Positions 1 to 55,514 of a stretch of DNA of 55,514 bases are shown one piece after another. The notes beneath the pieces are model-generated. The model was not told the origin of the DNA. It made no database searches and saw only the letters and a list, made by a program, of their open reading frames with translations. Position 1 is the first letter of the stretch, and every line of letters begins with the position of its first letter. The translations under genes were made by a program, and so were the position numbers. Source of the DNA: a virus. Lineage: Duplodnaviria > Caudoviricetes. The stretch lies in the IMG/VR virus record IMGVR_UViG_3300046724_000534, positions 1 to 55,514 of that record; one strand, 5' to 3'.

Positions 1-1
1 C

Positions 2-478
2 TCTAGACTACAGACTACAGAAGAATCTAAAACAAATACACAAACCGTGCTTGTACCCCCTGAAAACGCTTTTCAAACCTTCTGGCGAGGCTATCCGAAA
101 AAGGTCAACGAGAAAGCAGCCTTCCGGGAATGGGTGCATTGTATCGGTATCCATGAGCACCTCGAGGAAATCCTTACCGTCATCATGAAATACGAAACCT
201 CCGGTTTATGGGATGACCCAAAACATATCCCTAACCCGGAAAGTTTTATTCGGGACAGACGGTGGCGCGACGAAGTACCGCAAGGAGGGAACCGTGGCAA
301 ATCTTCAGCCGAACAGCGAACCAAGCGAGTCCGAGAAGCAGCCAAAAATGTTCTCGGAACTGATGGCTCTGTGGGGCGAGCTTTACTCCAGCAATTACTC
401 GAAGGAAGTGACGGAGGCGACCTACACAACTTGGCGCCTGGCCCTGTCGCCCCTTCCAAACTTAAACTGGCTAAATAA
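2..478 (+). CDS. C-terminal part of phage replication initiator (continuation of the DUF1376/YdaU-type gene at 55127-55514)
   Basis: Frame is open from position 2 (SRLQTTEESKT...). FQTFWRGYPKKV..AAFREW and HIPNPESFIRDRRWRDE match the common C-terminal domain of phage replication organisers. Confidence 0.8.
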   Translation, partial: SRLQTTEESKTNTQTVLVPPENAFQTFWRGYPKKVNEKAAFREWVHCIGIHEHLEEILTVIMKYETSGLWDDPKHIPNPESFIRDRRWRDEVPQGGNRGKSSAEQRTKRVREAAKNVLGTDGSVGRALLQQLLEGSDGGDLHNLAPGPVAPSKLKLAK

Positions 479-821
479 AGCTTTCCTGCTGGCCATGAAG
501 GAAAGTGCTAACTACATGCCCGCGGTCGGCGTGATTCTCGAGGCATACGAACGCATCGCGGAAAAGGAATCGAAAACCTACTTTGAACCTGAACCTGCGA
601 TGCAAACGGCTGCGGAAGATAAACTGATGTGGGCGCGCCTTATGGCCGAGAATAAAGAATTTCTTAAACAGCCGCCGTGGTATGAAGGCAAGCGCTGGAC
701 GAAAGAGGATGGATGGTTACCACGCGAGGAATCATGGAGACGCGAAGCCGCACGCGAAGCGCAGCAGAAACCAGTGAAATCGTGGCACGCACCGATCAAA
801 GGGCCGAACATTCGGCCATGA
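294..821 (+). CDS. Putative helicase loader/inhibitor-type replication protein
   Basis: GGAGG SD before GTG at 294. Follows and overlaps the initiator. Helical W..AL....L..A......YMP pattern resembles loader proteins found at this position. Confidence 0.5.
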   Translation: MANLQPNSEPSESEKQPKMFSELMALWGELYSSNYSKEVTEATYTTWRLALSPLPNLNWLNKAFLLAMKESANYMPAVGVILEAYERIAEKESKTYFEPEPAMQTAAEDKLMWARLMAENKEFLKQPPWYEGKRWTKEDGWLPREESWRREAAREAQQKPVKSWHAPIKGPNIRP

Positions 822-958
822 AGCGTGGCGGGAAAGATGCGCTCGATACCGGCATCCTGCCCGAGCCCTACCGACCAGTAGAGTTTTATTGCTGCTACCA
901 CCGCTGGATCGCCGCCTGGGTGCCGGCCGTCTGTCCGAAGTGTGGGAGCCGACATTGA
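818..958 (+). CDS. Small Cys-rich hypothetical protein
   Basis: ATGA overlap with upstream stop; CCYH...CPKCG. Confidence 0.5.
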   Translation: MKRGGKDALDTGILPEPYRPVEFYCCYHRWIAAWVPAVCPKCGSRH

Positions 959-1146
959 TCACCCTAGTCTCATTGGCAGGAAGGCTAAAAGCGCAAATCG
1001 AGCTGCACCGCGACAAGCTGCCCGTGACCGAAGATCAGGCGATGAGCGTCGTACGGCTCTTGGCACCGCACATCATGGACATCATGCGGGACAATGTTGC
1101 CGACGCGAAACGAGACTGGACACAGCGACTGGAGAGGCAAAAGTGA
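955..1146 (+). CDS. Hypothetical protein
   Basis: TTGA/GTGA overlaps with both neighbours. Confidence 0.45.
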   Translation: MITLVSLAGRLKAQIELHRDKLPVTEDQAMSVVRLLAPHIMDIMRDNVADAKRDWTQRLERQK

Positions 1147-1565
1147 AGGCAAAGAAGAACGAAGCCGAGATTCTGATGTGGCAGCACTTACAAGAAACCG
1201 CTGTTATGAATCTATGGTCGATTGATAGGGAATTTCAGTTCGCTCCGCCGCGTCGGTGGCGTTTCGATTTCGTCGTGTATGACGATTGCCCGGAAATCAA
1301 CGTGGGAATAGAAATCGAAGGCGGCGCTTGGATCAAGGGGGGCGGCGGGCATAACCGTGGGCAGGGATTCATCGACGACATGGAAAAGTACAACCATGCT
1401 GCCCTGATGGGGTATTTGGTTCTGAGATTCACACCCCTGCAAGTTCTAAAGGGGGAAGCCATTGCTTTTATTGTGAAAGTTCTCAATGCGCGCGACGACG
1501 GCGGGTTGCCAAAGTCAGGGCTGGTATTCACGGAACGCTACCACCCAGGAGCCAAGCGGACATGA
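1143..1565 (+). CDS. PD-(D/E)xK / Vsr-like (DUF559-type) phage endonuclease
   Basis: REFQFAPPRRWRFDF...IEIEGG.W..GGHNRG.GF..DMEKYN.A...G.LVLRFT motif set; GTG start at 1143. Confidence 0.85.
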   Translation: MKAKKNEAEILMWQHLQETAVMNLWSIDREFQFAPPRRWRFDFVVYDDCPEINVGIEIEGGAWIKGGGGHNRGQGFIDDMEKYNHAALMGYLVLRFTPLQVLKGEAIAFIVKVLNARDDGGLPKSGLVFTERYHPGAKRT

Positions 1566-1750
1566 GTGACCGACCGTGTGGATGGTGCTTAGGTGAAGGA
1601 ACTATTCAAGTTTCGTTTCCAGTTGGCAACACGTACTCCAAGCACTATGAACCTTGCCAAGATTACGTAACGGAAGACAGGCTATGCCGCAATTGCAATG
1701 GTACGGGTAGGCAACCCCGCGCCACACAAGAGCAGGGAGGCGACAAGTGA
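1562..1750 (+). CDS. Small zinc-finger protein with two CxxCxGxG motifs
   Basis: CGWCLGEG and CRNCNGTG. Confidence 0.6.
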   Translation: MSDRPCGWCLGEGTIQVSFPVGNTYSKHYEPCQDYVTEDRLCRNCNGTGRQPRATQEQGGDK

Positions 1751-1888
1751 AGTGGATCGGCTTGTTTCTTCTGATGAATCTAGGCGGCTGGCTTGGAGTA
1801 GGAGTGGCCGTTTTGATACTTCGATTACTTGGGGTGCCGTGGAGTCGCACAGAAGTCTGAACGCGCTCGGTGGGCGCGGAGGTGAAAA

Positions 1889-2083
1889 GTGAAAATAAAA
1901 TGTACAGTTCATCCCCAATATAGGGCACTGCGAAAACCAACCGCAAAGTGTGATGGTTGCGCATTACTGTTTGTATTGCGGTGGCAACATACGAACAGGG
2001 CAGACGAAAAACTTGGGTCTATAAATCCGTACGAGTTTTTTAATGCTGAACACGGCTGCGAAATTATAAAAGCTGAAAGCTAA
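1889..2083 (+). CDS. Hypothetical protein (Cys/His motif)
   Basis: GGAGG SD; CTVHP.Y...KPTAKCDGC. Confidence 0.55.
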   Translation: MKIKCTVHPQYRALRKPTAKCDGCALLFVLRWQHTNRADEKLGSINPYEFFNAEHGCEIIKAES

Positions 2084-2116
2084 GGTGAGTTTACCCACCG
2101 GGACATCGAAGGGAGG

Positions 2117-2365
2117 ATGCACTTGAGCTGGGCACCAAGAACAAAACAAGAAGCATTGCAAGTGGCTCAAGATTTAGCCGAAAAGACATGCAAGAACGTC
2201 CGTGAGAAGTATGGTTCGGATCAGAATTTACGTATAGAGCGGCGTGGCAACAGTATTTTCATATTCTGGGATAAAGAAGCGCTTCACGAAGTCAAGGTCC
2301 GTTGGATTGGCAGCAAGGGGTCGATTGAGTTCATAAATCTGCAAGAACGGATACTGGAAAATTGA
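2117..2365 (+). CDS. Hypothetical protein
   Basis: GGGAGG SD, 82-aa ORF in the early operon. Confidence 0.5.
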   Translation: MHLSWAPRTKQEALQVAQDLAEKTCKNVREKYGSDQNLRIERRGNSIFIFWDKEALHEVKVRWIGSKGSIEFINLQERILEN

Positions 2366-2669
2366 AAGTCGGGAGCGGGGTTATCAGGCAAACTTCCAAA
2401 CGTCATTCGCGGAGGCTTACCATGACCGAACTAAAATATCTTGACCAGCACTGCCTTACGGTCAACGAATCGCTATGGATGCGGTAAAGATCGAGAAACT
2501 GCGTGCTGGCGCCGAGCCCGGAGAAAATGTCAGTGAAACCAAAAATTCGGCTCCGTAAGAAGTTCGGTAGCTGGTACGTATTGATTCCCGGCGATATGCC
2601 GGAGTTTGTTCGGTTCACACACTGGACCGACGCCGTAGCCAAGATTCAACTGGAAACCAAGGAGAAGCC

Positions 2670-2939
2670 ATGCAAGGAAGACGAGAAGAAGCGGAAACCA
2701 TCGTCCGATTCGACCAAATCGAAGGGAAATGCCACGTCTGCGTCTCCAGTTGGCCAGCCATGGCTCGTAAAATGGCGCGCCTCTATGGAGAACCGCTTCC
2801 GAAAAGCTGCGCGCAAGTCCATTATTGGGTGATTCCCCTCAAAGCACTCACTTTCCGGCGTCCAAGCTCGATTGGAAAGGTCACAGGGAGACCATTTGTT
2901 GCCGGGAGACGTGCGGCTGGCGCGCAATCTGGCGATTAA
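2670..2939 (+). CDS. Hypothetical protein, last gene of the + strand arm
   Basis: AAGGAG SD; its stop overlaps the stop of the converging minus-strand gene at 2936-2939. Confidence 0.55.
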   Translation: MQGRREEAETIVRFDQIEGKCHVCVSSWPAMARKMARLYGEPLPKSCAQVHYWVIPLKALTFRRPSSIGKVTGRPFVAGRRAAGAQSGD

Positions 2940-3325
2940 CTGATCGAAACCGTACTTTGCTCCGAATTCGCTTCCGCGGCGTCTAAAGCCTCTTCTATGG
3001 CGTCGATCGCCGGCTGACTCTCATAGATGGTGTAGGCATCAATCCGGTTATCGGCCACGAGGATGCACCCCTCCGAATCGGTCGCTCGATTTCCGCCATG
3101 AATGAGAATGCCGCTGCGCCCCGGAACGTCCAGGTGCGGAGCAATGCGCCCGAGGCGTTCGCTCCACTGAAGTTTCACAGCGTAGGCGCCAGGCGGGACC
3201 ATCAGGGCAGTCGGTTCGAGGGTAAAGCAAACCTGTTCGCCGTCGAGTGAAAGCGTGCCGGTACTGCTGGCCCGGAACTCGGCATTCTCCGGGCCATACC
3301 AGAGGCGTTTCACCTCGAGAAGCAA
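2936..3325 (-). CDS. DUF5675-family protein, putative endolysin (L,D-transpeptidase-like fold)
   Basis: T.G.L..DG...CFTLE...PPG.Y...VPGRSGILIHGGN...DSEGCILV. Confidence 0.8.
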   Translation of the reverse strand: MLLEVKRLWYGPENAEFRASSTGTLSLDGEQVCFTLEPTALMVPPGAYAVKLQWSERLGRIAPHLDVPGRSGILIHGGNRATDSEGCILVADNRIDAYTIYESQPAIDAIEEALDAAEANSEQSTVSIS

Positions 3326-3329
3326 GCGA

Positions 3330-3830
3330 CTAGCGCCGGCGTGAGGGGTTCAGGCTGTAATTCAGCGATGCGCTGACCGCGACGGGCGTAGTCGGCGTAA
3401 CGGTGAAGGCCACCGAATCCGTCAAGCCGTTGCCTGTGTCGAGCGCGGACACGTTGGCTATGCCGGCGCCTTGCAGGGTAGCAATGCCCGTCGAAGCGTC
3501 CACCGTCACAACGGCGGTGTTATCGGACGCATACTGAACAGGTCCAATCGGCGCTACCGATGAACCATCAGCCGCGGATTCGGTGAACGTCGGTGTGGCT
3601 GTGTTTCCTGGTGCTCCGGTTACTGGATTTCCCATGGGGACTCCTCCTATGGAGTACGTAAGATTTGCTGCTACGGCTTCTGGTTCGGGTGGTGGAACAA
3701 GCTCTTGAATAGACTTGGCGATGAGCAGGAGTGCGCGAGCAATATCATCGGTTCCTTCACGAATCGACGCGGCAATGAGTTTTTGGCACTTGCAGTCATC
3801 GTCATCGTGGTGAAAAATCTTTTCGTCCAT
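3330..3830 (-). CDS. Ig-like (Big_2-type) domain protein with N-terminal helical extension
   Basis: VQYASDNTAVVTVDASTG...GAGIANVSA is a Big_2-like signature; second in-frame start with strong SD at 3635. Confidence 0.65.
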   Translation of the reverse strand: MDEKIFHHDDDDCKCQKLIAASIREGTDDIARALLLIAKSIQELVPPPEPEAVAANLTYSIGGVPMGNPVTGAPGNTATPTFTESAADGSSVAPIGPVQYASDNTAVVTVDASTGIATLQGAGIANVSALDTGNGLTDSVAFTVTPTTPVAVSASLNYSLNPSRRR

Positions 3831-3885
3831 ATCGATACCTCAATGTATCCGATCTGCGGGTACTAGGACTGTGCTGTTTTGAACG

Positions 3886-4641
3886 TTATGCCACCACCAT
3901 CGACAAATCTTTTTCCAAATCGCTCAGAAGGATACCACTCGGGTCAAGCCCTCGAGAGTTAATCCAATCGGGAGAGAGCAGCGCGTGACACTCATCCAGG
4001 TAACGTTTATCATTCCAGAAGTCCCAAGACATCAGGAATCGACTACCCCATGTATCGCCGATGAGGTACTGGCTGTTATATCCGCATATCCAAATCGCGT
4101 GCGCTCCGACGATCCCGCCATCGTTCTGAAGTGGGGTAATGGGTTGGCCAGTGGCAAACTGATCCATAAAAGATTGTGGGACCGAAAATCCGATGTATAC
4201 GCCGCCAAACAGGAAAATTGCCTGCTTTACATGCAGGGTTGTGGCTGGATGCGGGTCGGCGTAGGCCATGATCTTATGGCCACCGATGCCGGTTTGCCGG
4301 AAGAAATTCAGAACGTCCAGCTCTACGCCGCCCTGATCGGTGTTCGGGTCGCTGGGATTGTATCCGCAGGCGTCCTCATATCCGGTCAGGATGGCTGAAT
4401 CCGGCAAGGTAATCATGCGGCCATTGCAGAGCGACCATGTTTGAATCGCATGACCACAGGCCGCAATAGTGCAGTCACCGAGGCTGTCATTTAACATGAC
4501 ACCGAAATTTATATTAAATCCGCGGCTGTAATCGACACGTTCCGGTGGCGGCTGCAAAGCAGGGGTTAGATACTTCGCCAGCATTAACGTCCTTGGATCA
4601 TGGCGAGCCGGGTTTTTTCCGAACTTACCTGCTCGTGGCAT
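3886..4641 (-). CDS. Papain-like (C1-type) cysteine peptidase
   Basis: NDSLGDCTIAA (catalytic Cys), GAHAIWICGY (catalytic His), DTWG. Confidence 0.75.
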   Translation of the reverse strand: MPRAGKFGKNPARHDPRTLMLAKYLTPALQPPPERVDYSRGFNINFGVMLNDSLGDCTIAACGHAIQTWSLCNGRMITLPDSAILTGYEDACGYNPSDPNTDQGGVELDVLNFFRQTGIGGHKIMAYADPHPATTLHVKQAIFLFGGVYIGFSVPQSFMDQFATGQPITPLQNDGGIVGAHAIWICGYNSQYLIGDTWGSRFLMSWDFWNDKRYLDECHALLSPDWINSRGLDPSGILLSDLEKDLSMVVA

Positions 4642-4697
4642 CAGTGTCCTTTATGCTAAAATGCGGCTGGTAGCAACGGTCCATTGGAGGTGAACCG

Positions 4698-5240
4698 ATG
4701 CCAAAGGGAGTTTACCCTCGCCACGTGAAACGCCACGCGGTTATCCAGCCGCAAGATCAATCCTACAAGATTATCGCTCTGACGCAGGGACAGAATACGC
4801 TTGTTGATGCCACCGATTACGAGTGGCTGAATCAATGCTCTTGGACGGCTAGATGGAACCCATGCACTCAAAGCTTTTATGCGTTGAGAACCCGCAAAAA
4901 TAAAACGGTTTACATGGCCCGATATATTTTGAACTGCGGTTTTGGAGAAATTATCGATCATATAAACCACGATACTCTTGACAATCGAAGACAGAATCTT
5001 CGCAAATGCACTGGAACACAAAACAAAACAAACAGCAAAATTTATCGTAACAACAAGTCTGGATTCAAGGGAGTTCACTGGCATAAACGGGATGGAACTT
5101 GGGGAGCGTCCATTGGATATAATGGGAAACAAATTCATATTGGTTATTTCGCCACTCTTGAGGAAGCGGCACGAGCCTACAACGAAACTGCTAGACAACT
5201 TCATGGTGAATTCGCCTACCTCAATGCTATCTCTGGGTGA
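4698..5240 (+). mobile_element. Free-standing HNH-AP2 homing endonuclease gene, antisense to the lysis module
   Basis: IDHINHDTLDNRRQNLR (HNH); NKSGFKGVHW..W.ASI...IHIGYF.TLEEAARAYN (AP2); own TGnTAAAAT (4654-4662) and GGAGG SD. Confidence 0.9.
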
Positions 5241-5803
5241 TGATTTATAGTGGCCACAGCATTAAAATCAGATTTGAAATCCTTTACATTCTTGTAGTAT
5301 TTAGGTGTGATCGTAAGAGTCTGGTTGCCTATGCGAACAGAAGTAGCCATGGCTGTTGGTCCTGCCGGTAATTGCCCCAAGAATCCTGCCAGCGCATTGA
5401 GAATTATACGGGCAAGCCCCATGACAATAATAACGATTGGGTTCGTTCCCAAATTCAATTGATTCAGGAAAGTACCAAAGTTGTCCGCTATATCTTTCAG
5501 CAGAGTGCGTATTTTCGCTAGCAGCGTTGCCTTGTCCGCAACATTAGTGTCGGCATTGTACTCAGCAACAACGGCGGATAGTGAGGCGAAACCTGCTTTT
5601 ACTAATGTGATAATCGCAGCGGCTCCGGGCGGCACCAGTGGCCCAAGCAGCGCGACAATGCTATCGACCGCCGCGATGCCTACCGGAATCCACGTCATAA
5701 TCTGATCGAAAACACCACAGCCAGTTAGGGCCACCGAGAATCCACCCGCGAAGGCCAAGAGCGCGAAACTACCGATGCGACTTGCAAATGTTCGTCTGTT
5801 CAC
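5216..5803 (-). CDS. Predicted Tat-signal lipoprotein, amphipathic helical
   Basis: MNRRTF twin-arginine motif, hydrophobic stretch, lipobox LTGC. Confidence 0.65.
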   Translation of the reverse strand: MNRRTFASRIGSFALLAFAGGFSVALTGCGVFDQIMTWIPVGIAAVDSIVALLGPLVPPGAAAIITLVKAGFASLSAVVAEYNADTNVADKATLLAKIRTLLKDIADNFGTFLNQLNLGTNPIVIIVMGLARIILNALAGFLGQLPAGPTAMATSVRIGNQTLTITPKYYKNVKDFKSDFNAVATINHHPEIALR

Positions 5804-5966
5804 AGATTCCTCATTTCTTCTTGATCTCTAGGTATTCGTATGGGGGCTTTCCACACACAATCAGCCTGCCCGTAGCCAGCCCCCATAAATCTCGAACATG
5901 TCCCCACGGCTCGCAATCCCAGATTGCTTTCAGTAACCTGAACCAATAATTCATTCAAGCATCTCC

Positions 5967-6179
5967 TTAGCGGTGAAATTGAAATATTGGTACTACCGGA
6001 ACTCCGGCGATTCCCAGCCACCCAGCCACCGTGAGTATCACCAAAAGCACGCAAAGCACGATCGCGGTCCAGGTAATCAGCGTCTTGAATTGATCGTTGA
6101 TCCAAGGAAAGGATTGCAGGAAATAGACTCCTACTCCGACGACGAACACGATAAACAACAGCGCGAGCACTTGCATCAT
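5967..6179 (-). CDS. Small two-TM membrane protein (holin/antiholin candidate)
   Basis: Two hydrophobic helices; AAGGAGG SD; lysis-module position. Confidence 0.6.
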   Translation of the reverse strand: MMQVLALLFIVFVVGVGVYFLQSFPWINDQFKTLITWTAIVLCVLLVILTVAGWLGIAGVPVVPIFQFHR

Positions 6180-6192
6180 GACGGTTTCCTCC

Positions 6193-6417
6193 TTAGACTT
6201 TCGGATTTCCAGTGAGAGTCGCTTCCTTCGTCACATGCAGCCGGCCGTACACGGCGCCCGCCCAGCCCACGATCGCCACGATCAGGCCAATCACCGCATC
6301 TTGGTTCGTCGCGTTGAGGCCGAGGACCACCAGCGCCTTCGGGTACACCGCGCCAATGAGTCCAAAAGTGGATGACCAGAACGTGACGCTCGAAAAAATC
6401 GACTTTACTCCGTCCAT
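6193..6417 (-). CDS. Putative holin
   Basis: KSIFSSVTFW N-terminus, two TM segments, AVYGR..A C-terminal motif common in small phage holin-like proteins. Confidence 0.65.
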   Translation of the reverse strand: MDGVKSIFSSVTFWSSTFGLIGAVYPKALVVLGLNATNQDAVIGLIVAIVGWAGAVYGRLHVTKEATLTGNPKV

Positions 6418-6426
6418 TAAAGCCTC

Positions 6427-6834
6427 CTAGAGTCTCAAATAGTGTGCCAGTATCCCATACAACCCCATCAGCGCGCCGGCAATTGCGAATCCCTTCACCC
6501 ACACCGACTCAGCCGTTACATGGCTCCCCTGCGCCAAGAAGTTGGACCGCTCCAGAATGACTACTCGGCCTTCGAGAGCACTGCGCTTCGATTCCTCGGT
6601 GTCCATTAAGCCCCGCACCTTATCCTCGGTCATAAAGAGCGCGCGCTGGTCGATATTCTCTTGCCGCCATTCATTCGACGCCGCTTGGCTTCGCTCCAGG
6701 GCTTGCCGTGCCAGCACTAGGGCATTTTCCTGAGCAATGATTTTCTCCTGCATTCGTGCAATCTGAATCTCGAGCGCCTGTATCTTTTCGAGTTTGTCGA
6801 ACCACTTCTGTATCTCATTCGTGGCATCCGGCAT
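6427..6834 (-). CDS. Coiled-coil protein with C-terminal TM helix (lysis-associated)
   Basis: Heptad-rich body; hydrophobic C-terminus GFAIAGALMGLYGILAHYL. Confidence 0.6.
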   Translation of the reverse strand: MPDATNEIQKWFDKLEKIQALEIQIARMQEKIIAQENALVLARQALERSQAASNEWRQENIDQRALFMTEDKVRGLMDTEESKRSALEGRVVILERSNFLAQGSHVTAESVWVKGFAIAGALMGLYGILAHYLRL

Positions 6835-6852
6835 AAGGTCATGGGTTCCTAG

Positions 6853-7875
6853 TTATTTCGATGTGCCGGTAGCCGTGGCGTTCAATCCGCCCACCGTAGC
6901 ATTCACCGTATAAGGCGATCCCGCTGGTACGTTTGTCGTTTTACCGATACACGTAATTGTATTAGCCGTCGGCGTGCAGGTTAAGGTCAGGGTCGGTGTG
7001 GGTGGCGGGACAGGCGTGACGAGTACCAAGTTGTCCGAACCGACATAGCCTGTACAGTTTGCTGCAATGAGTGCCGCGCCGGCGCACACATCGAACTTCA
7101 CCTGTACCCAGATCCAGCCTCCTGTGTTCGGTACTTGGGCAGCCGTCCCTACGGTTCCCAGCGATCCCTTAGGGACGGTTCCCAACAACGTGCCAAGCCC
7201 GCTGACCGGCGCCGTGCTTCTCACGTTCGCAGTCTGCAAGGTCTTGACCCGATCCCCTGCGGTGAATCCAGAGGCGGGCGCCGCAACCGTCACCGATGCG
7301 CTGGCTGATTTAGTTGAATCGGCCACACTGGTTGCCTTCACCGTGGACACACCCGCTGGTCCCGCGGTAAACAATCCCGCTTGCGTCACCGATCCTGCCG
7401 TGGTGGACCACGTTACCGCCGTATTCGTATTTCCGGTTACGGTGGCTGTGAATTGCTGCTGTTTTCCAGGCGCGACGTTCGCGGAAGGCGGCAAAATCGC
7501 TACGCTCACAACCGGCGTCACATCGGGCGGCGTGGTTACGGAAGCAGTGTTCGAAGCATCGCTGTCTGCGCAGCCCGGCACATTCACAGCGGCCGGACAG
7601 GGGTTGTAAAATGCGGTCACGTAATAGGCGTACGTGGTCGAAGCATTGAGGCCCGTATCCATGTATCCCGGCGTGAGCGGGCTGGCGATAGCGAGGCCGT
7701 TGCGGAAGACGTGATAGTTCACTCCCGGCGTGGTGCTCGCGCCCCAAGTGAGAGTTACGGAATGTGGTCCCGTCGCGGTCGCTCTTACACGCGGCGTCCT
7801 CTCTTTATGCGACTGTGCGTTTGCGCTCGTGCCCACCAGGGCCATGAGCAGCACGATAGGTAATAATGTCCGCAT
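6853..7875 (-). CDS. Secreted FN3 + Ig-like (Big_2) + SH3-like domain protein
   Basis: Signal MRTLLPIVLLMALVGTSANA/QS; FN3 (VTLTWGAS...YHVFRNG...YMDTGL...YAYYVTA); Big_2 (QQQFTATVTG..NTAVTWS...GLFTA); SH3-like (GDRVKT..TANVRS...WIWVQVKF). Likely start ATG 7875. Confidence 0.8.
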   Translation of the reverse strand: MRTLLPIVLLMALVGTSANAQSHKERTPRVRATATGPHSVTLTWGASTTPGVNYHVFRNGLAIASPLTPGYMDTGLNASTTYAYYVTAFYNPCPAAVNVPGCADSDASNTASVTTPPDVTPVVSVAILPPSANVAPGKQQQFTATVTGNTNTAVTWSTTAGSVTQAGLFTAGPAGVSTVKATSVADSTKSASASVTVAAPASGFTAGDRVKTLQTANVRSTAPVSGLGTLLGTVPKGSLGTVGTAAQVPNTGGWIWVQVKFDVCAGAALIAANCTGYVGSDNLVLVTPVPPPTPTLTLTCTPTANTITCIGKTTNVPAGSPYTVNATVGGLNATATGTSK

Positions 7876-8224
7876 TTTGCTCCGCACCTTTCTTTCCCTC
7901 GAAAAACCGCATAACCAGTTCTTGCTTTGTTCGTACAGCGTACCGCTGCAATATGATACTGACATGAAACTTGACTGTACGTTCAGAGACAAATAAAACT
8001 TCGGCCAACTCTTTGTTCGAGAAGGTAGGGTGCGTTTTGATTAGGTTCACGATCTCCATTTGCCGCCTGGTTAACGGCGCCGTCGGCTGTGCTTGCAACT
8101 CCTGAACCAGTTTAGAGGCAAGCTCGGTTTCACGAATCATCAACTCTCTCAGTTTCACTTTGAGCGGTATAATCTGAGCCTTCACTTTCTGCCATTCAAA
8201 CCACGCTTTATCTTCTCGTCTCAT
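7805..8224 (-). CDS. LuxR/GerE-type HTH transcription regulator (no receiver domain)
   Basis: LTRRQMEIV.L.....SNKELAEVLFVSERTVKFHVSIILQR. Confidence 0.85.
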   Translation of the reverse strand: MRREDKAWFEWQKVKAQIIPLKVKLRELMIRETELASKLVQELQAQPTAPLTRRQMEIVNLIKTHPTFSNKELAEVLFVSERTVKFHVSIILQRYAVRTKQELVMRFFEGKKGAEQNADIITYRAAHGPGGHERKRTVA

Positions 8225-8240
8225 GTTCGACTAATCCTTT

Positions 8241-10481
8241 CTAATATGCGAAGCAGCTAATCGCCAGAACGTCGCTATCCACCCAGGCGTGAGTCCCCAC
8301 AACGTCGGTATAATTTTGAAATGTAGCCGAGGCCGTTGTCGATGCGGTTTGCAGGGTCGCGGCAACCAGGGTACTTTTAGTCGTAATGTCGGTGGCGTAG
8401 CAGTTCCAGCCTGTTTTTGCCGCCGGTAAAGCAACTACACCAGTCCCGGTATTCGATGTCCCTACACCCAATCTAAAAGCGGTAGGCCCATTGGGATTCG
8501 CGCTCACGGCTGCGCCTGTTCCGAACCCGCTCGACACCGTAGGCGCCGTAGTTGGTTCTATATTCCCCCACCGACCGTTCATGTAGAAGATCATGCCACC
8601 TGCGCCACTGGCAGCCAGCACACCCGCCGTGCAGTCGGAACAATAAAGTTGAGAACCGTTCCCAGCCGTGGGCAGGGTGGCAAACGTGAAGGAGGAGCTT
8701 AGTTGGATAACAATATCATTAACACCACCACCAGCGGCGTATAAACCAGCCGTACCTAAATTCGTTTCGTTATCTTGATAAATCGTGTGCTCACCAATAG
8801 CATCCGTCCGCACGATGCACGTCGATATCGACATATCAACACACTGATTACCCTCAATACGATTGAAATTAGCTGTTACGTTTCCAAGGCCGTTGTCGAA
8901 GAAAAACCCATGGTCCGTAGCTTTATTATTCGCGTTGATGATGTTATCCTTCACCAAGTTCTGTAAAAAATCACCCATTGCCGGGATCGTAAAGCGAATC
9001 CCATAATTGTCACCACTAGGTGTATCCGCAGTGTTAAACGAGACTTGATTCCCACTTATAATCGCTCCGATACTCGGACCAGCGTTAAGATTAATCGCAC
9101 TGTTTCCACTCAAGCGAGTGAATGAAATTACGTTATTAGTAATTCGTACCGCACCACCACCCGCCTGAATAACGTCAACAGCGTGGCTTGCGTTTGATAT
9201 CTCGTCGTGGTCGAGTTGCAGGATTCCAGTTGATACTACGTCAGCGCCGTGAGTACCACCACCCGAGATATTACTATTTGTGACGATAAGATTTCCCGCA
9301 GGTGAAGTGATCGCAGGGTAGTTATTTGACTGTGAGATGAGTGATTGAGAAATCCACAATCGCTCCGTTGGATTAGAAATCGCAGCGGCTAGACCTACTG
9401 TTTGAATGTTTAAGTTTATGGCCTTGGTAATGATACCTGTACTAACGAGCGCGCTCCCTGTTGAGTCTGAGGAGTCGGTGATACTCACGTTATCTATTAC
9501 GGGTAGGAAGCCACTGGTAACCAACCCGTTAGCACCATAGGTGGCTAGGATACTATCTTTGAAGGTGTTATTCCCACCGCTATCAAGAATGTCGTCGGTA
9601 GCTTGCTGTGAGATGAAAACACCTTCTATAATCGCGTTGAAGGAGTTGCTACTTGTTATAAGACCGCTCCCTGTCTTACCCGTACCTCGATTCCCAATCA
9701 GGTTGATGAAGGAAACGTAGTTACTCGATCCATCGACCGTAAGCTGGTCGATGTTTGCAGTTTTATTAAATGTGCAGATTTGATCTGGCGTAGAGATCAA
9801 ACTAGTTCCTACGAAAGTGAATGTGTTATCACCAAGCACAATCGGCGCACTTTGGTTGATGAAGATACCACCGCAGTTCGTCGTCACAGGACGTGTGATT
9901 GTTACAGCGGTGCTCAGTGTTTGGGGGGAGGTAAAATTGCCCAAACTCACGAGTCCGCCATTAGGCGCAGCCGCTACACACGCGAGCCACTTCGCACCGA
10001 GGTCGGCTCCTGGAAAGGTGCTGCAATCAAGTCCCGCGCCACCTGAACTACCGCCACCACCCCCGCCACCACCCCCACCACTGCCCCCGCGTGCCGAAGG
10101 GAGACCTTGAATAATACTGACGGTAGTGGTGCCGCCGACGAGCGTGGACATGCGCAAGTAAAGGTTGGTGTAGCCGGAAGTGTTGACCTGCCACACGCCC
10201 GTTCCGGTAGTCGATGTGACCGCCGTGGTTGAATTGCTCGGAGTTGCGCTGATGGCTACAACTGTACTGCCACCATCGCCCGAAGCCTCGAACTGGATGG
10301 TATTCCCCGAAGGGTTTGCAGAAATGGTGAAGGTCGCTCCGCCTTGAGTCTGATCGACGGTTACGGAGAGGCATGAAGTTGTGGTGCAAGTGGCGCTTGC
10401 GGCTGACAGCGCTTTTTTTTGTTGTGCTCGAACCAAATTCGGCACGAGCAGAAACAGCAGAATGAGAGCAATGCGCTTCAT
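8241..10481 (-). CDS. Tailspike-like protein: signal peptide, beta-sandwich head, poly-Gly linker, right-handed beta-helix body
   Basis: AAGGAGG SD before ATG 10481; MKRIALILLFLLVPNLVRA/QQ; GGSGGGGGGGGGGSSGG; pectin-lyase-like I..N.I periodicity. Confidence 0.75.
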   Translation of the reverse strand: MKRIALILLFLLVPNLVRAQQKKALSAASATCTTTSCLSVTVDQTQGGATFTISANPSGNTIQFEASGDGGSTVVAISATPSNSTTAVTSTTGTGVWQVNTSGYTNLYLRMSTLVGGTTTVSIIQGLPSARGGSGGGGGGGGGGSSGGAGLDCSTFPGADLGAKWLACVAAAPNGGLVSLGNFTSPQTLSTAVTITRPVTTNCGGIFINQSAPIVLGDNTFTFVGTSLISTPDQICTFNKTANIDQLTVDGSSNYVSFINLIGNRGTGKTGSGLITSSNSFNAIIEGVFISQQATDDILDSGGNNTFKDSILATYGANGLVTSGFLPVIDNVSITDSSDSTGSALVSTGIITKAINLNIQTVGLAAAISNPTERLWISQSLISQSNNYPAITSPAGNLIVTNSNISGGGTHGADVVSTGILQLDHDEISNASHAVDVIQAGGGAVRITNNVISFTRLSGNSAINLNAGPSIGAIISGNQVSFNTADTPSGDNYGIRFTIPAMGDFLQNLVKDNIINANNKATDHGFFFDNGLGNVTANFNRIEGNQCVDMSISTCIVRTDAIGEHTIYQDNETNLGTAGLYAAGGGVNDIVIQLSSSFTFATLPTAGNGSQLYCSDCTAGVLAASGAGGMIFYMNGRWGNIEPTTAPTVSSGFGTGAAVSANPNGPTAFRLGVGTSNTGTGVVALPAAKTGWNCYATDITTKSTLVAATLQTASTTASATFQNYTDVVGTHAWVDSDVLAISCFAY

Positions 10482-10497
10482 ATAGTCGGACACCTCC

Positions 10498-11808
10498 TTA
10501 GCGTCCCACACAGATATAGCGAAGATGGTCGGTATTCGCTCCACCTGTCTCAGATATGGTTACCGATGCCGCCAAGTAACTTGTAAACGAGACAACTCCC
10601 GCCGCCGTGGTCAGGTCCGACCCGGTGCAAGAATACAGCGCATCGGTAAACGGCAGTGTGGTAATCGACTGCGTGGTGGCGGTATTCAGCGTGACATCCC
10701 CAAATACCACAATCGGAGTCGTTTGCACCGTCTTCGTACACGCCTGAGTTGCTCCCGAGGTCGCCCCGCAGTATTCCGTCACTCCAACCGTAGGAATCGA
10801 AACCGCTACTGCTCCCGAGGAGCCGGTGTGCGTTACAGTCAGGGTGGTGGTCGGATTCGTGCCTGTTCCCAGGACGTTTTGCAGCAACCAGGTATCCGCC
10901 GCCGATGCCGCGCCGTTCCAGTAATTGCCAATCAGCTTAAAATTGCCGGAATTGAAGTTCGCTATGTTGGTCGCCGCAGATGTTTGCATGGCAAGAACGT
11001 CGGTGGAAGCCGTAATGTCGGAAGCCGAAGCCACTTCCCCTAGATTGGCCATTCCCGCAAAGGTGAAACTTCCAGCGCCCGAGCCTGTATGCGTGATAGT
11101 CAAAGTTGTGGCTGGATTTGTTCCCGCCTGCACGAGATTCTGAAACGTGTAGTCGTCATTCGCGCTTGCCGCACCATTCCAGTACGATCCGCGAAACAGA
11201 GCGATCGGTGAATGCTGGTTCAGGATATTTGTTGCCGCAGTCGGATTGACCAGATTGAAGACATTGCCAGCCGCGGCGTTTTTGAGCGTTAAAAGAGAGT
11301 TTGCCGAAGACCAAACATTATTCGAATCGCAGGTCAGGATGTTGTTCGTGCCGTTTTGGTAAGCTACGCCGCCCGCGGTGGTGCAACTAATCACGCTTCC
11401 CGCATGGCTTCCCGGCAGAAGAACGGAATAGGAGCTGATCTCGGTTGATTCGTTGACCGAAGCGCCAGTAACGCTGGTGATCGTGCCGGTGATGAAAGAA
11501 GTGATCCCGTCCTGCCAGGTGATATGCCATTGATACGAGCATCCTGCCGGCAGAATCGAGTTCACATCGTAAACAACTTGCGTAAACGTGCCATTCCCAT
11601 CGAATCCGGTAATCGTAAACGTGCGCGGCACCGTGAAGCCGTTGAACGTCGGTTGCTGGTTCCCCGGACAAACGAGTGCCGCATAACCCGTGGAAAAGTT
11701 GTAGGCCGTTCCTACCGGATCGGTCACAGTCGCCGTCACGGTGGTCTGCTGCGCGCGCGCGAGGGCCGGAACGAGCAACAGTGCCGCGAGTAGAAGAAAT
11801 CGTCTCAT
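10498..11808 (-). CDS. Tail-fibre/appendage-like protein with signal peptide and internal duplication
   Basis: ATG 11808 overlaps upstream TAA; MRRFLLLAALLLVPALARA/QQ; two copies of YWNGAASA.D...QN...GTNP.TTLT.THTGS. Confidence 0.7.
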   Translation of the reverse strand: MRRFLLLAALLLVPALARAQQTTVTATVTDPVGTAYNFSTGYAALVCPGNQQPTFNGFTVPRTFTITGFDGNGTFTQVVYDVNSILPAGCSYQWHITWQDGITSFITGTITSVTGASVNESTEISSYSVLLPGSHAGSVISCTTAGGVAYQNGTNNILTCDSNNVWSSANSLLTLKNAAAGNVFNLVNPTAATNILNQHSPIALFRGSYWNGAASANDDYTFQNLVQAGTNPATTLTITHTGSGAGSFTFAGMANLGEVASASDITASTDVLAMQTSAATNIANFNSGNFKLIGNYWNGAASAADTWLLQNVLGTGTNPTTTLTVTHTGSSGAVAVSIPTVGVTEYCGATSGATQACTKTVQTTPIVVFGDVTLNTATTQSITTLPFTDALYSCTGSDLTTAAGVVSFTSYLAASVTISETGGANTDHLRYICVGR

Positions 11809-11939
11809 TAAGACCTCTTGGAAGATCGTTTCCCGTGTTTGCGCTTGCCGCCCTTTTTGGAGAATCGGGCCATCATGTGCTCTTTCGCTTCTTCCTTCGA
11901 CTCGTTCTGTGATCCGGCTATCTTCTTCGATGCGAACAT
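11808..11939 (-). CDS. 43-aa basic protein (not in ORF track)
   Basis: MFASKKIAGSQNESKEEAKEHMMARFSKKGGKRKHGKRSSKRS; TAATG-coupled at both ends. Confidence 0.7.
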   Translation of the reverse strand: MFASKKIAGSQNESKEEAKEHMMARFSKKGGKRKHGKRSSKRS

Positions 11940-12220
11940 TATTTCCTCCTCGATCGTTTCGGCACGACTCTTTCACCACGATGTAATTTATAAACTCCTG
12001 TTTTCTTCACCCGACCGCCCCGCTTGAACGATCCCTGCACCGTGTTGACGTTCCGCTGCCGGTAGGCGTCTTCACCAAGTCCCGCAAGGTCGCTCTTGCC
12101 GCGGGATTCTTCCTCACCCTGGCGGGCAATGAACTTTCGGCGCGCGTCCGGGTCACTCATTCCCGCGGCTACCTGCCCGCGTGTCTTCGACATCGCTGCG
12201 CGTTCTGTTTCGTCGGGCAT
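11939..12220 (-). CDS. Small basic virion-associated protein
   Basis: GGAG SD; GSFKRGGRVKKTGVYKLHRGERVVP motif; ends KRSRRK. Confidence 0.7.
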   Translation of the reverse strand: MPDETERAAMSKTRGQVAAGMSDPDARRKFIARQGEEESRGKSDLAGLGEDAYRQRNVNTVQGSFKRGGRVKKTGVYKLHRGERVVPKRSRRK

Positions 12221-12221
12221 G

Positions 12222-12374
12222 TTATCTCCGCTTCGATGGTCGAGTATGATGCACGCGATGACGTTTGCCGGCCACCACTGCATACTTCAGATTCGGTGCT
12301 TCGATGCCGTGAATGTGCCGAAAAGCGTTCCACTTGCGATACGATTCCTTGTCCTTGAAGTGCTCGGTCGGCAT
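12222..12374 (-). CDS. 50-aa basic protein (not in ORF track)
   Basis: AGGAG SD; MPTEHFKDKESYRKWNAFRHIHGIEAPNLKYAVVAGKRHRVHHTRPSKRR. Confidence 0.65.
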   Translation of the reverse strand: MPTEHFKDKESYRKWNAFRHIHGIEAPNLKYAVVAGKRHRVHHTRPSKRR

Positions 12375-12378
12375 ATAC

Positions 12379-12409
12379 TTGACTCCTGATGCCCAACTTG
12401 TGATACAGT
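12379..12409 (+). promoter_or_regulatory. Sigma70-type promoter for the antisense membrane-protein gene
   Basis: TTGACT (12379-12384) and extended -10 TGaTACAGT (12401-12409); ATG 6 nt downstream. Confidence 0.5.
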
Positions 12410-12415
12410 CAAACC

Positions 12416-12586
12416 ATGAGCCTAATTGCTTTTGTGATCGGACTCTTTATTGCCATCACCCTGCTGCCTGTTTTGGCTTACGGGTTACTGTTTCTCTGCT
12501 GCTACGCCGCCTATGTGTTCGTTTTGATCTGCGATTTCATCGTTTCACTTAATCCCAAGAATCAATTTCACAAAAGCAGGGTTTGA
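12416..12586 (+). CDS. 56-aa membrane protein, antisense moron (superinfection-exclusion candidate; not in ORF track)
   Basis: MSLIAFVIGLFIAITLLPVLAYGLLFLCCYAAYVFVLICDFIVSLNPKNQFHKSRV. Confidence 0.6.
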   Translation: MSLIAFVIGLFIAITLLPVLAYGLLFLCCYAAYVFVLICDFIVSLNPKNQFHKSRV

Positions 12587-14650
12587 ATACAGCGCACTTA
12601 TGGCCCGATAAAATGGCAAACTCGCTAGTTGCCACTTATTTTGCGTTTGTCTAGTTGCCATATTCTCTTGAAATGAGCGTAGTTGCTTTTTTTTCCACTC
12701 CTCCGGGCTGAATGGAGTCGTTGGCTGAACCGCAGGATAAGCAGATTCCGTTGGAAATGGTTCCGAAGTCCGAACCGCTGGATAGCTAGATTGTGTTGGC
12801 AACGGTTGTAACTCCGGTGGGGCTGGTGGCGTTTTGCGCGTCGGCTCCACGAGTTCATCCACTATTTTCGCGCCCGCCGCGCGCAACGCACGAACTTTAC
12901 CGGCAATTTCGGTGTCGCCACCGAATCCGCGGTACTTGTGCAGGACATCAATAAGGTTCTGCCCTTCTTTGCCGGCAATGATCGAAAGTCGGTCTTCCGG
13001 GTTGGTCGCATTCATCAACCTGTAGGCCGGAGAATCTTTGTCTAAAAACCGCTGCGCGTATTCGCTGTAGTCGAACTGGATTTGCTTCCATGCAGCGCCA
13101 GCATTTTTGCTGTCAGCAAAGGTTTGCAGCTCCGTGTCAATGGCTTCCTTAACGCTCTTTAGCGCGCGATACACATCTTGCGGAAGTTGTGATCCGCGAA
13201 GTTTCGCGTTGAGTTCCTGAGCGTATCCCCAAGCGTCTTTATGGGCCAGTTTTATATTCTGGCCGGGAAGCATCTCGATCGGTTCCTGCCCTGGCATAGC
13301 GGTTCTGGCTATGTCTGCCTCGCTAATTCCTTGCGCTGCCAGATTAGCAAGAATCTGCTTGCGCATGTTCGGATTAGCTTTTTGCAGGATCTCTTTCATG
13401 TTCTGCGTTGCTTCGGTGGCCTGCGTGGTCTTGAAGACAGAAGCATCGTCCAGTTGCGGCGATTCCTTCATAATGTTGCGGAACAGCGCGAGGCTATCCG
13501 GAGAGCCTTGCAGGATATTGTCCTCGGCGTTTTTGACGGCTTGCTGTACCGGAGTCCAATCGACCTGCGGATCTGCTCCAAGCGTTCCCCGGAAGGCGTC
13601 ATACCGTTTGTTGAAGGCAGTTTTCAGGTTGTCTCGTGTTTTTCCGGCAATCTCTCCGACCTTATCCGACCAGGCTTGTAACCGTTGCTTGGTTGCTCCG
13701 GCCGCTTCGCTCGTCGCTGATGGACGTGAACCCTTTTCTTGAGAGGTCAACGCTTGCGCGGAGCGGGCTCGCTCGAATTTCTGCATGTCGCGCTTATATT
13801 GTGCTTCCATGAGAAGTTTCTGCTTTTCGTAATCGGCTGCGGTCTGCGCGTTTGCTTCCTCAATCTTTCGTACCGCTTCCTCACTGGTTTGACGGGCACG
13901 CGATACATCCTGAATGTTTTTAGTTGTGATTTCATGGTTCTTTTCGGCGGCTTGGCGGGTCGCTTCCTCGCTCGCTTGGCGGGCGCTACTAATGGCCACC
14001 GCGTTTTCTTGTTGGTTTGTAGCTACTTCCGCCCCATGTTTTTGAGATGCGAATTGTTCCGCCACCCGGCCAATTCCGAGCGGTGCCTGCGCACCTTTGC
14101 GCACGATTCTCCCTTCTACTTCCAGGGTCTTTTTAGCAGCAGGTTCACCCGCGCGCATAAGTGCTAACTGCCCGAGGGAAGATGCCACCTGGGTCAGCCC
14201 TTGATAAAGACCATAGCGGTCGCCCGTGCGGTAGGAGTCATAGGCTTTCTTGCTGCCTTCCTCGATCGCCGTAGCCGTGGCGTCGATGCCTTTGGCAAAT
14301 AGATGTGCAGGAGCCAGAGGACCGGCCTTGGCGAGCGATTCAAACATCTGCTCACCCATCACGTCGGTTGTCTGTCCAGCGCCGGATTTCAATGCGTCCA
14401 CCGTGCTTTTGGCGCTCTCGACTTTTTCAGGATCAATGCCGAACGACTGGAGAATGGTTGACGGGATCGCACGAATCGGATGCTGCTGCTGGAAAGCATT
14501 GAGAATCGGGCCGCCGGGTTTTGTCTGCATCGAGCCAGGCATCATCTGCGGCGTCTGCGGCGGAGCAGGCACCCATTGGTTATTCCGCAGAACAATCTTT
14601 TGCCCTTTATCGTTCTGTAGAACGTCGCCTTCTTTGTATGTTTTTGGCAT
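12545..14650 (-). CDS. Large internal virion / DNA ejection protein
   Basis: 701-aa Ala/Gln/Lys-rich helical protein, last of four genes after the nozzle, as in P22-like gene order. Confidence 0.6.
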   Translation of the reverse strand: MPKTYKEGDVLQNDKGQKIVLRNNQWVPAPPQTPQMMPGSMQTKPGGPILNAFQQQHPIRAIPSTILQSFGIDPEKVESAKSTVDALKSGAGQTTDVMGEQMFESLAKAGPLAPAHLFAKGIDATATAIEEGSKKAYDSYRTGDRYGLYQGLTQVASSLGQLALMRAGEPAAKKTLEVEGRIVRKGAQAPLGIGRVAEQFASQKHGAEVATNQQENAVAISSARQASEEATRQAAEKNHEITTKNIQDVSRARQTSEEAVRKIEEANAQTAADYEKQKLLMEAQYKRDMQKFERARSAQALTSQEKGSRPSATSEAAGATKQRLQAWSDKVGEIAGKTRDNLKTAFNKRYDAFRGTLGADPQVDWTPVQQAVKNAEDNILQGSPDSLALFRNIMKESPQLDDASVFKTTQATEATQNMKEILQKANPNMRKQILANLAAQGISEADIARTAMPGQEPIEMLPGQNIKLAHKDAWGYAQELNAKLRGSQLPQDVYRALKSVKEAIDTELQTFADSKNAGAAWKQIQFDYSEYAQRFLDKDSPAYRLMNATNPEDRLSIIAGKEGQNLIDVLHKYRGFGGDTEIAGKVRALRAAGAKIVDELVEPTRKTPPAPPELQPLPTQSSYPAVRTSEPFPTESAYPAVQPTTPFSPEEWKKKQLRSFQENMATRQTQNKWQLASLPFYRAISALYSNPAFVKLILGIK

Positions 14651-14659
14651 CTACTGTAC

Positions 14660-15565
14660 TCAGTAAAATCCTTCCGGTGGCTGGGGCGCTTCTCTTTGTA
14701 CTCCCTGCTTAATGCTCTTGAGAATGTCTGTATATTCTTGCGCAGTGTAAGCGACAGAGGAATACGGCGCACGCCCCATTGTCCCGATAAACGGATAGCT
14801 GGGAACCCTTCCCCGGCCCATTAAATCCTGCTTGTAAGAGGTACCGCCAAAAACTCGATCCGCAGCGTCGGCAAGCCTTCGACTATCTTCCGCCGTTGGT
14901 TTCTCCGGCACCTTGGAGGAAAGCAAGTTTTGAATATCGGGAGGGATTGGCTTCGGTGGCTTGCTTGCCGCCAACCAATTTTCATAGGTTCTTTGTTCTG
15001 GTGGAACAGTCTGCGCCCACAACAAGAACGGGTTCAGTTGTCCGCCACCTGAACTCTGAATTGGGAACTTGGTATTTACCGGCGCCTGCTTCCACTGTTG
15101 CCCGTTTTTATCGAAATACCACAGTCTTCCGTGCTGATCGACACGTTCGCCTTCAATACCGATCGTCGGTTTCTCAGGTGCGCGGGATAGTTTGTACCAG
15201 TCCTCGAGCGGTGCGTTCGGGTTTTGCGCGCGCCATGCCTCGAACGGCGTCGTAATCTTCGCGGGTGCTTGCGGCCCTGGACCCTTGAGCGGCTGTAAAT
15301 CGTATTTCCCGGTCTGTGGGTTCCAGGTCACGCCCGAAAGTTCTCCCAGCGGTCCTTTTTCGATGCCCGCACCTTGCGCGCTTTTCATCTGCCGGATGCG
15401 CTCTTGCAAGTCCTGCACTTGCAGCGGTCCCATGATGTCGGCGAGTTTCTGGCGCGCGTTCTCCATCGCCATTTGTTGCAGGCGTTCTTTCCAGCCGAGG
15501 TTGATGTCGTACCCTCGACCGACATCGCTGCCGAAATTACCTAATCCTCTGCCAAGCCAGCCCAT
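14660..15565 (-). CDS. Internal virion / ejection protein
   Basis: Gly-rich amphipathic N-terminus, Gln/Pro-rich, positional. Confidence 0.55.
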   Translation of the reverse strand: MGWLGRGLGNFGSDVGRGYDINLGWKERLQQMAMENARQKLADIMGPLQVQDLQERIRQMKSAQGAGIEKGPLGELSGVTWNPQTGKYDLQPLKGPGPQAPAKITTPFEAWRAQNPNAPLEDWYKLSRAPEKPTIGIEGERVDQHGRLWYFDKNGQQWKQAPVNTKFPIQSSGGGQLNPFLLWAQTVPPEQRTYENWLAASKPPKPIPPDIQNLLSSKVPEKPTAEDSRRLADAADRVFGGTSYKQDLMGRGRVPSYPFIGTMGRAPYSSVAYTAQEYTDILKSIKQGVQREAPQPPEGFY

Positions 15566-15566
15566 A

Positions 15567-16223
15567 TCAGTACCCCACGTCCGGAGGTGTCATTTCCGGC
15601 GGTATGTTCTCCTGAAGCGGATTCATTCCCAGCCAATCAATCGGTAGATTCGGTTGCGGCATTGCTCCGCCCGTCGGAATTGGATACGGCATCGTCGGAT
15701 AACTGCCCGCTGCACCGCCCGTCGGAGACTTACCGGGCGTAGAAGTCTTCGGGAAATTACCAGCCCCTTGAAAAAGCATAGCGATCAAAGGAGCCAGTTG
15801 CGCGTTCTGCGGAATGGTCGAAGCAAACTCCGCCGGCAAGCCTAGTTTGCGCATAACCAGTTGCAGGGCAGTCTGCTGGTTCTGCTGCTCCGGTAGCGCC
15901 AAGGCTTGTGCGAGTGTGGTTGCCTGAATCCCCGGTGCCTGCGAAAGTCCCTGCTCGGCGAGATTCGCGTTCACGTTACCAGTAATTGCTTGCACCAATC
16001 CGCGATTCAGTGGTTGCGTGGCCTTTGTGACCATCTCGGAAAGCTGTTGCGGCGTTAGGTTGGCGTTGGCTTGCGCTTCCTTTGCAGCGATGGAGCGCTG
16101 GTGATCCGCCGCAAGGTTGCCGACGAGTCCCGCGCCGGTCGCGCCGAGCCCCGCCACTTCGCCGAGCCCCTTCCCTGCCGGACTGCCGAAGAATGATCCG
16201 ATGTTTCCAAGCATTTCACTCAT
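15567..16223 (-). CDS. Internal virion / pilot protein
   Basis: Gly/Ala-rich N-terminus then Gln-rich helices; positional. Confidence 0.55.
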   Translation of the reverse strand: MSEMLGNIGSFFGSPAGKGLGEVAGLGATGAGLVGNLAADHQRSIAAKEAQANANLTPQQLSEMVTKATQPLNRGLVQAITGNVNANLAEQGLSQAPGIQATTLAQALALPEQQNQQTALQLVMRKLGLPAEFASTIPQNAQLAPLIAMLFQGAGNFPKTSTPGKSPTGGAAGSYPTMPYPIPTGGAMPQPNLPIDWLGMNPLQENIPPEMTPPDVGY

Positions 16224-16231
16224 TTTTTCAC

Positions 16232-16621
16232 CTATACATTATTGATGAAGTCGCTCAAGTTCACGTTTCCGGTGGCCGCGTTGGTCGGTTGCGAATTGGC
16301 CGGCTTAAACACCGTAGCGTTCGCGCCCGCCTGCGATCCTGGTTGACCGAGTGTTCCTGCGTTCAGTTGATCGGTAATCAGCCGGTAAAAATCTCCCGCC
16401 GTACCCGAAGTTTGCCCTTGCGTGTTCGCATCGGCGGTTCCAATCAGCGCTCTTTGCCGCGCGAGTGTCTGCAAATCCGGTGGCGTCGGTGCGGGTGCCC
16501 CTGGCGCCGTTGGTGCCGCGGGGCCACCGCGGTTCGCAATCGCTTCTCCGATTGAAGTCCCGGCTCCCGCAATTCCCGCAATAGACGCAATCGTGGGCAG
16601 CAACGCTATAAGGGGTGGCAT
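16232..16621 (-). CDS. Small internal virion / pilot protein
   Basis: Hydrophobic IASIAGIAGAGTSIG N-terminus, Pro-rich linker; positional. Confidence 0.55.
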   Translation of the reverse strand: MPPLIALLPTIASIAGIAGAGTSIGEAIANRGGPAAPTAPGAPAPTPPDLQTLARQRALIGTADANTQGQTSGTAGDFYRLITDQLNAGTLGQPGSQAGANATVFKPANSQPTNAATGNVNLSDFINNV

Positions 16622-17001
16622 CGTTGTTTCCTTTCGAGTGATCCCACCAGAATCACTTGTGGCGTCTGTAATTGAAGGCCGCCGTATTTTCTACAGGCTC
16701 GCAATAATTTTTGATCCACCGTCGGGTCCAAGTGAAAGAAATAGCCCTTAAAACCCCTTGCCGAGCAATCCTGCCGTGTCTTTTCAATCAAGGCGCGAAC
16801 CACCATGGGACTCGACCCTTTTTTCACGCACAGACGCATGAGATAAATCAATCCGTGGCATGATCCAGCGAGCAAGATTCCTATGATTTGCCCATCCTTT
16901 TCGGCTACCCATGCCCATTGCCGGTCAACCTGCATCGCCTCAAAGCCAGTCCGGAGATGCTGCGGCATCGGTTCATCGTCTCGCAATGTACGCACAATCA
17001 T
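16606..17001 (-). CDS. GNAT-fold acetyltransferase-like protein
   Basis: MIVRTL...WVAEKDGQIIGILL...LI......RGF; ATG 17001 overlaps nozzle stop; GNAT-like genes often follow podovirus nozzle genes. Confidence 0.6.
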   Translation of the reverse strand: MIVRTLRDDEPMPQHLRTGFEAMQVDRQWAWVAEKDGQIIGILLAGSCHGLIYLMRLCVKKGSSPMVVRALIEKTRQDCSARGFKGYFFHLDPTVDQKLLRACRKYGGLQLQTPQVILVGSLERKQRCHPL

Positions 17002-20000
17002 ATCGCTTGCACCGGAACACCGAACGGCCGCGGCTCTACGGCCCAGTCGATGCCATCCACCTCGACATGCACATTTCCGCTGATGTCGGCATCGAAGCGC
17101 AAGCCCGTAAGTCCGATCGCGGCGAACAGGTCGAAATCCCCGTTCCCCGGTATCGCGTAGCGCACCGCCGCCTGCGCCACGGCGGAAACGCGCGGCTGCA
17201 CCGTGATATTTCCGGCTGCGCCTTCGTTCGTTCCGCGTACGATGACCATGCGAGCCCAGAGACGTTGACTGGACGCCTGCGAAGCGACCGTAATTGTACG
17301 CAACGACCACGCCACTTTTACCTGTGATGTCCCGCCATTGGTATACCAGTCTTCGTCACCTGCCTGCCAACGCTGAATACAGCCATCGTTATATCCGCCG
17401 ATGATGGTCAACGGATTCGACGTGACCGGCTGTACCTGGGCCATACAGCTAATCGGGAAAGGCAGATCCACGTTGGCGGCCCAGCATTTCAGGATCAGAT
17501 CAAACAGGAACATGCGCGTCAGGTGCCCGCCACTGTTGCCGATCGGCGCGGCCATGGCATACATCGGTGGATTGGCGGTCTGTGCGGCCCAAGACAGTGG
17601 AATGTAGTTCGCATCGGCTACGGTAATGTCCGAAGCATCGAAATCGTTGATCGGAAACAGGTAGGGCCGGATTTGTTCTGAAATCACTTCATCCCTGTAC
17701 CCGTTGAACGTGGCAATTCCCAAATGGCAGTAACGCACAAGTCCATATCCCGGCACGAAGATAATGGAGCGCGGCGCGAGGCATCCCATATCCGACGATA
17801 CTGGCTGAATGCCGAAATTGTTCGCGCCGAACACGCCGATAATCTGGTACGGCACGCGATACTTGAAGCAGATGAGAGACCCTTCCGGCGGAATCCCCTG
17901 CGCCGTGATGGTGAATTTCCCCATGCCCATGCCTTCGGCGCCGTCATCCTTGTCGAGAAACGCCTGATTGACCGGATTCCAGCCAAACGGGTTATTGGTG
18001 TTCGACATCCGTAATGACGTGGGGCCATCGAGACCTGTCGATGTGTTCGTGGGGGAAGTATTGAACGCCCACAACGACCCTGCGTAGATCTCGATATGCC
18101 CCGCGCCAGGTGGAGGGGGCGCTGCGGAGTTCAAGAGTCCTGCTACTTTCCAGATGGCCGTGCCATCCGGCTTCTGATTCTCGATAATTGTGGGCCAAGT
18201 TGGTTCGGCGCCGCCCGTTACGCCAGGTTGCACGCAACTAAGGTAAATGTTCGGTGTTGGTTGCGTGACTGGAACGATGATGTCGCCCGCGGCGTAAGCG
18301 CTGTTCGCTTCCCATGTCGGATAGGCCGGAACGAAATTCGAGATGATCGGCGTTGTCGAATCGGTGAAGGTTGCGGTCGTCGCGCCGCCTGAGGCCGTCG
18401 AATTGCGCACCGTGAACGTCCCGCCCGCGCCAGGCGTCACCGCGATCACCACAAATGTGCCGTTATAGGTCGCGTCACTGGCATTCGAGATGATGACGTT
18501 CGTTCCCACGGGCATGAATCCGTTAGCCGTTGGATCGGTGGTGCTGAGAGTAATAGTTCCGGCCACGGTAAAAGTAACTTGGTCGCCAACCACGGCAACC
18601 CCGGTAATTGCACCTGTGGGCGCAGGATTCACGGCGCTGCCGCTTGAATCCCAATAAATCTGCATCGAAAAGCCATTGCCGAGCGCGATAATCACGCGAT
18701 TGGTGAATTGCTTGAACTGCGGCAATGGTCCGACTAGCCCGGCAATCCCGCCAGAAGGTGTAGAACTCGTCGCATTGCTCAAGGTTCCCGGTCCCGTCGT
18801 ACCGCCACCGCCGGATCCGCCGCTCGGTGGAACGCCGAGACTCGATTCTGCGGCCGGATAGTAAGCCACCACATCGGCAAACGAGTAAGGAATTGGCAGA
18901 GCGCCGCTGTTCGGCATCTTGAACAGCACCGTCTGTGAAGTCGTGTCCATGGTCGGCGGATTAGAAGTCGATGAGGTGTTCGACAGAACTAGCGTGCCGC
19001 CTGTGCCCGTGGTGTAATAAATCGTGATGCGCGCAAGACTGACGTTTGGAAATAATGTACTTACCGTATCGTCTTCCCCGGTAACAGCAATCACTCCGCC
19101 AAAATTCACAACGCCATTAAAGTCAGCCGCAGTCCAGGTTGTTCCCCAAAGATCGGTTGGTCCACCATAGATTGAAACTCCCGAAGGAACCCAACCGTCA
19201 GGACTGGAATGGTCGCTACCGACAATGACCCCATTTCTTAGAAGGAAAACTCCCAAGTCGAATACTTCGTCCGCAAAGGTCGAACTTATGGACTTGGTAA
19301 TCTCTACCTTTATTCCCAAGATGGTCGCGCCGCCAGGAATCCCGGCAAAACCAAAATTGGTAAATGCCAGATATTTACTGTTTGGATTGGCATTAGGCAA
19401 AGCTACGCTTGCGGGAGTCCCTACTCCCGTGACGCCACTCGTATCGCTCCAAGCGTTCGTTCCAGGGCCAGTCATGTTTGCGCCGGTTCCGGCTGTATTC
19501 GGACCAATAGAAACGGCTGCGCTTCCTGCCGAACCCGAACCAGGCCCGCCCTTGACAATGACCGACTTGGACGAAGGAACGCTGAACACGGTCCAACTAC
19601 CATTGAACGTCGTCGGATCAAAGGCCGAAGACGTTATCGGCAGGCCAATAATGGATCCGGAGGGAAGCGTATCCGCCGCCGATAGCGTGAACTGGATGTA
19701 AGCCTGGCCACCGTTCGTGAATCCGGTAGCCGTGACATTATTGAACGTGAGCGTCGTAAAAGACGAGATTCCGGTATCGGGGAACGTCACCGTGGCAGTC
19801 AAGGGATTCGGCTGCAAGACCGGAAGCGTCGAGGCTACCAGTCTTACTTCTGTTCCCGCCGAGGTCGATCGGTAGACGTTGTATCCGAAGGCGGTGGGAA
19901 CCGTGTTCCAAGTCAACTGAATGGAAAGATTCGCGCCCGCAGCCGTCTCGCTCAATTCATTCGACGCCACTGTTTCGCCGCCAACGCCATCAATCGCCGT

Positions 20001-20351
20001 GATCACGTAATAGTATTTCGTTCCGTTGGTCAGGCTTCCACCGGCAATCGCCGTGGCAGTCTTCAATAGCGGCGCACCTATGGGTTGCGGCGCTTCTTGC
20101 AGCGCCAGGTAATACGGCGTTACGCCCGTCGGTTCGTACAGGAACGTGCTCAGAAACCGGCCCTGATTGCCGAGAACGATTCCGCCCAGCGCATTAATGA
20201 TGCCCGATCCATCGCAGGGTGTCAGCGCGCCCCGCTCCATCATCACGAGATTCGAGCCGCGCGGAAACGAGCCTTTCGGCTGCGCGAGAGGCTGATTCGA
20301 CGCGACGAGCCCCTTCAGAAAAGGCCCGGAAGGCTGAGGAGTGTACGCCAT
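16998..20351 (-). CDS. Tail nozzle / DNA-stabilisation protein with inserted accessory domains
   Basis: FLKGL N-terminus; propeller-type C-terminal half (SDMGCLAPRSI...ISEQIRPY); inserted FN3-like, jelly-roll and CBM-like segments. Confidence 0.7.
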   Translation of the reverse strand: MAYTPQPSGPFLKGLVASNQPLAQPKGSFPRGSNLVMMERGALTPCDGSGIINALGGIVLGNQGRFLSTFLYEPTGVTPYYLALQEAPQPIGAPLLKTATAIAGGSLTNGTKYYYVITAIDGVGGETVASNELSETAAGANLSIQLTWNTVPTAFGYNVYRSTSAGTEVRLVASTLPVLQPNPLTATVTFPDTGISSFTTLTFNNVTATGFTNGGQAYIQFTLSAADTLPSGSIIGLPITSSAFDPTTFNGSWTVFSVPSSKSVIVKGGPGSGSAGSAAVSIGPNTAGTGANMTGPGTNAWSDTSGVTGVGTPASVALPNANPNSKYLAFTNFGFAGIPGGATILGIKVEITKSISSTFADEVFDLGVFLLRNGVIVGSDHSSPDGWVPSGVSIYGGPTDLWGTTWTAADFNGVVNFGGVIAVTGEDDTVSTLFPNVSLARITIYYTTGTGGTLVLSNTSSTSNPPTMDTTSQTVLFKMPNSGALPIPYSFADVVAYYPAAESSLGVPPSGGSGGGGTTGPGTLSNATSSTPSGGIAGLVGPLPQFKQFTNRVIIALGNGFSMQIYWDSSGSAVNPAPTGAITGVAVVGDQVTFTVAGTITLSTTDPTANGFMPVGTNVIISNASDATYNGTFVVIAVTPGAGGTFTVRNSTASGGATTATFTDSTTPIISNFVPAYPTWEANSAYAAGDIIVPVTQPTPNIYLSCVQPGVTGGAEPTWPTIIENQKPDGTAIWKVAGLLNSAAPPPPGAGHIEIYAGSLWAFNTSPTNTSTGLDGPTSLRMSNTNNPFGWNPVNQAFLDKDDGAEGMGMGKFTITAQGIPPEGSLICFKYRVPYQIIGVFGANNFGIQPVSSDMGCLAPRSIIFVPGYGLVRYCHLGIATFNGYRDEVISEQIRPYLFPINDFDASDITVADANYIPLSWAAQTANPPMYAMAAPIGNSGGHLTRMFLFDLILKCWAANVDLPFPISCMAQVQPVTSNPLTIIGGYNDGCIQRWQAGDEDWYTNGGTSQVKVAWSLRTITVASQASSQRLWARMVIVRGTNEGAAGNITVQPRVSAVAQAAVRYAIPGNGDFDLFAAIGLTGLRFDADISGNVHVEVDGIDWAVEPRPFGVPVQAI

Positions 20352-21613
20352 TAGTTAATTAAAATCCCTCCTGCGATGTCGGGGAAGTAGACGCCCGGCC
20401 CGCTGGGTCCGCCCACTTGCCGCCGACGCACCACGCCGCGGTTGGTCTGCGCCCAGCTATGGACCTGCTTTTCCATGTCCTGATTGAATGCCGCCATAGA
20501 TTGAAGATCATGTTCAACAATCTTGGCGCGCCCGGCCATGTATTGAATAATCAGTTGGTCCCATCCCGAAGTAACGGGCAGAGTGGCGGTCGATTGCCCG
20601 GGTGAATACTTCTGCGAGGATTGCCGCTTACCCATCCAGGCGATGTTGCACTCGATCACCGGTTCTTCAGCCGTATGCGCGATGGCGCTCGTCCCGCCAA
20701 GCCCTCGAATCAAGCCGGTAAGCTGGTTTCCGTTGATGGTCGCGTAGGCCACAATCTCGGAGCCAATCGAGCAGAACCCAAACGGCAGCACGAAGCTGCA
20801 AAGCGCGAGGCTTGCCGTCGTAGAAGTGGCCGTCATGGGTGCCGCAAGAGAAGTGGTCTGCGACGTGCGCGCCGGTTGCGGGTAGACTTCCAGAATCGTG
20901 CGTCCCGCGTTGTGCGAGATGTGCGCGCTCGATAGCACTTGGCTGGTGATCGAGTTCCGACGCCAGAAGTAGCCTGGGTCGCCGCCCTGCATCCAGTAAC
21001 CGTCATACCAGATGGAAGTGATCGAGTTCCAGGTGGCCGGAATCTGATACAAAGGCTGATTGACGGTCGATCCAATGGCCGAATAGTCCTGAAAGCCGCC
21101 TGTGCCGCGCGCGATGATCTCTAGAGCAGCATTCAGCCAGCGGTAAATTGCCGCAGCCCCGATAAACCCGCCATCCGAGTCAGGAAGCCATGCGGTGTTC
21201 CGTGTCGGTGGAGCTTGCCCCACTTCTCCGGTCAAAGTGGTCAGATTGACGGTTCCGGTATTGTCTACCAAGGTTTGATAGACGAATTGCTGTCCGGTAA
21301 AGAATCCGACGTAGACCCGGAGAGACTGGTAATCCGGAAACCCGGAATAAACGATCTGAATGGCGTTCTGGACGCCGGTCAGCGTAACGCTCATCTCATT
21401 CGACGGTGCCGTTTCGCCCCATTGGTTGACTTCGGTAATGACAATCCAATAGGTTTGCAGGGCAATCGTGCCGCCGCCCACCGTCACACCCGTTAAACTG
21501 GTGATTGACGGAGGAGTGAGCGTTTGTGGCATATCGGGCACAGTTTCGCGTGCCTGAACGATCACATCGCCGATCATGGACCCGGTAAACAGCGCAATAG
21601 GTGTTGTGGCCAT
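20351..21613 (-). CDS. Head-to-tail adaptor protein with insertions
   Basis: IGDVIVQAR....D, IYRWLNAAL, LEVYPQP, LP...WDQLIIQY pattern of podovirus adaptors; FN3-like insertion. Confidence 0.65.
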   Translation of the reverse strand: MATTPIALFTGSMIGDVIVQARETVPDMPQTLTPPSITSLTGVTVGGGTIALQTYWIVITEVNQWGETAPSNEMSVTLTGVQNAIQIVYSGFPDYQSLRVYVGFFTGQQFVYQTLVDNTGTVNLTTLTGEVGQAPPTRNTAWLPDSDGGFIGAAAIYRWLNAALEIIARGTGGFQDYSAIGSTVNQPLYQIPATWNSITSIWYDGYWMQGGDPGYFWRRNSITSQVLSSAHISHNAGRTILEVYPQPARTSQTTSLAAPMTATSTTASLALCSFVLPFGFCSIGSEIVAYATINGNQLTGLIRGLGGTSAIAHTAEEPVIECNIAWMGKRQSSQKYSPGQSTATLPVTSGWDQLIIQYMAGRAKIVEHDLQSMAAFNQDMEKQVHSWAQTNRGVVRRRQVGGPSGPGVYFPDIAGGILIN

Positions 21614-21808
21614 CTATCGCCTCGAACCTCGTTTCAGAAGTCTCTTAAATTCCCGCTTGTGCTGCTTTTCTTCGGAGCGAACATGCTTGAACTTAGACGC
21701 GACCCTGGGTTCGTCCTCGGCCTTGGCCGTATTCGCCGACCGCGCGTAGTCCTTGACCGCCTTACCTTCGTCGCTTACCGCTTTGCGCAAGTTTTTCGTG
21801 GTAGCCAT
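21614..21808 (-). CDS. Small basic protein with ferritin/rubrerythrin-like half motif
   Basis: DEGKAVKDY...EEKQHKREF; ends KRGSRR. Confidence 0.6.
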   Translation of the reverse strand: MATTKNLRKAVSDEGKAVKDYARSANTAKAEDEPRVASKFKHVRSEEKQHKREFKRLLKRGSRR

Positions 21809-22032
21809 TATCTTCGCGCGCTCCGTTTCGGTGTCTTCCGATACGCGCCCGCTTCTTTCGCGTTTCGGCGGGCTAGATTCTCGGTCTGTTCCCGCAGCAT
21901 ATCTCCCGGCCCTCGAAACTCCATGTACGGATCACGCACAGCCGCGGCGACTACAGGTTTGGCAGGGCCGGATTCGACCAGGTTCCGGAATCGCGTCTTG
22001 TCGTCGGCTTTCTTGTAGAGGTCATTCGGCAT
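21808..22032 (-). CDS. Small basic protein
   Basis: TAATG coupling; ends ARRNAKEAGAYRKTPKRSARR. Confidence 0.7.
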   Translation of the reverse strand: MPNDLYKKADDKTRFRNLVESGPAKPVVAAAVRDPYMEFRGPGDMLREQTENLARRNAKEAGAYRKTPKRSARR

Positions 22033-22274
22033 TAACGCCTCCCGCTCCTCTTGGCGGTCTTGCGGTATGCACCAGCGCGAGCCGCATTTTTACGCGCGGT
22101 ATCTTCGGCATCCCGAACAGGCAATCTCACAAATTCTTTTTGCCAAGAAGCGTGAGCGTCTCTATCAACATCGCCTCGCTCGCTTGGAGGAGTTCCGGCA
22201 TCGTCGTTCCCATACCGAATTTGGGTCGCTGCATTGCGACGATTTTCCTTAACCACATCCCGCTCTTGCGGCAT
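22032..22274 (-). CDS. Small basic protein (C-terminus paralogous to downstream neighbour)
   Basis: AGGGG SD; ends ARKNAARAGAYRKTAKRSGRR. Confidence 0.7.
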   Translation of the reverse strand: MPQERDVVKENRRNAATQIRYGNDDAGTPPSERGDVDRDAHASWQKEFVRLPVRDAEDTARKNAARAGAYRKTAKRSGRR

Positions 22275-22288
22275 TTTCACCCCCTAAA

Positions 22289-22342
22289 CTGGTACGAGCC
22301 GAAACCGGGCGATTTGCCCAGCCCCGGCTCGTTGCCGACCAG
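22289..22342 (-). terminator. Long G.U-containing RNA hairpin after the capsid genes (terminator/attenuator/stabiliser)
   Basis: ACGAGCCGGGGCUGGGC-AAAUC-GCCCGGUUUCGGCUCGU 17-bp stem plus outer CUGGU/ACCAG, followed by UUU. Confidence 0.6.
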
Positions 22343-22362
22343 TGGAGAAATTGTTTCGCGGT

Positions 22363-22869
22363 CTAAATGAGACCGAACAGTTCCACGTCCATCGTGCAGC
22401 CCGGCCCTGTGCCGGTGAGCGTGACCACGATCTTGACGCACTGCATTCCGCCGTTGCCGGTCACCGCGCTCGCGCCGCCGATCAGATAGCCAACCGCGCC
22501 GCCGCTGGTGGTCGATGGTGCCGTGTCCGGCAGGAGCGTGGCGTTCACGTCGAGCCAACTGGTCGAAGAGAGCGTTACGGCGGTCGAGAAGTTCCAGTCC
22601 GCAATCACCACGGAGTTCGTTCCATCATAGCCGAATACCTGAATCTTCGAGACCGCCGGTGACGTACCGGTGCCGTTGTACACCTTAATGCGGATCTTGC
22701 CGACGGTGATGGTCGGCACGATCAGCCCGGCCACCGTGTTCAGGGTGGTTCCCGGAACGAAATACGAGGTTCCCGAGGTGACCGCGATTCCGGTCGCTAC
22801 CTGGTTCGTGGTGCGCGTGGATACGCCATACCCAGGGAATGTACGCTCCAACCCAACATTGATCGCCAT
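22363..22869 (-). CDS. Capsid decoration/cement-like structural protein
   Basis: AAGGAG SD; Thr/Gly/Val-rich beta protein just downstream of MCP, with the same high-GC3 codon use. Confidence 0.55.
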   Translation of the reverse strand: MAINVGLERTFPGYGVSTRTTNQVATGIAVTSGTSYFVPGTTLNTVAGLIVPTITVGKIRIKVYNGTGTSPAVSKIQVFGYDGTNSVVIADWNFSTAVTLSSTSWLDVNATLLPDTAPSTTSGGAVGYLIGGASAVTGNGGMQCVKIVVTLTGTGPGCTMDVELFGLI

Positions 22870-22880
22870 TGAAAGGCTCC

Positions 22881-23369
22881 TTAGTTTACCGACTCGTTGC
22901 TTTTCATTTTTTCGTCAACGAAGTCCAAGGTCCTGAGTTTCTGCATCTGCTCAAAAAGATTATTGCGCTGAGTTCTTATTTCTTCGGGAACGTATTTCCC
23001 TTTGGTGTACACGTTCTTGGTCTTGCTCATCGTTTCGATGTAGGCCAAACCAATTTCAATTTGCTCTCGCTTGATGACACTATACGGAGCGATTCCTTGC
23101 AATATCTCTTTTGTCTTTTTTCCGTACACCGACCAAGTGTAAAGCGATTTCCGTCCACGGTATTGTTTTGCGTAAGTCATCTGAACGCTACCGCCAAACC
23201 TTTGCTGGCACCAATTCGGCAAACGTACATCCGTATTCGCAACACGTACAGAGATGTCGAATGTATGCCAAGCCCACTTGCCTTCTTTGCGAGACTTCCG
23301 CGTAAGGCTGATGTAGCCCTCTCCGTCTACATACGCTGCGAGTTGTGCCCACTCAATTTGCGTAATCAT
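22881..23369 (-). mobile_element. Free-standing single-motif LAGLIDADG homing endonuclease gene
   Basis: WAQLAAYVDGEGYI; V.NTD...W....FGGSV; IAPYSVIKREQ; AT-richer than flanks. Confidence 0.85.
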
Positions 23370-23381
23370 CTCGTAAGCATA

Positions 23382-24386
23382 TCACGACAAAGTAGTTAGC
23401 GCGACCTGGGCGAGAGGCCGGTTACATCCTAATTGAGCTATCAAATGTATTCTTGCCGTAATCACGTCCTGGTTCGACGGCATGATCCACGGAGTCATCC
23501 GGAAATAGCTTCCCAGGTTGTAGATCATCCAGATGTACTTCGTGTTCAGCAGGTAACCGGTTCCTGCCGGAAAGTGTTGATCGGCAAGGACTACGGCGTT
23601 CTTGAACCGCATGTGATACCGGAAGGAAGTCTGGATCGGGGCCGTATCCGCGAAGTTGTCCGTCGCGCGGATAATCGTGGTCGAGGCCGAGGCATTCGAG
23701 TTCTGCGTGAACTGCCCTTCGAAGTTCGCAAAGTCGGTGTTGTTCAGAATCAGGAGGTTCGGTTCGTCGTACCCGTAAGTCGTCAGGAAGTACGCCGGAA
23801 GCAGCTTGATCGGCGTCAAGTGTCCGCCGATGGCCTGGTTCGCAGCCGGCTGCCAGAAGGTGTTCGCCGCGCGGTTGATGCCGGCAATCGTGTTGGTGGT
23901 TTGCAGCACCCAGGCATTGATCGAGTCGAGGTCGATCGAGGAGTTGAATGGCGCGTTACCCGCCACCGCTTCGGCCAGCATGTCCAGCATGGAGCCCGCG
24001 GCTGCCTGCACGTAGGTCTTCACGAGGTCGAGACCTACCGGGCCGCCGCGCCCAATCACGATGTCCATGACCGGCAGCGTCACGGCCTGGAAATAGCCGC
24101 GCCACACCTGATCAGCAGGCTGAATGGCGTCGATCGCCGAAGTCGGCAAAAGCTGATCGCCCCAATACGCGCCGCGCGTGGTGATCTTGGTGGTCAGCAA
24201 CGGATACACGATTTCGGCGCCCGCATTGTATTTCTTGGCGTACTGGTTCAGGAAGGAAAAGGTCGGCGAAGGCTGGAACACCAGGTCCGCCACCTTCGGG
24301 TAGATCATTTTCTGCGAGATCGACTGGAGCGTGTTGACAAGGGTCGCGCTCGGCTGGTTAATTCCAGTTCCAGTAATGAAGGCCAT
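23382..24386 (-). CDS. Major capsid protein
   Basis: 334 aa, AAGGAG SD, very high GC3, follows scaffold; V.D.VF..SP, YLLNTKYI, QLGCNRP motifs typical of HK97-fold capsid proteins. Confidence 0.8.
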   Translation of the reverse strand: MAFITGTGINQPSATLVNTLQSISQKMIYPKVADLVFQPSPTFSFLNQYAKKYNAGAEIVYPLLTTKITTRGAYWGDQLLPTSAIDAIQPADQVWRGYFQAVTLPVMDIVIGRGGPVGLDLVKTYVQAAAGSMLDMLAEAVAGNAPFNSSIDLDSINAWVLQTTNTIAGINRAANTFWQPAANQAIGGHLTPIKLLPAYFLTTYGYDEPNLLILNNTDFANFEGQFTQNSNASASTTIIRATDNFADTAPIQTSFRYHMRFKNAVVLADQHFPAGTGYLLNTKYIWMIYNLGSYFRMTPWIMPSNQDVITARIHLIAQLGCNRPLAQVALTTLS

Positions 24387-24418
24387 GTTTTTATGGCTCC
24401 TTTTTCATGTGAGAAAAG

Positions 24419-25237
24419 CTATTGAGTCATGCCCGGCCCAAGCTGCTCGATCAGTTGCCGCAGTTCCGGGTCTTTCAAAGATTCGGCGTACATATCGCCC
24501 AGCACATCCGAGTCGGCATTGATCTTCCTTGCCGGTCCCGCCGGTCCCTGGCCGATGCCGGAGACTCCTGGCGGTGTGACGCGCGCGGCCATCGCTTCCA
24601 TGCGCCCTTCTTCGCGTCCACGTTCCAGCGCTTCCTTGCGCAATTCCTCGAGACGATCGGTTTCCGACATCTTGTTCCAGGCTTCCGAGATCGACGGCAT
24701 CCCGTGCCGGTCCATGAGTTTCTGTTCCTGAGCGTACTTCAGGATTTCGTCGCGGGTCGGCTTCTTCTCGCGCTTGCCGAAGTTAAGCGAACTGTACTCA
24801 CGGTCCCAACGGTCCTGAGCCCATATGCTTGCAGCCTGGGTGAGCGTAGCCTGGAGGTTCTTGGCCGTCGCTCTCAGTTCCTCAATTTCCTTGTCGCGCT
24901 TGGAGAGTGCTTCCTTCACCGGAGACAGCCACGGATCGGCGAACGGGTCAGTGCCGGCGGGCGGCGGTTGTGAACTGACTTTGGCGCGGGCTTCTTCGGC
25001 GGCCTGATACGCCTGTTGCGCCTTTTGCGCGAGATCCACGATCGACTGTTGCCGGGTATTGAGTTCCGCTTCCTTTGTTTCTACACCCTTGAGGCGTTCG
25101 GACAGTGTAGTGCGTTCCGAGGCATTCAACTGCCGCAGCGAACCCAGCGGAATTTCCTGTTCGCCGATACGGATAGGCGTGTTATCCGGGTATTCGGTGG
25201 CCGATTCGAGAAACTTCTTGATCTGGTCTACGCTCAT
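24419..25237 (-). CDS. Scaffolding protein
   Basis: GGAGG SD before ATG 25237; acidic coiled-coil protein directly upstream of MCP; IRIGEQEIPLGSLRQ scaffold-like motif. Confidence 0.7.
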   Translation of the reverse strand: MSVDQIKKFLESATEYPDNTPIRIGEQEIPLGSLRQLNASERTTLSERLKGVETKEAELNTRQQSIVDLAQKAQQAYQAAEEARAKVSSQPPPAGTDPFADPWLSPVKEALSKRDKEIEELRATAKNLQATLTQAASIWAQDRWDREYSSLNFGKREKKPTRDEILKYAQEQKLMDRHGMPSISEAWNKMSETDRLEELRKEALERGREEGRMEAMAARVTPPGVSGIGQGPAGPARKINADSDVLGDMYAESLKDPELRQLIEQLGPGMTQ

Positions 25238-25239
25238 GG

Positions 25240-25476
25240 CTACCTCCACCCTGATGCGCCACAGGAGTTGCAAAAATTGACGCCAGCGACGATGACCGTG
25301 CTCAGACTCTTGCACTTCGGGCAGAGGCCGGCGGTCGGAGTTGAACCCGATACCGGAGGCGTGAACGATGTTCCCTGACGGAGCTCTCCGAGCGTGGTTT
25401 TCTTGCCTTCGAACGTGACAACCGTGCTGTCCGGAAAGGACCGCGTATCTCGCAGATATTGGTCTTTGCTGCTCAT
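25240..25476 (-). CDS. Scaffold-N-terminus-like domain fused to a C4 zinc ribbon
   Basis: AAGGAG SD; YLRDTRSFPDSTVVTFEGKKTTLGELRQ and CPKCKSLSTVIVAGVNFCNSCG. Confidence 0.7.
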   Translation of the reverse strand: MSSKDQYLRDTRSFPDSTVVTFEGKKTTLGELRQGTSFTPPVSGSTPTAGLCPKCKSLSTVIVAGVNFCNSCGASGWR

Positions 25477-25488
25477 ATTCGTTCTCCT

Positions 25489-25920
25489 TTACATGCTTTG
25501 CGGGGCTTCATTCCCGGTCGGCGGTTGCCCCTGCTGTACGGCACTGAAACTGATCGGCTGTGATCCCTGGTTCTCCGAGTTCTTTACCACTTCCCCGACA
25601 TTGCTGGCCTGCTGTCCCTCTTTAATCGCTTTCGTCAGCGCCTTCATCGTGGTGCTAATCTGATTCGCTACGTTCGGCAATGTTTGAAAGGTCTTGACGA
25701 ATAGGACTCCGAGCACTTGATTGACCTGTTCGAGTTGCCGCAGAATCATCGAAGGGTCGGCACCTTGCAGTGCTGCCGACTGTTCGGAGTATTCCTGGCC
25801 GGGATTCGTAGAAGCCCGATTGGACAGAGCGCCTAAAATCGTCCCGAGCATTCCCCCTGGGCCTGGCGGAGCACCGCCACCCTGCCCTTGTCCTTGCAAC
25901 GGATTTGCCGGAGTTGCCAA
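25489..25920 (-). CDS. Hypothetical head-module protein (Gln/Gly/Pro-rich)
   Basis: AAGGAG SD; 143 aa between portal and scaffold. Confidence 0.65.
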   Translation of the reverse strand: MATPANPLQGQGQGGGAPPGPGGMLGTILGALSNRASTNPGQEYSEQSAALQGADPSMILRQLEQVNQVLGVLFVKTFQTLPNVANQISTTMKALTKAIKEGQQASNVGEVVKNSENQGSQPISFSAVQQGQPPTGNEAPQSM

Positions 25921-25926
25921 TCGTCG

Positions 25927-26112
25927 TTACTCCTTGCTCGATGGGCCGATATTTTTGGCCTTAGCTTCTGAAGGCAAGACCCCCATAGGGTCATTGAATT
26001 TGTCGTTCGCTTTTTCAGCGACACCGCCGTAATTGATATCGCCTTCCGCAGCGCCCTTAGGCGGTTGGGTCTCGAGCGGTGTATCAAAATTTGTCCAGTG
26101 ATCTTTTCCCAT
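25927..26112 (-). CDS. Small hypothetical protein
   Basis: AAAGGA SD; 61 aa. Confidence 0.6.
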   Translation of the reverse strand: MGKDHWTNFDTPLETQPPKGAAEGDINYGGVAEKANDKFNDPMGVLPSEAKAKNIGPSSKE

Positions 26113-26145
26113 ATAGTTTGGCGTCCTTTGTATTAGAATCGCTCT

Positions 26146-26619
26146 ATGTCAAAACTTTCACACACTCCCGAATACCAACGAGAATGGCGCAAAAAACATG
26201 CCGATAAAATTGCTGCGTATGCCGAGAGAAGGAAACGATTGCATCGCGCGCGAGACCTTGAAAAAAGGCGTGCTAGATATCGTAAGAATCCCGCACATTT
26301 TAGAGAAGCGTTGCGAGAATTTCATCGTCTCCATCCCGAAAAGTACAGGGAGTATGAATCCAAGCGCAATGATGCAAATAAGCGCAACAAACTCTCTCAG
26401 GAGAGACATCCTGAACGCCGCAAGGCCCGCGATTCTCTCTACAAGGCAATACGCAAACGTAAAATCATTAGGCCCGATAAGTGTTCGAAGTGTAGTGTCA
26501 AGTGCATACCCCATGGCCATCATTACCGAGGATACGAGCATCGTCTTGATGTCCGGTGGCTCTGCCGAAAATGTCACATGCTTGAGCATAGAAAAATTAC
26601 TTCTTCCACCTTGGCATGA
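26146..26619 (+). mobile_element. HNH endonuclease gene, antisense insertion in the head module
   Basis: RPDKCSKC...HGHHYRGYE..LDVRWLCRKCH..EH; basic N-terminus. Confidence 0.8.
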
Positions 26620-26794
26620 AGCCGACCTTATCCTCTGGCAACCTGTCATAGAGCATTTCGCCATATGTTGCTTCTCCGGCCATGATCTCCTCGGTCAGAG
26701 GCCCTTCGTTGGTCGATTCTTCCATCAGGCGCGTATTGCGGTTGATCTGCTCTACGTCAATCCGGTCATCCCTGCCATTATTGTCCTTTGCCAT
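26597..26794 (-). CDS. Small hypothetical protein
   Basis: GAGAGG SD before ATG 26794 (MAKDNNG...). Confidence 0.6.
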   Translation of the reverse strand: MAKDNNGRDDRIDVEQINRNTRLMEESTNEGPLTEEIMAGEATYGEMLYDRLPEDKVGFMPRWKK

Positions 26795-26876
26795 AATTCC
26801 TCTCGAAAGCAGAAGCGGAAGGACTGAGGGGTGCCTCCCGCTCCGCGCCATATTTCTTAGTGCCTACTGCGCAATG

Positions 26877-26915
26877 CTACTTGCGTTTTGCGTGACGACC
26901 TCGGCGTTTTGCCAT
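26877..26915 (-). CDS. 12-aa protamine-like peptide MAKRRGRHAKRK (not in ORF track)
   Basis: Strong GAAAGGAG SD 7 nt upstream; flanked by hairpins. Confidence 0.5.
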   Translation of the reverse strand: MAKRRGRHAKRK

Positions 26916-26981
26916 GTGGTTGTCTCCTTTCTGGTTGAGCACCCTGCTTTTTCAGGGGAGACCCTCAACCTAAGCAAACTC

Positions 26982-27062
26982 TTAGTAGCGGCCGGCCTTG
27001 CGTGCGCCGGGGTTTCGTCCCGCCATCTTGGTGTTCATCGAACCGCGTTTTCTGCGCGCCAT
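26982..27062 (-). CDS. 26-aa basic peptide MARRKRGSMNTKMAGRNPGARKAGRY (not in ORF track)
   Basis: AAGGGGAG SD; follows the 27073 gene. Confidence 0.55.
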   Translation of the reverse strand: MARRKRGSMNTKMAGRNPGARKAGRY

Positions 27063-27072
27063 AATTCTCCCC

Positions 27073-27309
27073 TTAGTTCGTGAGCGCCCGATTAGCCGGG
27101 CCGTTTTCCAAAAGTGCCGCTTCCGCTTCCGACTTCAATCCTTCGAACCAGGCATCTTCTCCGAGTTCCACGCGAGCCTTCTTAGTTGACCAAAAAGGCG
27201 GAGAAACTTTGCCGTCCACGGCAAACTGAACGAGGTAGATCGGCGTTGAATAATCTGGGTGCGTGTGTTCGGAGAGATGAATGAGTTCGTAACGGGCCAC
27301 GCGGGACAC
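27073..27309 (-). CDS. Hypothetical protein
   Basis: 78-aa ORF in head operon; start uncertain. Confidence 0.55.
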   Translation of the reverse strand: MSRVARYELIHLSEHTHPDYSTPIYLVQFAVDGKVSPPFWSTKKARVELGEDAWFEGLKSEAEAALLENGPANRALTN

Positions 27310-27361
27310 AGTGAGGCCGTCTAAAAATAGTCACAAGGGGTGACTTGGTGGATTTTGTGTA

Positions 27362-27535
27362 TTAGTCGATGCGAGTGGGGAGAAGAATGCGCCAGCGTCC
27401 GTTCGGATCACGCATCACGCGGCAGCCGACACGAACGAGTATTCCTGCTTGGCACCAGTTGCGGATCGTCTGCGTCGTGGTCTGATAATAGCGGGCCGCA
27501 TCACCGACCCTGACCCATTGTGTGCTTGTACTCAT
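27362..27535 (-). CDS. MerR/excisionase-like winged-HTH DNA-binding protein
   Basis: WVRVGDAARYYQTTTQTIRNWCQAG...RDPNGRWRI; ATGA-coupled to the portal stop. Confidence 0.75.
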   Translation of the reverse strand: MSTSTQWVRVGDAARYYQTTTQTIRNWCQAGILVRVGCRVMRDPNGRWRILLPTRID

Positions 27536-29265
27536 CGTGGTTTTCTGAGTTTCGAAATGGCCGCGAGTTCTTGCGCCTGCTGCGATTGCGCCGCAAGTTC
27601 GTCCGCGTTCGGCAAGCCCAAAGTCTCGAAAATAAACTTCGGCGGCAGAGCGCCTGTCTTCGAGAGCGCCATGACCAAGTTCTTCATCATCGACGATGAC
27701 ACGGCTTTCAGGTCCGCTTCGTCCATCTCGATGTCGGCCTCCGCGCCATCCGGTAGCGGCAGCCACTTACTCGATTGCTGTTTGCCGCGCGCCGGGCGCA
27801 ACGTATCTTCCTGCCGCTTGAATCGAGCCATGGTGTAGAAAACCATACGGGAAAGACGCTGATACTGTTCGGCGAGGAGCCGCGCCTTCATGCGTACGAA
27901 GGTTTGACCCTGAAACACGGCTGCGTCGAACAGTTCGGGAGACACGTTCCCCCCGCCGGCCTGCCCCTGCCGTTCGGGTGTGGTGCCGGAATAGCGTGCT
28001 ACCTTGGAAAGCAACAGTTCCGGTATCTGCGTCATGTGCTGCGGCATTTGCGGCGGCGAACTCATGGTCGGAGGTTTGTCGCCGTCGTACACTTGCACTT
28101 CTCCTGGCAACCCGCCGTAAGCGTCAATGTCTATGCCTGAATCCCGCGGAATCCAGCACTGCACGTTGTTGGTGCGAATCATGTTTTCGATGAGTTGGGT
28201 GTACATGCGCTCGGCGATGTCTTGCGGACTTTTGACATAACGCATTGGAGCAGGACCGTACATAGAATTGAGATGCGGCATTGACCAGATTCCAACGAAT
28301 GGGAAAGTTCCGAAATCATCTTCTGGCAGTCGCGGTATAAAATTGGGTCCATCGGCGAGGATAATACCGTTGCATTCCACAATGAAACGACCATTAGGGA
28401 ATTTCCACTTGTGCTTTGGCTGGACAACCAGTTCAAACCCTTCGCCCGCCTTAACCCCAGCAATTTCTTCCACCCGCTCTTTCGCATAGTCTTTCACCCA
28501 TAGGTAGCGGACCCGGACGCGCGGGCCGTTTCTTTGATGCTCGAAGCCTTCCGGGGCGTCCACTCGCAAGGGACCCGGCGGCAACTCCATGGACAGGTCA
28601 AAACGTGACCCTTCCATTTCATTATCTTCGTAATCGTCATACCCTCCGCCAATCTTCACGTACTTGCCGCGATCGGGATACATGCGGCGAATCTCGTCCA
28701 CGTAAAAATGCCGCTCTTTAATCAGGAAAGCCATGCTGCGGTCATCGACGGCGTGCGGATCGGGAAACACCGTGCTCGGATCATCGGCGGCAATCCAAAC
28801 CATGCCCTTGCCGTTGCGCGCGTCGGGCGCGTAGCCCAACTGAATCCAGGCCGGATTGACGAATTGCGACCAGAACACGGCGTCGAAGATCCGGTTATTG
28901 AACATCCCTAGGCGCCACGCCGCATTGAACGCCTTTTCGCGCTCCACGTCGGCCTTGCCATCAACGCTTATATAGACTTTAGGGGTATCGTTTGTTAGGT
29001 CGGTCGCTTCGCAGCACATCAGGAATTGCGCTTCGGGGAGAATCACTTTGGGCCGGAAGGATGGCGAAGCGGTGGTCGGATAATTGTTCAGGTTGTAGAG
29101 CTGCACCATTTCCTGCGCGTGGTCGGAGCCCTGCTTCTGGTCGCGCTCCCGGCGGCTCATCTGCTGCAACTGGTCGATCTGGCGGGAAATCTTTCGTTCT
29201 TCGTTGGAAGGTCCGTAACTCTTTTTCTCGGTGCCCATGAGCACAGGAACGTAGCTGATGCTCAT
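27532..29265 (-). CDS. Portal protein
   Basis: 577 aa downstream of terminase; DPSTVFPDP.A, FPFV, YG.....VKSPQD..ER, SG..PERQG motifs typical of P22-like portals. Confidence 0.85.
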   Translation of the reverse strand: MSISYVPVLMGTEKKSYGPSNEERKISRQIDQLQQMSRRERDQKQGSDHAQEMVQLYNLNNYPTTASPSFRPKVILPEAQFLMCCEATDLTNDTPKVYISVDGKADVEREKAFNAAWRLGMFNNRIFDAVFWSQFVNPAWIQLGYAPDARNGKGMVWIAADDPSTVFPDPHAVDDRSMAFLIKERHFYVDEIRRMYPDRGKYVKIGGGYDDYEDNEMEGSRFDLSMELPPGPLRVDAPEGFEHQRNGPRVRVRYLWVKDYAKERVEEIAGVKAGEGFELVVQPKHKWKFPNGRFIVECNGIILADGPNFIPRLPEDDFGTFPFVGIWSMPHLNSMYGPAPMRYVKSPQDIAERMYTQLIENMIRTNNVQCWIPRDSGIDIDAYGGLPGEVQVYDGDKPPTMSSPPQMPQHMTQIPELLLSKVARYSGTTPERQGQAGGGNVSPELFDAAVFQGQTFVRMKARLLAEQYQRLSRMVFYTMARFKRQEDTLRPARGKQQSSKWLPLPDGAEADIEMDEADLKAVSSSMMKNLVMALSKTGALPPKFIFETLGLPNADELAAQSQQAQELAAISKLRKPR

Positions 29266-29528
29266 GTCTTTTCGACCTCGTAGATACGGCAGATGTCATC
29301 CATCTCTTGATACGAGTTTGGTAAAACAGCATGAATCCGAGTGCCTTCAGGAAGTGCCGGAATCGGATCGTCCTGACCTTGGCAGAAAGAGTCTACCTCG
29401 ACCATATGCGCATTTATAAAAACAACATATCTTTTGTCGGGCTTCGTTTCGTAGGCCACGCCGACTTGTTTCCCGGCAAGCATCACAGGAATTGCGGTCA
29501 GCGCTTGCAGGAGTTTTCGGCGCTCCAT
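29262..29528 (-). CDS. Hypothetical protein
   Basis: Coupled to both neighbours; starts MERRKLLQAL. Confidence 0.55.
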   Translation of the reverse strand: MERRKLLQALTAIPVMLAGKQVGVAYETKPDKRYVVFINAHMVEVDSFCQGQDDPIPALPEGTRIHAVLPNSYQEMDDICRIYEVEKT

Positions 29529-29686
29529 TATTTTCTCCCCTGTCGAAGTTCAAGCGGTGGCGACCAACGTGGTTCGTTCTTATAAATCACTGTTCCCTTA
29601 CAGGAGCAAAGATACTGCTGCACCGTCGGCAGGTTAATGGCTGTGTTCGGTTGCATCTCCCGGTTGCAGTGCGGGCATTTCGGCAT
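29528..29686 (-). CDS. 52-aa zinc-ribbon protein (not in ORF track)
   Basis: MPKCPHCNREM...YLCSCKG; TAATG coupling at both ends. Confidence 0.55.
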   Translation of the reverse strand: MPKCPHCNREMQPNTAINLPTVQQYLCSCKGTVIYKNEPRWSPPLELRQGRK

Positions 29687-30027
29687 TATTGAATCTTCCT
29701 TGGCGCTTCGAGGGGAATGCGGCTGAGTTCCTGTTCGCCGCGCAGCCAGGCGCTCATGGTGTCCACGGGATTGCCGGATTCCTCGGGACGTTCCACCGAC
29801 TTCATCTGTTCCTTAACCTTGAACACCATTTCCATGTGGTCCTTCATATTCGTATACACAGGAACGAGTTCGCCGGCATTCTTGCACAAGGCGCGGCGCA
29901 GGTTGCGGCAGGCTTCGGTCCAGTTCGTCTCGCAGTCCTTGTCGAATTTCGCCCACATCTTATCGTAGGCGCGACGGGCGCGAGATGCTGCGCCTTCTTC
30001 TTCCCGAATTGAATCGTCTTCGGCCAT
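29686..30027 (-). CDS. Hypothetical protein (weak small-terminase candidate)
   Basis: Helical 113-aa ORF between terminase and portal. Confidence 0.5.
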   Translation of the reverse strand: MAEDDSIREEEGAASRARRAYDKMWAKFDKDCETNWTEACRNLRRALCKNAGELVPVYTNMKDHMEMVFKVKEQMKSVERPEESGNPVDTMSAWLRGEQELSRIPLEAPRKIQ

Positions 30028-30242
30028 TACATTTTGATTCGAGAGATGACTTTCTGTGTGCGTTGTTCTTCCTGATTGATCTCCCGAAGTTTATGCGCCA
30101 GAAGAATCTTTTCCTGATTCTCGAGGGCGCGCTTGGCGCGGTCCAGTATCGACATGGCAAAATCGAGCGGCACGGTCGGCGCGTCGATGTCGAGTTCCAT
30201 GGTGTCGTGATGAAAGGTCAGGATGATCGTTGCGTCTTCCAC
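30027..30242 (-). CDS. Hypothetical protein
   Basis: Coupled ORF, GGAG SD. Confidence 0.55.
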   Translation of the reverse strand: MEDATIILTFHHDTMELDIDAPTVPLDFAMSILDRAKRALENQEKILLAHKLREINQEEQRTQKVISRIKM

Positions 30243-30668
30243 TTAGGCTCCCGTTTGGCGTGCAGCGGCATCGAGTTCTTCACGAATCTTACGCGCTAAC
30301 CTGATTTTGTCCACTTTTTTCTCCAAGTTAGCGGCTTTCTCGTCATCGAGAGACGTTCCGCGAGGACGCATGGGAAGGTTCAACGGCAATTCTTCTTGCC
30401 GTCGGATCGGGTCTGCGGCGATCACTTCCTTGGTCGGCTGCTTCTCGGGAATCGCTCGGAACACTTCGCCAAAACTGCCGAGATGCGTGCGTAGAACAAG
30501 TTCCTGCGACTTCGAATCCCAATCCTTGAGCAGCGTTACCGGCTGGTCGATCACGTCGATCTGGTCGCCCTTGATGCGGATTTCTCCGCCGTTTTGCCGG
30601 CACAGCGCCGCGATGATCTTAACGAGGTAGCTTTCGAGGCTCGCTTCGCCTCGTGTGTACGCTGGCAT
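30243..30668 (-). CDS. Hypothetical protein
   Basis: AAGGAG SD, 141 aa. Confidence 0.6.
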   Translation of the reverse strand: MPAYTRGEASLESYLVKIIAALCRQNGGEIRIKGDQIDVIDQPVTLLKDWDSKSQELVLRTHLGSFGEVFRAIPEKQPTKEVIAADPIRRQEELPLNLPMRPRGTSLDDEKAANLEKKVDKIRLARKIREELDAAARQTGA

Positions 30669-30752
30669 TTTTTTCCGCTCCCTTGTTTTGCTGTTCCTTA
30701 AGTTTTTGAATGAGCAAGTCGAGTTGCAAAATGTACCAAGGATTTGGTGGCA

Positions 30753-32552
30753 TCATATACCCTGCAATCTGTCGATCTTGCGCTTGCCGGTCCCGCGCAT
30801 GAACGTCGCTTCCCGGCGGCTGAGTCCCGCGCGGGCCATCTCACTCCACATTTCTTTTCGCAAAAATCCGGTCATTTCCTCTTTGATCGGCAATCCTTCG
30901 AGCATCTGTCTCGGATTCTCCGGGTCCATCGTGTTGCGGGGTGCGAACTTCATTCGCGCCGGGGGATATTGTTCCCTTGTTAAGGCCGCGATCATCCACG
31001 CCACCGCAATGTCGTCGTGCCCGCGCATCACTTCCCAGCGCCATTCCTTGATGGTCATGAGCGACAACTGGCTCATCAGCGCTCGATCGTTGATGACGAG
31101 TGCGCCAGGTTCTTTTTTGAGTCCCATGCGGATACCGCTTCTTGCGGCATCGACAATCAATCGGCGCGTAGCCTGGTTCATTTCAAAGCCGAGTGCAATG
31201 CTCTTGCTTTTCCCGCGCTTGCGGTCGTCGCGTCCCTTCCACTGGTAAATCCGTGGATACTTGTATTCGTCGCGCAGCTTCACGAGCGCCCAGCGACCCA
31301 GGTTTCCGGTCAGTTCGATGTTAACCATGGCCATGTTGAAAAAGCGCCCGCACATATCCAGTTGATCGGCCAGCACTTCCGGCGCAATGCGTTCCGCGAA
31401 CCGGCAGGCCAACTCCCCGGTTTCGCCGCAAATGCACACGTAAGAAGCGAAATCACCTTCCTCGGTGCCGAGCGCCGCGTCCGAGCCCACGAAGTAGTGC
31501 AGTCCGTCGGTCTGCTTTCGCTCATTCAGGGGAAACTTCCACAGGAAAACCGGGCCTTGATCGTCCCGAATAAACTTGTATCCCGGCATCGAGCCGATAC
31601 GCGCAAATTTCCCCCGACAAATGGGGTCTTTGATGGTCGATTCGGCGTAGGCCAATTCCTCACGCGGGAAGGCTGGGAAGCCCGACACCTGAAACGCTAC
31701 TTCCGGGCAATGCGGGTAGTCGGTCAGCCACTTCACTTCCTGATCGCGGCAGTCGTCGGCCTTGGTTCGGCGCATCCAGGCGATTTGCTCGCGCGTGGCG
31801 TTGAACGGCGGAAGCATCAGTTCTTTTTCAAGGTCATCTTTTGGGGCGTCGTCAGCTTCTTCCGATGGCCGGCGGCACTGCGGATCATTCAGCCATCCGA
31901 GGAAAATGGGAACGTATCCGTTCCGGCCGGCGACAGCATTCTCCCAATACTCCGAAAACGCTTCTCCTGGCCCTTCCCGCCCATTGGCCGTCGATTCGAT
32001 GACCACCACGCTGCCTTCGCCCTTGGACACTGAGGAGATCATGGCGGTAAAGGATTCGTCCGAGGGATAGAACGCGGCTTCCGAAAGATGTAGTGCCGAG
32101 AGAGTTCCACCACGGCCGGCGGACGGAGTTCCGGCGGTGGCCATGGTCATTTGACTATCGCCTTCGGGATGCGCGAAGCGCAGGCGTTTCTGCTGGATGT
32201 CTTCGTTCTGGAATCCGGGGAAAGCGCGCGAAAGGTCGGTCGGAACGCGAAACAATTCTTCCGCCGATCCTGCAAGGTGAGCCACGACTTTTGTATTCAT
32301 ATGCGGAAAGGCCATGGCAAAACACCAAAACAGGGCATCGGTTTGCGCGGAAACTCCCACGCGGCGGCTTTTGAGGTCGATCACGCGGATTTTACGTTCG
32401 CGCTTCCATTGGTCGCAGATCATGCGCCAGCGTAATTCCTGGTTGGGATTGAACTGAAACGGGGCCATGCGCTGCGTTGAAATGTGACGAATCGGAAGAC
32501 GGGTCAACAGTTGACGGGAACGATCGAGCCACAGTGAGTCAGGCAGCGCCAA
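30753..32552 (-). CDS. terL: Terminase large subunit
   Basis: FNPNQ (Q motif), DLKSRRVGVS (Walker A variant), LHLSEAAF (Walker B), IESTANG, VGSDAALG..GDF (nuclease Asp), GHDDIAVAWMIA. Confidence 0.95.
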   Translation of the reverse strand: MALPDSLWLDRSRQLLTRLPIRHISTQRMAPFQFNPNQELRWRMICDQWKRERKIRVIDLKSRRVGVSAQTDALFWCFAMAFPHMNTKVVAHLAGSAEELFRVPTDLSRAFPGFQNEDIQQKRLRFAHPEGDSQMTMATAGTPSAGRGGTLSALHLSEAAFYPSDESFTAMISSVSKGEGSVVVIESTANGREGPGEAFSEYWENAVAGRNGYVPIFLGWLNDPQCRRPSEEADDAPKDDLEKELMLPPFNATREQIAWMRRTKADDCRDQEVKWLTDYPHCPEVAFQVSGFPAFPREELAYAESTIKDPICRGKFARIGSMPGYKFIRDDQGPVFLWKFPLNERKQTDGLHYFVGSDAALGTEEGDFASYVCICGETGELACRFAERIAPEVLADQLDMCGRFFNMAMVNIELTGNLGRWALVKLRDEYKYPRIYQWKGRDDRKRGKSKSIALGFEMNQATRRLIVDAARSGIRMGLKKEPGALVINDRALMSQLSLMTIKEWRWEVMRGHDDIAVAWMIAALTREQYPPARMKFAPRNTMDPENPRQMLEGLPIKEEMTGFLRKEMWSEMARAGLSRREATFMRGTGKRKIDRLQGI

Positions 32553-32553
32553 A

Positions 32554-33081
32554 TTAACGCTCCTGTAATTCGCGTGCTTCGTCGAGGTGTTTCGCGGTGC
32601 GCATGTCGATGCGCAGTTTGTGGTAGTTCACGACACAGAGTTCGCCGCATAGATCGACGCGGGGAAACAGTCCGGTCTTGGGGTCTTGGTAACTCAGGTC
32701 GGTCATGCCGGGGCGTCCCGCGAAATGCTTGTGGCACATGAAGCAGGTATAGCCATCGTGTTCGGCGGTGTGCCGGGAATTGAGGATTTTACCGGCCTTC
32801 TCAAATTCGTTCTTCAGGATGGCGTAGAGCGATTCAGCTTGAGGCATGGACATGTTCTGCCAATCGACCGACACTTCAATGCTTTTTGAGTCTATTTTGA
32901 GCACTTGGTCGAGCGGCTGAACGGTTGGCGGTATTACATTGTGAGTCGGATTTTCTGCTGTAGCGAACGGCGCTTTAGCAAGGGCTTCTTGCAAGGCGGG
33001 ATCGGCTTTGGCGGCCCTTTTCTTGGCGAGCATGGCTTTCATGCGCTCGGAAGCGGCGGCGCGCTGTTCAGGCGACATCAT
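32554..33081 (-). CDS. Hypothetical protein with C-terminal Cys motif
   Basis: MSPEQRAAASERMK N-terminus; CFMC...CGELC. Confidence 0.6.
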   Translation of the reverse strand: MMSPEQRAAASERMKAMLAKKRAAKADPALQEALAKAPFATAENPTHNVIPPTVQPLDQVLKIDSKSIEVSVDWQNMSMPQAESLYAILKNEFEKAGKILNSRHTAEHDGYTCFMCHKHFAGRPGMTDLSYQDPKTGLFPRVDLCGELCVVNYHKLRIDMRTAKHLDEARELQER

Positions 33082-33343
33082 GTGGTTTTTTCTCCGTTCT
33101 CGTCGGCAACGAGTAGGCAGACCTTGAAGATTCGTATTTTACTTGTGCTTCGCGTGCGGCTTGGTGCTTCATAAACGCATCGAACTTGCCGCGCGCTTCT
33201 TCTTTTTCACGCGGGAAAATATTGATTCCCTTGCAGGTACGGCACTTGATGACGAAACACTCGTGGCGTTCCCCCTCAACGTATGTGTCGCTTCGAGGAC
33301 AGACGCCTTCCAAATGATTCGCGCATGGTGGAACTTGCGGCAT
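33068..33343 (-). CDS. Zn-binding hypothetical protein, first (leaderless) gene of the late arm
   Basis: ATG 33343 lies 8 nt after the -10 box; CANH...C...CRTC. Confidence 0.6.
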   Translation of the reverse strand: MPQVPPCANHLEGVCPRSDTYVEGERHECFVIKCRTCKGINIFPREKEEARGKFDAFMKHQAAREAQVKYESSRSAYSLPTRTEKKPHDVA

Positions 33344-33351
33344 TCGCAATG

Positions 33352-33396
33352 AACATACGCTTGGGCATTGCCAGTGTCAATCGTTTCATGTATTGT
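33352..33396. promoter_or_regulatory. Overlapping divergent sigma70 promoters
   Basis: Minus: TTGACA(33380-33375)-N17-TATGTT(33357-33352). Plus: TTGCCA(33368-33373)-N17-TATTGT(33391-33396). Confidence 0.7.
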
Positions 33397-33402
33397 TCGG
33401 CA

Positions 33403-33588
33403 ATGCCTAGAGGACTTGGAACTAAAGGAATCTGTCAACTTCACCATCGGCCCTTTCCCTGTTTAGGGTGCCGGGCGGCCAAAGGCGGGCGGGTGTCTTC
33501 GCCTAGAAAAACTGCTGCCAACCGATTAAAGGCAAAAGCCGCAGCGCAAGCCCGTTGGCATCCAGAGAAAAAAGCAGTCGCAAAATAG
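33403..33588 (+). CDS. Small basic protein, leaderless, possible DNA binder
   Basis: ATG 6 nt after -10; C..H...C..C and KGG...AKAAAQARW motif. Confidence 0.55.
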   Translation: MPRGLGTKGICQLHHRPFPCLGCRAAKGGRVSSPRKTAANRLKAKAAAQARWHPEKKAVAK

Positions 33589-33614
33589 GAGGGCGTATTC
33601 CCGGTTTTGGAGAG

Positions 33615-34004
33615 ATGTGCGTTAGCGGCCACCACGGCGATTGTCATGAATCGCAATGTAGGTGTTTATGCCATCAATCTGTTCAGGAAATGGTTCGCGG
33701 TGCGGCGCAGCGCCCGAAAGTTACTCCCACGCTTTCCTCCATGGTTTGCCCGCAGTGCTCGAAACCCCCTCGAATCGGTGATACCTTTTGTCGTGCCGAT
33801 GGCGCGCGCCTGCTGGCCGGGAAGCAATGTGCCTGCGGAAAAGCTGCGGAACCTGATGATTCTTTCTGCGGCGGCTGCGGTATGCAGTTTGGCGCGGCGG
33901 TTGTTCCGGTTCCGGAACTAAGCGAAGCCGAAATAAAAGCGCTCGAAGAAAAGGCCCGCACCCGCCCGTCCGACGTAGAGGTTGCGCCCGTGGAGGTCCG
34001 GTAA
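33615..34004 (+). CDS. Double zinc-ribbon (DZANK-like) protein
   Basis: CPQC...DTFCRADG..L...CACG...DDSFCGGCG. Confidence 0.75.
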   Translation: MCVSGHHGDCHESQCRCLCHQSVQEMVRGAAQRPKVTPTLSSMVCPQCSKPPRIGDTFCRADGARLLAGKQCACGKAAEPDDSFCGGCGMQFGAAVVPVPELSEAEIKALEEKARTRPSDVEVAPVEVR

Positions 34005-34261
34005 TGGCCACCGTCACGAAAAGCCTGTATGACCGGATGATTGCCGACCGTCCCCTGAAATTCGCCGAGGAAGAAGTGAATTACCGGGATTCGACCGAAG
34101 ATGCCCTTTGCGGCAAGTGCGTCCACTTTTTCACGCGCGAAGTAGACAAGCATCACACCTGTGAAATTTTCCGCCCGAAAGATGATGCTTCGATCGAACC
34201 GAACTATGTGTGCGATTTCTTTTCCGCCGACGGTGAGGAATTTCCGTTACTGGACGACTGA
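34004..34261 (+). CDS. HiPIP-like four-cysteine protein
   Basis: K...VNY...C-x2-C-x13-C-x16-C..F with I.P..VC. Confidence 0.55.
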   Translation: MATVTKSLYDRMIADRPLKFAEEEVNYRDSTEDALCGKCVHFFTREVDKHHTCEIFRPKDDASIEPNYVCDFFSADGEEFPLLDD

Positions 34262-34869
34262 TGCCAGTCTACAAGCAAAAGATCGTCTTCCGAACCAATG
34301 GCGTCAACAATCCCAATCAAACCGTTTTAGACCTTGTAGCCGGATCGAATATCACCCTGACCGTGATGCAGGAAGAAGTTATTATCTCGGCATCGGGCGG
34401 CGGTGGCGGCACGACTGCTACCTTTGTCGATGACGAGACGCCGACCGGAGTGATTGACAGCGCCAACACATCTTTCGCGGTGGCTACGGCACCCGATCCC
34501 CAGGATTCCCTCGAACTGTATCTGAATGGAGTGTTCCAAGACTACGGCGTGGATTACACCTTGGCCGCAACTGCCATCACCTACGCGAATCCTCCGCAAA
34601 CCGGAGATGTGCTCTTGGCCTATTACCGCCTAGCGACCGCAGGGCCAGCTGCGACCTTTGTCGATGATGAAACACCCATGGGCACCATCAACGGCATCAA
34701 CGATACTTTTATGCTGGTGAACGCTCCGAGTCCAGGTAATTCCCTCAAACTGTACTTAAATGGGCTTCTTCAGAATTACGGTGTGGATTACACTCTAGCC
34801 GGGTCCACCATCACGTTCGCAGCGCCGCCACAAACGGGAGACATCTTGCTTTGCAATTATAGGTTCTAA
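34261..34869 (+). CDS. Structural/fibre-anchor protein with tandem beta-sandwich duplication
   Basis: Two copies of TFVDDETP.G.I...N..F....P....SL.LYLNG..Q.YGVDYTL....IT...PPQTGD.LL..YR. Confidence 0.7.
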   Translation: MPVYKQKIVFRTNGVNNPNQTVLDLVAGSNITLTVMQEEVIISASGGGGGTTATFVDDETPTGVIDSANTSFAVATAPDPQDSLELYLNGVFQDYGVDYTLAATAITYANPPQTGDVLLAYYRLATAGPAATFVDDETPMGTINGINDTFMLVNAPSPGNSLKLYLNGLLQNYGVDYTLAGSTITFAAPPQTGDILLCNYRF

Positions 34870-37614
34870 ATGACAAAAATTAACCTGTCGGAACAAGCCG
34901 CTGCTCTCGGAACAGATGGGCAAGCCATTTACAATAATTTGGGCACTCTTTCGGCAAAGAATTTTCCGACTGGTACGAATTTCTCCCTGAATGGCAGTTC
35001 CTCGAGTGTATCTCTTGTGGCTGGCGCCGGAATCACACTCAATAGTGGCGCATCCAGCATCACCATCGTCGGAGCAACAACCGCAGCCACAGGCACACTC
35101 TATGTTTCAGCCACCTCTGTCGCTGGAGGAGCAACTGCCGGAACAGTCACCTCGGCACCGATTGCCAGCACGCTTTCTCTCGTCGCGGGAACCAATATCA
35201 CCCTCAGTCAAGCGAGCAATGCGGCAATTACCATTATCGGCCCGGCCACCGCTGCCGCAACAAACTTCGCTCTCAACGCATCGACGAGTTCTGTTTCGCT
35301 TGTTGCAGGTGCAGGGATTGGTCTGGCCTCAAATCTTTCGACAATCTCGATTTCCGCGAGTGTGCAGACTTCCTCGATTTCGCTTTCGGCGCGCGGCGTA
35401 ACGACATCCAGTTCAGCAGGAACCTTTTCCAACCTGCTGAACGTCTCTGGTGCCGGGATTATCAGCGTCGGCGTAGGCGCAGGCAGCATAACGATTTCCG
35501 CTACGACTCCCGCGGTGACAAACTTCAGCACCATTTCCCTGACAGCGCTCGGAAATACTACCAGCAGTAATGCCGGTACTTTTAATAATCTGCTTAATTT
35601 CTCGGGAGCGGGAATTGCAAGCGTGGGCGTGGGCGCAGGCGGCACAGTAACTATTTCCGTCCCGGCACCTGCCGCCGCTACGAATTTTTCCCTGAACGCT
35701 TCTTCCTCGAGCGTGTCGCTGGTCGCAGGAGCAGGAATCGGACTCGCCTCCAACCTTTCGACGATTACGATTTCGGTTTCCACGGCGGCTACGAATTTCG
35801 CGCTCAATGGCTCGACCTCTAGCGTTTCGCTTGTGGCCGGCGCCGGGATTGGCCTGGCTTCGAACCTCTCTACCATCTCGATTTCGGCGAGCGTGCAAGC
35901 GGAAGGAACGCAGACCATCAGCGCCTCGGGTACATCGGTCACCGGAACGGCTATTTCTCTTGCTTTGGTTGCTGGAGCGAACGTCACCCTGAATACCGCC
36001 ACGGCAGCCGGCGCTATGACCGTCTCGATCGCCGGTCCCACCGTCCCCGCCGCTACGAATTTCTCGCTGAATGCCAGCTCCTCAAGCGTGTCTCTCGTTG
36101 CTGGCGCGGGCATCGGATTCGCTTCCAACCTCTCGACCATCACGATTTCCGTTTCCACGGCCACGCCGAGCGTCGTGAGCGGTTTCGGAATTAGTTCCAT
36201 TACCGCCGGAGGAGCGACAGCGGGAACAACAACGACTGCCACTGGAACGATTCTTTTAGCTGCTGGATCGAATATCACCCTGTCCTCGTCGGCAGGCGGA
36301 ATCACTGTCATCGGCCCCAATCCGAGCGCTGGCGCAGCCGGAACAAACACGATTTCAGCATCCGGTACGTCGATCGTCGGCACCGCGCTCTCTCTCGCTC
36401 TTGCGGCAGGCGACAACATCAGCTTGCAGACGGCCACCGGCGCCGGTTCCATGACCGTTTCTGTGAGTGGATTGAATGCTCTTTCAGCCAGCGGTTTTGC
36501 CTCCTCGACCGGCACGATGACTCTTGCCGCCGGAACCGGGCTTTCCATAACCACCGCAGCCTCAGTCATTTCGTTTCTGACCTCTGGTACGGCCAGCTTG
36601 CTCGCCTCCAACATCAGCCTGACGCAGAATATGTCGTTGCAAGAAATTGGCGGGTCCATCGCCAGCGCCAGCGGAACGGTCACTGGTACCGCCGGTTTTG
36701 GCAGTTCCCTGTTCCTGCAACGCATGTTTGTGCCGGCAGCCATGACCTTGAGCGAAATAGACCTCGCCCTGGCAATGTCGTTCAATGCCACATCGAACGG
36801 CGCCGGAACCCTCAGTCAATCCTTTGTGGTCTATTCCTTCGTCAACAGTTCGTCGCTAGCCAGCGTAGCCAGCGCATCGGCAACCTTTGCCTGGCAGACC
36901 GGCACATCGACCTCTGGCGCTGTTGTGTCGCTCACGCAGTTTCAAGGTGGCTGGTCGGTGCCGAAGATCCATCCCATGACTTTCGCCACGACCAGCATTC
37001 CGGCAGACGAATATGTGGTCGGCAACCTCCTGAACTTCGCGCAGGCATCGAGCACCTGGACTATCAATCTCCTGGGAGCGGTTGCTTCGGTCACTAACAG
37101 CACAACGATTTCGAATGTGACCAGCATCAACACCACAGCCGTTTCCGGTTTGAGCAATGCGGGAACGGCGCAAGTTGTGGTTCTAAGCAATGCGGGCACA
37201 GCGGCTATTAATAACTACGAACTGAGTTCCAATACGTTTGCAGGATCGGCGGCGAGTGCCATCGCCTCGGCCACGTCGATTTCCACGAAGACATTCAGCA
37301 TTCAACCACGCACCATATTCAGCGCCGCGCCAACGGTAGCCAGCAGGACGGTATTCACCGCTGCACCTACAGCAATCACCGCCGTCAGCACCGTTTCCGG
37401 CGTAACGCAGTCAATCGTGCCGCAATACCTGACCGTGCCGAATCTCGTGTACATCGGAACCGGATCCACGACTTCGGCCTTGCCCAGCGTGTTCCTGGCC
37501 GGGATTATGAGCACGGGCGCTATTCCCGTGTCCATCAACATTACGTCTACAGCGGTTACCTATTGGGGAACGGCGGCGGGCGCTCAACCGTACTTCGCCT
37601 TGGTTGGTAGTTAA
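34870..37614 (+). CDS. 914-aa Ser/Thr/Ala/Gly-rich repetitive fibre/adhesin-like protein
   Basis: Five copies of TNF(S/A)LN(A/G)S(S/T)SSVSLVAGAGI; AG.NITL repeats; very few charged residues. Confidence 0.75.
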   Translation: MTKINLSEQAAALGTDGQAIYNNLGTLSAKNFPTGTNFSLNGSSSSVSLVAGAGITLNSGASSITIVGATTAATGTLYVSATSVAGGATAGTVTSAPIASTLSLVAGTNITLSQASNAAITIIGPATAAATNFALNASTSSVSLVAGAGIGLASNLSTISISASVQTSSISLSARGVTTSSSAGTFSNLLNVSGAGIISVGVGAGSITISATTPAVTNFSTISLTALGNTTSSNAGTFNNLLNFSGAGIASVGVGAGGTVTISVPAPAAATNFSLNASSSSVSLVAGAGIGLASNLSTITISVSTAATNFALNGSTSSVSLVAGAGIGLASNLSTISISASVQAEGTQTISASGTSVTGTAISLALVAGANVTLNTATAAGAMTVSIAGPTVPAATNFSLNASSSSVSLVAGAGIGFASNLSTITISVSTATPSVVSGFGISSITAGGATAGTTTTATGTILLAAGSNITLSSSAGGITVIGPNPSAGAAGTNTISASGTSIVGTALSLALAAGDNISLQTATGAGSMTVSVSGLNALSASGFASSTGTMTLAAGTGLSITTAASVISFLTSGTASLLASNISLTQNMSLQEIGGSIASASGTVTGTAGFGSSLFLQRMFVPAAMTLSEIDLALAMSFNATSNGAGTLSQSFVVYSFVNSSSLASVASASATFAWQTGTSTSGAVVSLTQFQGGWSVPKIHPMTFATTSIPADEYVVGNLLNFAQASSTWTINLLGAVASVTNSTTISNVTSINTTAVSGLSNAGTAQVVVLSNAGTAAINNYELSSNTFAGSAASAIASATSISTKTFSIQPRTIFSAAPTVASRTVFTAAPTAITAVSTVSGVTQSIVPQYLTVPNLVYIGTGSTTSALPSVFLAGIMSTGAIPVSINITSTAVTYWGTAAGAQPYFALVGS

Positions 37615-37616
37615 GC

Positions 37617-38582
37617 ATGAAGAAACTTCTTCTACTTCTGGGAGTGCTGCTCGCCATCCCAGCAGCCTCCCGTGCGCAGTCTATGGGAACCTGCTGGGGT
37701 AACGCAATTGCCGGTTCCACATCCACTATCACGGCTGCGGTTACTCCGACTGGCGGATCTGGTCATGCTCTGGTGGCCATGGGGAATCAAGGCACTGGAA
37801 ACACTACGGAAGTTTTCAGCGACAATTCCGGCTCTAATATCTGGAATCATCCCTCGGCGGTACAAGCCAATGCCGTGGCCGGAGTTTGGGGTGTGGACGG
37901 GTATGTGCTCGATCCGGTGGGCGGAAGCTACACCGTGACCTTAACTTTTGGCGCGCCATCTGTCTTTTCATCCATGGAGGTCTGTGAACTTTCAGGACTC
38001 GTCGCACCGGCAACCCTCGATTCCGGAGCAACCACGGCTGGCGTGCTCACCATTTTTAACACGACTTTTACCAGTTCATCCTTTACTACTACCTCTCCCG
38101 ACCTGATTGTCATGCTCGCCGCTGTCAACAGCGGTGCCCGCACCTGGAGTGTTGGAACGATTGCCGGAGTTACAGCAACATTGGGGACTGGAGCCTTCGA
38201 TAATGGCAGGGAGTGGGCTAACGTAAATTCCCCACAAACGGGAACGGCGAGCATGAATTTCGGAACGAATCAGGGATGGGTCGCTTTCACCATGGGATTC
38301 AAGACAAATCCACCACCAACGATTTATATGCTCGTCGCTCGAAGTTTCATTCCGCCGATCCTCGTGGCTCTCAAAGGTGCCATCGGGTTCTTTTTCTACT
38401 TCGTCATGTTTATGGCCTTTGTCTCGATCATCATTTCCAACTGGCACATGGTCAAGAATTTCTTTCTGTCCATCTTCCGGGTGGGAAAGCGCCATACCAA
38501 TCGTCTCCTCGATCGCAACGCTGCCGAAATTAGAAAGCGCATGAACGAAGAGAAGCGCGAAATGGCAAGGATTCGAAAATGA
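37617..38582 (+). CDS. Exported, C-terminally membrane-anchored beta-sandwich protein
   Basis: MKKLLLLLGVLLAIPAASRA/QS; hydrophobic C-terminal segment followed by a basic tail. Confidence 0.7.
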   Translation: MKKLLLLLGVLLAIPAASRAQSMGTCWGNAIAGSTSTITAAVTPTGGSGHALVAMGNQGTGNTTEVFSDNSGSNIWNHPSAVQANAVAGVWGVDGYVLDPVGGSYTVTLTFGAPSVFSSMEVCELSGLVAPATLDSGATTAGVLTIFNTTFTSSSFTTTSPDLIVMLAAVNSGARTWSVGTIAGVTATLGTGAFDNGREWANVNSPQTGTASMNFGTNQGWVAFTMGFKTNPPPTIYMLVARSFIPPILVALKGAIGFFFYFVMFMAFVSIIISNWHMVKNFFLSIFRVGKRHTNRLLDRNAAEIRKRMNEEKREMARIRK

Positions 38583-39310
38583 AGAAACCCAAACAATTTC
38601 CATCCTGGTTTGTGCCGGAATCTGGCGGGCGGCATAACCGCAATCTCAGCCAGTCCATCGCACGCCTGGAAACGGCCAAGTCCTACAAGGATTTATCGAC
38701 GGTCATGGTCCTGCCGACCCGCGGCATGATTCCCGCCAAGGTCTGCAACGCGCTGTGGGGGATGATTACGCCGATGAATCAGAAGTTTCTGCGCATGGTC
38801 ATCGAAGGCGAGGAAGTCGGCAAAGCGTATAACGATTCGGTGGAGTCGATTCTGGCGCATCCGGAACTGTCCAAATGGAAATACATGCTCACCGTCGAGG
38901 AAGACAATCTTCCGCCGCCGGACGGCCTATTGAAACTGTACGAGTCCATCGACAAGTTCGATGCCGTGGGCGGGCTCTACTGGACCAAGGGAGAAGCTGG
39001 AATGCCCATGATCTACGGTTCTCCCAAGGAAATGCCTAAAGAGTTTAAGCCGCAGGTGCCAATTCCAGAATCAATTCAAGAATGTAACGGCTTAGGAATG
39101 GGCTTTACCTTGTTCCGGATTTCGATGCTGAAAAAGATCGAAAAACCATGGTTCAAGACGGTGCAAGAATACCAGCATGGGCAGGGAGCGCGTTTAATGA
39201 CGCAAGACCTTTTCTTTTTTGAAAAGGCCGGCAAACAAGGGTATCGTTTTGCCTGCGATACGCGCTGCAAAGTCGGGCATCTCGATCCAAATTCGGGAGA
39301 AATCTGGTGA
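38579..39310 (+). CDS. Glycosyltransferase (GT-A fold)
   Basis: VLPTRG, YMLTVEEDN (DxD-like), VGGLYW, GLGMGFTLFR, TQDLFF, CKVGHL. Confidence 0.8.
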   Translation: MKKPKQFPSWFVPESGGRHNRNLSQSIARLETAKSYKDLSTVMVLPTRGMIPAKVCNALWGMITPMNQKFLRMVIEGEEVGKAYNDSVESILAHPELSKWKYMLTVEEDNLPPPDGLLKLYESIDKFDAVGGLYWTKGEAGMPMIYGSPKEMPKEFKPQVPIPESIQECNGLGMGFTLFRISMLKKIEKPWFKTVQEYQHGQGARLMTQDLFFFEKAGKQGYRFACDTRCKVGHLDPNSGEIW

Positions 39311-39792
39311 AGCAAAAACAACTAATCAAGCTGAATATCGGCGACGGCTGCCCCGAAGGATTCAAGGATATTCCTACGCCGATCGACTGGCGATCCCTCA
39401 AGAAAGAAAGCGTCGAGGAGTTTCGCTGCGCCTACTATTTCCAGCAGATACCCGGCAAAGAGCGCGGGCCGTGGATGGATGAACTCTGGCGCGTGCTCGT
39501 TCCCGGCGCGAAAGCCTTGTTCATCACGCAATACTGGACTTCCTTCCGAGCGTTCATGGACTATCGCAGCGAGTGGCCGCCGATTGTCGAGCAAAGCTAT
39601 CTCTATTTCAACAAGGCGTGGCGCGAATCACAGAAGGTCAACTGGTGCCACTGCGATTTCGAGATTGTCGGGCAGGGACACATCCCCGATCCCGAAGCGC
39701 AAGGGAAGGCCCAGGAAGTGCGCGACCACTGGATTAAGCATTACGCGAACGCAGCGCTGGACTTGCATCTCGTCGTACAGAAGAAAGCCTAA
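39307..39792 (+). CDS. Class I SAM-dependent methyltransferase-like protein
   Basis: KLNIGDG, ESVEE, MDELWRVLVPGAK. Confidence 0.7.
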   Translation: MKQKQLIKLNIGDGCPEGFKDIPTPIDWRSLKKESVEEFRCAYYFQQIPGKERGPWMDELWRVLVPGAKALFITQYWTSFRAFMDYRSEWPPIVEQSYLYFNKAWRESQKVNWCHCDFEIVGQGHIPDPEAQGKAQEVRDHWIKHYANAALDLHLVVQKKA

Positions 39793-40466
39793 GCCCACAA
39801 ACAGGATCTACGTGGGGCGTGAACTTCGCACAAAATTCCGCAACCGTTGCACCAGGTTCCTTGCTCGACAATTACGGTCGATTCGCTCTGGCAGTTGGAA
39901 CAGGGCTCTCCGCGGTTCTTCTGGCTCCGGAAATAGTAGTGGTACATCACCTGCGGGATGACGTGTTCCGTTTTCAGAACGCCGCGCTTTCGCATCCGGT
40001 CGGCCCAGCGTACATCCTCTCCGTGCCCACCTTCGAATGGCTCCGCGAGTGCCAGTTCCCGGCGCATCGGGTTGATGTGGGAAATGTCCCGATAGAATCC
40101 ATCGTCGTTCTCGAACCAGCTACCATACGCGAGCGAATGATATGTCTTCTTGGGAAGACGCATGGCGTTGATGTAGCACTGCACCTGAAAGCCGATATAA
40201 TCGACCCCATTGAGCAGCGGCAGGATCGTTTCAAGGTAGTGTGCATCCGGAAAATCGTCATCGTCAAAAAACGCCACATATTCACTTTGCGAGGAGCGTA
40301 AAAGCATATCCCTGTTTTCGCCGAGCGTGTAGGTCGGGTCGCACATGCGAACGCGCGTTGCGAAACTGTAGTTGTAACCGGAACGCTGCCGGGAAAATTC
40401 CTGAAGGAGTCCGTACAGGAAACCCTTGCGCGTCGGCATGGTCAGGATCAGGAGTTCAAATTTCAT
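39789..40466 (-). CDS. GT2-like glycosyltransferase with C-terminal zinc ribbon
   Basis: LILTMPTR, LGENR..L...EYVAFFDDDD, GEDVRW; CSNCQSESTV...CNGCG. Confidence 0.85.
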   Translation of the reverse strand: MKFELLILTMPTRKGFLYGLLQEFSRQRSGYNYSFATRVRMCDPTYTLGENRDMLLRSSQSEYVAFFDDDDFPDAHYLETILPLLNGVDYIGFQVQCYINAMRLPKKTYHSLAYGSWFENDDGFYRDISHINPMRRELALAEPFEGGHGEDVRWADRMRKRGVLKTEHVIPQVMYHYYFRSQKNRGEPCSNCQSESTVIVEQGTWCNGCGILCEVHAPRRSCLWA

Positions 40467-41314
40467 ATCCTATCCCAAATGCTTCCACAGTGATTGCAAT
40501 GAAACTTACCCACTCCAATCGCCACGGTCGAGAGGCTGTCGCAGTGTGGGCACATGCCGGCGCTGCGAATATTGTTGTGCGGCGGAACCCACTTCGAAGT
40601 ATCGACGCCGCGTTGCATGAGCGCGGCGAGTTTATTGGCATCGCGCTGGCGCTCATTCGCCATTTCCGGGCTGTAATACAGCGTTTCGGGATCGTCCTCG
40701 GCATGGCGCTGCAAGCGTTCTCGGGTGTTCTCGTCCACCGCGGCCATGCCCTGCGAATAGTGATGGTGCTCGATATTGAAGTTCAGGAAGCGTCTCCTGC
40801 CGATCATGTTGGCCAGTTCACAAATCCAGGCGTCCCCAAAATCCGAGGAGAAGTACGGCGGAATAAAATAGCCGAGCGCCGTCACCCATTTTCGATGCAC
40901 GAAGGCGTGCGGTCCGAAGTTGCTGCCATGGCCGAACACATCTGATCCATGCGCCAACATGATTTTGTCGGGCACCTCGGAAAAGGCTTCCTCGAGCATG
41001 GCATCCCAACCGGGTGTCTTGAACACAATGTCATCGTTGGCCTGACAAACAATATCCCCGGAACAAGCGACGAAGCATTCGTTCCAGTAAATCGTCATCT
41101 TGCGCAGACGCGGACCAATGAGTTTAACGATACGCTGACTGTTCGTGGCTGTTATTTTAATATCCGGGCACTCCATGAAACTTTCAATGTCATCTTCATC
41201 GAAGCGCACCACAATTTCAATCTTAGTGAGATCGTCAGCGGTATCGAATACGCTTTCGCACATACGCCTGATAATTTCAGGACGTTTGCGGGAAGGTAAG
41301 AGCAAAGAAATCAT
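40463..41314 (-). CDS. GT-A glycosyltransferase with C-terminal zinc ribbon
   Basis: ISLLLPSRKRP, GDIVCQANDDIVF, FGDAW, IEHHH; CPHCDSLSTV...CNHCG. Confidence 0.85.
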   Translation of the reverse strand: MISLLLPSRKRPEIIRRMCESVFDTADDLTKIEIVVRFDEDDIESFMECPDIKITATNSQRIVKLIGPRLRKMTIYWNECFVACSGDIVCQANDDIVFKTPGWDAMLEEAFSEVPDKIMLAHGSDVFGHGSNFGPHAFVHRKWVTALGYFIPPYFSSDFGDAWICELANMIGRRRFLNFNIEHHHYSQGMAAVDENTRERLQRHAEDDPETLYYSPEMANERQRDANKLAALMQRGVDTSKWVPPHNNIRSAGMCPHCDSLSTVAIGVGKFHCNHCGSIWDRI

Positions 41315-42285
41315 CGGATAGCCGCCTCGTAGATGGGACGCACCGCTTCAATCGAGAATGTTTGTCTGCCAATTTCCCGGCTGCGCTCACCGCACAGTTG
41401 CGCGTATCGGGGCTTCGATAAACACAAGTCAATAAATTCACACATCCCCTCGAAGCGATCCGTGCAAACGCCGTTGTCCTCGATGTAGTCGGCGTAGGAC
41501 AGTCCTGGCTGATCCCGCGCCACGACTGGCATTCCCGCGCACATGGCTTCGGTGAACGAAGTGCACAAGGGCCGGCCACCCGAGCGATCGAGATTCACGA
41601 ACACCCGGTACTCGCTCATCATCTCCGCCATCTGCCGTGAAGTCTTAAACTCCATGGCTCCATCATGATGGTGCATCTTCCCCGGAAAGCGTTCGCACAA
41701 GCGTTCCCAGAGATCGACGCCGCATATCGTTTTATCCGCGGGACGCCACAAGTCTTTGCCGGCGAGAACGAACAGGGCTTCTTCGCGCTTTCCCGTCCAT
41801 TCACGCTCGAACCACCAGTCGCCGACGGGCACGGGAACGAACTTCGCCTGCGGATATTTTTCCTGCCAATACGGAACCGCCGATGGCATTCCAAGGAAGA
41901 TAGGAAAATCTTTAATCTTTTTCTTGTAGTGCTCCGGGAGATAGTTCGGATGATCGTACCAGCACACAAACACCAGGATGGGGCATTCGACGCGATGGCA
42001 ATGGTTCTTCCAGTCGGCGGCGTAATTGAATGTTTCGACCGATTCGATCAGCAGATCGAACTTCGAGAAGTCGCATTCCGAGTAGGGTTTTTCCTCGAAA
42101 CGAATGTCCAGACCAACTTCCTGCCATTCCGCGATGCGGTCTTTGGCTTTGGCGAGATTGAGAATCTTCTTGTCCCAACTATAAAGCTGATCGCAGGGCG
42201 GGCCGATGACAGTAAGGCCGGGAAAGATCGCAGCCATTTTTTCCACGAGAGCTGCAACCGTTGGGTAAACGAGTCCGACCTTCAT
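41311..42285 (-). CDS. GT-B (GT4-like) glycosyltransferase
   Basis: YRVFVN...SFTEAMCAGMPVV..D (Ex7E-like region); start ATG 42285. Confidence 0.8.
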   Translation of the reverse strand: MKVGLVYPTVAALVEKMAAIFPGLTVIGPPCDQLYSWDKKILNLAKAKDRIAEWQEVGLDIRFEEKPYSECDFSKFDLLIESVETFNYAADWKNHCHRVECPILVFVCWYDHPNYLPEHYKKKIKDFPIFLGMPSAVPYWQEKYPQAKFVPVPVGDWWFEREWTGKREEALFVLAGKDLWRPADKTICGVDLWERLCERFPGKMHHHDGAMEFKTSRQMAEMMSEYRVFVNLDRSGGRPLCTSFTEAMCAGMPVVARDQPGLSYADYIEDNGVCTDRFEGMCEFIDLCLSKPRYAQLCGERSREIGRQTFSIEAVRPIYEAAIR

Positions 42286-42995
42286 GTGCCCATCTCCGGT
42301 AATTGCACGTTCACGAGTCCCCAATCGGGCTCATTCCGTTGTCCGACGAGCCGATGAATGTCCGAGGAGTGAATCGACATTCTGCCCACATGCGCGGAGC
42401 GGTCATGCTCCTGGTGGAAGATCGGATTCTTCAGTTCCACTTTGCCCATGCCGATTTTTACCGCGCTCCAGCACAAAAGAGAATCTATGTGCGAATAACT
42501 CACCACGTCGAGATAGCCCGTCAGAAATTTCCACTTGTTCGCGTGCATCAGAATGAAGTCGCCGGGACCGTGAGCAATCTGCACGAGTTTGCCGTCACGG
42601 ATGTCGTGCCGCGCCGCATGATAGAACGCGCCGGGCAAGAGCACATCGGATATTTCCGCGCGCACTTCCGGTGTCAAGAGGATGTCCGGATTCATGCACA
42701 GAATCCATTCGCCGTGTGCGCGACGGATTCCGGCATTCTTGGCGCGATACTCGAAGAATGGCAAGAGGTCAGCGCCGTGCATCTGGTTGTGCAAATCGCG
42801 TTCCACGGTGATTACCCGGATGCCCTTATGCTGGATAACTTTTCGGATGGGCGGACGATCTTCCGGAGGATTCCATTCGACGAAGATAATCTCCGCTTTG
42901 AGCGGCAGGATGGTTTCGATCGAGCGGTTCATACGGTCGAGGAAGTCGCCACAATGGTTATCGTTCCGCCCGGAGAGCACCACGGTCAGGTTCAC
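42282..42995 (-). CDS. GT2-like glycosyltransferase
   Basis: VVLSGRNDNH, EIIFVEWNP, AKNAGIRRAHGEWILCMNPDILL, GDFIL; GTG start 42995. Confidence 0.85.
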   Translation of the reverse strand: MNLTVVLSGRNDNHCGDFLDRMNRSIETILPLKAEIIFVEWNPPEDRPPIRKVIQHKGIRVITVERDLHNQMHGADLLPFFEYRAKNAGIRRAHGEWILCMNPDILLTPEVRAEISDVLLPGAFYHAARHDIRDGKLVQIAHGPGDFILMHANKWKFLTGYLDVVSYSHIDSLLCWSAVKIGMGKVELKNPIFHQEHDRSAHVGRMSIHSSDIHRLVGQRNEPDWGLVNVQLPEMGT

Positions 42996-43444
42996 CGTGC
43001 CCGCTCTCTTACTTTGCGCCACAATCCGCGATAGTTTGGATCTTGAGGCCAGAGTCCAGCGTGATACCAGCGACGAAGATTTTCTTCATGGACACCGAGT
43101 TTATCGGCCCAATCTTGCAGAATCATCGTTTCATTGCCAACAGTGATTCGGATATTTCTTCGGAAGTTGCGACACTGTTCCCAATGTGTGATCCATCGGC
43201 AATTCCCCGGTTCGTAGTTTCCGTCATTGTTAATGCGGTCCAACTGTTTTCCTTTAGGTTTCTCTCCCATGTCAGCAAGGAAGTTTACAAATACTTTCCA
43301 TCGGTCACAGACAGTTATTCCACGAGCACCGTAGTAACGATAAACAGGAGATTTAGAATTAGAGCATCTCTGAATCATATCGGCCCAACAAGTATAGATG
43401 GGGCTTTTACGTCCGGTTACGCAATGAAGGTGCGTTTTTGGCAT
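42992..43444 (-). mobile_element. HNH homing endonuclease gene within the glycan island
   Basis: W..M.QRC...YRYYGARGITVCDRW..F.NFLADMG...LDRINNDGNYEPGNCRW. Confidence 0.9.
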
Positions 43445-44803
43445 TTATCTGTTCACTGGACGAAGAGAGATGTTTTCGGTGATCCAGTCGTGAAGCATCT
43501 TCCGAGCCTCATGTAATTCCATTCTGGTCATCGTTGGAATATCCATGGTAATCGTATCCGGGTTCTCTGGGTCCAGCTCCCACATGGATGAAAAGTTACT
43601 TGCTGTTATAGTTACTCCGAACCGTTCCGGATGACTCCATACCTCGCACCCAGGAAATGGTTGAAATTGGTGAAGACTCGCGGCATCTGGACGGCACTTC
43701 TCAAGCCATTCTTGCATTTCGTAAATGGACTCCCAAGTTTCACCGGGAAAGCCGATGAGTAGATAAGCCCTAGTGGCAATACCCGCATCTCGACAAAGTT
43801 CAATACCCTTGGTGTTGGCTTCTGGCGTGGTGCCCTTGTTCATTTCCTTGAGCATCCTCCGACTGCCATGCTCGACGCCAAAACCTAATTCGGTGCAACC
43901 GAGTTTGGCCATATCCCGGAACAGTTGCGGATCGAAAAGATTCACTCTGCTCCAACCGCGCCACAGCATTCCGTAGTCGTGAAAAAGCGCGGCAAGTTCC
44001 CGGCAGCGTTTGGCCTTGATCGTTAGAACATCGTCCCACACACGCAATGCCGTTACGCCGAGTTCGGCGAGCGCTTTGACTTCCGCTTCGATTTGCTCGA
44101 AGGTTTCTTCGCGGAGTTTCGTTCGTGCGTCAGCGCAGAAAGAGCAACCGTAAGGACACCCGCGAGCAGTCCACAGCGATCCAATAGTTCTTTCAGCAGC
44201 GTCGATAGAGTGTCCGTGGATGGAAGCGACTTGGAGTCCACCTTTTTCATAATTCCCCCAAAGATCATAGGCTGGAAGTTTCATCTTGGTTACGTCGGGG
44301 AGCGGCGGCGAGGGATTGTGCTGCATTCCGAACGGGCCGAACCAGGCAACTCCGGCAATGCGCGTCACATCCTCTCCCCGGTCCCAGGCGTTGCAGAAAT
44401 CGACAAACGATTCCTCGCACTCCCCGGTCATCAGGAAATCGAACCCTTCGAAATATTTCTTCTGCTTGAATTGCGCGTGCGGTCCTTCGATGATGTAGGT
44501 GACGTGAGGGCCGCCGGCCACCTTCACCTTGGCCGGCCACAGCGCGGCCAGTTGTCCGCCAAACTCGGCATTGGGAGTGACGATCGACACACCCAGGATG
44601 TCGCACGGTTCCATCTTGTCAGGATCGACTTGCAAGCGATTCGTTTCAGGATCAAATGTCGAGATGCGGTGGCAGTCGATGATTTTGACTTCATGGCCCG
44701 CTTCGCGGAGAGCTGCGCCGAGATACAAAAGACCAAGCGAGGCGTGTAGGCTTGGATTAAAAAGCGCAAACGATGGACCGCCAGCAAGAATCACTTTAGC
44801 CAT
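43445..44803 (-). CDS. B12-binding (class B) radical SAM enzyme
   Basis: SLGLLYLGAAL...VAGGPH.T (cobalamin-binding domain); TARGCPYGCSFC (CxxxCxxC); GVEHGS, IGFPGET. Confidence 0.92.
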   Translation of the reverse strand: MAKVILAGGPSFALFNPSLHASLGLLYLGAALREAGHEVKIIDCHRISTFDPETNRLQVDPDKMEPCDILGVSIVTPNAEFGGQLAALWPAKVKVAGGPHVTYIIEGPHAQFKQKKYFEGFDFLMTGECEESFVDFCNAWDRGEDVTRIAGVAWFGPFGMQHNPSPPLPDVTKMKLPAYDLWGNYEKGGLQVASIHGHSIDAAERTIGSLWTARGCPYGCSFCADARTKLREETFEQIEAEVKALAELGVTALRVWDDVLTIKAKRCRELAALFHDYGMLWRGWSRVNLFDPQLFRDMAKLGCTELGFGVEHGSRRMLKEMNKGTTPEANTKGIELCRDAGIATRAYLLIGFPGETWESIYEMQEWLEKCRPDAASLHQFQPFPGCEVWSHPERFGVTITASNFSSMWELDPENPDTITMDIPTMTRMELHEARKMLHDWITENISLRPVNR

Positions 44804-45005
44804 AAATTTGTCGTGCCGATGAAGGAGTGGGAAGGTCTATCCCATTGACATCATACCTGTATAGAGTCAGGCGTGTCATGTGATGCGGCCCCACTCTCCC
44901 GAGGAAACGCATAGCTCCATTACGGCAAACGCCTCGGTCCATGCCTTCACTATCCGCATTCCCTTGACGAATCGGCACGTCCCCCTTTCGGGAAATTGAA
45001 TGTAT

Positions 45006-46031
45006 TTACAATATCCTCCTGCACGCCGAAACCCATGCGCGCATGAGTGTAGCAGTTTCGTGATAAAAAGGATTAGACTCCTGGCACAGAAATTCCGCAA
45101 GCGACAAGTAGGCTTCCTCGACCGTGGTTCCCGTGAGTTTTGCTTCGATGAGTTTCGGCAGCAATTCCTCGAGCAGTAGAATCGGCCCAATTTCCTTTTG
45201 CACATCCTTGAGATAGACATGCGAATTTCTTTTGTGCGTCACGACCGGTGACCCGAAGCGAGCGGTCCAACCCATATGCTTCGCTACTTTTAAGGCGAAG
45301 TAACCCTGAAAGATGTCGCCGAAGCGGTCCATCATGCTGGTCATGCGGATAAAATAATACGCGGGCATGAGGTCCCGGTGCACGGCGGTATTTTGAGAGT
45401 TAATGGGGCACCAGGTATTCTTCCCAAGAACCACGGAATCCACCGGGCGCACCGGATGAAAGGGAGTGTACAGCCAAGTCAGGGCATCGAGGTCAGGGTC
45501 ACCAACCCACATTCCGGCATTCAGATAGACAGAATTATCGTTTTTCTTAATTACGGGATAAGAGTTTTCTCCTGTCCTTTCGTAATAGGGAAATCCTCTA
45601 GGATAAACGGACGACCAGCCAAGTAAATTACAATTATTAAACCAGTCTGCGTTTACTTCCCCTTCATTGCTACTTAATAATCCGCGTGCATGTTCACCGA
45701 TAAAATCCTGATCTTCCGGCGAGTAATTATCATCATCGATGGACACAATCATCTCGGCGCCACCCGCAAGAGCCATAAGGTATCCGACGTTGCGGCGATT
45801 GTCGGAGTTCCAGGGGATGTCATCTCTTGAAAAACCAATGCGATCGAGAAACTTTACTTGCTCTAATCCTCGAACTTCTTTTACCCCGCCCGGAACAAAA
45901 AAAGCAGGGGTCTTCGTATCGGTAATCAGGTAGATAGTTGCTTCGCGTCCATACTTGGCGAAATTAGCGAGATAACCGTTCAGGAGTTCCGTGCAATCGT
46001 GGATGCTGGTAACGACGATCGCGGCTTTCAT
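45006..46031 (-). CDS. RGP/UDP-arabinopyranose mutase (GT75)- or STELLO-like nucleotide-sugar enzyme
   Basis: IVVTSI, RRNVGYLMA, VSIDDDN, PRGFPY, AGMWVGDPDLDA, PINSQNT, RFGDIFQGY. Confidence 0.7.
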   Translation of the reverse strand: MKAAIVVTSIHDCTELLNGYLANFAKYGREATIYLITDTKTPAFFVPGGVKEVRGLEQVKFLDRIGFSRDDIPWNSDNRRNVGYLMALAGGAEMIVSIDDDNYSPEDQDFIGEHARGLLSSNEGEVNADWFNNCNLLGWSSVYPRGFPYYERTGENSYPVIKKNDNSVYLNAGMWVGDPDLDALTWLYTPFHPVRPVDSVVLGKNTWCPINSQNTAVHRDLMPAYYFIRMTSMMDRFGDIFQGYFALKVAKHMGWTARFGSPVVTHKRNSHVYLKDVQKEIGPILLLEELLPKLIEAKLTGTTVEEAYLSLAEFLCQESNPFYHETATLMRAWVSACRRIL

Positions 46032-46309
46032 AGGGTGATATCATCTTGTCTCAGGACGCGTCTGCGGCCCCTGGCACTGATAGAAACCAACCGCTTATAT
46101 AGATCCCCGCCCCCTTTAAGCGGTGAATCCCGATTAATGGAATCATACGTTGCGAATGCCAGTTTTCTTTTAGTCGTCGATTTGTAGTCCCACGGAATAT
46201 CGTAAGGTACATGCCACCAAGGGTGACAGGAAGTAGCTTCTGCGATTTCGATGCGATACCTCGTAACATTGGCAATATGTCCCGTTCCCTTGCAGCGAGG
46301 ACATTTCAT
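46028..46309 (-). CDS. Hypothetical protein with CxxCxGxG
   Basis: MKCPRCKGTG; ATGA-coupled. Confidence 0.5.
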   Translation of the reverse strand: MKCPRCKGTGHIANVTRYRIEIAEATSCHPWWHVPYDIPWDYKSTTKRKLAFATYDSINRDSPLKGGGDLYKRLVSISARGRRRVLRQDDITL

Positions 46310-47058
46310 GCCTTCCTCGCAACCAAAAGCAAATGATGGCCGAGGAACGGTTCAAACCAGCGATGCGTCACGAGGTTCCAGGGAAAGGCTTTTTTCCACT
46401 GATGCTGTACGTACTCCTCAATCCGCCATGGGAAAATATGGGTTTTTTTAATCGACACCACTTGAAATCCACAACTTTCGAGGAGCCGCTTCGCTTCGCT
46501 CGCCGAATACCATTTCACCAGGGGACATCCCGCCTGCGCTTCCGGCTGCGCCCCCATTAAATTCTTCCAGCTCCACTTCGCGTAGAGCATGATGCGCAGT
46601 TCCCCGTCATCAGCGAGTTCCCGGTGCGCGAGGCACAAAACCTTTTCCGGATGCGGGGTATGATGCAGGACGCCAAAACTGTAGATCAAATCAAACGGAC
46701 CCGCCGGCAAAAACTCTTCCGCATCAGCTAAAATAAACTTTACGGGGGCGTCGATCTGCGAAGCGCGCGCCGCCGCTAACCGCAAACTCTCGACCGACGC
46801 ATCCACCGCCACGACTTCCGCCCCAGCCCCTAAAAACTGCAACGTGTCGGTGCCGATCCCGCAGCCGATCTCCAAAACCCGCTTGCCTGTCCAGTGAGAA
46901 AAGTCAGCGAAAGAAATAATGTGCGGCTCGACTGTGTACTTCCGGATGGACACTTCTTCCGACCACAGCGGCGTGCCGACGGGCGCCGTGCCATGCCGTA
47001 CGTTACATGGCCTTTTGTTCCAGTAGTCGGTGAGTTCATTCATAGAATGGGGCTTCAT
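46306..47058 (-). CDS. Class I SAM-dependent methyltransferase
   Basis: RVLEIGCGIGTD, FDLIYSFGVLHHTP; start uncertain (47043-47085). Confidence 0.88.
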   Translation of the reverse strand: MKPHSMNELTDYWNKRPCNVRHGTAPVGTPLWSEEVSIRKYTVEPHIISFADFSHWTGKRVLEIGCGIGTDTLQFLGAGAEVVAVDASVESLRLAAARASQIDAPVKFILADAEEFLPAGPFDLIYSFGVLHHTPHPEKVLCLAHRELADDGELRIMLYAKWSWKNLMGAQPEAQAGCPLVKWYSASEAKRLLESCGFQVVSIKKTHIFPWRIEEYVQHQWKKAFPWNLVTHRWFEPFLGHHLLLVARKA

Positions 47059-47233
47059 GCTCTCCATCAAAAGTGCCTGATTCAATCATGTACCGAAGCG
47101 CCTCTCTTAATTCCGGGGAAGAACGCAGTTTCTTCATTGCCGATTCTTCGGCCCAGCGCGCTTGTTGCAGCGAAATACCCAATTCCTTCGCTACTTCCTT
47201 CAATTCCTTTACGAAGTGAATGTTAGTTCGCAC
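47036..47233 (-). CDS. Sigma70 region-4-like HTH mini-protein
   Basis: LKEVAKELGISLQQARWAEESAMKKLR. Confidence 0.55.
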   Translation of the reverse strand: MRTNIHFVKELKEVAKELGISLQQARWAEESAMKKLRSSPELREALRYMIESGTFDGEHEAPFYE

Positions 47234-47844
47234 TGCTCTTTGCTCCGAATCGCTTCATCGTGCCTCTTGAACATATCCATGCGCTCACAAGTCCAGAGCG
47301 GAAAATTAGAATCACAGGAATCCGCTTCGACGGCATGAGCATGTTGCAGTTTCCGCAGCGTGCCAGCTCGCCCGTAGTGAAATTTCCTGCCACAGCCATG
47401 CGCCAGATCACTCCATCGCTGTGCCGTCAACTTGAATTTGTCCGTGCCGCCCAGGAATATGCCGCAGAAAAAATGCAGCACTTCGGACACTTCGGCTGTG
47501 CTCATTCCATCCTGTACAGCCAGATACCAGGGCCAACTATTCCGCAGTTGCAAACGCCAACCCAGCGAAAATTCAAGGGAATTGCGACCACCCGCCACAA
47601 TATCCGGCACCACCGCTATGATTGGATCGGAATTGACTTTTTCCGCTGCGTCCAATCGGCGTAAAAACTGATCGGCAGGAAACGATTCCCCGCGCGTCCA
47701 GGCCACATATGCCCCATTGTCAAATCCCCACGGCTCGAACTCGTATGGAGTAGCTGGCCTGGTGGCGAACATTCGTCCCCATCCCCAAGCCTTCAGGAGT
47801 GCTATATTTTTTCGGCTGCGCGTATCTCCAACCATGATTTTCAT
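47209..47844 (-). CDS. TGT/DpdA-like (base-exchange transglycosylase fold) protein
   Basis: FDNGAY, VVPDIV, AVQDG, IFLGG, HYGR, ADSCDS parallel the TGT DSGGF ... GG ... H..G ... D.FD motifs. Confidence 0.6.
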   Translation of the reverse strand: MKIMVGDTRSRKNIALLKAWGWGRMFATRPATPYEFEPWGFDNGAYVAWTRGESFPADQFLRRLDAAEKVNSDPIIAVVPDIVAGGRNSLEFSLGWRLQLRNSWPWYLAVQDGMSTAEVSEVLHFFCGIFLGGTDKFKLTAQRWSDLAHGCGRKFHYGRAGTLRKLQHAHAVEADSCDSNFPLWTCERMDMFKRHDEAIRSKEQCELTFTS

Positions 47845-48644
47845 TTAGAAACCATCTGATTCACGAGGTCAGCGGCTTCGGAGAGTGCGGCATCGACCCC
47901 CACTTTCTCCGCGGTGTACCGGAACATGCGGTTGTCGCGGGGAAGGCATGGACCGGAATAGGGTCTGCCTGGTTCCAGATAACACGGATTGATGCGTGGG
48001 TCGGCGCCTACGGCTTCCATGATCTTTTTCGAATCGGCGCCCATTTTCTTGGCCACGAGATGCAACTGATTAGCGAGAGAAATCTTCATGGTGAGCGCGC
48101 AGTTAAGCGTAATCTTAGCCAGTTCCGCCTCTATCAGCGACATCCGGATAATCGGCACATCGTTGATGGCCTGATACAGCCGCTCCGCCCGATCCCCGGC
48201 AGCTTTCGACCCTTCCCCAATCAACGTGAATGCCGGATTCACCAGGTCCGCGTCCACGTACTCGAGCCTGATAAATTCCGGCTTATAAACGATGTTATCG
48301 CCCACAATCTTCCGAAACTCATCGCACGAGCCCGGCACCGTCGTACTCGTCACAATGTAGAGGTAATCACGTTCCATTTGTGGCCTATGCCGTTTGGCAC
48401 TGCTCGCAAATTCGGTTAAGGCAGATAACAGATATTCGTTTGAGAATGATCCATCAGCAAGAGAAGGAGTCTGCACAATGAAGATTGTGGCTGTTGTGAC
48501 CAGTACAGCACTATCGACATCGAGCGTCTCGGAAATATTCTTGTCACGATCGTACCCAACCGCCTTAAACCCCTTGCGGCGCAGCATCCCCAGGATCGGC
48601 CGACCCACCTTCCCCATCCCGCATACGCAAATTCGCTCCGTCAC
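47841..48644 (-). CDS. UDP-glucose/GDP-mannose dehydrogenase family protein lacking the C-terminal domain
   Basis: GMGKVG (Rossmann), VQTP, STTVPGS, PEFIR, AELAK..LN, GADPRI, SGPCLPRD; 267 aa from GTG 48644. Confidence 0.85.
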   Translation of the reverse strand: MTERICVCGMGKVGRPILGMLRRKGFKAVGYDRDKNISETLDVDSAVLVTTATIFIVQTPSLADGSFSNEYLLSALTEFASSAKRHRPQMERDYLYIVTSTTVPGSCDEFRKIVGDNIVYKPEFIRLEYVDADLVNPAFTLIGEGSKAAGDRAERLYQAINDVPIIRMSLIEAELAKITLNCALTMKISLANQLHLVAKKMGADSKKIMEAVGADPRINPCYLEPGRPYSGPCLPRDNRMFRYTAEKVGVDAALSEAADLVNQMVSK

Positions 48645-49020
48645 CGCTTTTTCACCCCGCACAATCGACAATACCCCTTCTCGAACCGGTGCGCGCGCCT
48701 TCGGCGCCCATCGACGATACACGTATTCTTGGATGACACCCGCATAAGCAATTCTTCTTGAAACACAGCCCGTGCCGCCCCGCACGACAATTCCCGCTCT
48801 CCCGTGCCACCGATCGCTGGTCCAGCTTCGCCACCCGCTTCAAGAATGCACCTTCCCAGAAGTCCACTTTACCTCGTTCGTCTCAAACTCAACCTCACCC
48901 AGCGCTCCACACTCCGGACACCAAAAATACTGCCCGCTACTACATGTTCCGCGGGAACACAGATACCAACTCTCCTCATGCTTCCCGTGATGCACCGGAA
49001 AAACCAATTCCTTAAATACC

Positions 49021-49200
49021 TTAGTACCGCTCGTCTTTGCCACGATACGCCGTCCCCCACTTATGCTTCCGTACCTCCCGCATATCCTGGCACGACCTGC
49101 ACCAACATTCTTGCCAAATCGACTCTGCCTTGTGTATCTCGATCCTTTCGTACTTATCGTGCAAATACCCCAACCCCTTATCCACAGGCATCTCATTCAT
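49021..49200 (-). CDS. Small hypothetical protein
   Basis: ATGA-coupled to the RHH gene; CWCRSC. Confidence 0.45.
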   Translation of the reverse strand: MNEMPVDKGLGYLHDKYERIEIHKAESIWQECWCRSCQDMREVRKHKWGTAYRGKDERY

Positions 49201-49550
49201 TCCGTCACCGCCTTCCCCCCACACTGCCAACACCGATAACCCTTCTCAGTCCCATGCTTACACCGCGCCACAGCCTTCGGATTCGCGTTCCGGCAGTGCG
49301 CGTATGGACACTTCCCCGGTCCATACCCGAAGTCATGGTCACATGGCTGACCCATTGCATCGGCAGCAGGCTCCCGTCTCTTTGCCTCTCGTACCGGCTC
49401 AACCCGCTGCACGTCCGGTACTGCACTTCTTTCCTCGTTACACCGCCCTCGTACCCATTCCGATAAACTTTCTCCATTTTCTCCCGCCTTCCGCTTCCAC
49501 TCCTCAAGCTCCGCGCTCGGCAACCGGAACTTGATCGTCGCGTCATTCAT
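49197..49550 (-). CDS. Ribbon-helix-helix DNA-binding protein with C-terminal Cys/His motifs (leaderless)
   Basis: TIKFRLPSAELEEWKRKA...GESLSEWVR; ATG 7 nt after -10. Confidence 0.75.
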   Translation of the reverse strand: MNDATIKFRLPSAELEEWKRKAGENGESLSEWVRGRCNEERSAVPDVQRVEPVREAKRREPAADAMGQPCDHDFGYGPGKCPYAHCRNANPKAVARCKHGTEKGYRCWQCGGKAVTE

Positions 49551-49622
49551 GTGGGTACATCTACCCGTTGTGGGTACAGATGTCAAGGTTTTTGTGGGTA
49601 CAATATAGGATTTGTGGGGACA
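49550..49622. repeat. Four 10-bp direct repeats TGTGGG(T/G)ACA overlapping the promoter (operator array)
   Basis: Copies at 49550, 49569, 49593 and 49613. Confidence 0.85.
49558..49586 (-). promoter_or_regulatory. Sigma70 promoter for the RHH gene and glycan island
   Basis: TTGACA(49586-49581)-N17-TAGATG(49563-49558). Confidence 0.7.
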
Positions 49623-49943
49623 ATCTAGTTGGGCAGAAATTCCCACTATTCTCGATGAAGGCCTAGCTGTAGAGATCGACCCCGGACCCGCATTAGTGAC
49701 CCGGCCGGCTCGAAGTTTTCCGTAAGGGTACCCACGAAAATGCCCCCGGACACGCTCGCAGGATACCGCGGTAATCGTCTGCCGATGCGCTGCTAATCCG
49801 CTGCCAGTTATGGAGCTCCCAACTGGCCAGCAATCGGCAAAGCATCGGCGGCTAATTGCCCAACTAACTGCCCAACTAAATGTAGCATGGAATGTAGCAG
49901 GACTATCTAAGTACAGTGGAATGAATGTGTGGCAGAGAGTATA

Positions 49944-50219
49944 TCATTCTAACCCTAGCATCTTACGCTCGAATTCGCGTTGCTTCTTTTCCGCTCGCAT
50001 CTTGGCCTGAACTGCGCGTGCGATGGCCGTAGGATTGATCCCGCGCTTGCGGTAGTTTGCTTGTGCGCGCCGGCCGTTACGCGTGGCTATCATCATCAGC
50101 GCGTGTGCGCGACGTGCGGATGCGCCTACACTCTTCCACTTTTCGATTCTCGCCAAAATAGCAGCACTTGTCTTCACAGAAGTAAGATCACCTACGTACG
50201 GGGCGGAAAGCAAGGACAA
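49944..50219 (-). CDS. Basic hypothetical protein
   Basis: 91-aa Arg/Ala-rich ORF; start uncertain. Confidence 0.4.
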   Translation of the reverse strand: MSLLSAPYVGDLTSVKTSAAILARIEKWKSVGASARRAHALMMIATRNGRRAQANYRKRGINPTAIARAVQAKMRAEKKQREFERKMLGLE

Positions 50220-50318
50220 AAACGTAATACGCTAACAGAGATAAGAACCTTTAAGTACCGAGAATCGAGTGTATTAGCGCCGAAACTGAGAAATGTTGCG
50301 TTAGTGCGAAGATAATGC

Positions 50319-50347
50319 TTGACATCATGCCTAACTTAATATAGGAT
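50319..50347 (+). promoter_or_regulatory. Strong early sigma70 promoter
   Basis: TTGACA-N17-TAGGAT; followed by a 5-prime hairpin (50351-50380) and GGAGG SD. Confidence 0.8.
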
Positions 50348-50394
50348 GCGTGTAGGTAAGGATAGCGTCCTTAACCTACAGGAGGATAAATCGA

Positions 50395-50805
50395 ATGTTT
50401 GAAGCAATTAGCCTTAAATCAGCACCCGAAGTCAAGAAAGTCATTACCGTCGCGTTTCCCAGCTATAAGAAACACAATGCTTTCCTGTCCGAATTTCACC
50501 CGATGCAGATTAACTCGTATTGGGATGGCGGTTCGCGTGATTACTTCGCCATCGTCGAGCTCGCCACCATGCAACGTAAGGATATGCCCACACGCACGCA
50601 TCCTTGCTTTGAAGTGTCGCAACGTGGCCTTGCAAACCAGTCGAATGACGTAGTGGAAATAGACCACGTTGGAAATATCACCTTGAAAATATTGCCGGAA
50701 GGATTCGCGCTTGTTTCCGCTGGTATCTTTTGCGGTAAACCAGGTACCGCGCACGTATACCTGAATCCCGCGAATATGACTAAGCTTTTGGTAGGTGCGC
50801 GATGA
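50395..50805 (+). CDS. Early hypothetical protein
   Basis: GGAGG SD; AFPSY, NSYWDGGSR, FCGK motifs. Confidence 0.75.
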   Translation: MFEAISLKSAPEVKKVITVAFPSYKKHNAFLSEFHPMQINSYWDGGSRDYFAIVELATMQRKDMPTRTHPCFEVSQRGLANQSNDVVEIDHVGNITLKILPEGFALVSAGIFCGKPGTAHVYLNPANMTKLLVGAR

Positions 50806-51044
50806 AATTCACTCACGAAATATGGGTATTTGGGCCTGATTCGTGGCACGCAAATACGAATAACGGTCACATGATTAGATCATTTGTTTCACCGCATGGT
50901 GCTTTTCGGCCCTATGCTTACCGTGTTTTTCTAGAAACTGCCAAACGTGAATTGGGATGTAAGCCGAGATTCGTACGCGACTGTACGGTAGCAGGTCACC
51001 ACTACTCGAATGCCGATGGCACGATTGTCTTGGAGTTGCATTAG
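50802..51044 (+). CDS. Early hypothetical protein
   Basis: ATGA overlap. Confidence 0.55.
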   Translation: MKFTHEIWVFGPDSWHANTNNGHMIRSFVSPHGAFRPYAYRVFLETAKRELGCKPRFVRDCTVAGHHYSNADGTIVLELH

Positions 51045-51143
51045 TCGTTTGTTCCGGATTGTGCTCACGTAGAGCACTTTCCAGAGCGTAACGGCTCTAA
51101 TCCAAAGGCCCGATTAGCTATCGGCGCCGAGAGAGGCAAAGCA

Positions 51144-51392
51144 ATGAAATACACGTATAAACGAATAGACGGTCTGTACTTGCGGTCCGATCGTCAAATA
51201 GCGGTCTCACCGTCCGATATATCTGAGCCATTTAATCGGTCTACCTGGACAGATACGCGATGCACCGCTTGTTTCCTCGGAAACTGCCACACTGTAGACG
51301 CACACGTAGCGAATGTTTCCCGCTATTGCCAATCTTTGCACCCGAACTGGTTTGTTTTGCTCCGATCTGTGTACCGGGACGGTGCCAAGTGA
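51144..51392 (+). CDS. Early hypothetical protein
   Basis: GAGAGG SD; CTAC...CH motif. Confidence 0.5.
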   Translation: MKYTYKRIDGLYLRSDRQIAVSPSDISEPFNRSTWTDTRCTACFLGNCHTVDAHVANVSRYCQSLHPNWFVLLRSVYRDGAK

Positions 51393-52060
51393 GCACGCAA
51401 ACCCCATTTGAGTCTATGTTCCCAGAGTCTCAACCTGGACTCGCTTTCCCGAAACCACTAGCAGAGAAATACCGGCCGGTTCACATCTCCGATTTTATCG
51501 GACTAGACAAAGTTAAGAAGATTCTCTCGGCATTCTCGATCCGGCCCACTGTAAGCGCGTGGGTATTCGTGGGCCCGGCCGGAACGGGCAAGACCACCAT
51601 GGCGCAAGCTCTGTGCTCTGCTATCCATGGCGAATTTCACCACATTCCAAGCCAAAAGTGCGATGCCAGAGCAATAGACGATGTAGTGCGGCAATGCTGG
51701 TACGCGCCGTTCCATGGCACGTTTCACGTAGTGGTAGTCGATGAATTCGATCATATGACTCAGGGTGCGCAACTGGCATTGCTTTCCAAGCTGGACAGCA
51801 CGGATGCTCCCCCGCAAACCATTTGGATATTTACAGGCAATTCAACCGAGGGAATCGAACCGCGCTTTATGTCCAGGTGTCGCGTACTCGAATTTTCAAG
51901 CTATGGCATGAGGGAATCATTGGCCGATTTGCTGTCAAAGGTATGGCAATCGGAAACTGGACAGTCTTCCGGCCCTAACTTTGAACGAATCGCCAAAGAT
52001 TCAAACAATAATTGCCGAGGCGCTTTGATGCAACTGGAATTGGAATTGCTTGCAAGGTGA
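51389..52060 (+). CDS. Clamp-loader/RarA-clade AAA+ ATPase
   Basis: LAEKYRP....DFIG, GPAGTGKTT (Walker A), VVVDEFD (Walker B), SRC (Arg finger), NCRGAL (sensor 2). Confidence 0.9.
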   Translation: MSTQTPFESMFPESQPGLAFPKPLAEKYRPVHISDFIGLDKVKKILSAFSIRPTVSAWVFVGPAGTGKTTMAQALCSAIHGEFHHIPSQKCDARAIDDVVRQCWYAPFHGTFHVVVVDEFDHMTQGAQLALLSKLDSTDAPPQTIWIFTGNSTEGIEPRFMSRCRVLEFSSYGMRESLADLLSKVWQSETGQSSGPNFERIAKDSNNNCRGALMQLELELLAR

Positions 52061-52109
52061 TTAGAAATGAATGTTTACGGGTAGCACCCGACAAAGAGAG
52101 GACAAAGCA

Positions 52110-52421
52110 ATGGCAAACGAAACGAAACATACACCTGGACCGTGGACGCCCGCAAAGGAAACGGCACACACCCGCGCTCAGGTATTTGAGGGTGGCGATT
52201 ATGCTCGACAGATTGCAGATGTCTTCGGGGAATCTTATGAAACCCGTGCCGCCAATGCTCGCCTGATCGCAGCCGCACCGGAAATGCTCGCCTGCCTCAA
52301 AGCATGGATCGAAGCCGAACGCGATGCACACTTTGAGGAACAAGCCCATGATCCGGAAGGGTGTCGTTACTGCGAATCTCTCGCCGTCATCGCAGAAGTG
52401 GAAAATTGGGACAAACGGTAG
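52110..52421 (+). CDS. Conserved phage hypothetical protein
   Basis: KHTPGPW...ANARLIAAAPEML motif. Confidence 0.75.
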   Translation: MANETKHTPGPWTPAKETAHTRAQVFEGGDYARQIADVFGESYETRAANARLIAAAPEMLACLKAWIEAERDAHFEEQAHDPEGCRYCESLAVIAEVENWDKR

Positions 52422-52598
52422 GTATCCATGCGCCACGAACACAAACCTGTACCCGAATCGACGCCCGAGCGCGTAGTCTATGCCGCACTCCAGGACATAC
52501 AACGGCTATGCGCACGCGGCGCCGAACTGGATCAAATCTGGGAACGCGCCGAAAAAGCCATTGAACAGGCGAAATCGAGACACTGAAAGGACAAACCG

Positions 52599-52754
52599 AT
52601 GATTGGCGACATTGTAGCAGCACTGATTATTTTCTTTTGGGTGATCCCGGCATTGCTCTGGCTCGCCGGCTGGTGCCTGGTGCTGGTCTTCGAACACCCG
52701 AAAGCCGCCTTAGTCTTGGCTGTTATTGCCGGTATCATCATCTGGAGTCACTAA
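52599..52754 (+). CDS. 51-aa two-TM membrane protein (not in ORF track)
   Basis: GAAAGGA SD; MIGDIVAALIIFFWVIPALLWLAGW... Confidence 0.55.
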   Translation: MIGDIVAALIIFFWVIPALLWLAGWCLVLVFEHPKAALVLAVIAGIIIWSH

Positions 52755-52826
52755 CCTTGTCCACCAGGTAAAGAACGTCCATTCGTCCTCCGCCTGGTCC
52801 AAGACCCTGACCGATAGCTTCGGCTC

Positions 52827-52860
52827 ATGGTTCGGTGGGTAAAGCCGAACCGTATTTTTC
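52827..52860 (+). terminator. Intrinsic terminator
   Basis: ATGGTTCGGT-loop-GCCGAACCGT followed by ATTTTTC. Confidence 0.6.
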
Positions 52861-52908
52861 TCTTGCTATTGCCGGATTGCATGATACAAACAAGTTGGGC
52901 ATCGACAT

Positions 52909-53040
52909 ATGAGACTAGAACGCGAACGCGACCGCATCGAACGTAAACGCCTGTGGCGCGGATTGATATTTGCTCTTGGTTTTACCGCCATTATCGGCGC
53001 CTGTATCGCCTGGATTATCCTGATTCTCTATGGGAGATAA
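52909..53040 (+). CDS. 43-aa single-TM protein (not in ORF track)
   Basis: MRLERERDRIERKRLWRGLIFALGFTAIIGACIAWIILILYGR. Confidence 0.5.
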   Translation: MRLERERDRIERKRLWRGLIFALGFTAIIGACIAWIILILYGR

Positions 53041-53044
53041 GCCG

Positions 53045-53254
53045 ATGGACGCTAAAAAAACAGCCGCACTCGAAGTTATTTTAGCCGCTCTTGCGGTGCG
53101 CGACGAAGACCAGGGGGCCGAGTTTCCCGATGAGCTGCACGCCCGCATGATTGAGATTGCGATAGATGCCGTGACGCCGAAACCCCCGGAAATCGACTGG
53201 CTGCACTATGCCGAAATTATCTGCCATGGCCCGCTTAAACGGAGGGTGCAATGA
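53045..53254 (+). CDS. Hypothetical protein
   Basis: GGGAG SD; coupled to next gene. Confidence 0.5.
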   Translation: MDAKKTAALEVILAALAVRDEDQGAEFPDELHARMIEIAIDAVTPKPPEIDWLHYAEIICHGPLKRRVQ

Positions 53255-53442
53255 TTTGCATTCAATGTGGCCGAACGTTCACCCCTGAAAATAATGGCGA
53301 TGGCAAAAGCCCATGCTGTACCGCCGACGGTAGGGTCGATCGTTCGTGTTGGAAAACGATGGAATGTCTACTCTTGGATGGCCATAAAGGGCCGTGCCAG
53401 TCAAAACGGAGGGCATTGAGGAGACCAGCCGATGACCAATGA
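53251..53442 (+). CDS. Small Cys-rich protein
   Basis: GGAGG SD; CIQCG, C.LLDGHKGP. Confidence 0.5.
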   Translation: MICIQCGRTFTPENNGDGKSPCCTADGRVDRSCWKTMECLLLDGHKGPCQSKRRALRRPADDQ

Positions 53443-53623
53443 CGAACAACGCGACGCCTATAACGAGGCCCTGGCCGACCTGCCCGACTGTGCCAATTGC
53501 CGGCATCCGTACCATGCAACTCTTTGCGACATCGAAAGCGAAAATTCGTTTTGCGGGTGCCGAAACTTTGAACCCATGACTCTCGAAGACATCCTGGAAC
53601 GCGAACACCCGGAGGAAATCTAG
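53432..53623 (+). CDS. Small Cys/His protein
   Basis: GAGGAG SD; CANCRH..H...C...CGC..F. Confidence 0.55.
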   Translation: MTNDEQRDAYNEALADLPDCANCRHPYHATLCDIESENSFCGCRNFEPMTLEDILEREHPEEI

Positions 53624-54432
53624 TGAGCGAAGCAAAACCAGCACTCGAAGCCGAAGCGCCGAAGAAACTGAACCTTGCTCAGAAGATCCTTGCGATTCAA
53701 GATGCTGTCGGAGTAGTGAACAAAAAAGGAAAGTTTGATTCCGCTATGGGTGGCGGGAACTACTTGAGGATCGAAGATGCTGTAGTGGCTGTGAACAAAT
53801 TACTGTGCTCAAAGGGACTTATTTTCTATGGGAATCTTTTGAAGGCTGACCGCGTACCCCATGAACGGGTCGGAAAAGACGGCAACCTATCCCGCAGCGG
53901 ATACATTTCTAGTGTGCTCATGGAATGGACTGTCGAGGATACAGAGAGCGGCGAAAAGCGGTCTTGGCAGTTCCCTGGAGATGGATACGACAGTACCGAC
54001 AAATCTATCTATAAATCTATGACCGGATCGCGCAAGTACGCCATCATCTGCATTTTCAACCTACCGATTGGAAACGATGTTGAAGAACATGGCAGCGTGA
54101 CATTCGAGGAAGGCAAAGAGAAGCAGAAGAAGATTGCCGCGAACAAGGTGGCCGAGGCTGCCGCCCGCGGCGTGCCATCAGCGATCGACGCCATGAGCCA
54201 GGCCGAACCCGAAAAGAAGGTCACCATCGCCCGGCCGGAGGAGTATAACGGCCACTACATCATCGTCTCCGGCTATACAGCCATCCCACAACTCGAAACT
54301 TTTTTTGTCGATACCGGATGCAAGCGCATCGACTCCAAGAAAACAGGTAAAACCGGCTGGAAAGTGCCGGCAGAGTATGAAAAGGGCTTGTTGGGCATGT
54401 GTACCAGACTTGGCCTGGAAATTGAAGGCTAA
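53623..54432 (+). CDS. erf: ERF-family single-strand annealing recombinase
   Basis: NLAQKILAIQ, Y...ED, G.G.D..DK..YKSMTGSRKYA...FNLP..D.E. Confidence 0.85.
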   Translation: MSEAKPALEAEAPKKLNLAQKILAIQDAVGVVNKKGKFDSAMGGGNYLRIEDAVVAVNKLLCSKGLIFYGNLLKADRVPHERVGKDGNLSRSGYISSVLMEWTVEDTESGEKRSWQFPGDGYDSTDKSIYKSMTGSRKYAIICIFNLPIGNDVEEHGSVTFEEGKEKQKKIAANKVAEAAARGVPSAIDAMSQAEPEKKVTIARPEEYNGHYIIVSGYTAIPQLETFFVDTGCKRIDSKKTGKTGWKVPAEYEKGLLGMCTRLGLEIEG

Positions 54433-54441
54433 GGGGGTGGA

Positions 54442-54714
54442 ATGACGGATTCCCAAAGAGAGAAGCCTGTTCCACCCCGCATCGACTCGGATGATGAATG
54501 GAGAACGTGGCGCCGAGTGCTCCCGAGAGATGTGTACGAGGAATTGAAACGCTTCGAGGAGCTTGTGGCCACGCATAGCGGACTGCCACCGCGGTACGAG
54601 GGAATCGGCGCCTCGGTGACCGTCTGGACGATTCTCTGTCAAGCTTTACGCAACTGTGAACCCGAAATCGTTCAATTAGCGAAAGAGTGGAAAGATGGCC
54701 AGGCGGAAACATAA
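54442..54714 (+). CDS. Hypothetical protein
   Basis: AAGGGGG SD, 90 aa. Confidence 0.55.
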   Translation: MTDSQREKPVPPRIDSDDEWRTWRRVLPRDVYEELKRFEELVATHSGLPPRYEGIGASVTVWTILCQALRNCEPEIVQLAKEWKDGQAET

Positions 54715-55018
54715 CTGCGATACCGAGCGCACTACTCTGGCCGGATTCGCAGATCGTCGAAGTTATTGGACGCATCGGGGACACTGCTACCGCTTTGGCG
54801 CCGACGTAAAGCATATCCGTGAGTTTGTCCAAGCCCGGGATCAAGGTTTCTGTCAAGGGTGCAAAGTGCCGCATTATGTCGGACAGGCGGGCGAGATGGA
54901 CCACATCAAAGGCGGAAACACGGACGATCGGTGCGACTGCGCAGAGAACCTCCGATGGGTGTGTGTTCCGTTTCACCGGAAAAAGCATGTCCACATCAAA
55001 TCCGGTAAAAAAGCTTGA
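54695..55018 (+). CDS. HNH endonuclease
   Basis: RDQGFCQGC...EMDHIKG...ENLRWVC..FHRKKH. Confidence 0.8.
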   Translation: MARRKHNCDTERTTLAGFADRRSYWTHRGHCYRFGADVKHIREFVQARDQGFCQGCKVPHYVGQAGEMDHIKGGNTDDRCDCAENLRWVCVPFHRKKHVHIKSGKKA

Positions 55019-55043
55019 CTCAGGGGCGTGATGAATATACATT
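55015..55043 (+). promoter_or_regulatory. Sigma70 promoter for the replication gene
   Basis: TTGACT-N17-TACATT. Confidence 0.7.
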
Positions 55044-55126
55044 CCGTGCGGTTTGGCATCACGTTCTCTCCGGGGAGCCGGTGCCACGAACACCGGCTTT
55101 CCAATCCCTTTCGTGGAGGGGTTCCT

Positions 55127-55514
55127 ACGAATTTTTATCGACGATTTCCGGGCGACTACCTAAGAGACACCCAGCACCTTACCGCGCTTGAACACGGCAT
55201 TTATACACTTCTACTAGACACGCTCTACGCGACTGAAAAGCCAATCCGATCCCGCGAGAACGCCTACCGTATCGTTCGATGCCGGGATGATGATGAGCCA
55301 GTAAGCGAGAGCTTCCCAAGTCGCGCTGAATGCGACAAAATTATTGATGAATTTTTCATCGAAAATCGCAAAGGAATTACACATAAAAGAGTAAAAGAAG
55401 AAATTAAGATGGCCCAAAATAGGGCTAAAATAGCAAGATTCAATGGTTTACACGGTGGTAGACCTAAAACCCAACAGAAACCCAGCGGGTTAGCAAAACC
55501 GAACCCAGAAAAAA
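55127..55514 (+). CDS. DUF1376/YdaU-type replication protein, N-terminal part (runs off the end; probable ACG start)
   Basis: NFYRRFPGDYLRDTQHLTALEHGIYTLLLD..Y...HKRV..EI...NG..GGRPK; not in ORF track because it has no stop in the window. Confidence 0.85.

What the first reader, a model, noticed from the sequence alone, without database searches (positions are those of the whole stretch)
6853..11808. Tailspike- and fibre-like proteins carry Sec signal peptides cleaved before Gln
Three late genes at the position of podovirus receptor-binding proteins, plus 37617-38582, start with classical signal peptides ending x-x-A/Q: LVPALARA/QQ (11808), LVPNLVRA/QQ (10481), VGTSANA/QS (7875) and IPAASRA/QS (37617). 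The first three mature proteins also have closely spaced Cys pairs (CTTTSC, CGATSGATQAC, CPAAVNVPGC, CAGAALIAANC) suited to periplasmic disulfide formation, and a +1 Gln can cyclise to pyroglutamate. Tailed-phage spikes normally fold and assemble in the cytoplasm without signal peptides. Inference: the phage exports its appendages, folds them oxidatively and adds them to virions at or after lysis, or displays them on the infected cell. The signal-peptide style suggests a diderm host such as Acidobacteriota (weak inference).
Basis: partly seen in the sequence, partly recalled or inferred. Interest (0 to 1): 0.85.

Follow-up and report, generated by a model that had tools for sequence, protein, structure and literature searches.

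The report
Phage fibre genes with export signals
An uncultured soil phage that probably infects Acidobacteriota puts ordinary bacterial secretion signals on its variable, fibre-like proteins, so this host-recognition-type gear probably matures in the periplasm and not in the cytoplasm where tailed-phage particles are built; whether it ends up on the particle is not shown.

Summary
Four genes (10498-11808, 8241-10481, 6853-7875 on the minus strand; 37617-38582 on the plus strand) start at ATGs preceded by Shine-Dalgarno sites. Each encodes a 19-20-residue leader with the expected parts: basic start, hydrophobic core, small residues at -3/-1, then Gln. The leaders are conserved as a feature, not as sequence. 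Of the best 150 cluster representatives carrying the N-domain of the 746-aa protein, 142 have such a leader.

New here:
- That N-domain is a XepA/YomS-type beta-sandwich (Z 14). XepA is a phage protein reported as exported and absent from particles.
- The domain is 48-60% identical in phages that share no detectable capsid, portal or nozzle protein with this one.
- All three genome matches are Acidobacteriota MAGs, and a sample of one of them also favours Gln at +1.
- The mature proteins carry even numbers of Cys (8, 12, 6, 2).

Sec export and oxidative folding are well supported by sequence. Attachment to virions is not shown. I put it at about 0.4, against 0.35 for exported proteins that never join the particle. 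This scan found the same pattern earlier on other DNA. My five searches aimed at the question (of nine in all) found no paper describing it.

The parts
10498..11808 (-). Gene for the 436-aa fibre-like protein P0001. It has a leader (residues 1-19), a transthyretin-like N-domain (about 21-133), a low-confidence shaft, and a C-terminal knob (about 342-436) with four invariant Cys.
   Evidence: Translation; SD site. AF2 model. Fold hits: A-1(L) neck fibre N-domain Z 8.3; Pam1 tailspike and R2 pyocin fibre knobs Z 7.1-7.7. Invariant C347, C357, C394, C433 in 36 sequences.
11752..11808 (-). Leader of P0001 (19 codons, ending ARA before QQ).
   Evidence: The model puts residues 2-19 in a helix.
8241..10481 (-). 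Gene for the 746-aa spike-like protein P0002. It has a leader, a XepA/YomS-like N-domain, a Gly-rich linker, a variable body and a shared C-terminal module.
   Evidence: Translation; strong SD site. In 47 homologues mostly only the first 13-18% is shared.
10425..10481 (-). Leader of P0002 (19 codons, ending VRA before QQ).
   Evidence: Leader columns are 32% identical against 63% for the N-domain over 903 pairs.
10083..10424 (-). XepA/YomS-like beta-sandwich N-domain of P0002 (residues 20-133), with a Cys pair that is invariant (C32) and nearly invariant (C37).
   Evidence: AF2 pLDDT 90.5. YomS Z 14.1 and XepA C-domain Z 13.8, next hit 7.5. PF27453 'XepA' on the nearest ESM Atlas clusters and precomputed on 2 homologues. 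Cys columns.
6853..7875 (-). Gene for the 340-aa Ig-domain protein P0003, with a 20-residue leader (7816-7875) and three close Cys pairs.
   Evidence: Big_2 at E 2e-4, just under Pfam's cut-off. phrog_215 'structural protein with Ig domain' at 8e-10. Leader-bearing counterparts in L002, L004, L005 and L008.
37617..38582 (+). Gene for the 321-aa protein P0004. It has a leader (37617-37676), an exported domain, and a C-terminal hydrophobic segment (residues about 245-263, nt about 38349-38405) followed by a basic tail.
   Evidence: Leader-bearing, anchor-less counterparts sit inside the leader block of relatives (L005 7281-7934; L008 8273-9043).
7805..8224 (-). LuxR/GerE-type HTH gene between P0002 and P0003. 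Its end overlaps the start of P0003 by 71 nt.
   Evidence: PF00196 GerE at E 2e-10; coordinates.
12545..21613 (-). Context upstream in the same late operon: adaptor (20351-21613), nozzle-like 1117-aa protein (16998-20351) and four leaderless, Cys-free internal virion proteins (12545-16621).
   Evidence: SU10_adaptor, weak. PF24175 precomputed on relatives. Cys counts.
2936..6834 (-). Context downstream: candidate lysis region. It holds a 135-aa protein with a C-terminal hydrophobic end (6427-6834), a twin-Arg/lipobox protein (5216-5803) and a DUF5675 protein (2936-3325).
   Evidence: Function was not tested.

Best explanation
**Proposed mechanism**
1. P0001, P0002 and P0003 are the phage's variable receptor-binding-type proteins. 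They are made late, as precursors with host-style Sec signal peptides.
2. Shown by sequence only: the leader has all parts of a type I signal peptide. It is kept across hundreds of relatives while its sequence drifts.
3. Inferred: SecYEG exports the unfolded chains, and signal peptidase I cuts after the A-x-A site to expose Gln.
4. Inferred: the proteins fold and oligomerise in the periplasm, and their paired cysteines form disulfides.
5. Inferred and unproven: fibre-less particles assemble in the cytoplasm. They meet the periplasmic fibres only when the holin opens the inner membrane at lysis, and the fibres dock then.

**Likely advantage.** The cytoplasm cannot make disulfide-stabilised extracellular proteins for an acid-soil host, so export would allow this.

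**P0004.** It is a fourth exported protein. In this phage it is membrane-anchored and is more likely a helper than a virion part.
For: **Starts and leaders**
- Starts, SD sites and leaders.
- Leader kept in 42 of 47 homologues of P0002.
- Leader kept in 142 of the 150 best representatives of its N-domain. Of the 8 others, 5 look N-truncated and there is 1 fragment, 1 marginal leader and 1 low-complexity hit.
- My cruder script called leaders in 148 of 162 family members, 79 of them with Gln at +1.

**Cysteines**
- Even Cys numbers and invariant Cys pairs in the leader-bearing proteins.
- The other virion proteins hold 0-0.7% Cys.

**Receptor-binding-type build**
- Conserved N-module, Gly linker and variable body.
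- One family member ends in Peptidase_S74, the tail-fibre chaperone domain, and hits tail-fibre PHROGs.
- P0001's ends resemble a neck-fibre N-domain and fibre-tip knobs (Z 7-8, so suggestive only).

**Position and lack of alternatives**
- The genes lie directly behind the internal-virion-protein genes on the same strand.
- In the complete relative G003 (terminal repeats) my ORF list shows no leaderless fibre-like ORF of 200 aa or more apart from the conserved nozzle.
- The leader-bearing genes are the variable ones. Capsid, portal and nozzle are 88-91%, 80-81% and 59-73% identical.
- The window's leaderless 914-aa fibre is absent from 5 of 5 relatives.

**Same N-module with and without a leader**
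- An N-terminal module (phrog_26190) sits at residue 1-4 without a leader in P0130 and P0131.
- The same module sits behind a leader in L006 and L007.

**Cultured phage**
- In Cellulophaga phage phi46:3, four consecutive genes annotated 'structural protein' carry such leaders before Gln. RefSeq names them pectate lyase or virion structural protein.
- That the label rests on virion mass spectrometry is recalled, not seen.
Against: - No experiment exists for this or any related phage. No trained signal-peptide predictor was run.
- The N-domain of P0002 matches no known virion anchor. It matches XepA/YomS, and XepA is described as exported yet absent from mature PBSX particles (PMC6834076).
- That N-domain is 60% and 48% identical in G004 and G005. 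These phages have no detectable homologue of this phage's capsid or portal protein. The nozzle finds nothing in G004 and a 42-aa snippet in G005, and only a 70-position stretch of the adaptor matches. Virion anchors usually track the tail proteins they dock on.
- P0001's N-domain is only 41-42% identical in close relatives whose capsid protein is 88-91% identical.
- Proteins with the same C-terminal knob and a leader lie in apparently cellular contexts in two Acidobacteriota MAGs: beside hydrogenase-maturation-like genes in L009, and as a 1591-aa protein in L010 (neighbours judged from N-terminal sequence only).
- Earlier checks of the same claim on other DNA in this scan priced the virion reading at about 10 in 100.
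Confidence: 0.4

Rival explanations
1. **Exported but never part of the virion.** The proteins would be XepA-like late proteins. They are sent to the periplasm, and after lysis to the surroundings. There they bind or cut the host's own envelope glycans or exopolysaccharide. This would help egress, keep progeny from sticking to debris, or remove receptors. Their variable ends would track host surface diversity for that reason.
For: - XepA/YomS homology of the P0002 N-domain.
- XepA is described as exported and not in mature particles (PMC6834076).
- The N-domain is conserved across phages with unrelated virion proteins.
- Leader-bearing relatives occur in cellular contexts in MAGs.
- P0004 is membrane-anchored.
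- The genes lie directly upstream of the candidate lysis region, as xepA does in PBSX (Fig. 1 of PMC6834076 was not seen, so the gene order is recalled).
Against: - It would leave the complete relative G003 with no variable fibre- or spike-like protein for host recognition.
- Three to five different large exported proteins per genome is a heavy cost for an accessory role.
- A signal peptide is not needed for release, since lysis frees cytoplasmic proteins anyway.
- Peptidase_S74 and fibre-knob modules are typical of virion fibres.
- The 1984 result on XepA concerns a defective phage of a monoderm, and XepA has no leader.
Confidence: 0.35
2. **Surface display or conversion proteins.** The proteins would be exported and then displayed on, or anchored in, the envelope of the infected or lysogenic cell. 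There they would change its surface, for example as superinfection exclusion or an adhesin. They would be morons carried in the late region.
For:
- P0004 has a membrane anchor.
- Phages of Porphyromonas carry Q-rule leader proteins of unknown function that were proposed to modify the host outer membrane (PMC10367356, passages).
- Cellular-context relatives exist.
Against: - No integrase or repressor was seen in the ORFs I scanned (not all ORFs were scanned).
- The genes sit in the late structural operon.
- No outer-membrane targeting feature was seen: no lipobox, beta-barrel or autotransporter domain.
- No relative of the N-domain was found in 185,579 species genomes. This fits lytic phages rather than prophages.
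Confidence: 0.1
3. **Not exported.** The true starts would lie downstream, or the hydrophobic N-terminus would be an uncleaved helix with another role, such as transient membrane tethering or part of a coiled stalk.
For: Nothing beyond the lack of experiments and of a trained predictor. Alternative in-frame GTG/TTG codons exist near the starts.
Against: - SD sites sit before the ATGs.
- The leader is kept in 142 of 150 representatives, with a median length of 22, and 140 have Lys/Arg before the core.
- Sequence drifts (32% identity) while the features stay.
- Gln at +1 matches the style of the presumed host phylum.
- The next Met in P0002 lies inside the conserved domain.
Confidence: 0.05

Closest known systems
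XepA (PBSX, B. subtilis) and YomS (SPbeta), Pfam PF27453
   Same: The P0002 N-domain has the same beta-sandwich. YomS: Z 14.1, rmsd 1.7 over 99 residues, 21% identity. XepA residues 177-279: Z 13.8. XepA is a late phage protein encoded next to the lysis genes. It is reported as exported beyond the cytoplasmic membrane (PMC6834076).
   Different: XepA and YomS have no signal peptide and come from a monoderm. XepA carries the domain at its C-terminus behind a C2-like domain, forms pentamers and has no fibre or spike body. Here the domain is N-terminal and always behind a Sec leader, followed by a Gly linker and variable fibre-like bodies. Oligomeric state was not tested.
Leader-bearing 'structural proteins' of cultured Cellulophaga baltica phages (phi46:3 gp079-gp082; relatives in phi19:3, phi19:1)
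   Same: Four consecutive large proteins, just upstream of a glycosyl-hydrolase gene and small hydrophobic ORFs, start with K-rich hydrophobic leaders that end before Gln. They are annotated as structural protein, pectate lyase or tail fibre.
   Different: The host is Bacteroidota and the phage family is different (Pachyviridae, about 73 kb). There is no sequence relation to the window's proteins. The experimental basis of the 'structural' label was not seen (paper not held).
Q-rule leader proteins of Porphyromonas gingivalis phages (PMC10367356)
   Same: These are phage genes whose predicted signal peptides expose Gln, in the host's own style (passages).
   Different: They are described as genes of unknown function, capsid proteins and spanins, not tail fibres. 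The host is Bacteroidota. The supplements listing the genes were not seen.
Leaderless podovirus fibres and tailspikes (T7 gp17, P22 gp9 type; recalled)
   Same: The position behind the internal virion proteins is the same, as is the build of conserved N-module plus variable receptor-binding body. Beta-helix and knob or chaperone modules occur in family members.
   Different: Those proteins have no signal peptide and fold in the cytoplasm. Their N-domains track the tail proteins, whereas here the N-domain crosses phage lineages. A paper on phage DGR fibres treats the absence of signal peptides as a mark of phage origin (PMC6199706).
Sec-exported and SAR endolysins (fOg44 Lys44, P1 Lyz)
   Same: These are phage late proteins that use the host Sec system before lysis (named in PMC6834076).
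   Different: They are small peptidoglycan hydrolases, not fibre-like modular proteins.

Membership tests
Type I (Sec/SPase I) signal peptide | Positively charged n-region | tested here: met
   MRR, MKR, MR and MKK in the four proteins. 140 of 142 leaders in the family have Lys/Arg before the core.
Type I (Sec/SPase I) signal peptide | Hydrophobic h-region of about 7-15 residues | tested here: met
   Best 10-residue Kyte-Doolittle means are 3.0-3.7. 142 of 150 representatives have a 9-mer of at least 2.0 in a leader of at least 15 aa.
Type I (Sec/SPase I) signal peptide | Small residues at -3 and -1; no Cys at +1 (not a lipoprotein); not a Tat leader | tested here: met
   The sites read ARA|Q, VRA|Q, ANA|Q and SRA|Q. 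P0001 has RR, but its leader is 19 aa and strongly hydrophobic, and its relatives mostly have KR or KK.
Type I (Sec/SPase I) signal peptide | Actual export and cleavage | not testable with these tools
   No proteomic data exist for this uncultured phage, and no trained predictor was on hand.
XepA/YomS family (PF27453) | YomS-type beta-sandwich fold | tested here: met
   Z 14.1 and 13.8, next unrelated hit 7.5. Foldseek E 4.9e-5 to YomS.
XepA/YomS family (PF27453) | Sequence match to the Pfam model | tested here: inconclusive
   PF27453 is precomputed on homologues P0006 and P0039 and on 30-32% of members of the nearest Atlas clusters. My Pfam scans of P0002 and P0006 gave no family; the model may be missing from that copy.
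XepA/YomS family (PF27453) | Pentameric disc | not tested
Podovirus tail fibre / tailspike (virion receptor-binding protein) | N-terminal domain that docks on adaptor or nozzle | tested here: inconclusive
   P0001 N-domain against the A-1(L) neck fibre N-domain gives Z 8.3, tied with unrelated transthyretin-like domains. The P0002 N-domain matches XepA instead.
Podovirus tail fibre / tailspike (virion receptor-binding protein) | Fibre or beta-helix body with a distal knob or chaperone domain | tested here: met
   Peptidase_S74 in P0019 (32 bits, cut-off 22). Beta_helix in P0102. P0001 C-domain against Pam1 tailspike, R2 pyocin and AP22 fibre tips gives Z 6.9-7.7. No Pfam hit in P0001 or P0002 themselves.
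Podovirus tail fibre / tailspike (virion receptor-binding protein) | Leaderless, folds in the cytoplasm | tested here: not met
   All carry leaders.
Podovirus tail fibre / tailspike (virion receptor-binding protein) | Present in the virion | not testable with these tools
   The phage is uncultured.
Bacteroidetes Q-rule substrates | Gln at +1 after the leader | tested here: met
   4 of 4 in the window. 79 of 148 called leaders in the N-domain family.
Bacteroidetes Q-rule substrates | Host in Bacteroidota | tested here: not met
   All 3 genome matches are Acidobacteriota MAGs. Clear SD sites are present; that Bacteroidota mostly lack SD sites is recalled.
Bacteroidetes Q-rule substrates | Glutaminyl cyclase in the host | tested here: inconclusive
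   PF05096 is absent from the 3 MAGs. The animal-type cyclase used by Bacteroidota was not searched.

The most novel reading that the evidence does not exclude
A large group of soil podoviruses of Acidobacteriota, and by the scan's earlier finds phages of other hosts too, build the head and inner tail in the cytoplasm but the whole receptor-binding apparatus in the periplasm. The fibres would be Sec-exported, leader-trimmed to Gln or pyroGlu and disulfide-bonded. They would join the particle only when the holin opens the membrane. This would be a two-compartment assembly line not described for any tailed phage. The XepA/YomS domain would be its periplasmic docking or oligomerisation module.
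Probability: 0.3. Interest if true: 0.9.

Novelty: new variant of a known kind. Interest (0 to 1): 0.65.

Why it matters
Textbook assembly of tailed phages is wholly cytoplasmic, and the absence of signal peptides is even used as a mark of phage fibres (PMC6199706). If these proteins are the receptor-binding proteins, several things follow:

- Host range in these phages would depend on the host's Sec, signal-peptidase and disulfide machinery.
- Recombinant production of such fibres would need periplasmic expression.
- Tools that predict host range or annotate virion proteins, and that discard leader-bearing proteins, would miss the key genes of many soil phages.

If they are not virion parts, they define a large family of exported, XepA-related phage late proteins. 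That would give the enigmatic XepA/YomS domain a wider context. Either way, the leader style offers a host-phylum clue for uncultured phages.

Tried and rejected
**Searches and tests that led nowhere**
- P0002 and the portal found nothing by tblastn among 50,697 cultured phage records.
- P0001, P0003 and the P0002 alignment gave no credible hit to sequences of solved structures.
- Pfam gave no family for P0001, P0002 or P0004.
- A viral-contig scan with the 301-aa internal virion protein found no relatives.
- A genome scan with the P0002 family alignment found no relative.
- The beta-propeller glutaminyl cyclase family PF05096 was absent from the three MAGs. This shows little.
- The one complex job (adaptor alignment with the P0001 N-domain, residues 20-135) gave 'no answer': score 0.18 against a mark of 0.32. 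It is no evidence either way.

**Readings considered and dropped**
- A Bacteroidota host on the strength of the Q-rule. I dropped it because of the SD sites and the Acidobacteriota matches.
- The leaderless 202-aa and 914-aa proteins (34261-37614) as the 'real' fibres of the group. I dropped it as a general answer because 0 of 5 relatives have the 914-aa protein. They may still serve this phage.

**Literature**
- Nine searches were run. Five were aimed at the question (25, 36, 38, 107, 112). None listed a paper describing Sec leaders on tail fibres or spikes of tailed phages.
- I read passages only, of PMC13001222, PMC5723332, PMC10367356, PMC10653852, PMC5837995, PMC6834076, PMC12494034, PMC1266369, PMC6199706, bioRxiv 10.1101/2020.10.09.334284, PMC5776456 and PMC9723584.
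- Supplements were not opened. Those of PMC10367356 and of the Bacteroides uniformis phage preprint list leader-bearing genes and may bear on the claim that this is not in print.
- The Holmfeldt 2013 paper on Cellulophaga phages is not held. What I say of its virion proteomics is recalled.

**Weaknesses of my scripts**
- The cleavage-site script misplaces sites in the P0001 family. It picks a V-T-A inside the mature domain, so its count of Gln at +1 there (18 of 52 called) is too low.
- I ran no control genome from another phylum for the Gln preference.

Full report
**What the window is.** The 55,514-base window is a whole IMG/VR virus record, linear, with CheckV completeness 99%. It has no tRNA genes and no terminal repeat. 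A long minus-strand late operon encodes:
- large terminase (30753-32552), portal (27532-29265) and major head protein (23382-24386);
- a 420-aa protein with a weak SU10-adaptor match (20351-21613);
- a 1117-aa nozzle-like protein (16998-20351);
- four internal-virion-type proteins (12545-16621).

Many relatives of the adaptor carry PF24175 as a precomputed family. The three minus-strand genes of the finding follow directly. After them come small hydrophobic or lipoprotein-like genes and a DUF5675 protein, a candidate lysis region. The portal and P0002 find nothing among cultured phages.

**The observation.** Each has one to two basic residues, a Leu/Ile/Val-rich core and small residues at -3/-1, followed by Gln. 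The mechanical ORFs begin further upstream at GTG or TTG. Shine-Dalgarno-like sites lie before the ATGs and are strongest before P0002, and relatives begin at the same point. My rule-based script flagged 6 of 59 ORFs of at least 100 aa in the window. These were the four proteins plus two doubtful frames. A twin-arginine lipoprotein-like ORF (5216-5803) scored lower. No trained predictor was available.

**Do homologues keep the signal?**
- *P0002, word-index search.* It has 47 homologues. Most share only the first 13-18% of the protein, at 44-90% identity, and have lengths of 416-1102 aa. Their longest contigs cluster at 54-58 kb. Of these, 42 show a full leader. The other 5 start inside or just after it and look cut by gene calling.
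- *P0002, scan of 1.84 billion representatives.* A scan with the mature N-domain alone gave 544 hits at E up to 0.001. In the best 150 the domain starts at about residue 20-47. Of these, 142 have a leader of at least 15 aa with a hydrophobic 9-mer (median leader 22 aa), and 140 have Lys/Arg before it. The 8 exceptions are five truncated starts, a fragment, a marginal leader and a low-complexity false hit. I saw no leaderless version of this domain.
- *Sequence drift.* Leader columns are 32% identical on average and N-domain columns 63%, over 903 pairs. This is how signal peptides evolve.
- *P0001.* Relatives with its N-domain also carry leaders on inspection. My script called leaders in 52 of all 83 relatives. 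The rest include truncated and truly leaderless proteins that share only the C-terminal part.
- *P0003 and P0004.* Counterparts with leaders sit in the same block in relatives.
- *Complete relatives.* G003 and G002 both have terminal repeats. G003 has five leader genes in a row behind the internal virion proteins. G002 has four.

**What the proteins are.**
- *P0002 N-domain.* Residues 20-133 fold with pLDDT 90.5 into an eight-stranded sandwich. It matches YomS (Z 14.1, rmsd 1.7 over 99 residues) and the C-domain of XepA (Z 13.8). The next hit scores 7.5, and Foldseek agrees. The nearest ESM Atlas clusters and two homologues carry Pfam PF27453 'XepA'. BFVD holds 15 matches at E up to 0.001, all uncharacterised phage proteins.
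- *What is known of XepA.* According to passages of PMC6834076, XepA appears 20 min after PBSX induction. It is exported beyond the membrane and is not in mature particles. It forms pentamers, and its role is unknown.
- *Rest of P0002.* Behind the domain come a Gly run and a variable body. One family member ends in Peptidase_S74 and hits tail-fibre PHROGs.
- *P0001.* The model has a helical leader, a confident transthyretin-like N-domain, a low-confidence middle and a confident C-terminal knob. The N-domain's best hit is the N-terminal domain of the cyanophage A-1(L) neck fibre (Z 8.3). The knob resembles Pam1 tailspike, R2 pyocin and AP22 fibre tips (Z 6.9-7.7). These values are in the band the tool calls middling. 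The knob has four invariant Cys in 36 sequences.
- *P0003.* It has Ig-like domains.
- *Cysteines.* Mature P0001-P0004 have 8, 12, 6 and 2 Cys. Scaffold, internal proteins and the leaderless 914-aa fibre have none, and the capsid protein has one.

**Host.** A scan of 185,579 species genomes with the P0001 knob alignment gave three matches, all MAGs of Acidobacteriota (Terriglobia): Ca. Acidiferrum typicum, an Acidiferrales bacterium and Ca. Sulfotelmatobacter. A source name agrees. One contig is phage-like, with two leader-bearing fibre genes behind internal proteins. Two look cellular. In 400 kb of the Acidiferrales MAG, 64 of 289 ORFs had leader-like starts, and Gln was at +1 in 18 of them. 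The next most frequent residue, Ala, occurred 6 times, and Gln makes up 3.5% of all residues. So the phage leaders copy the style of the presumed host. The papers on the Q-rule call it exclusive to Bacteroidetes and did not analyse Acidobacteria (PMC10653852 and PMC5837995, passages).

**Virion part or not?**

For the virion reading:
- These are the only variable, fibre-like proteins in complete relatives.
- Capsid, portal and nozzle are 59-91% identical.
- The window's leaderless 914-aa fibre is missing from 5 of 5 relatives.
- An N-terminal module (phrog_26190) occurs both leaderless at residue 1-4 and behind a leader.
- Cultured Cellulophaga phage phi46:3 has four consecutive leader-bearing genes annotated as structural proteins. 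RefSeq names them pectate lyase or virion structural protein. The experimental basis of that label I only recall.

Against the virion reading:
- The XepA precedent.
- The XepA-like domain is 60% and 48% identical in G004 and G005. These phages have no detectable relative of this phage's capsid or portal protein. The nozzle matches nothing in G004 and a 42-aa snippet in G005, and only a 70-position stretch of the adaptor matches. The domain is therefore not tied to this tail.
- P0001's N-domain is only 41-42% identical in close relatives.
- Cellular-context relatives exist.
- P0004 has a membrane segment that its relatives lack.

**Verdict.**
- Sec export, cleavage before Gln and oxidative folding are the best reading of the sequence. 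I give export about 0.85.
- The destination is open. I commit to periplasm-matured receptor-binding proteins that join particles at lysis (0.4). The alternatives are exported XepA-like proteins that never join the particle (0.35), surface display (0.1) and no export (0.05).
- The scan reported the same pattern before on other DNA. Later checks there priced the virion reading near 10 in 100. My figure is higher because of the census of complete relatives and the cultured Cellulophaga example.
- The XepA homology and the cross-lineage spread of the N-domain are new arguments for the rival.

Noticed in passing
L018-L037 (20 x 20 kb of MAG G007, Ca. Acidiferrales): Gln is by far the commonest residue after leader-like N-termini: 18 of 64, with Ala next at 6, against 3.5% Gln overall. 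This hints at a Q-rule-like habit in Acidobacteriota, although the papers I read call the rule exclusive to Bacteroidetes. The predictor was crude and I ran no control phylum.
   Followed up: partly
window 7805-8224 (-): A LuxR/GerE-type HTH gene sits between two leader-bearing fibre genes and overlaps the start of P0003 by 71 nt. It may be a late regulator inside the fibre block.
   Followed up: no
window 34261-37614 (+): A leaderless pair: a 202-aa protein with two DUF4183 repeats and a Cys-free 914-aa protein made of about 38-aa repeats. The 914-aa protein is absent from 5 of 5 relatives. The N-terminal motif of the 202-aa protein recurs in a 118-aa ORF of G002 (42363-42719), which lies between its capsid and adaptor genes.
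   Followed up: partly
window 16998-20351 (-): The nozzle-like protein aligns to relatives over residues 1-273 and 446-1117 only. The stretch between is an insertion or a swapped segment specific to this phage.
   Followed up: no
L009 1492-3114 and L010 5513-10288: Leader-bearing proteins with the same four-Cys C-terminal knob lie in apparently cellular neighbourhoods of Acidobacteriota MAGs. One is next to ORFs that look like hydrogenase maturation genes by their first residues; this was not tested. Phage fibres and host secreted proteins may share one module pool.
   Followed up: partly
window 5216-5803 (-) and G003 1399-2010 (+): A twin-arginine plus lipobox protein is conserved next to the lysis-type genes in both phages.
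   Followed up: no
window 4698-5240 (+) and 22881-23369 (-): An HNH + AP2 endonuclease gene (Pfam), and an ORF whose start reads like a LAGLIDADG endonuclease, next to the capsid gene (not tested).
   Followed up: no
window 2936-3325 (-): A DUF5675 protein with a weak Tlde1 (L,D-transpeptidase-like) match is the only candidate wall enzyme I saw in the window. G003 has at the equivalent place a 152-aa ORF that looks like a peptidase by eye (not tested).
   Followed up: no
window 29262-29528 (-): An 88-aa ORF next to the portal gene starts with MERRKLL and a moderately hydrophobic stretch. It may be a further exported or membrane protein.
   Followed up: no
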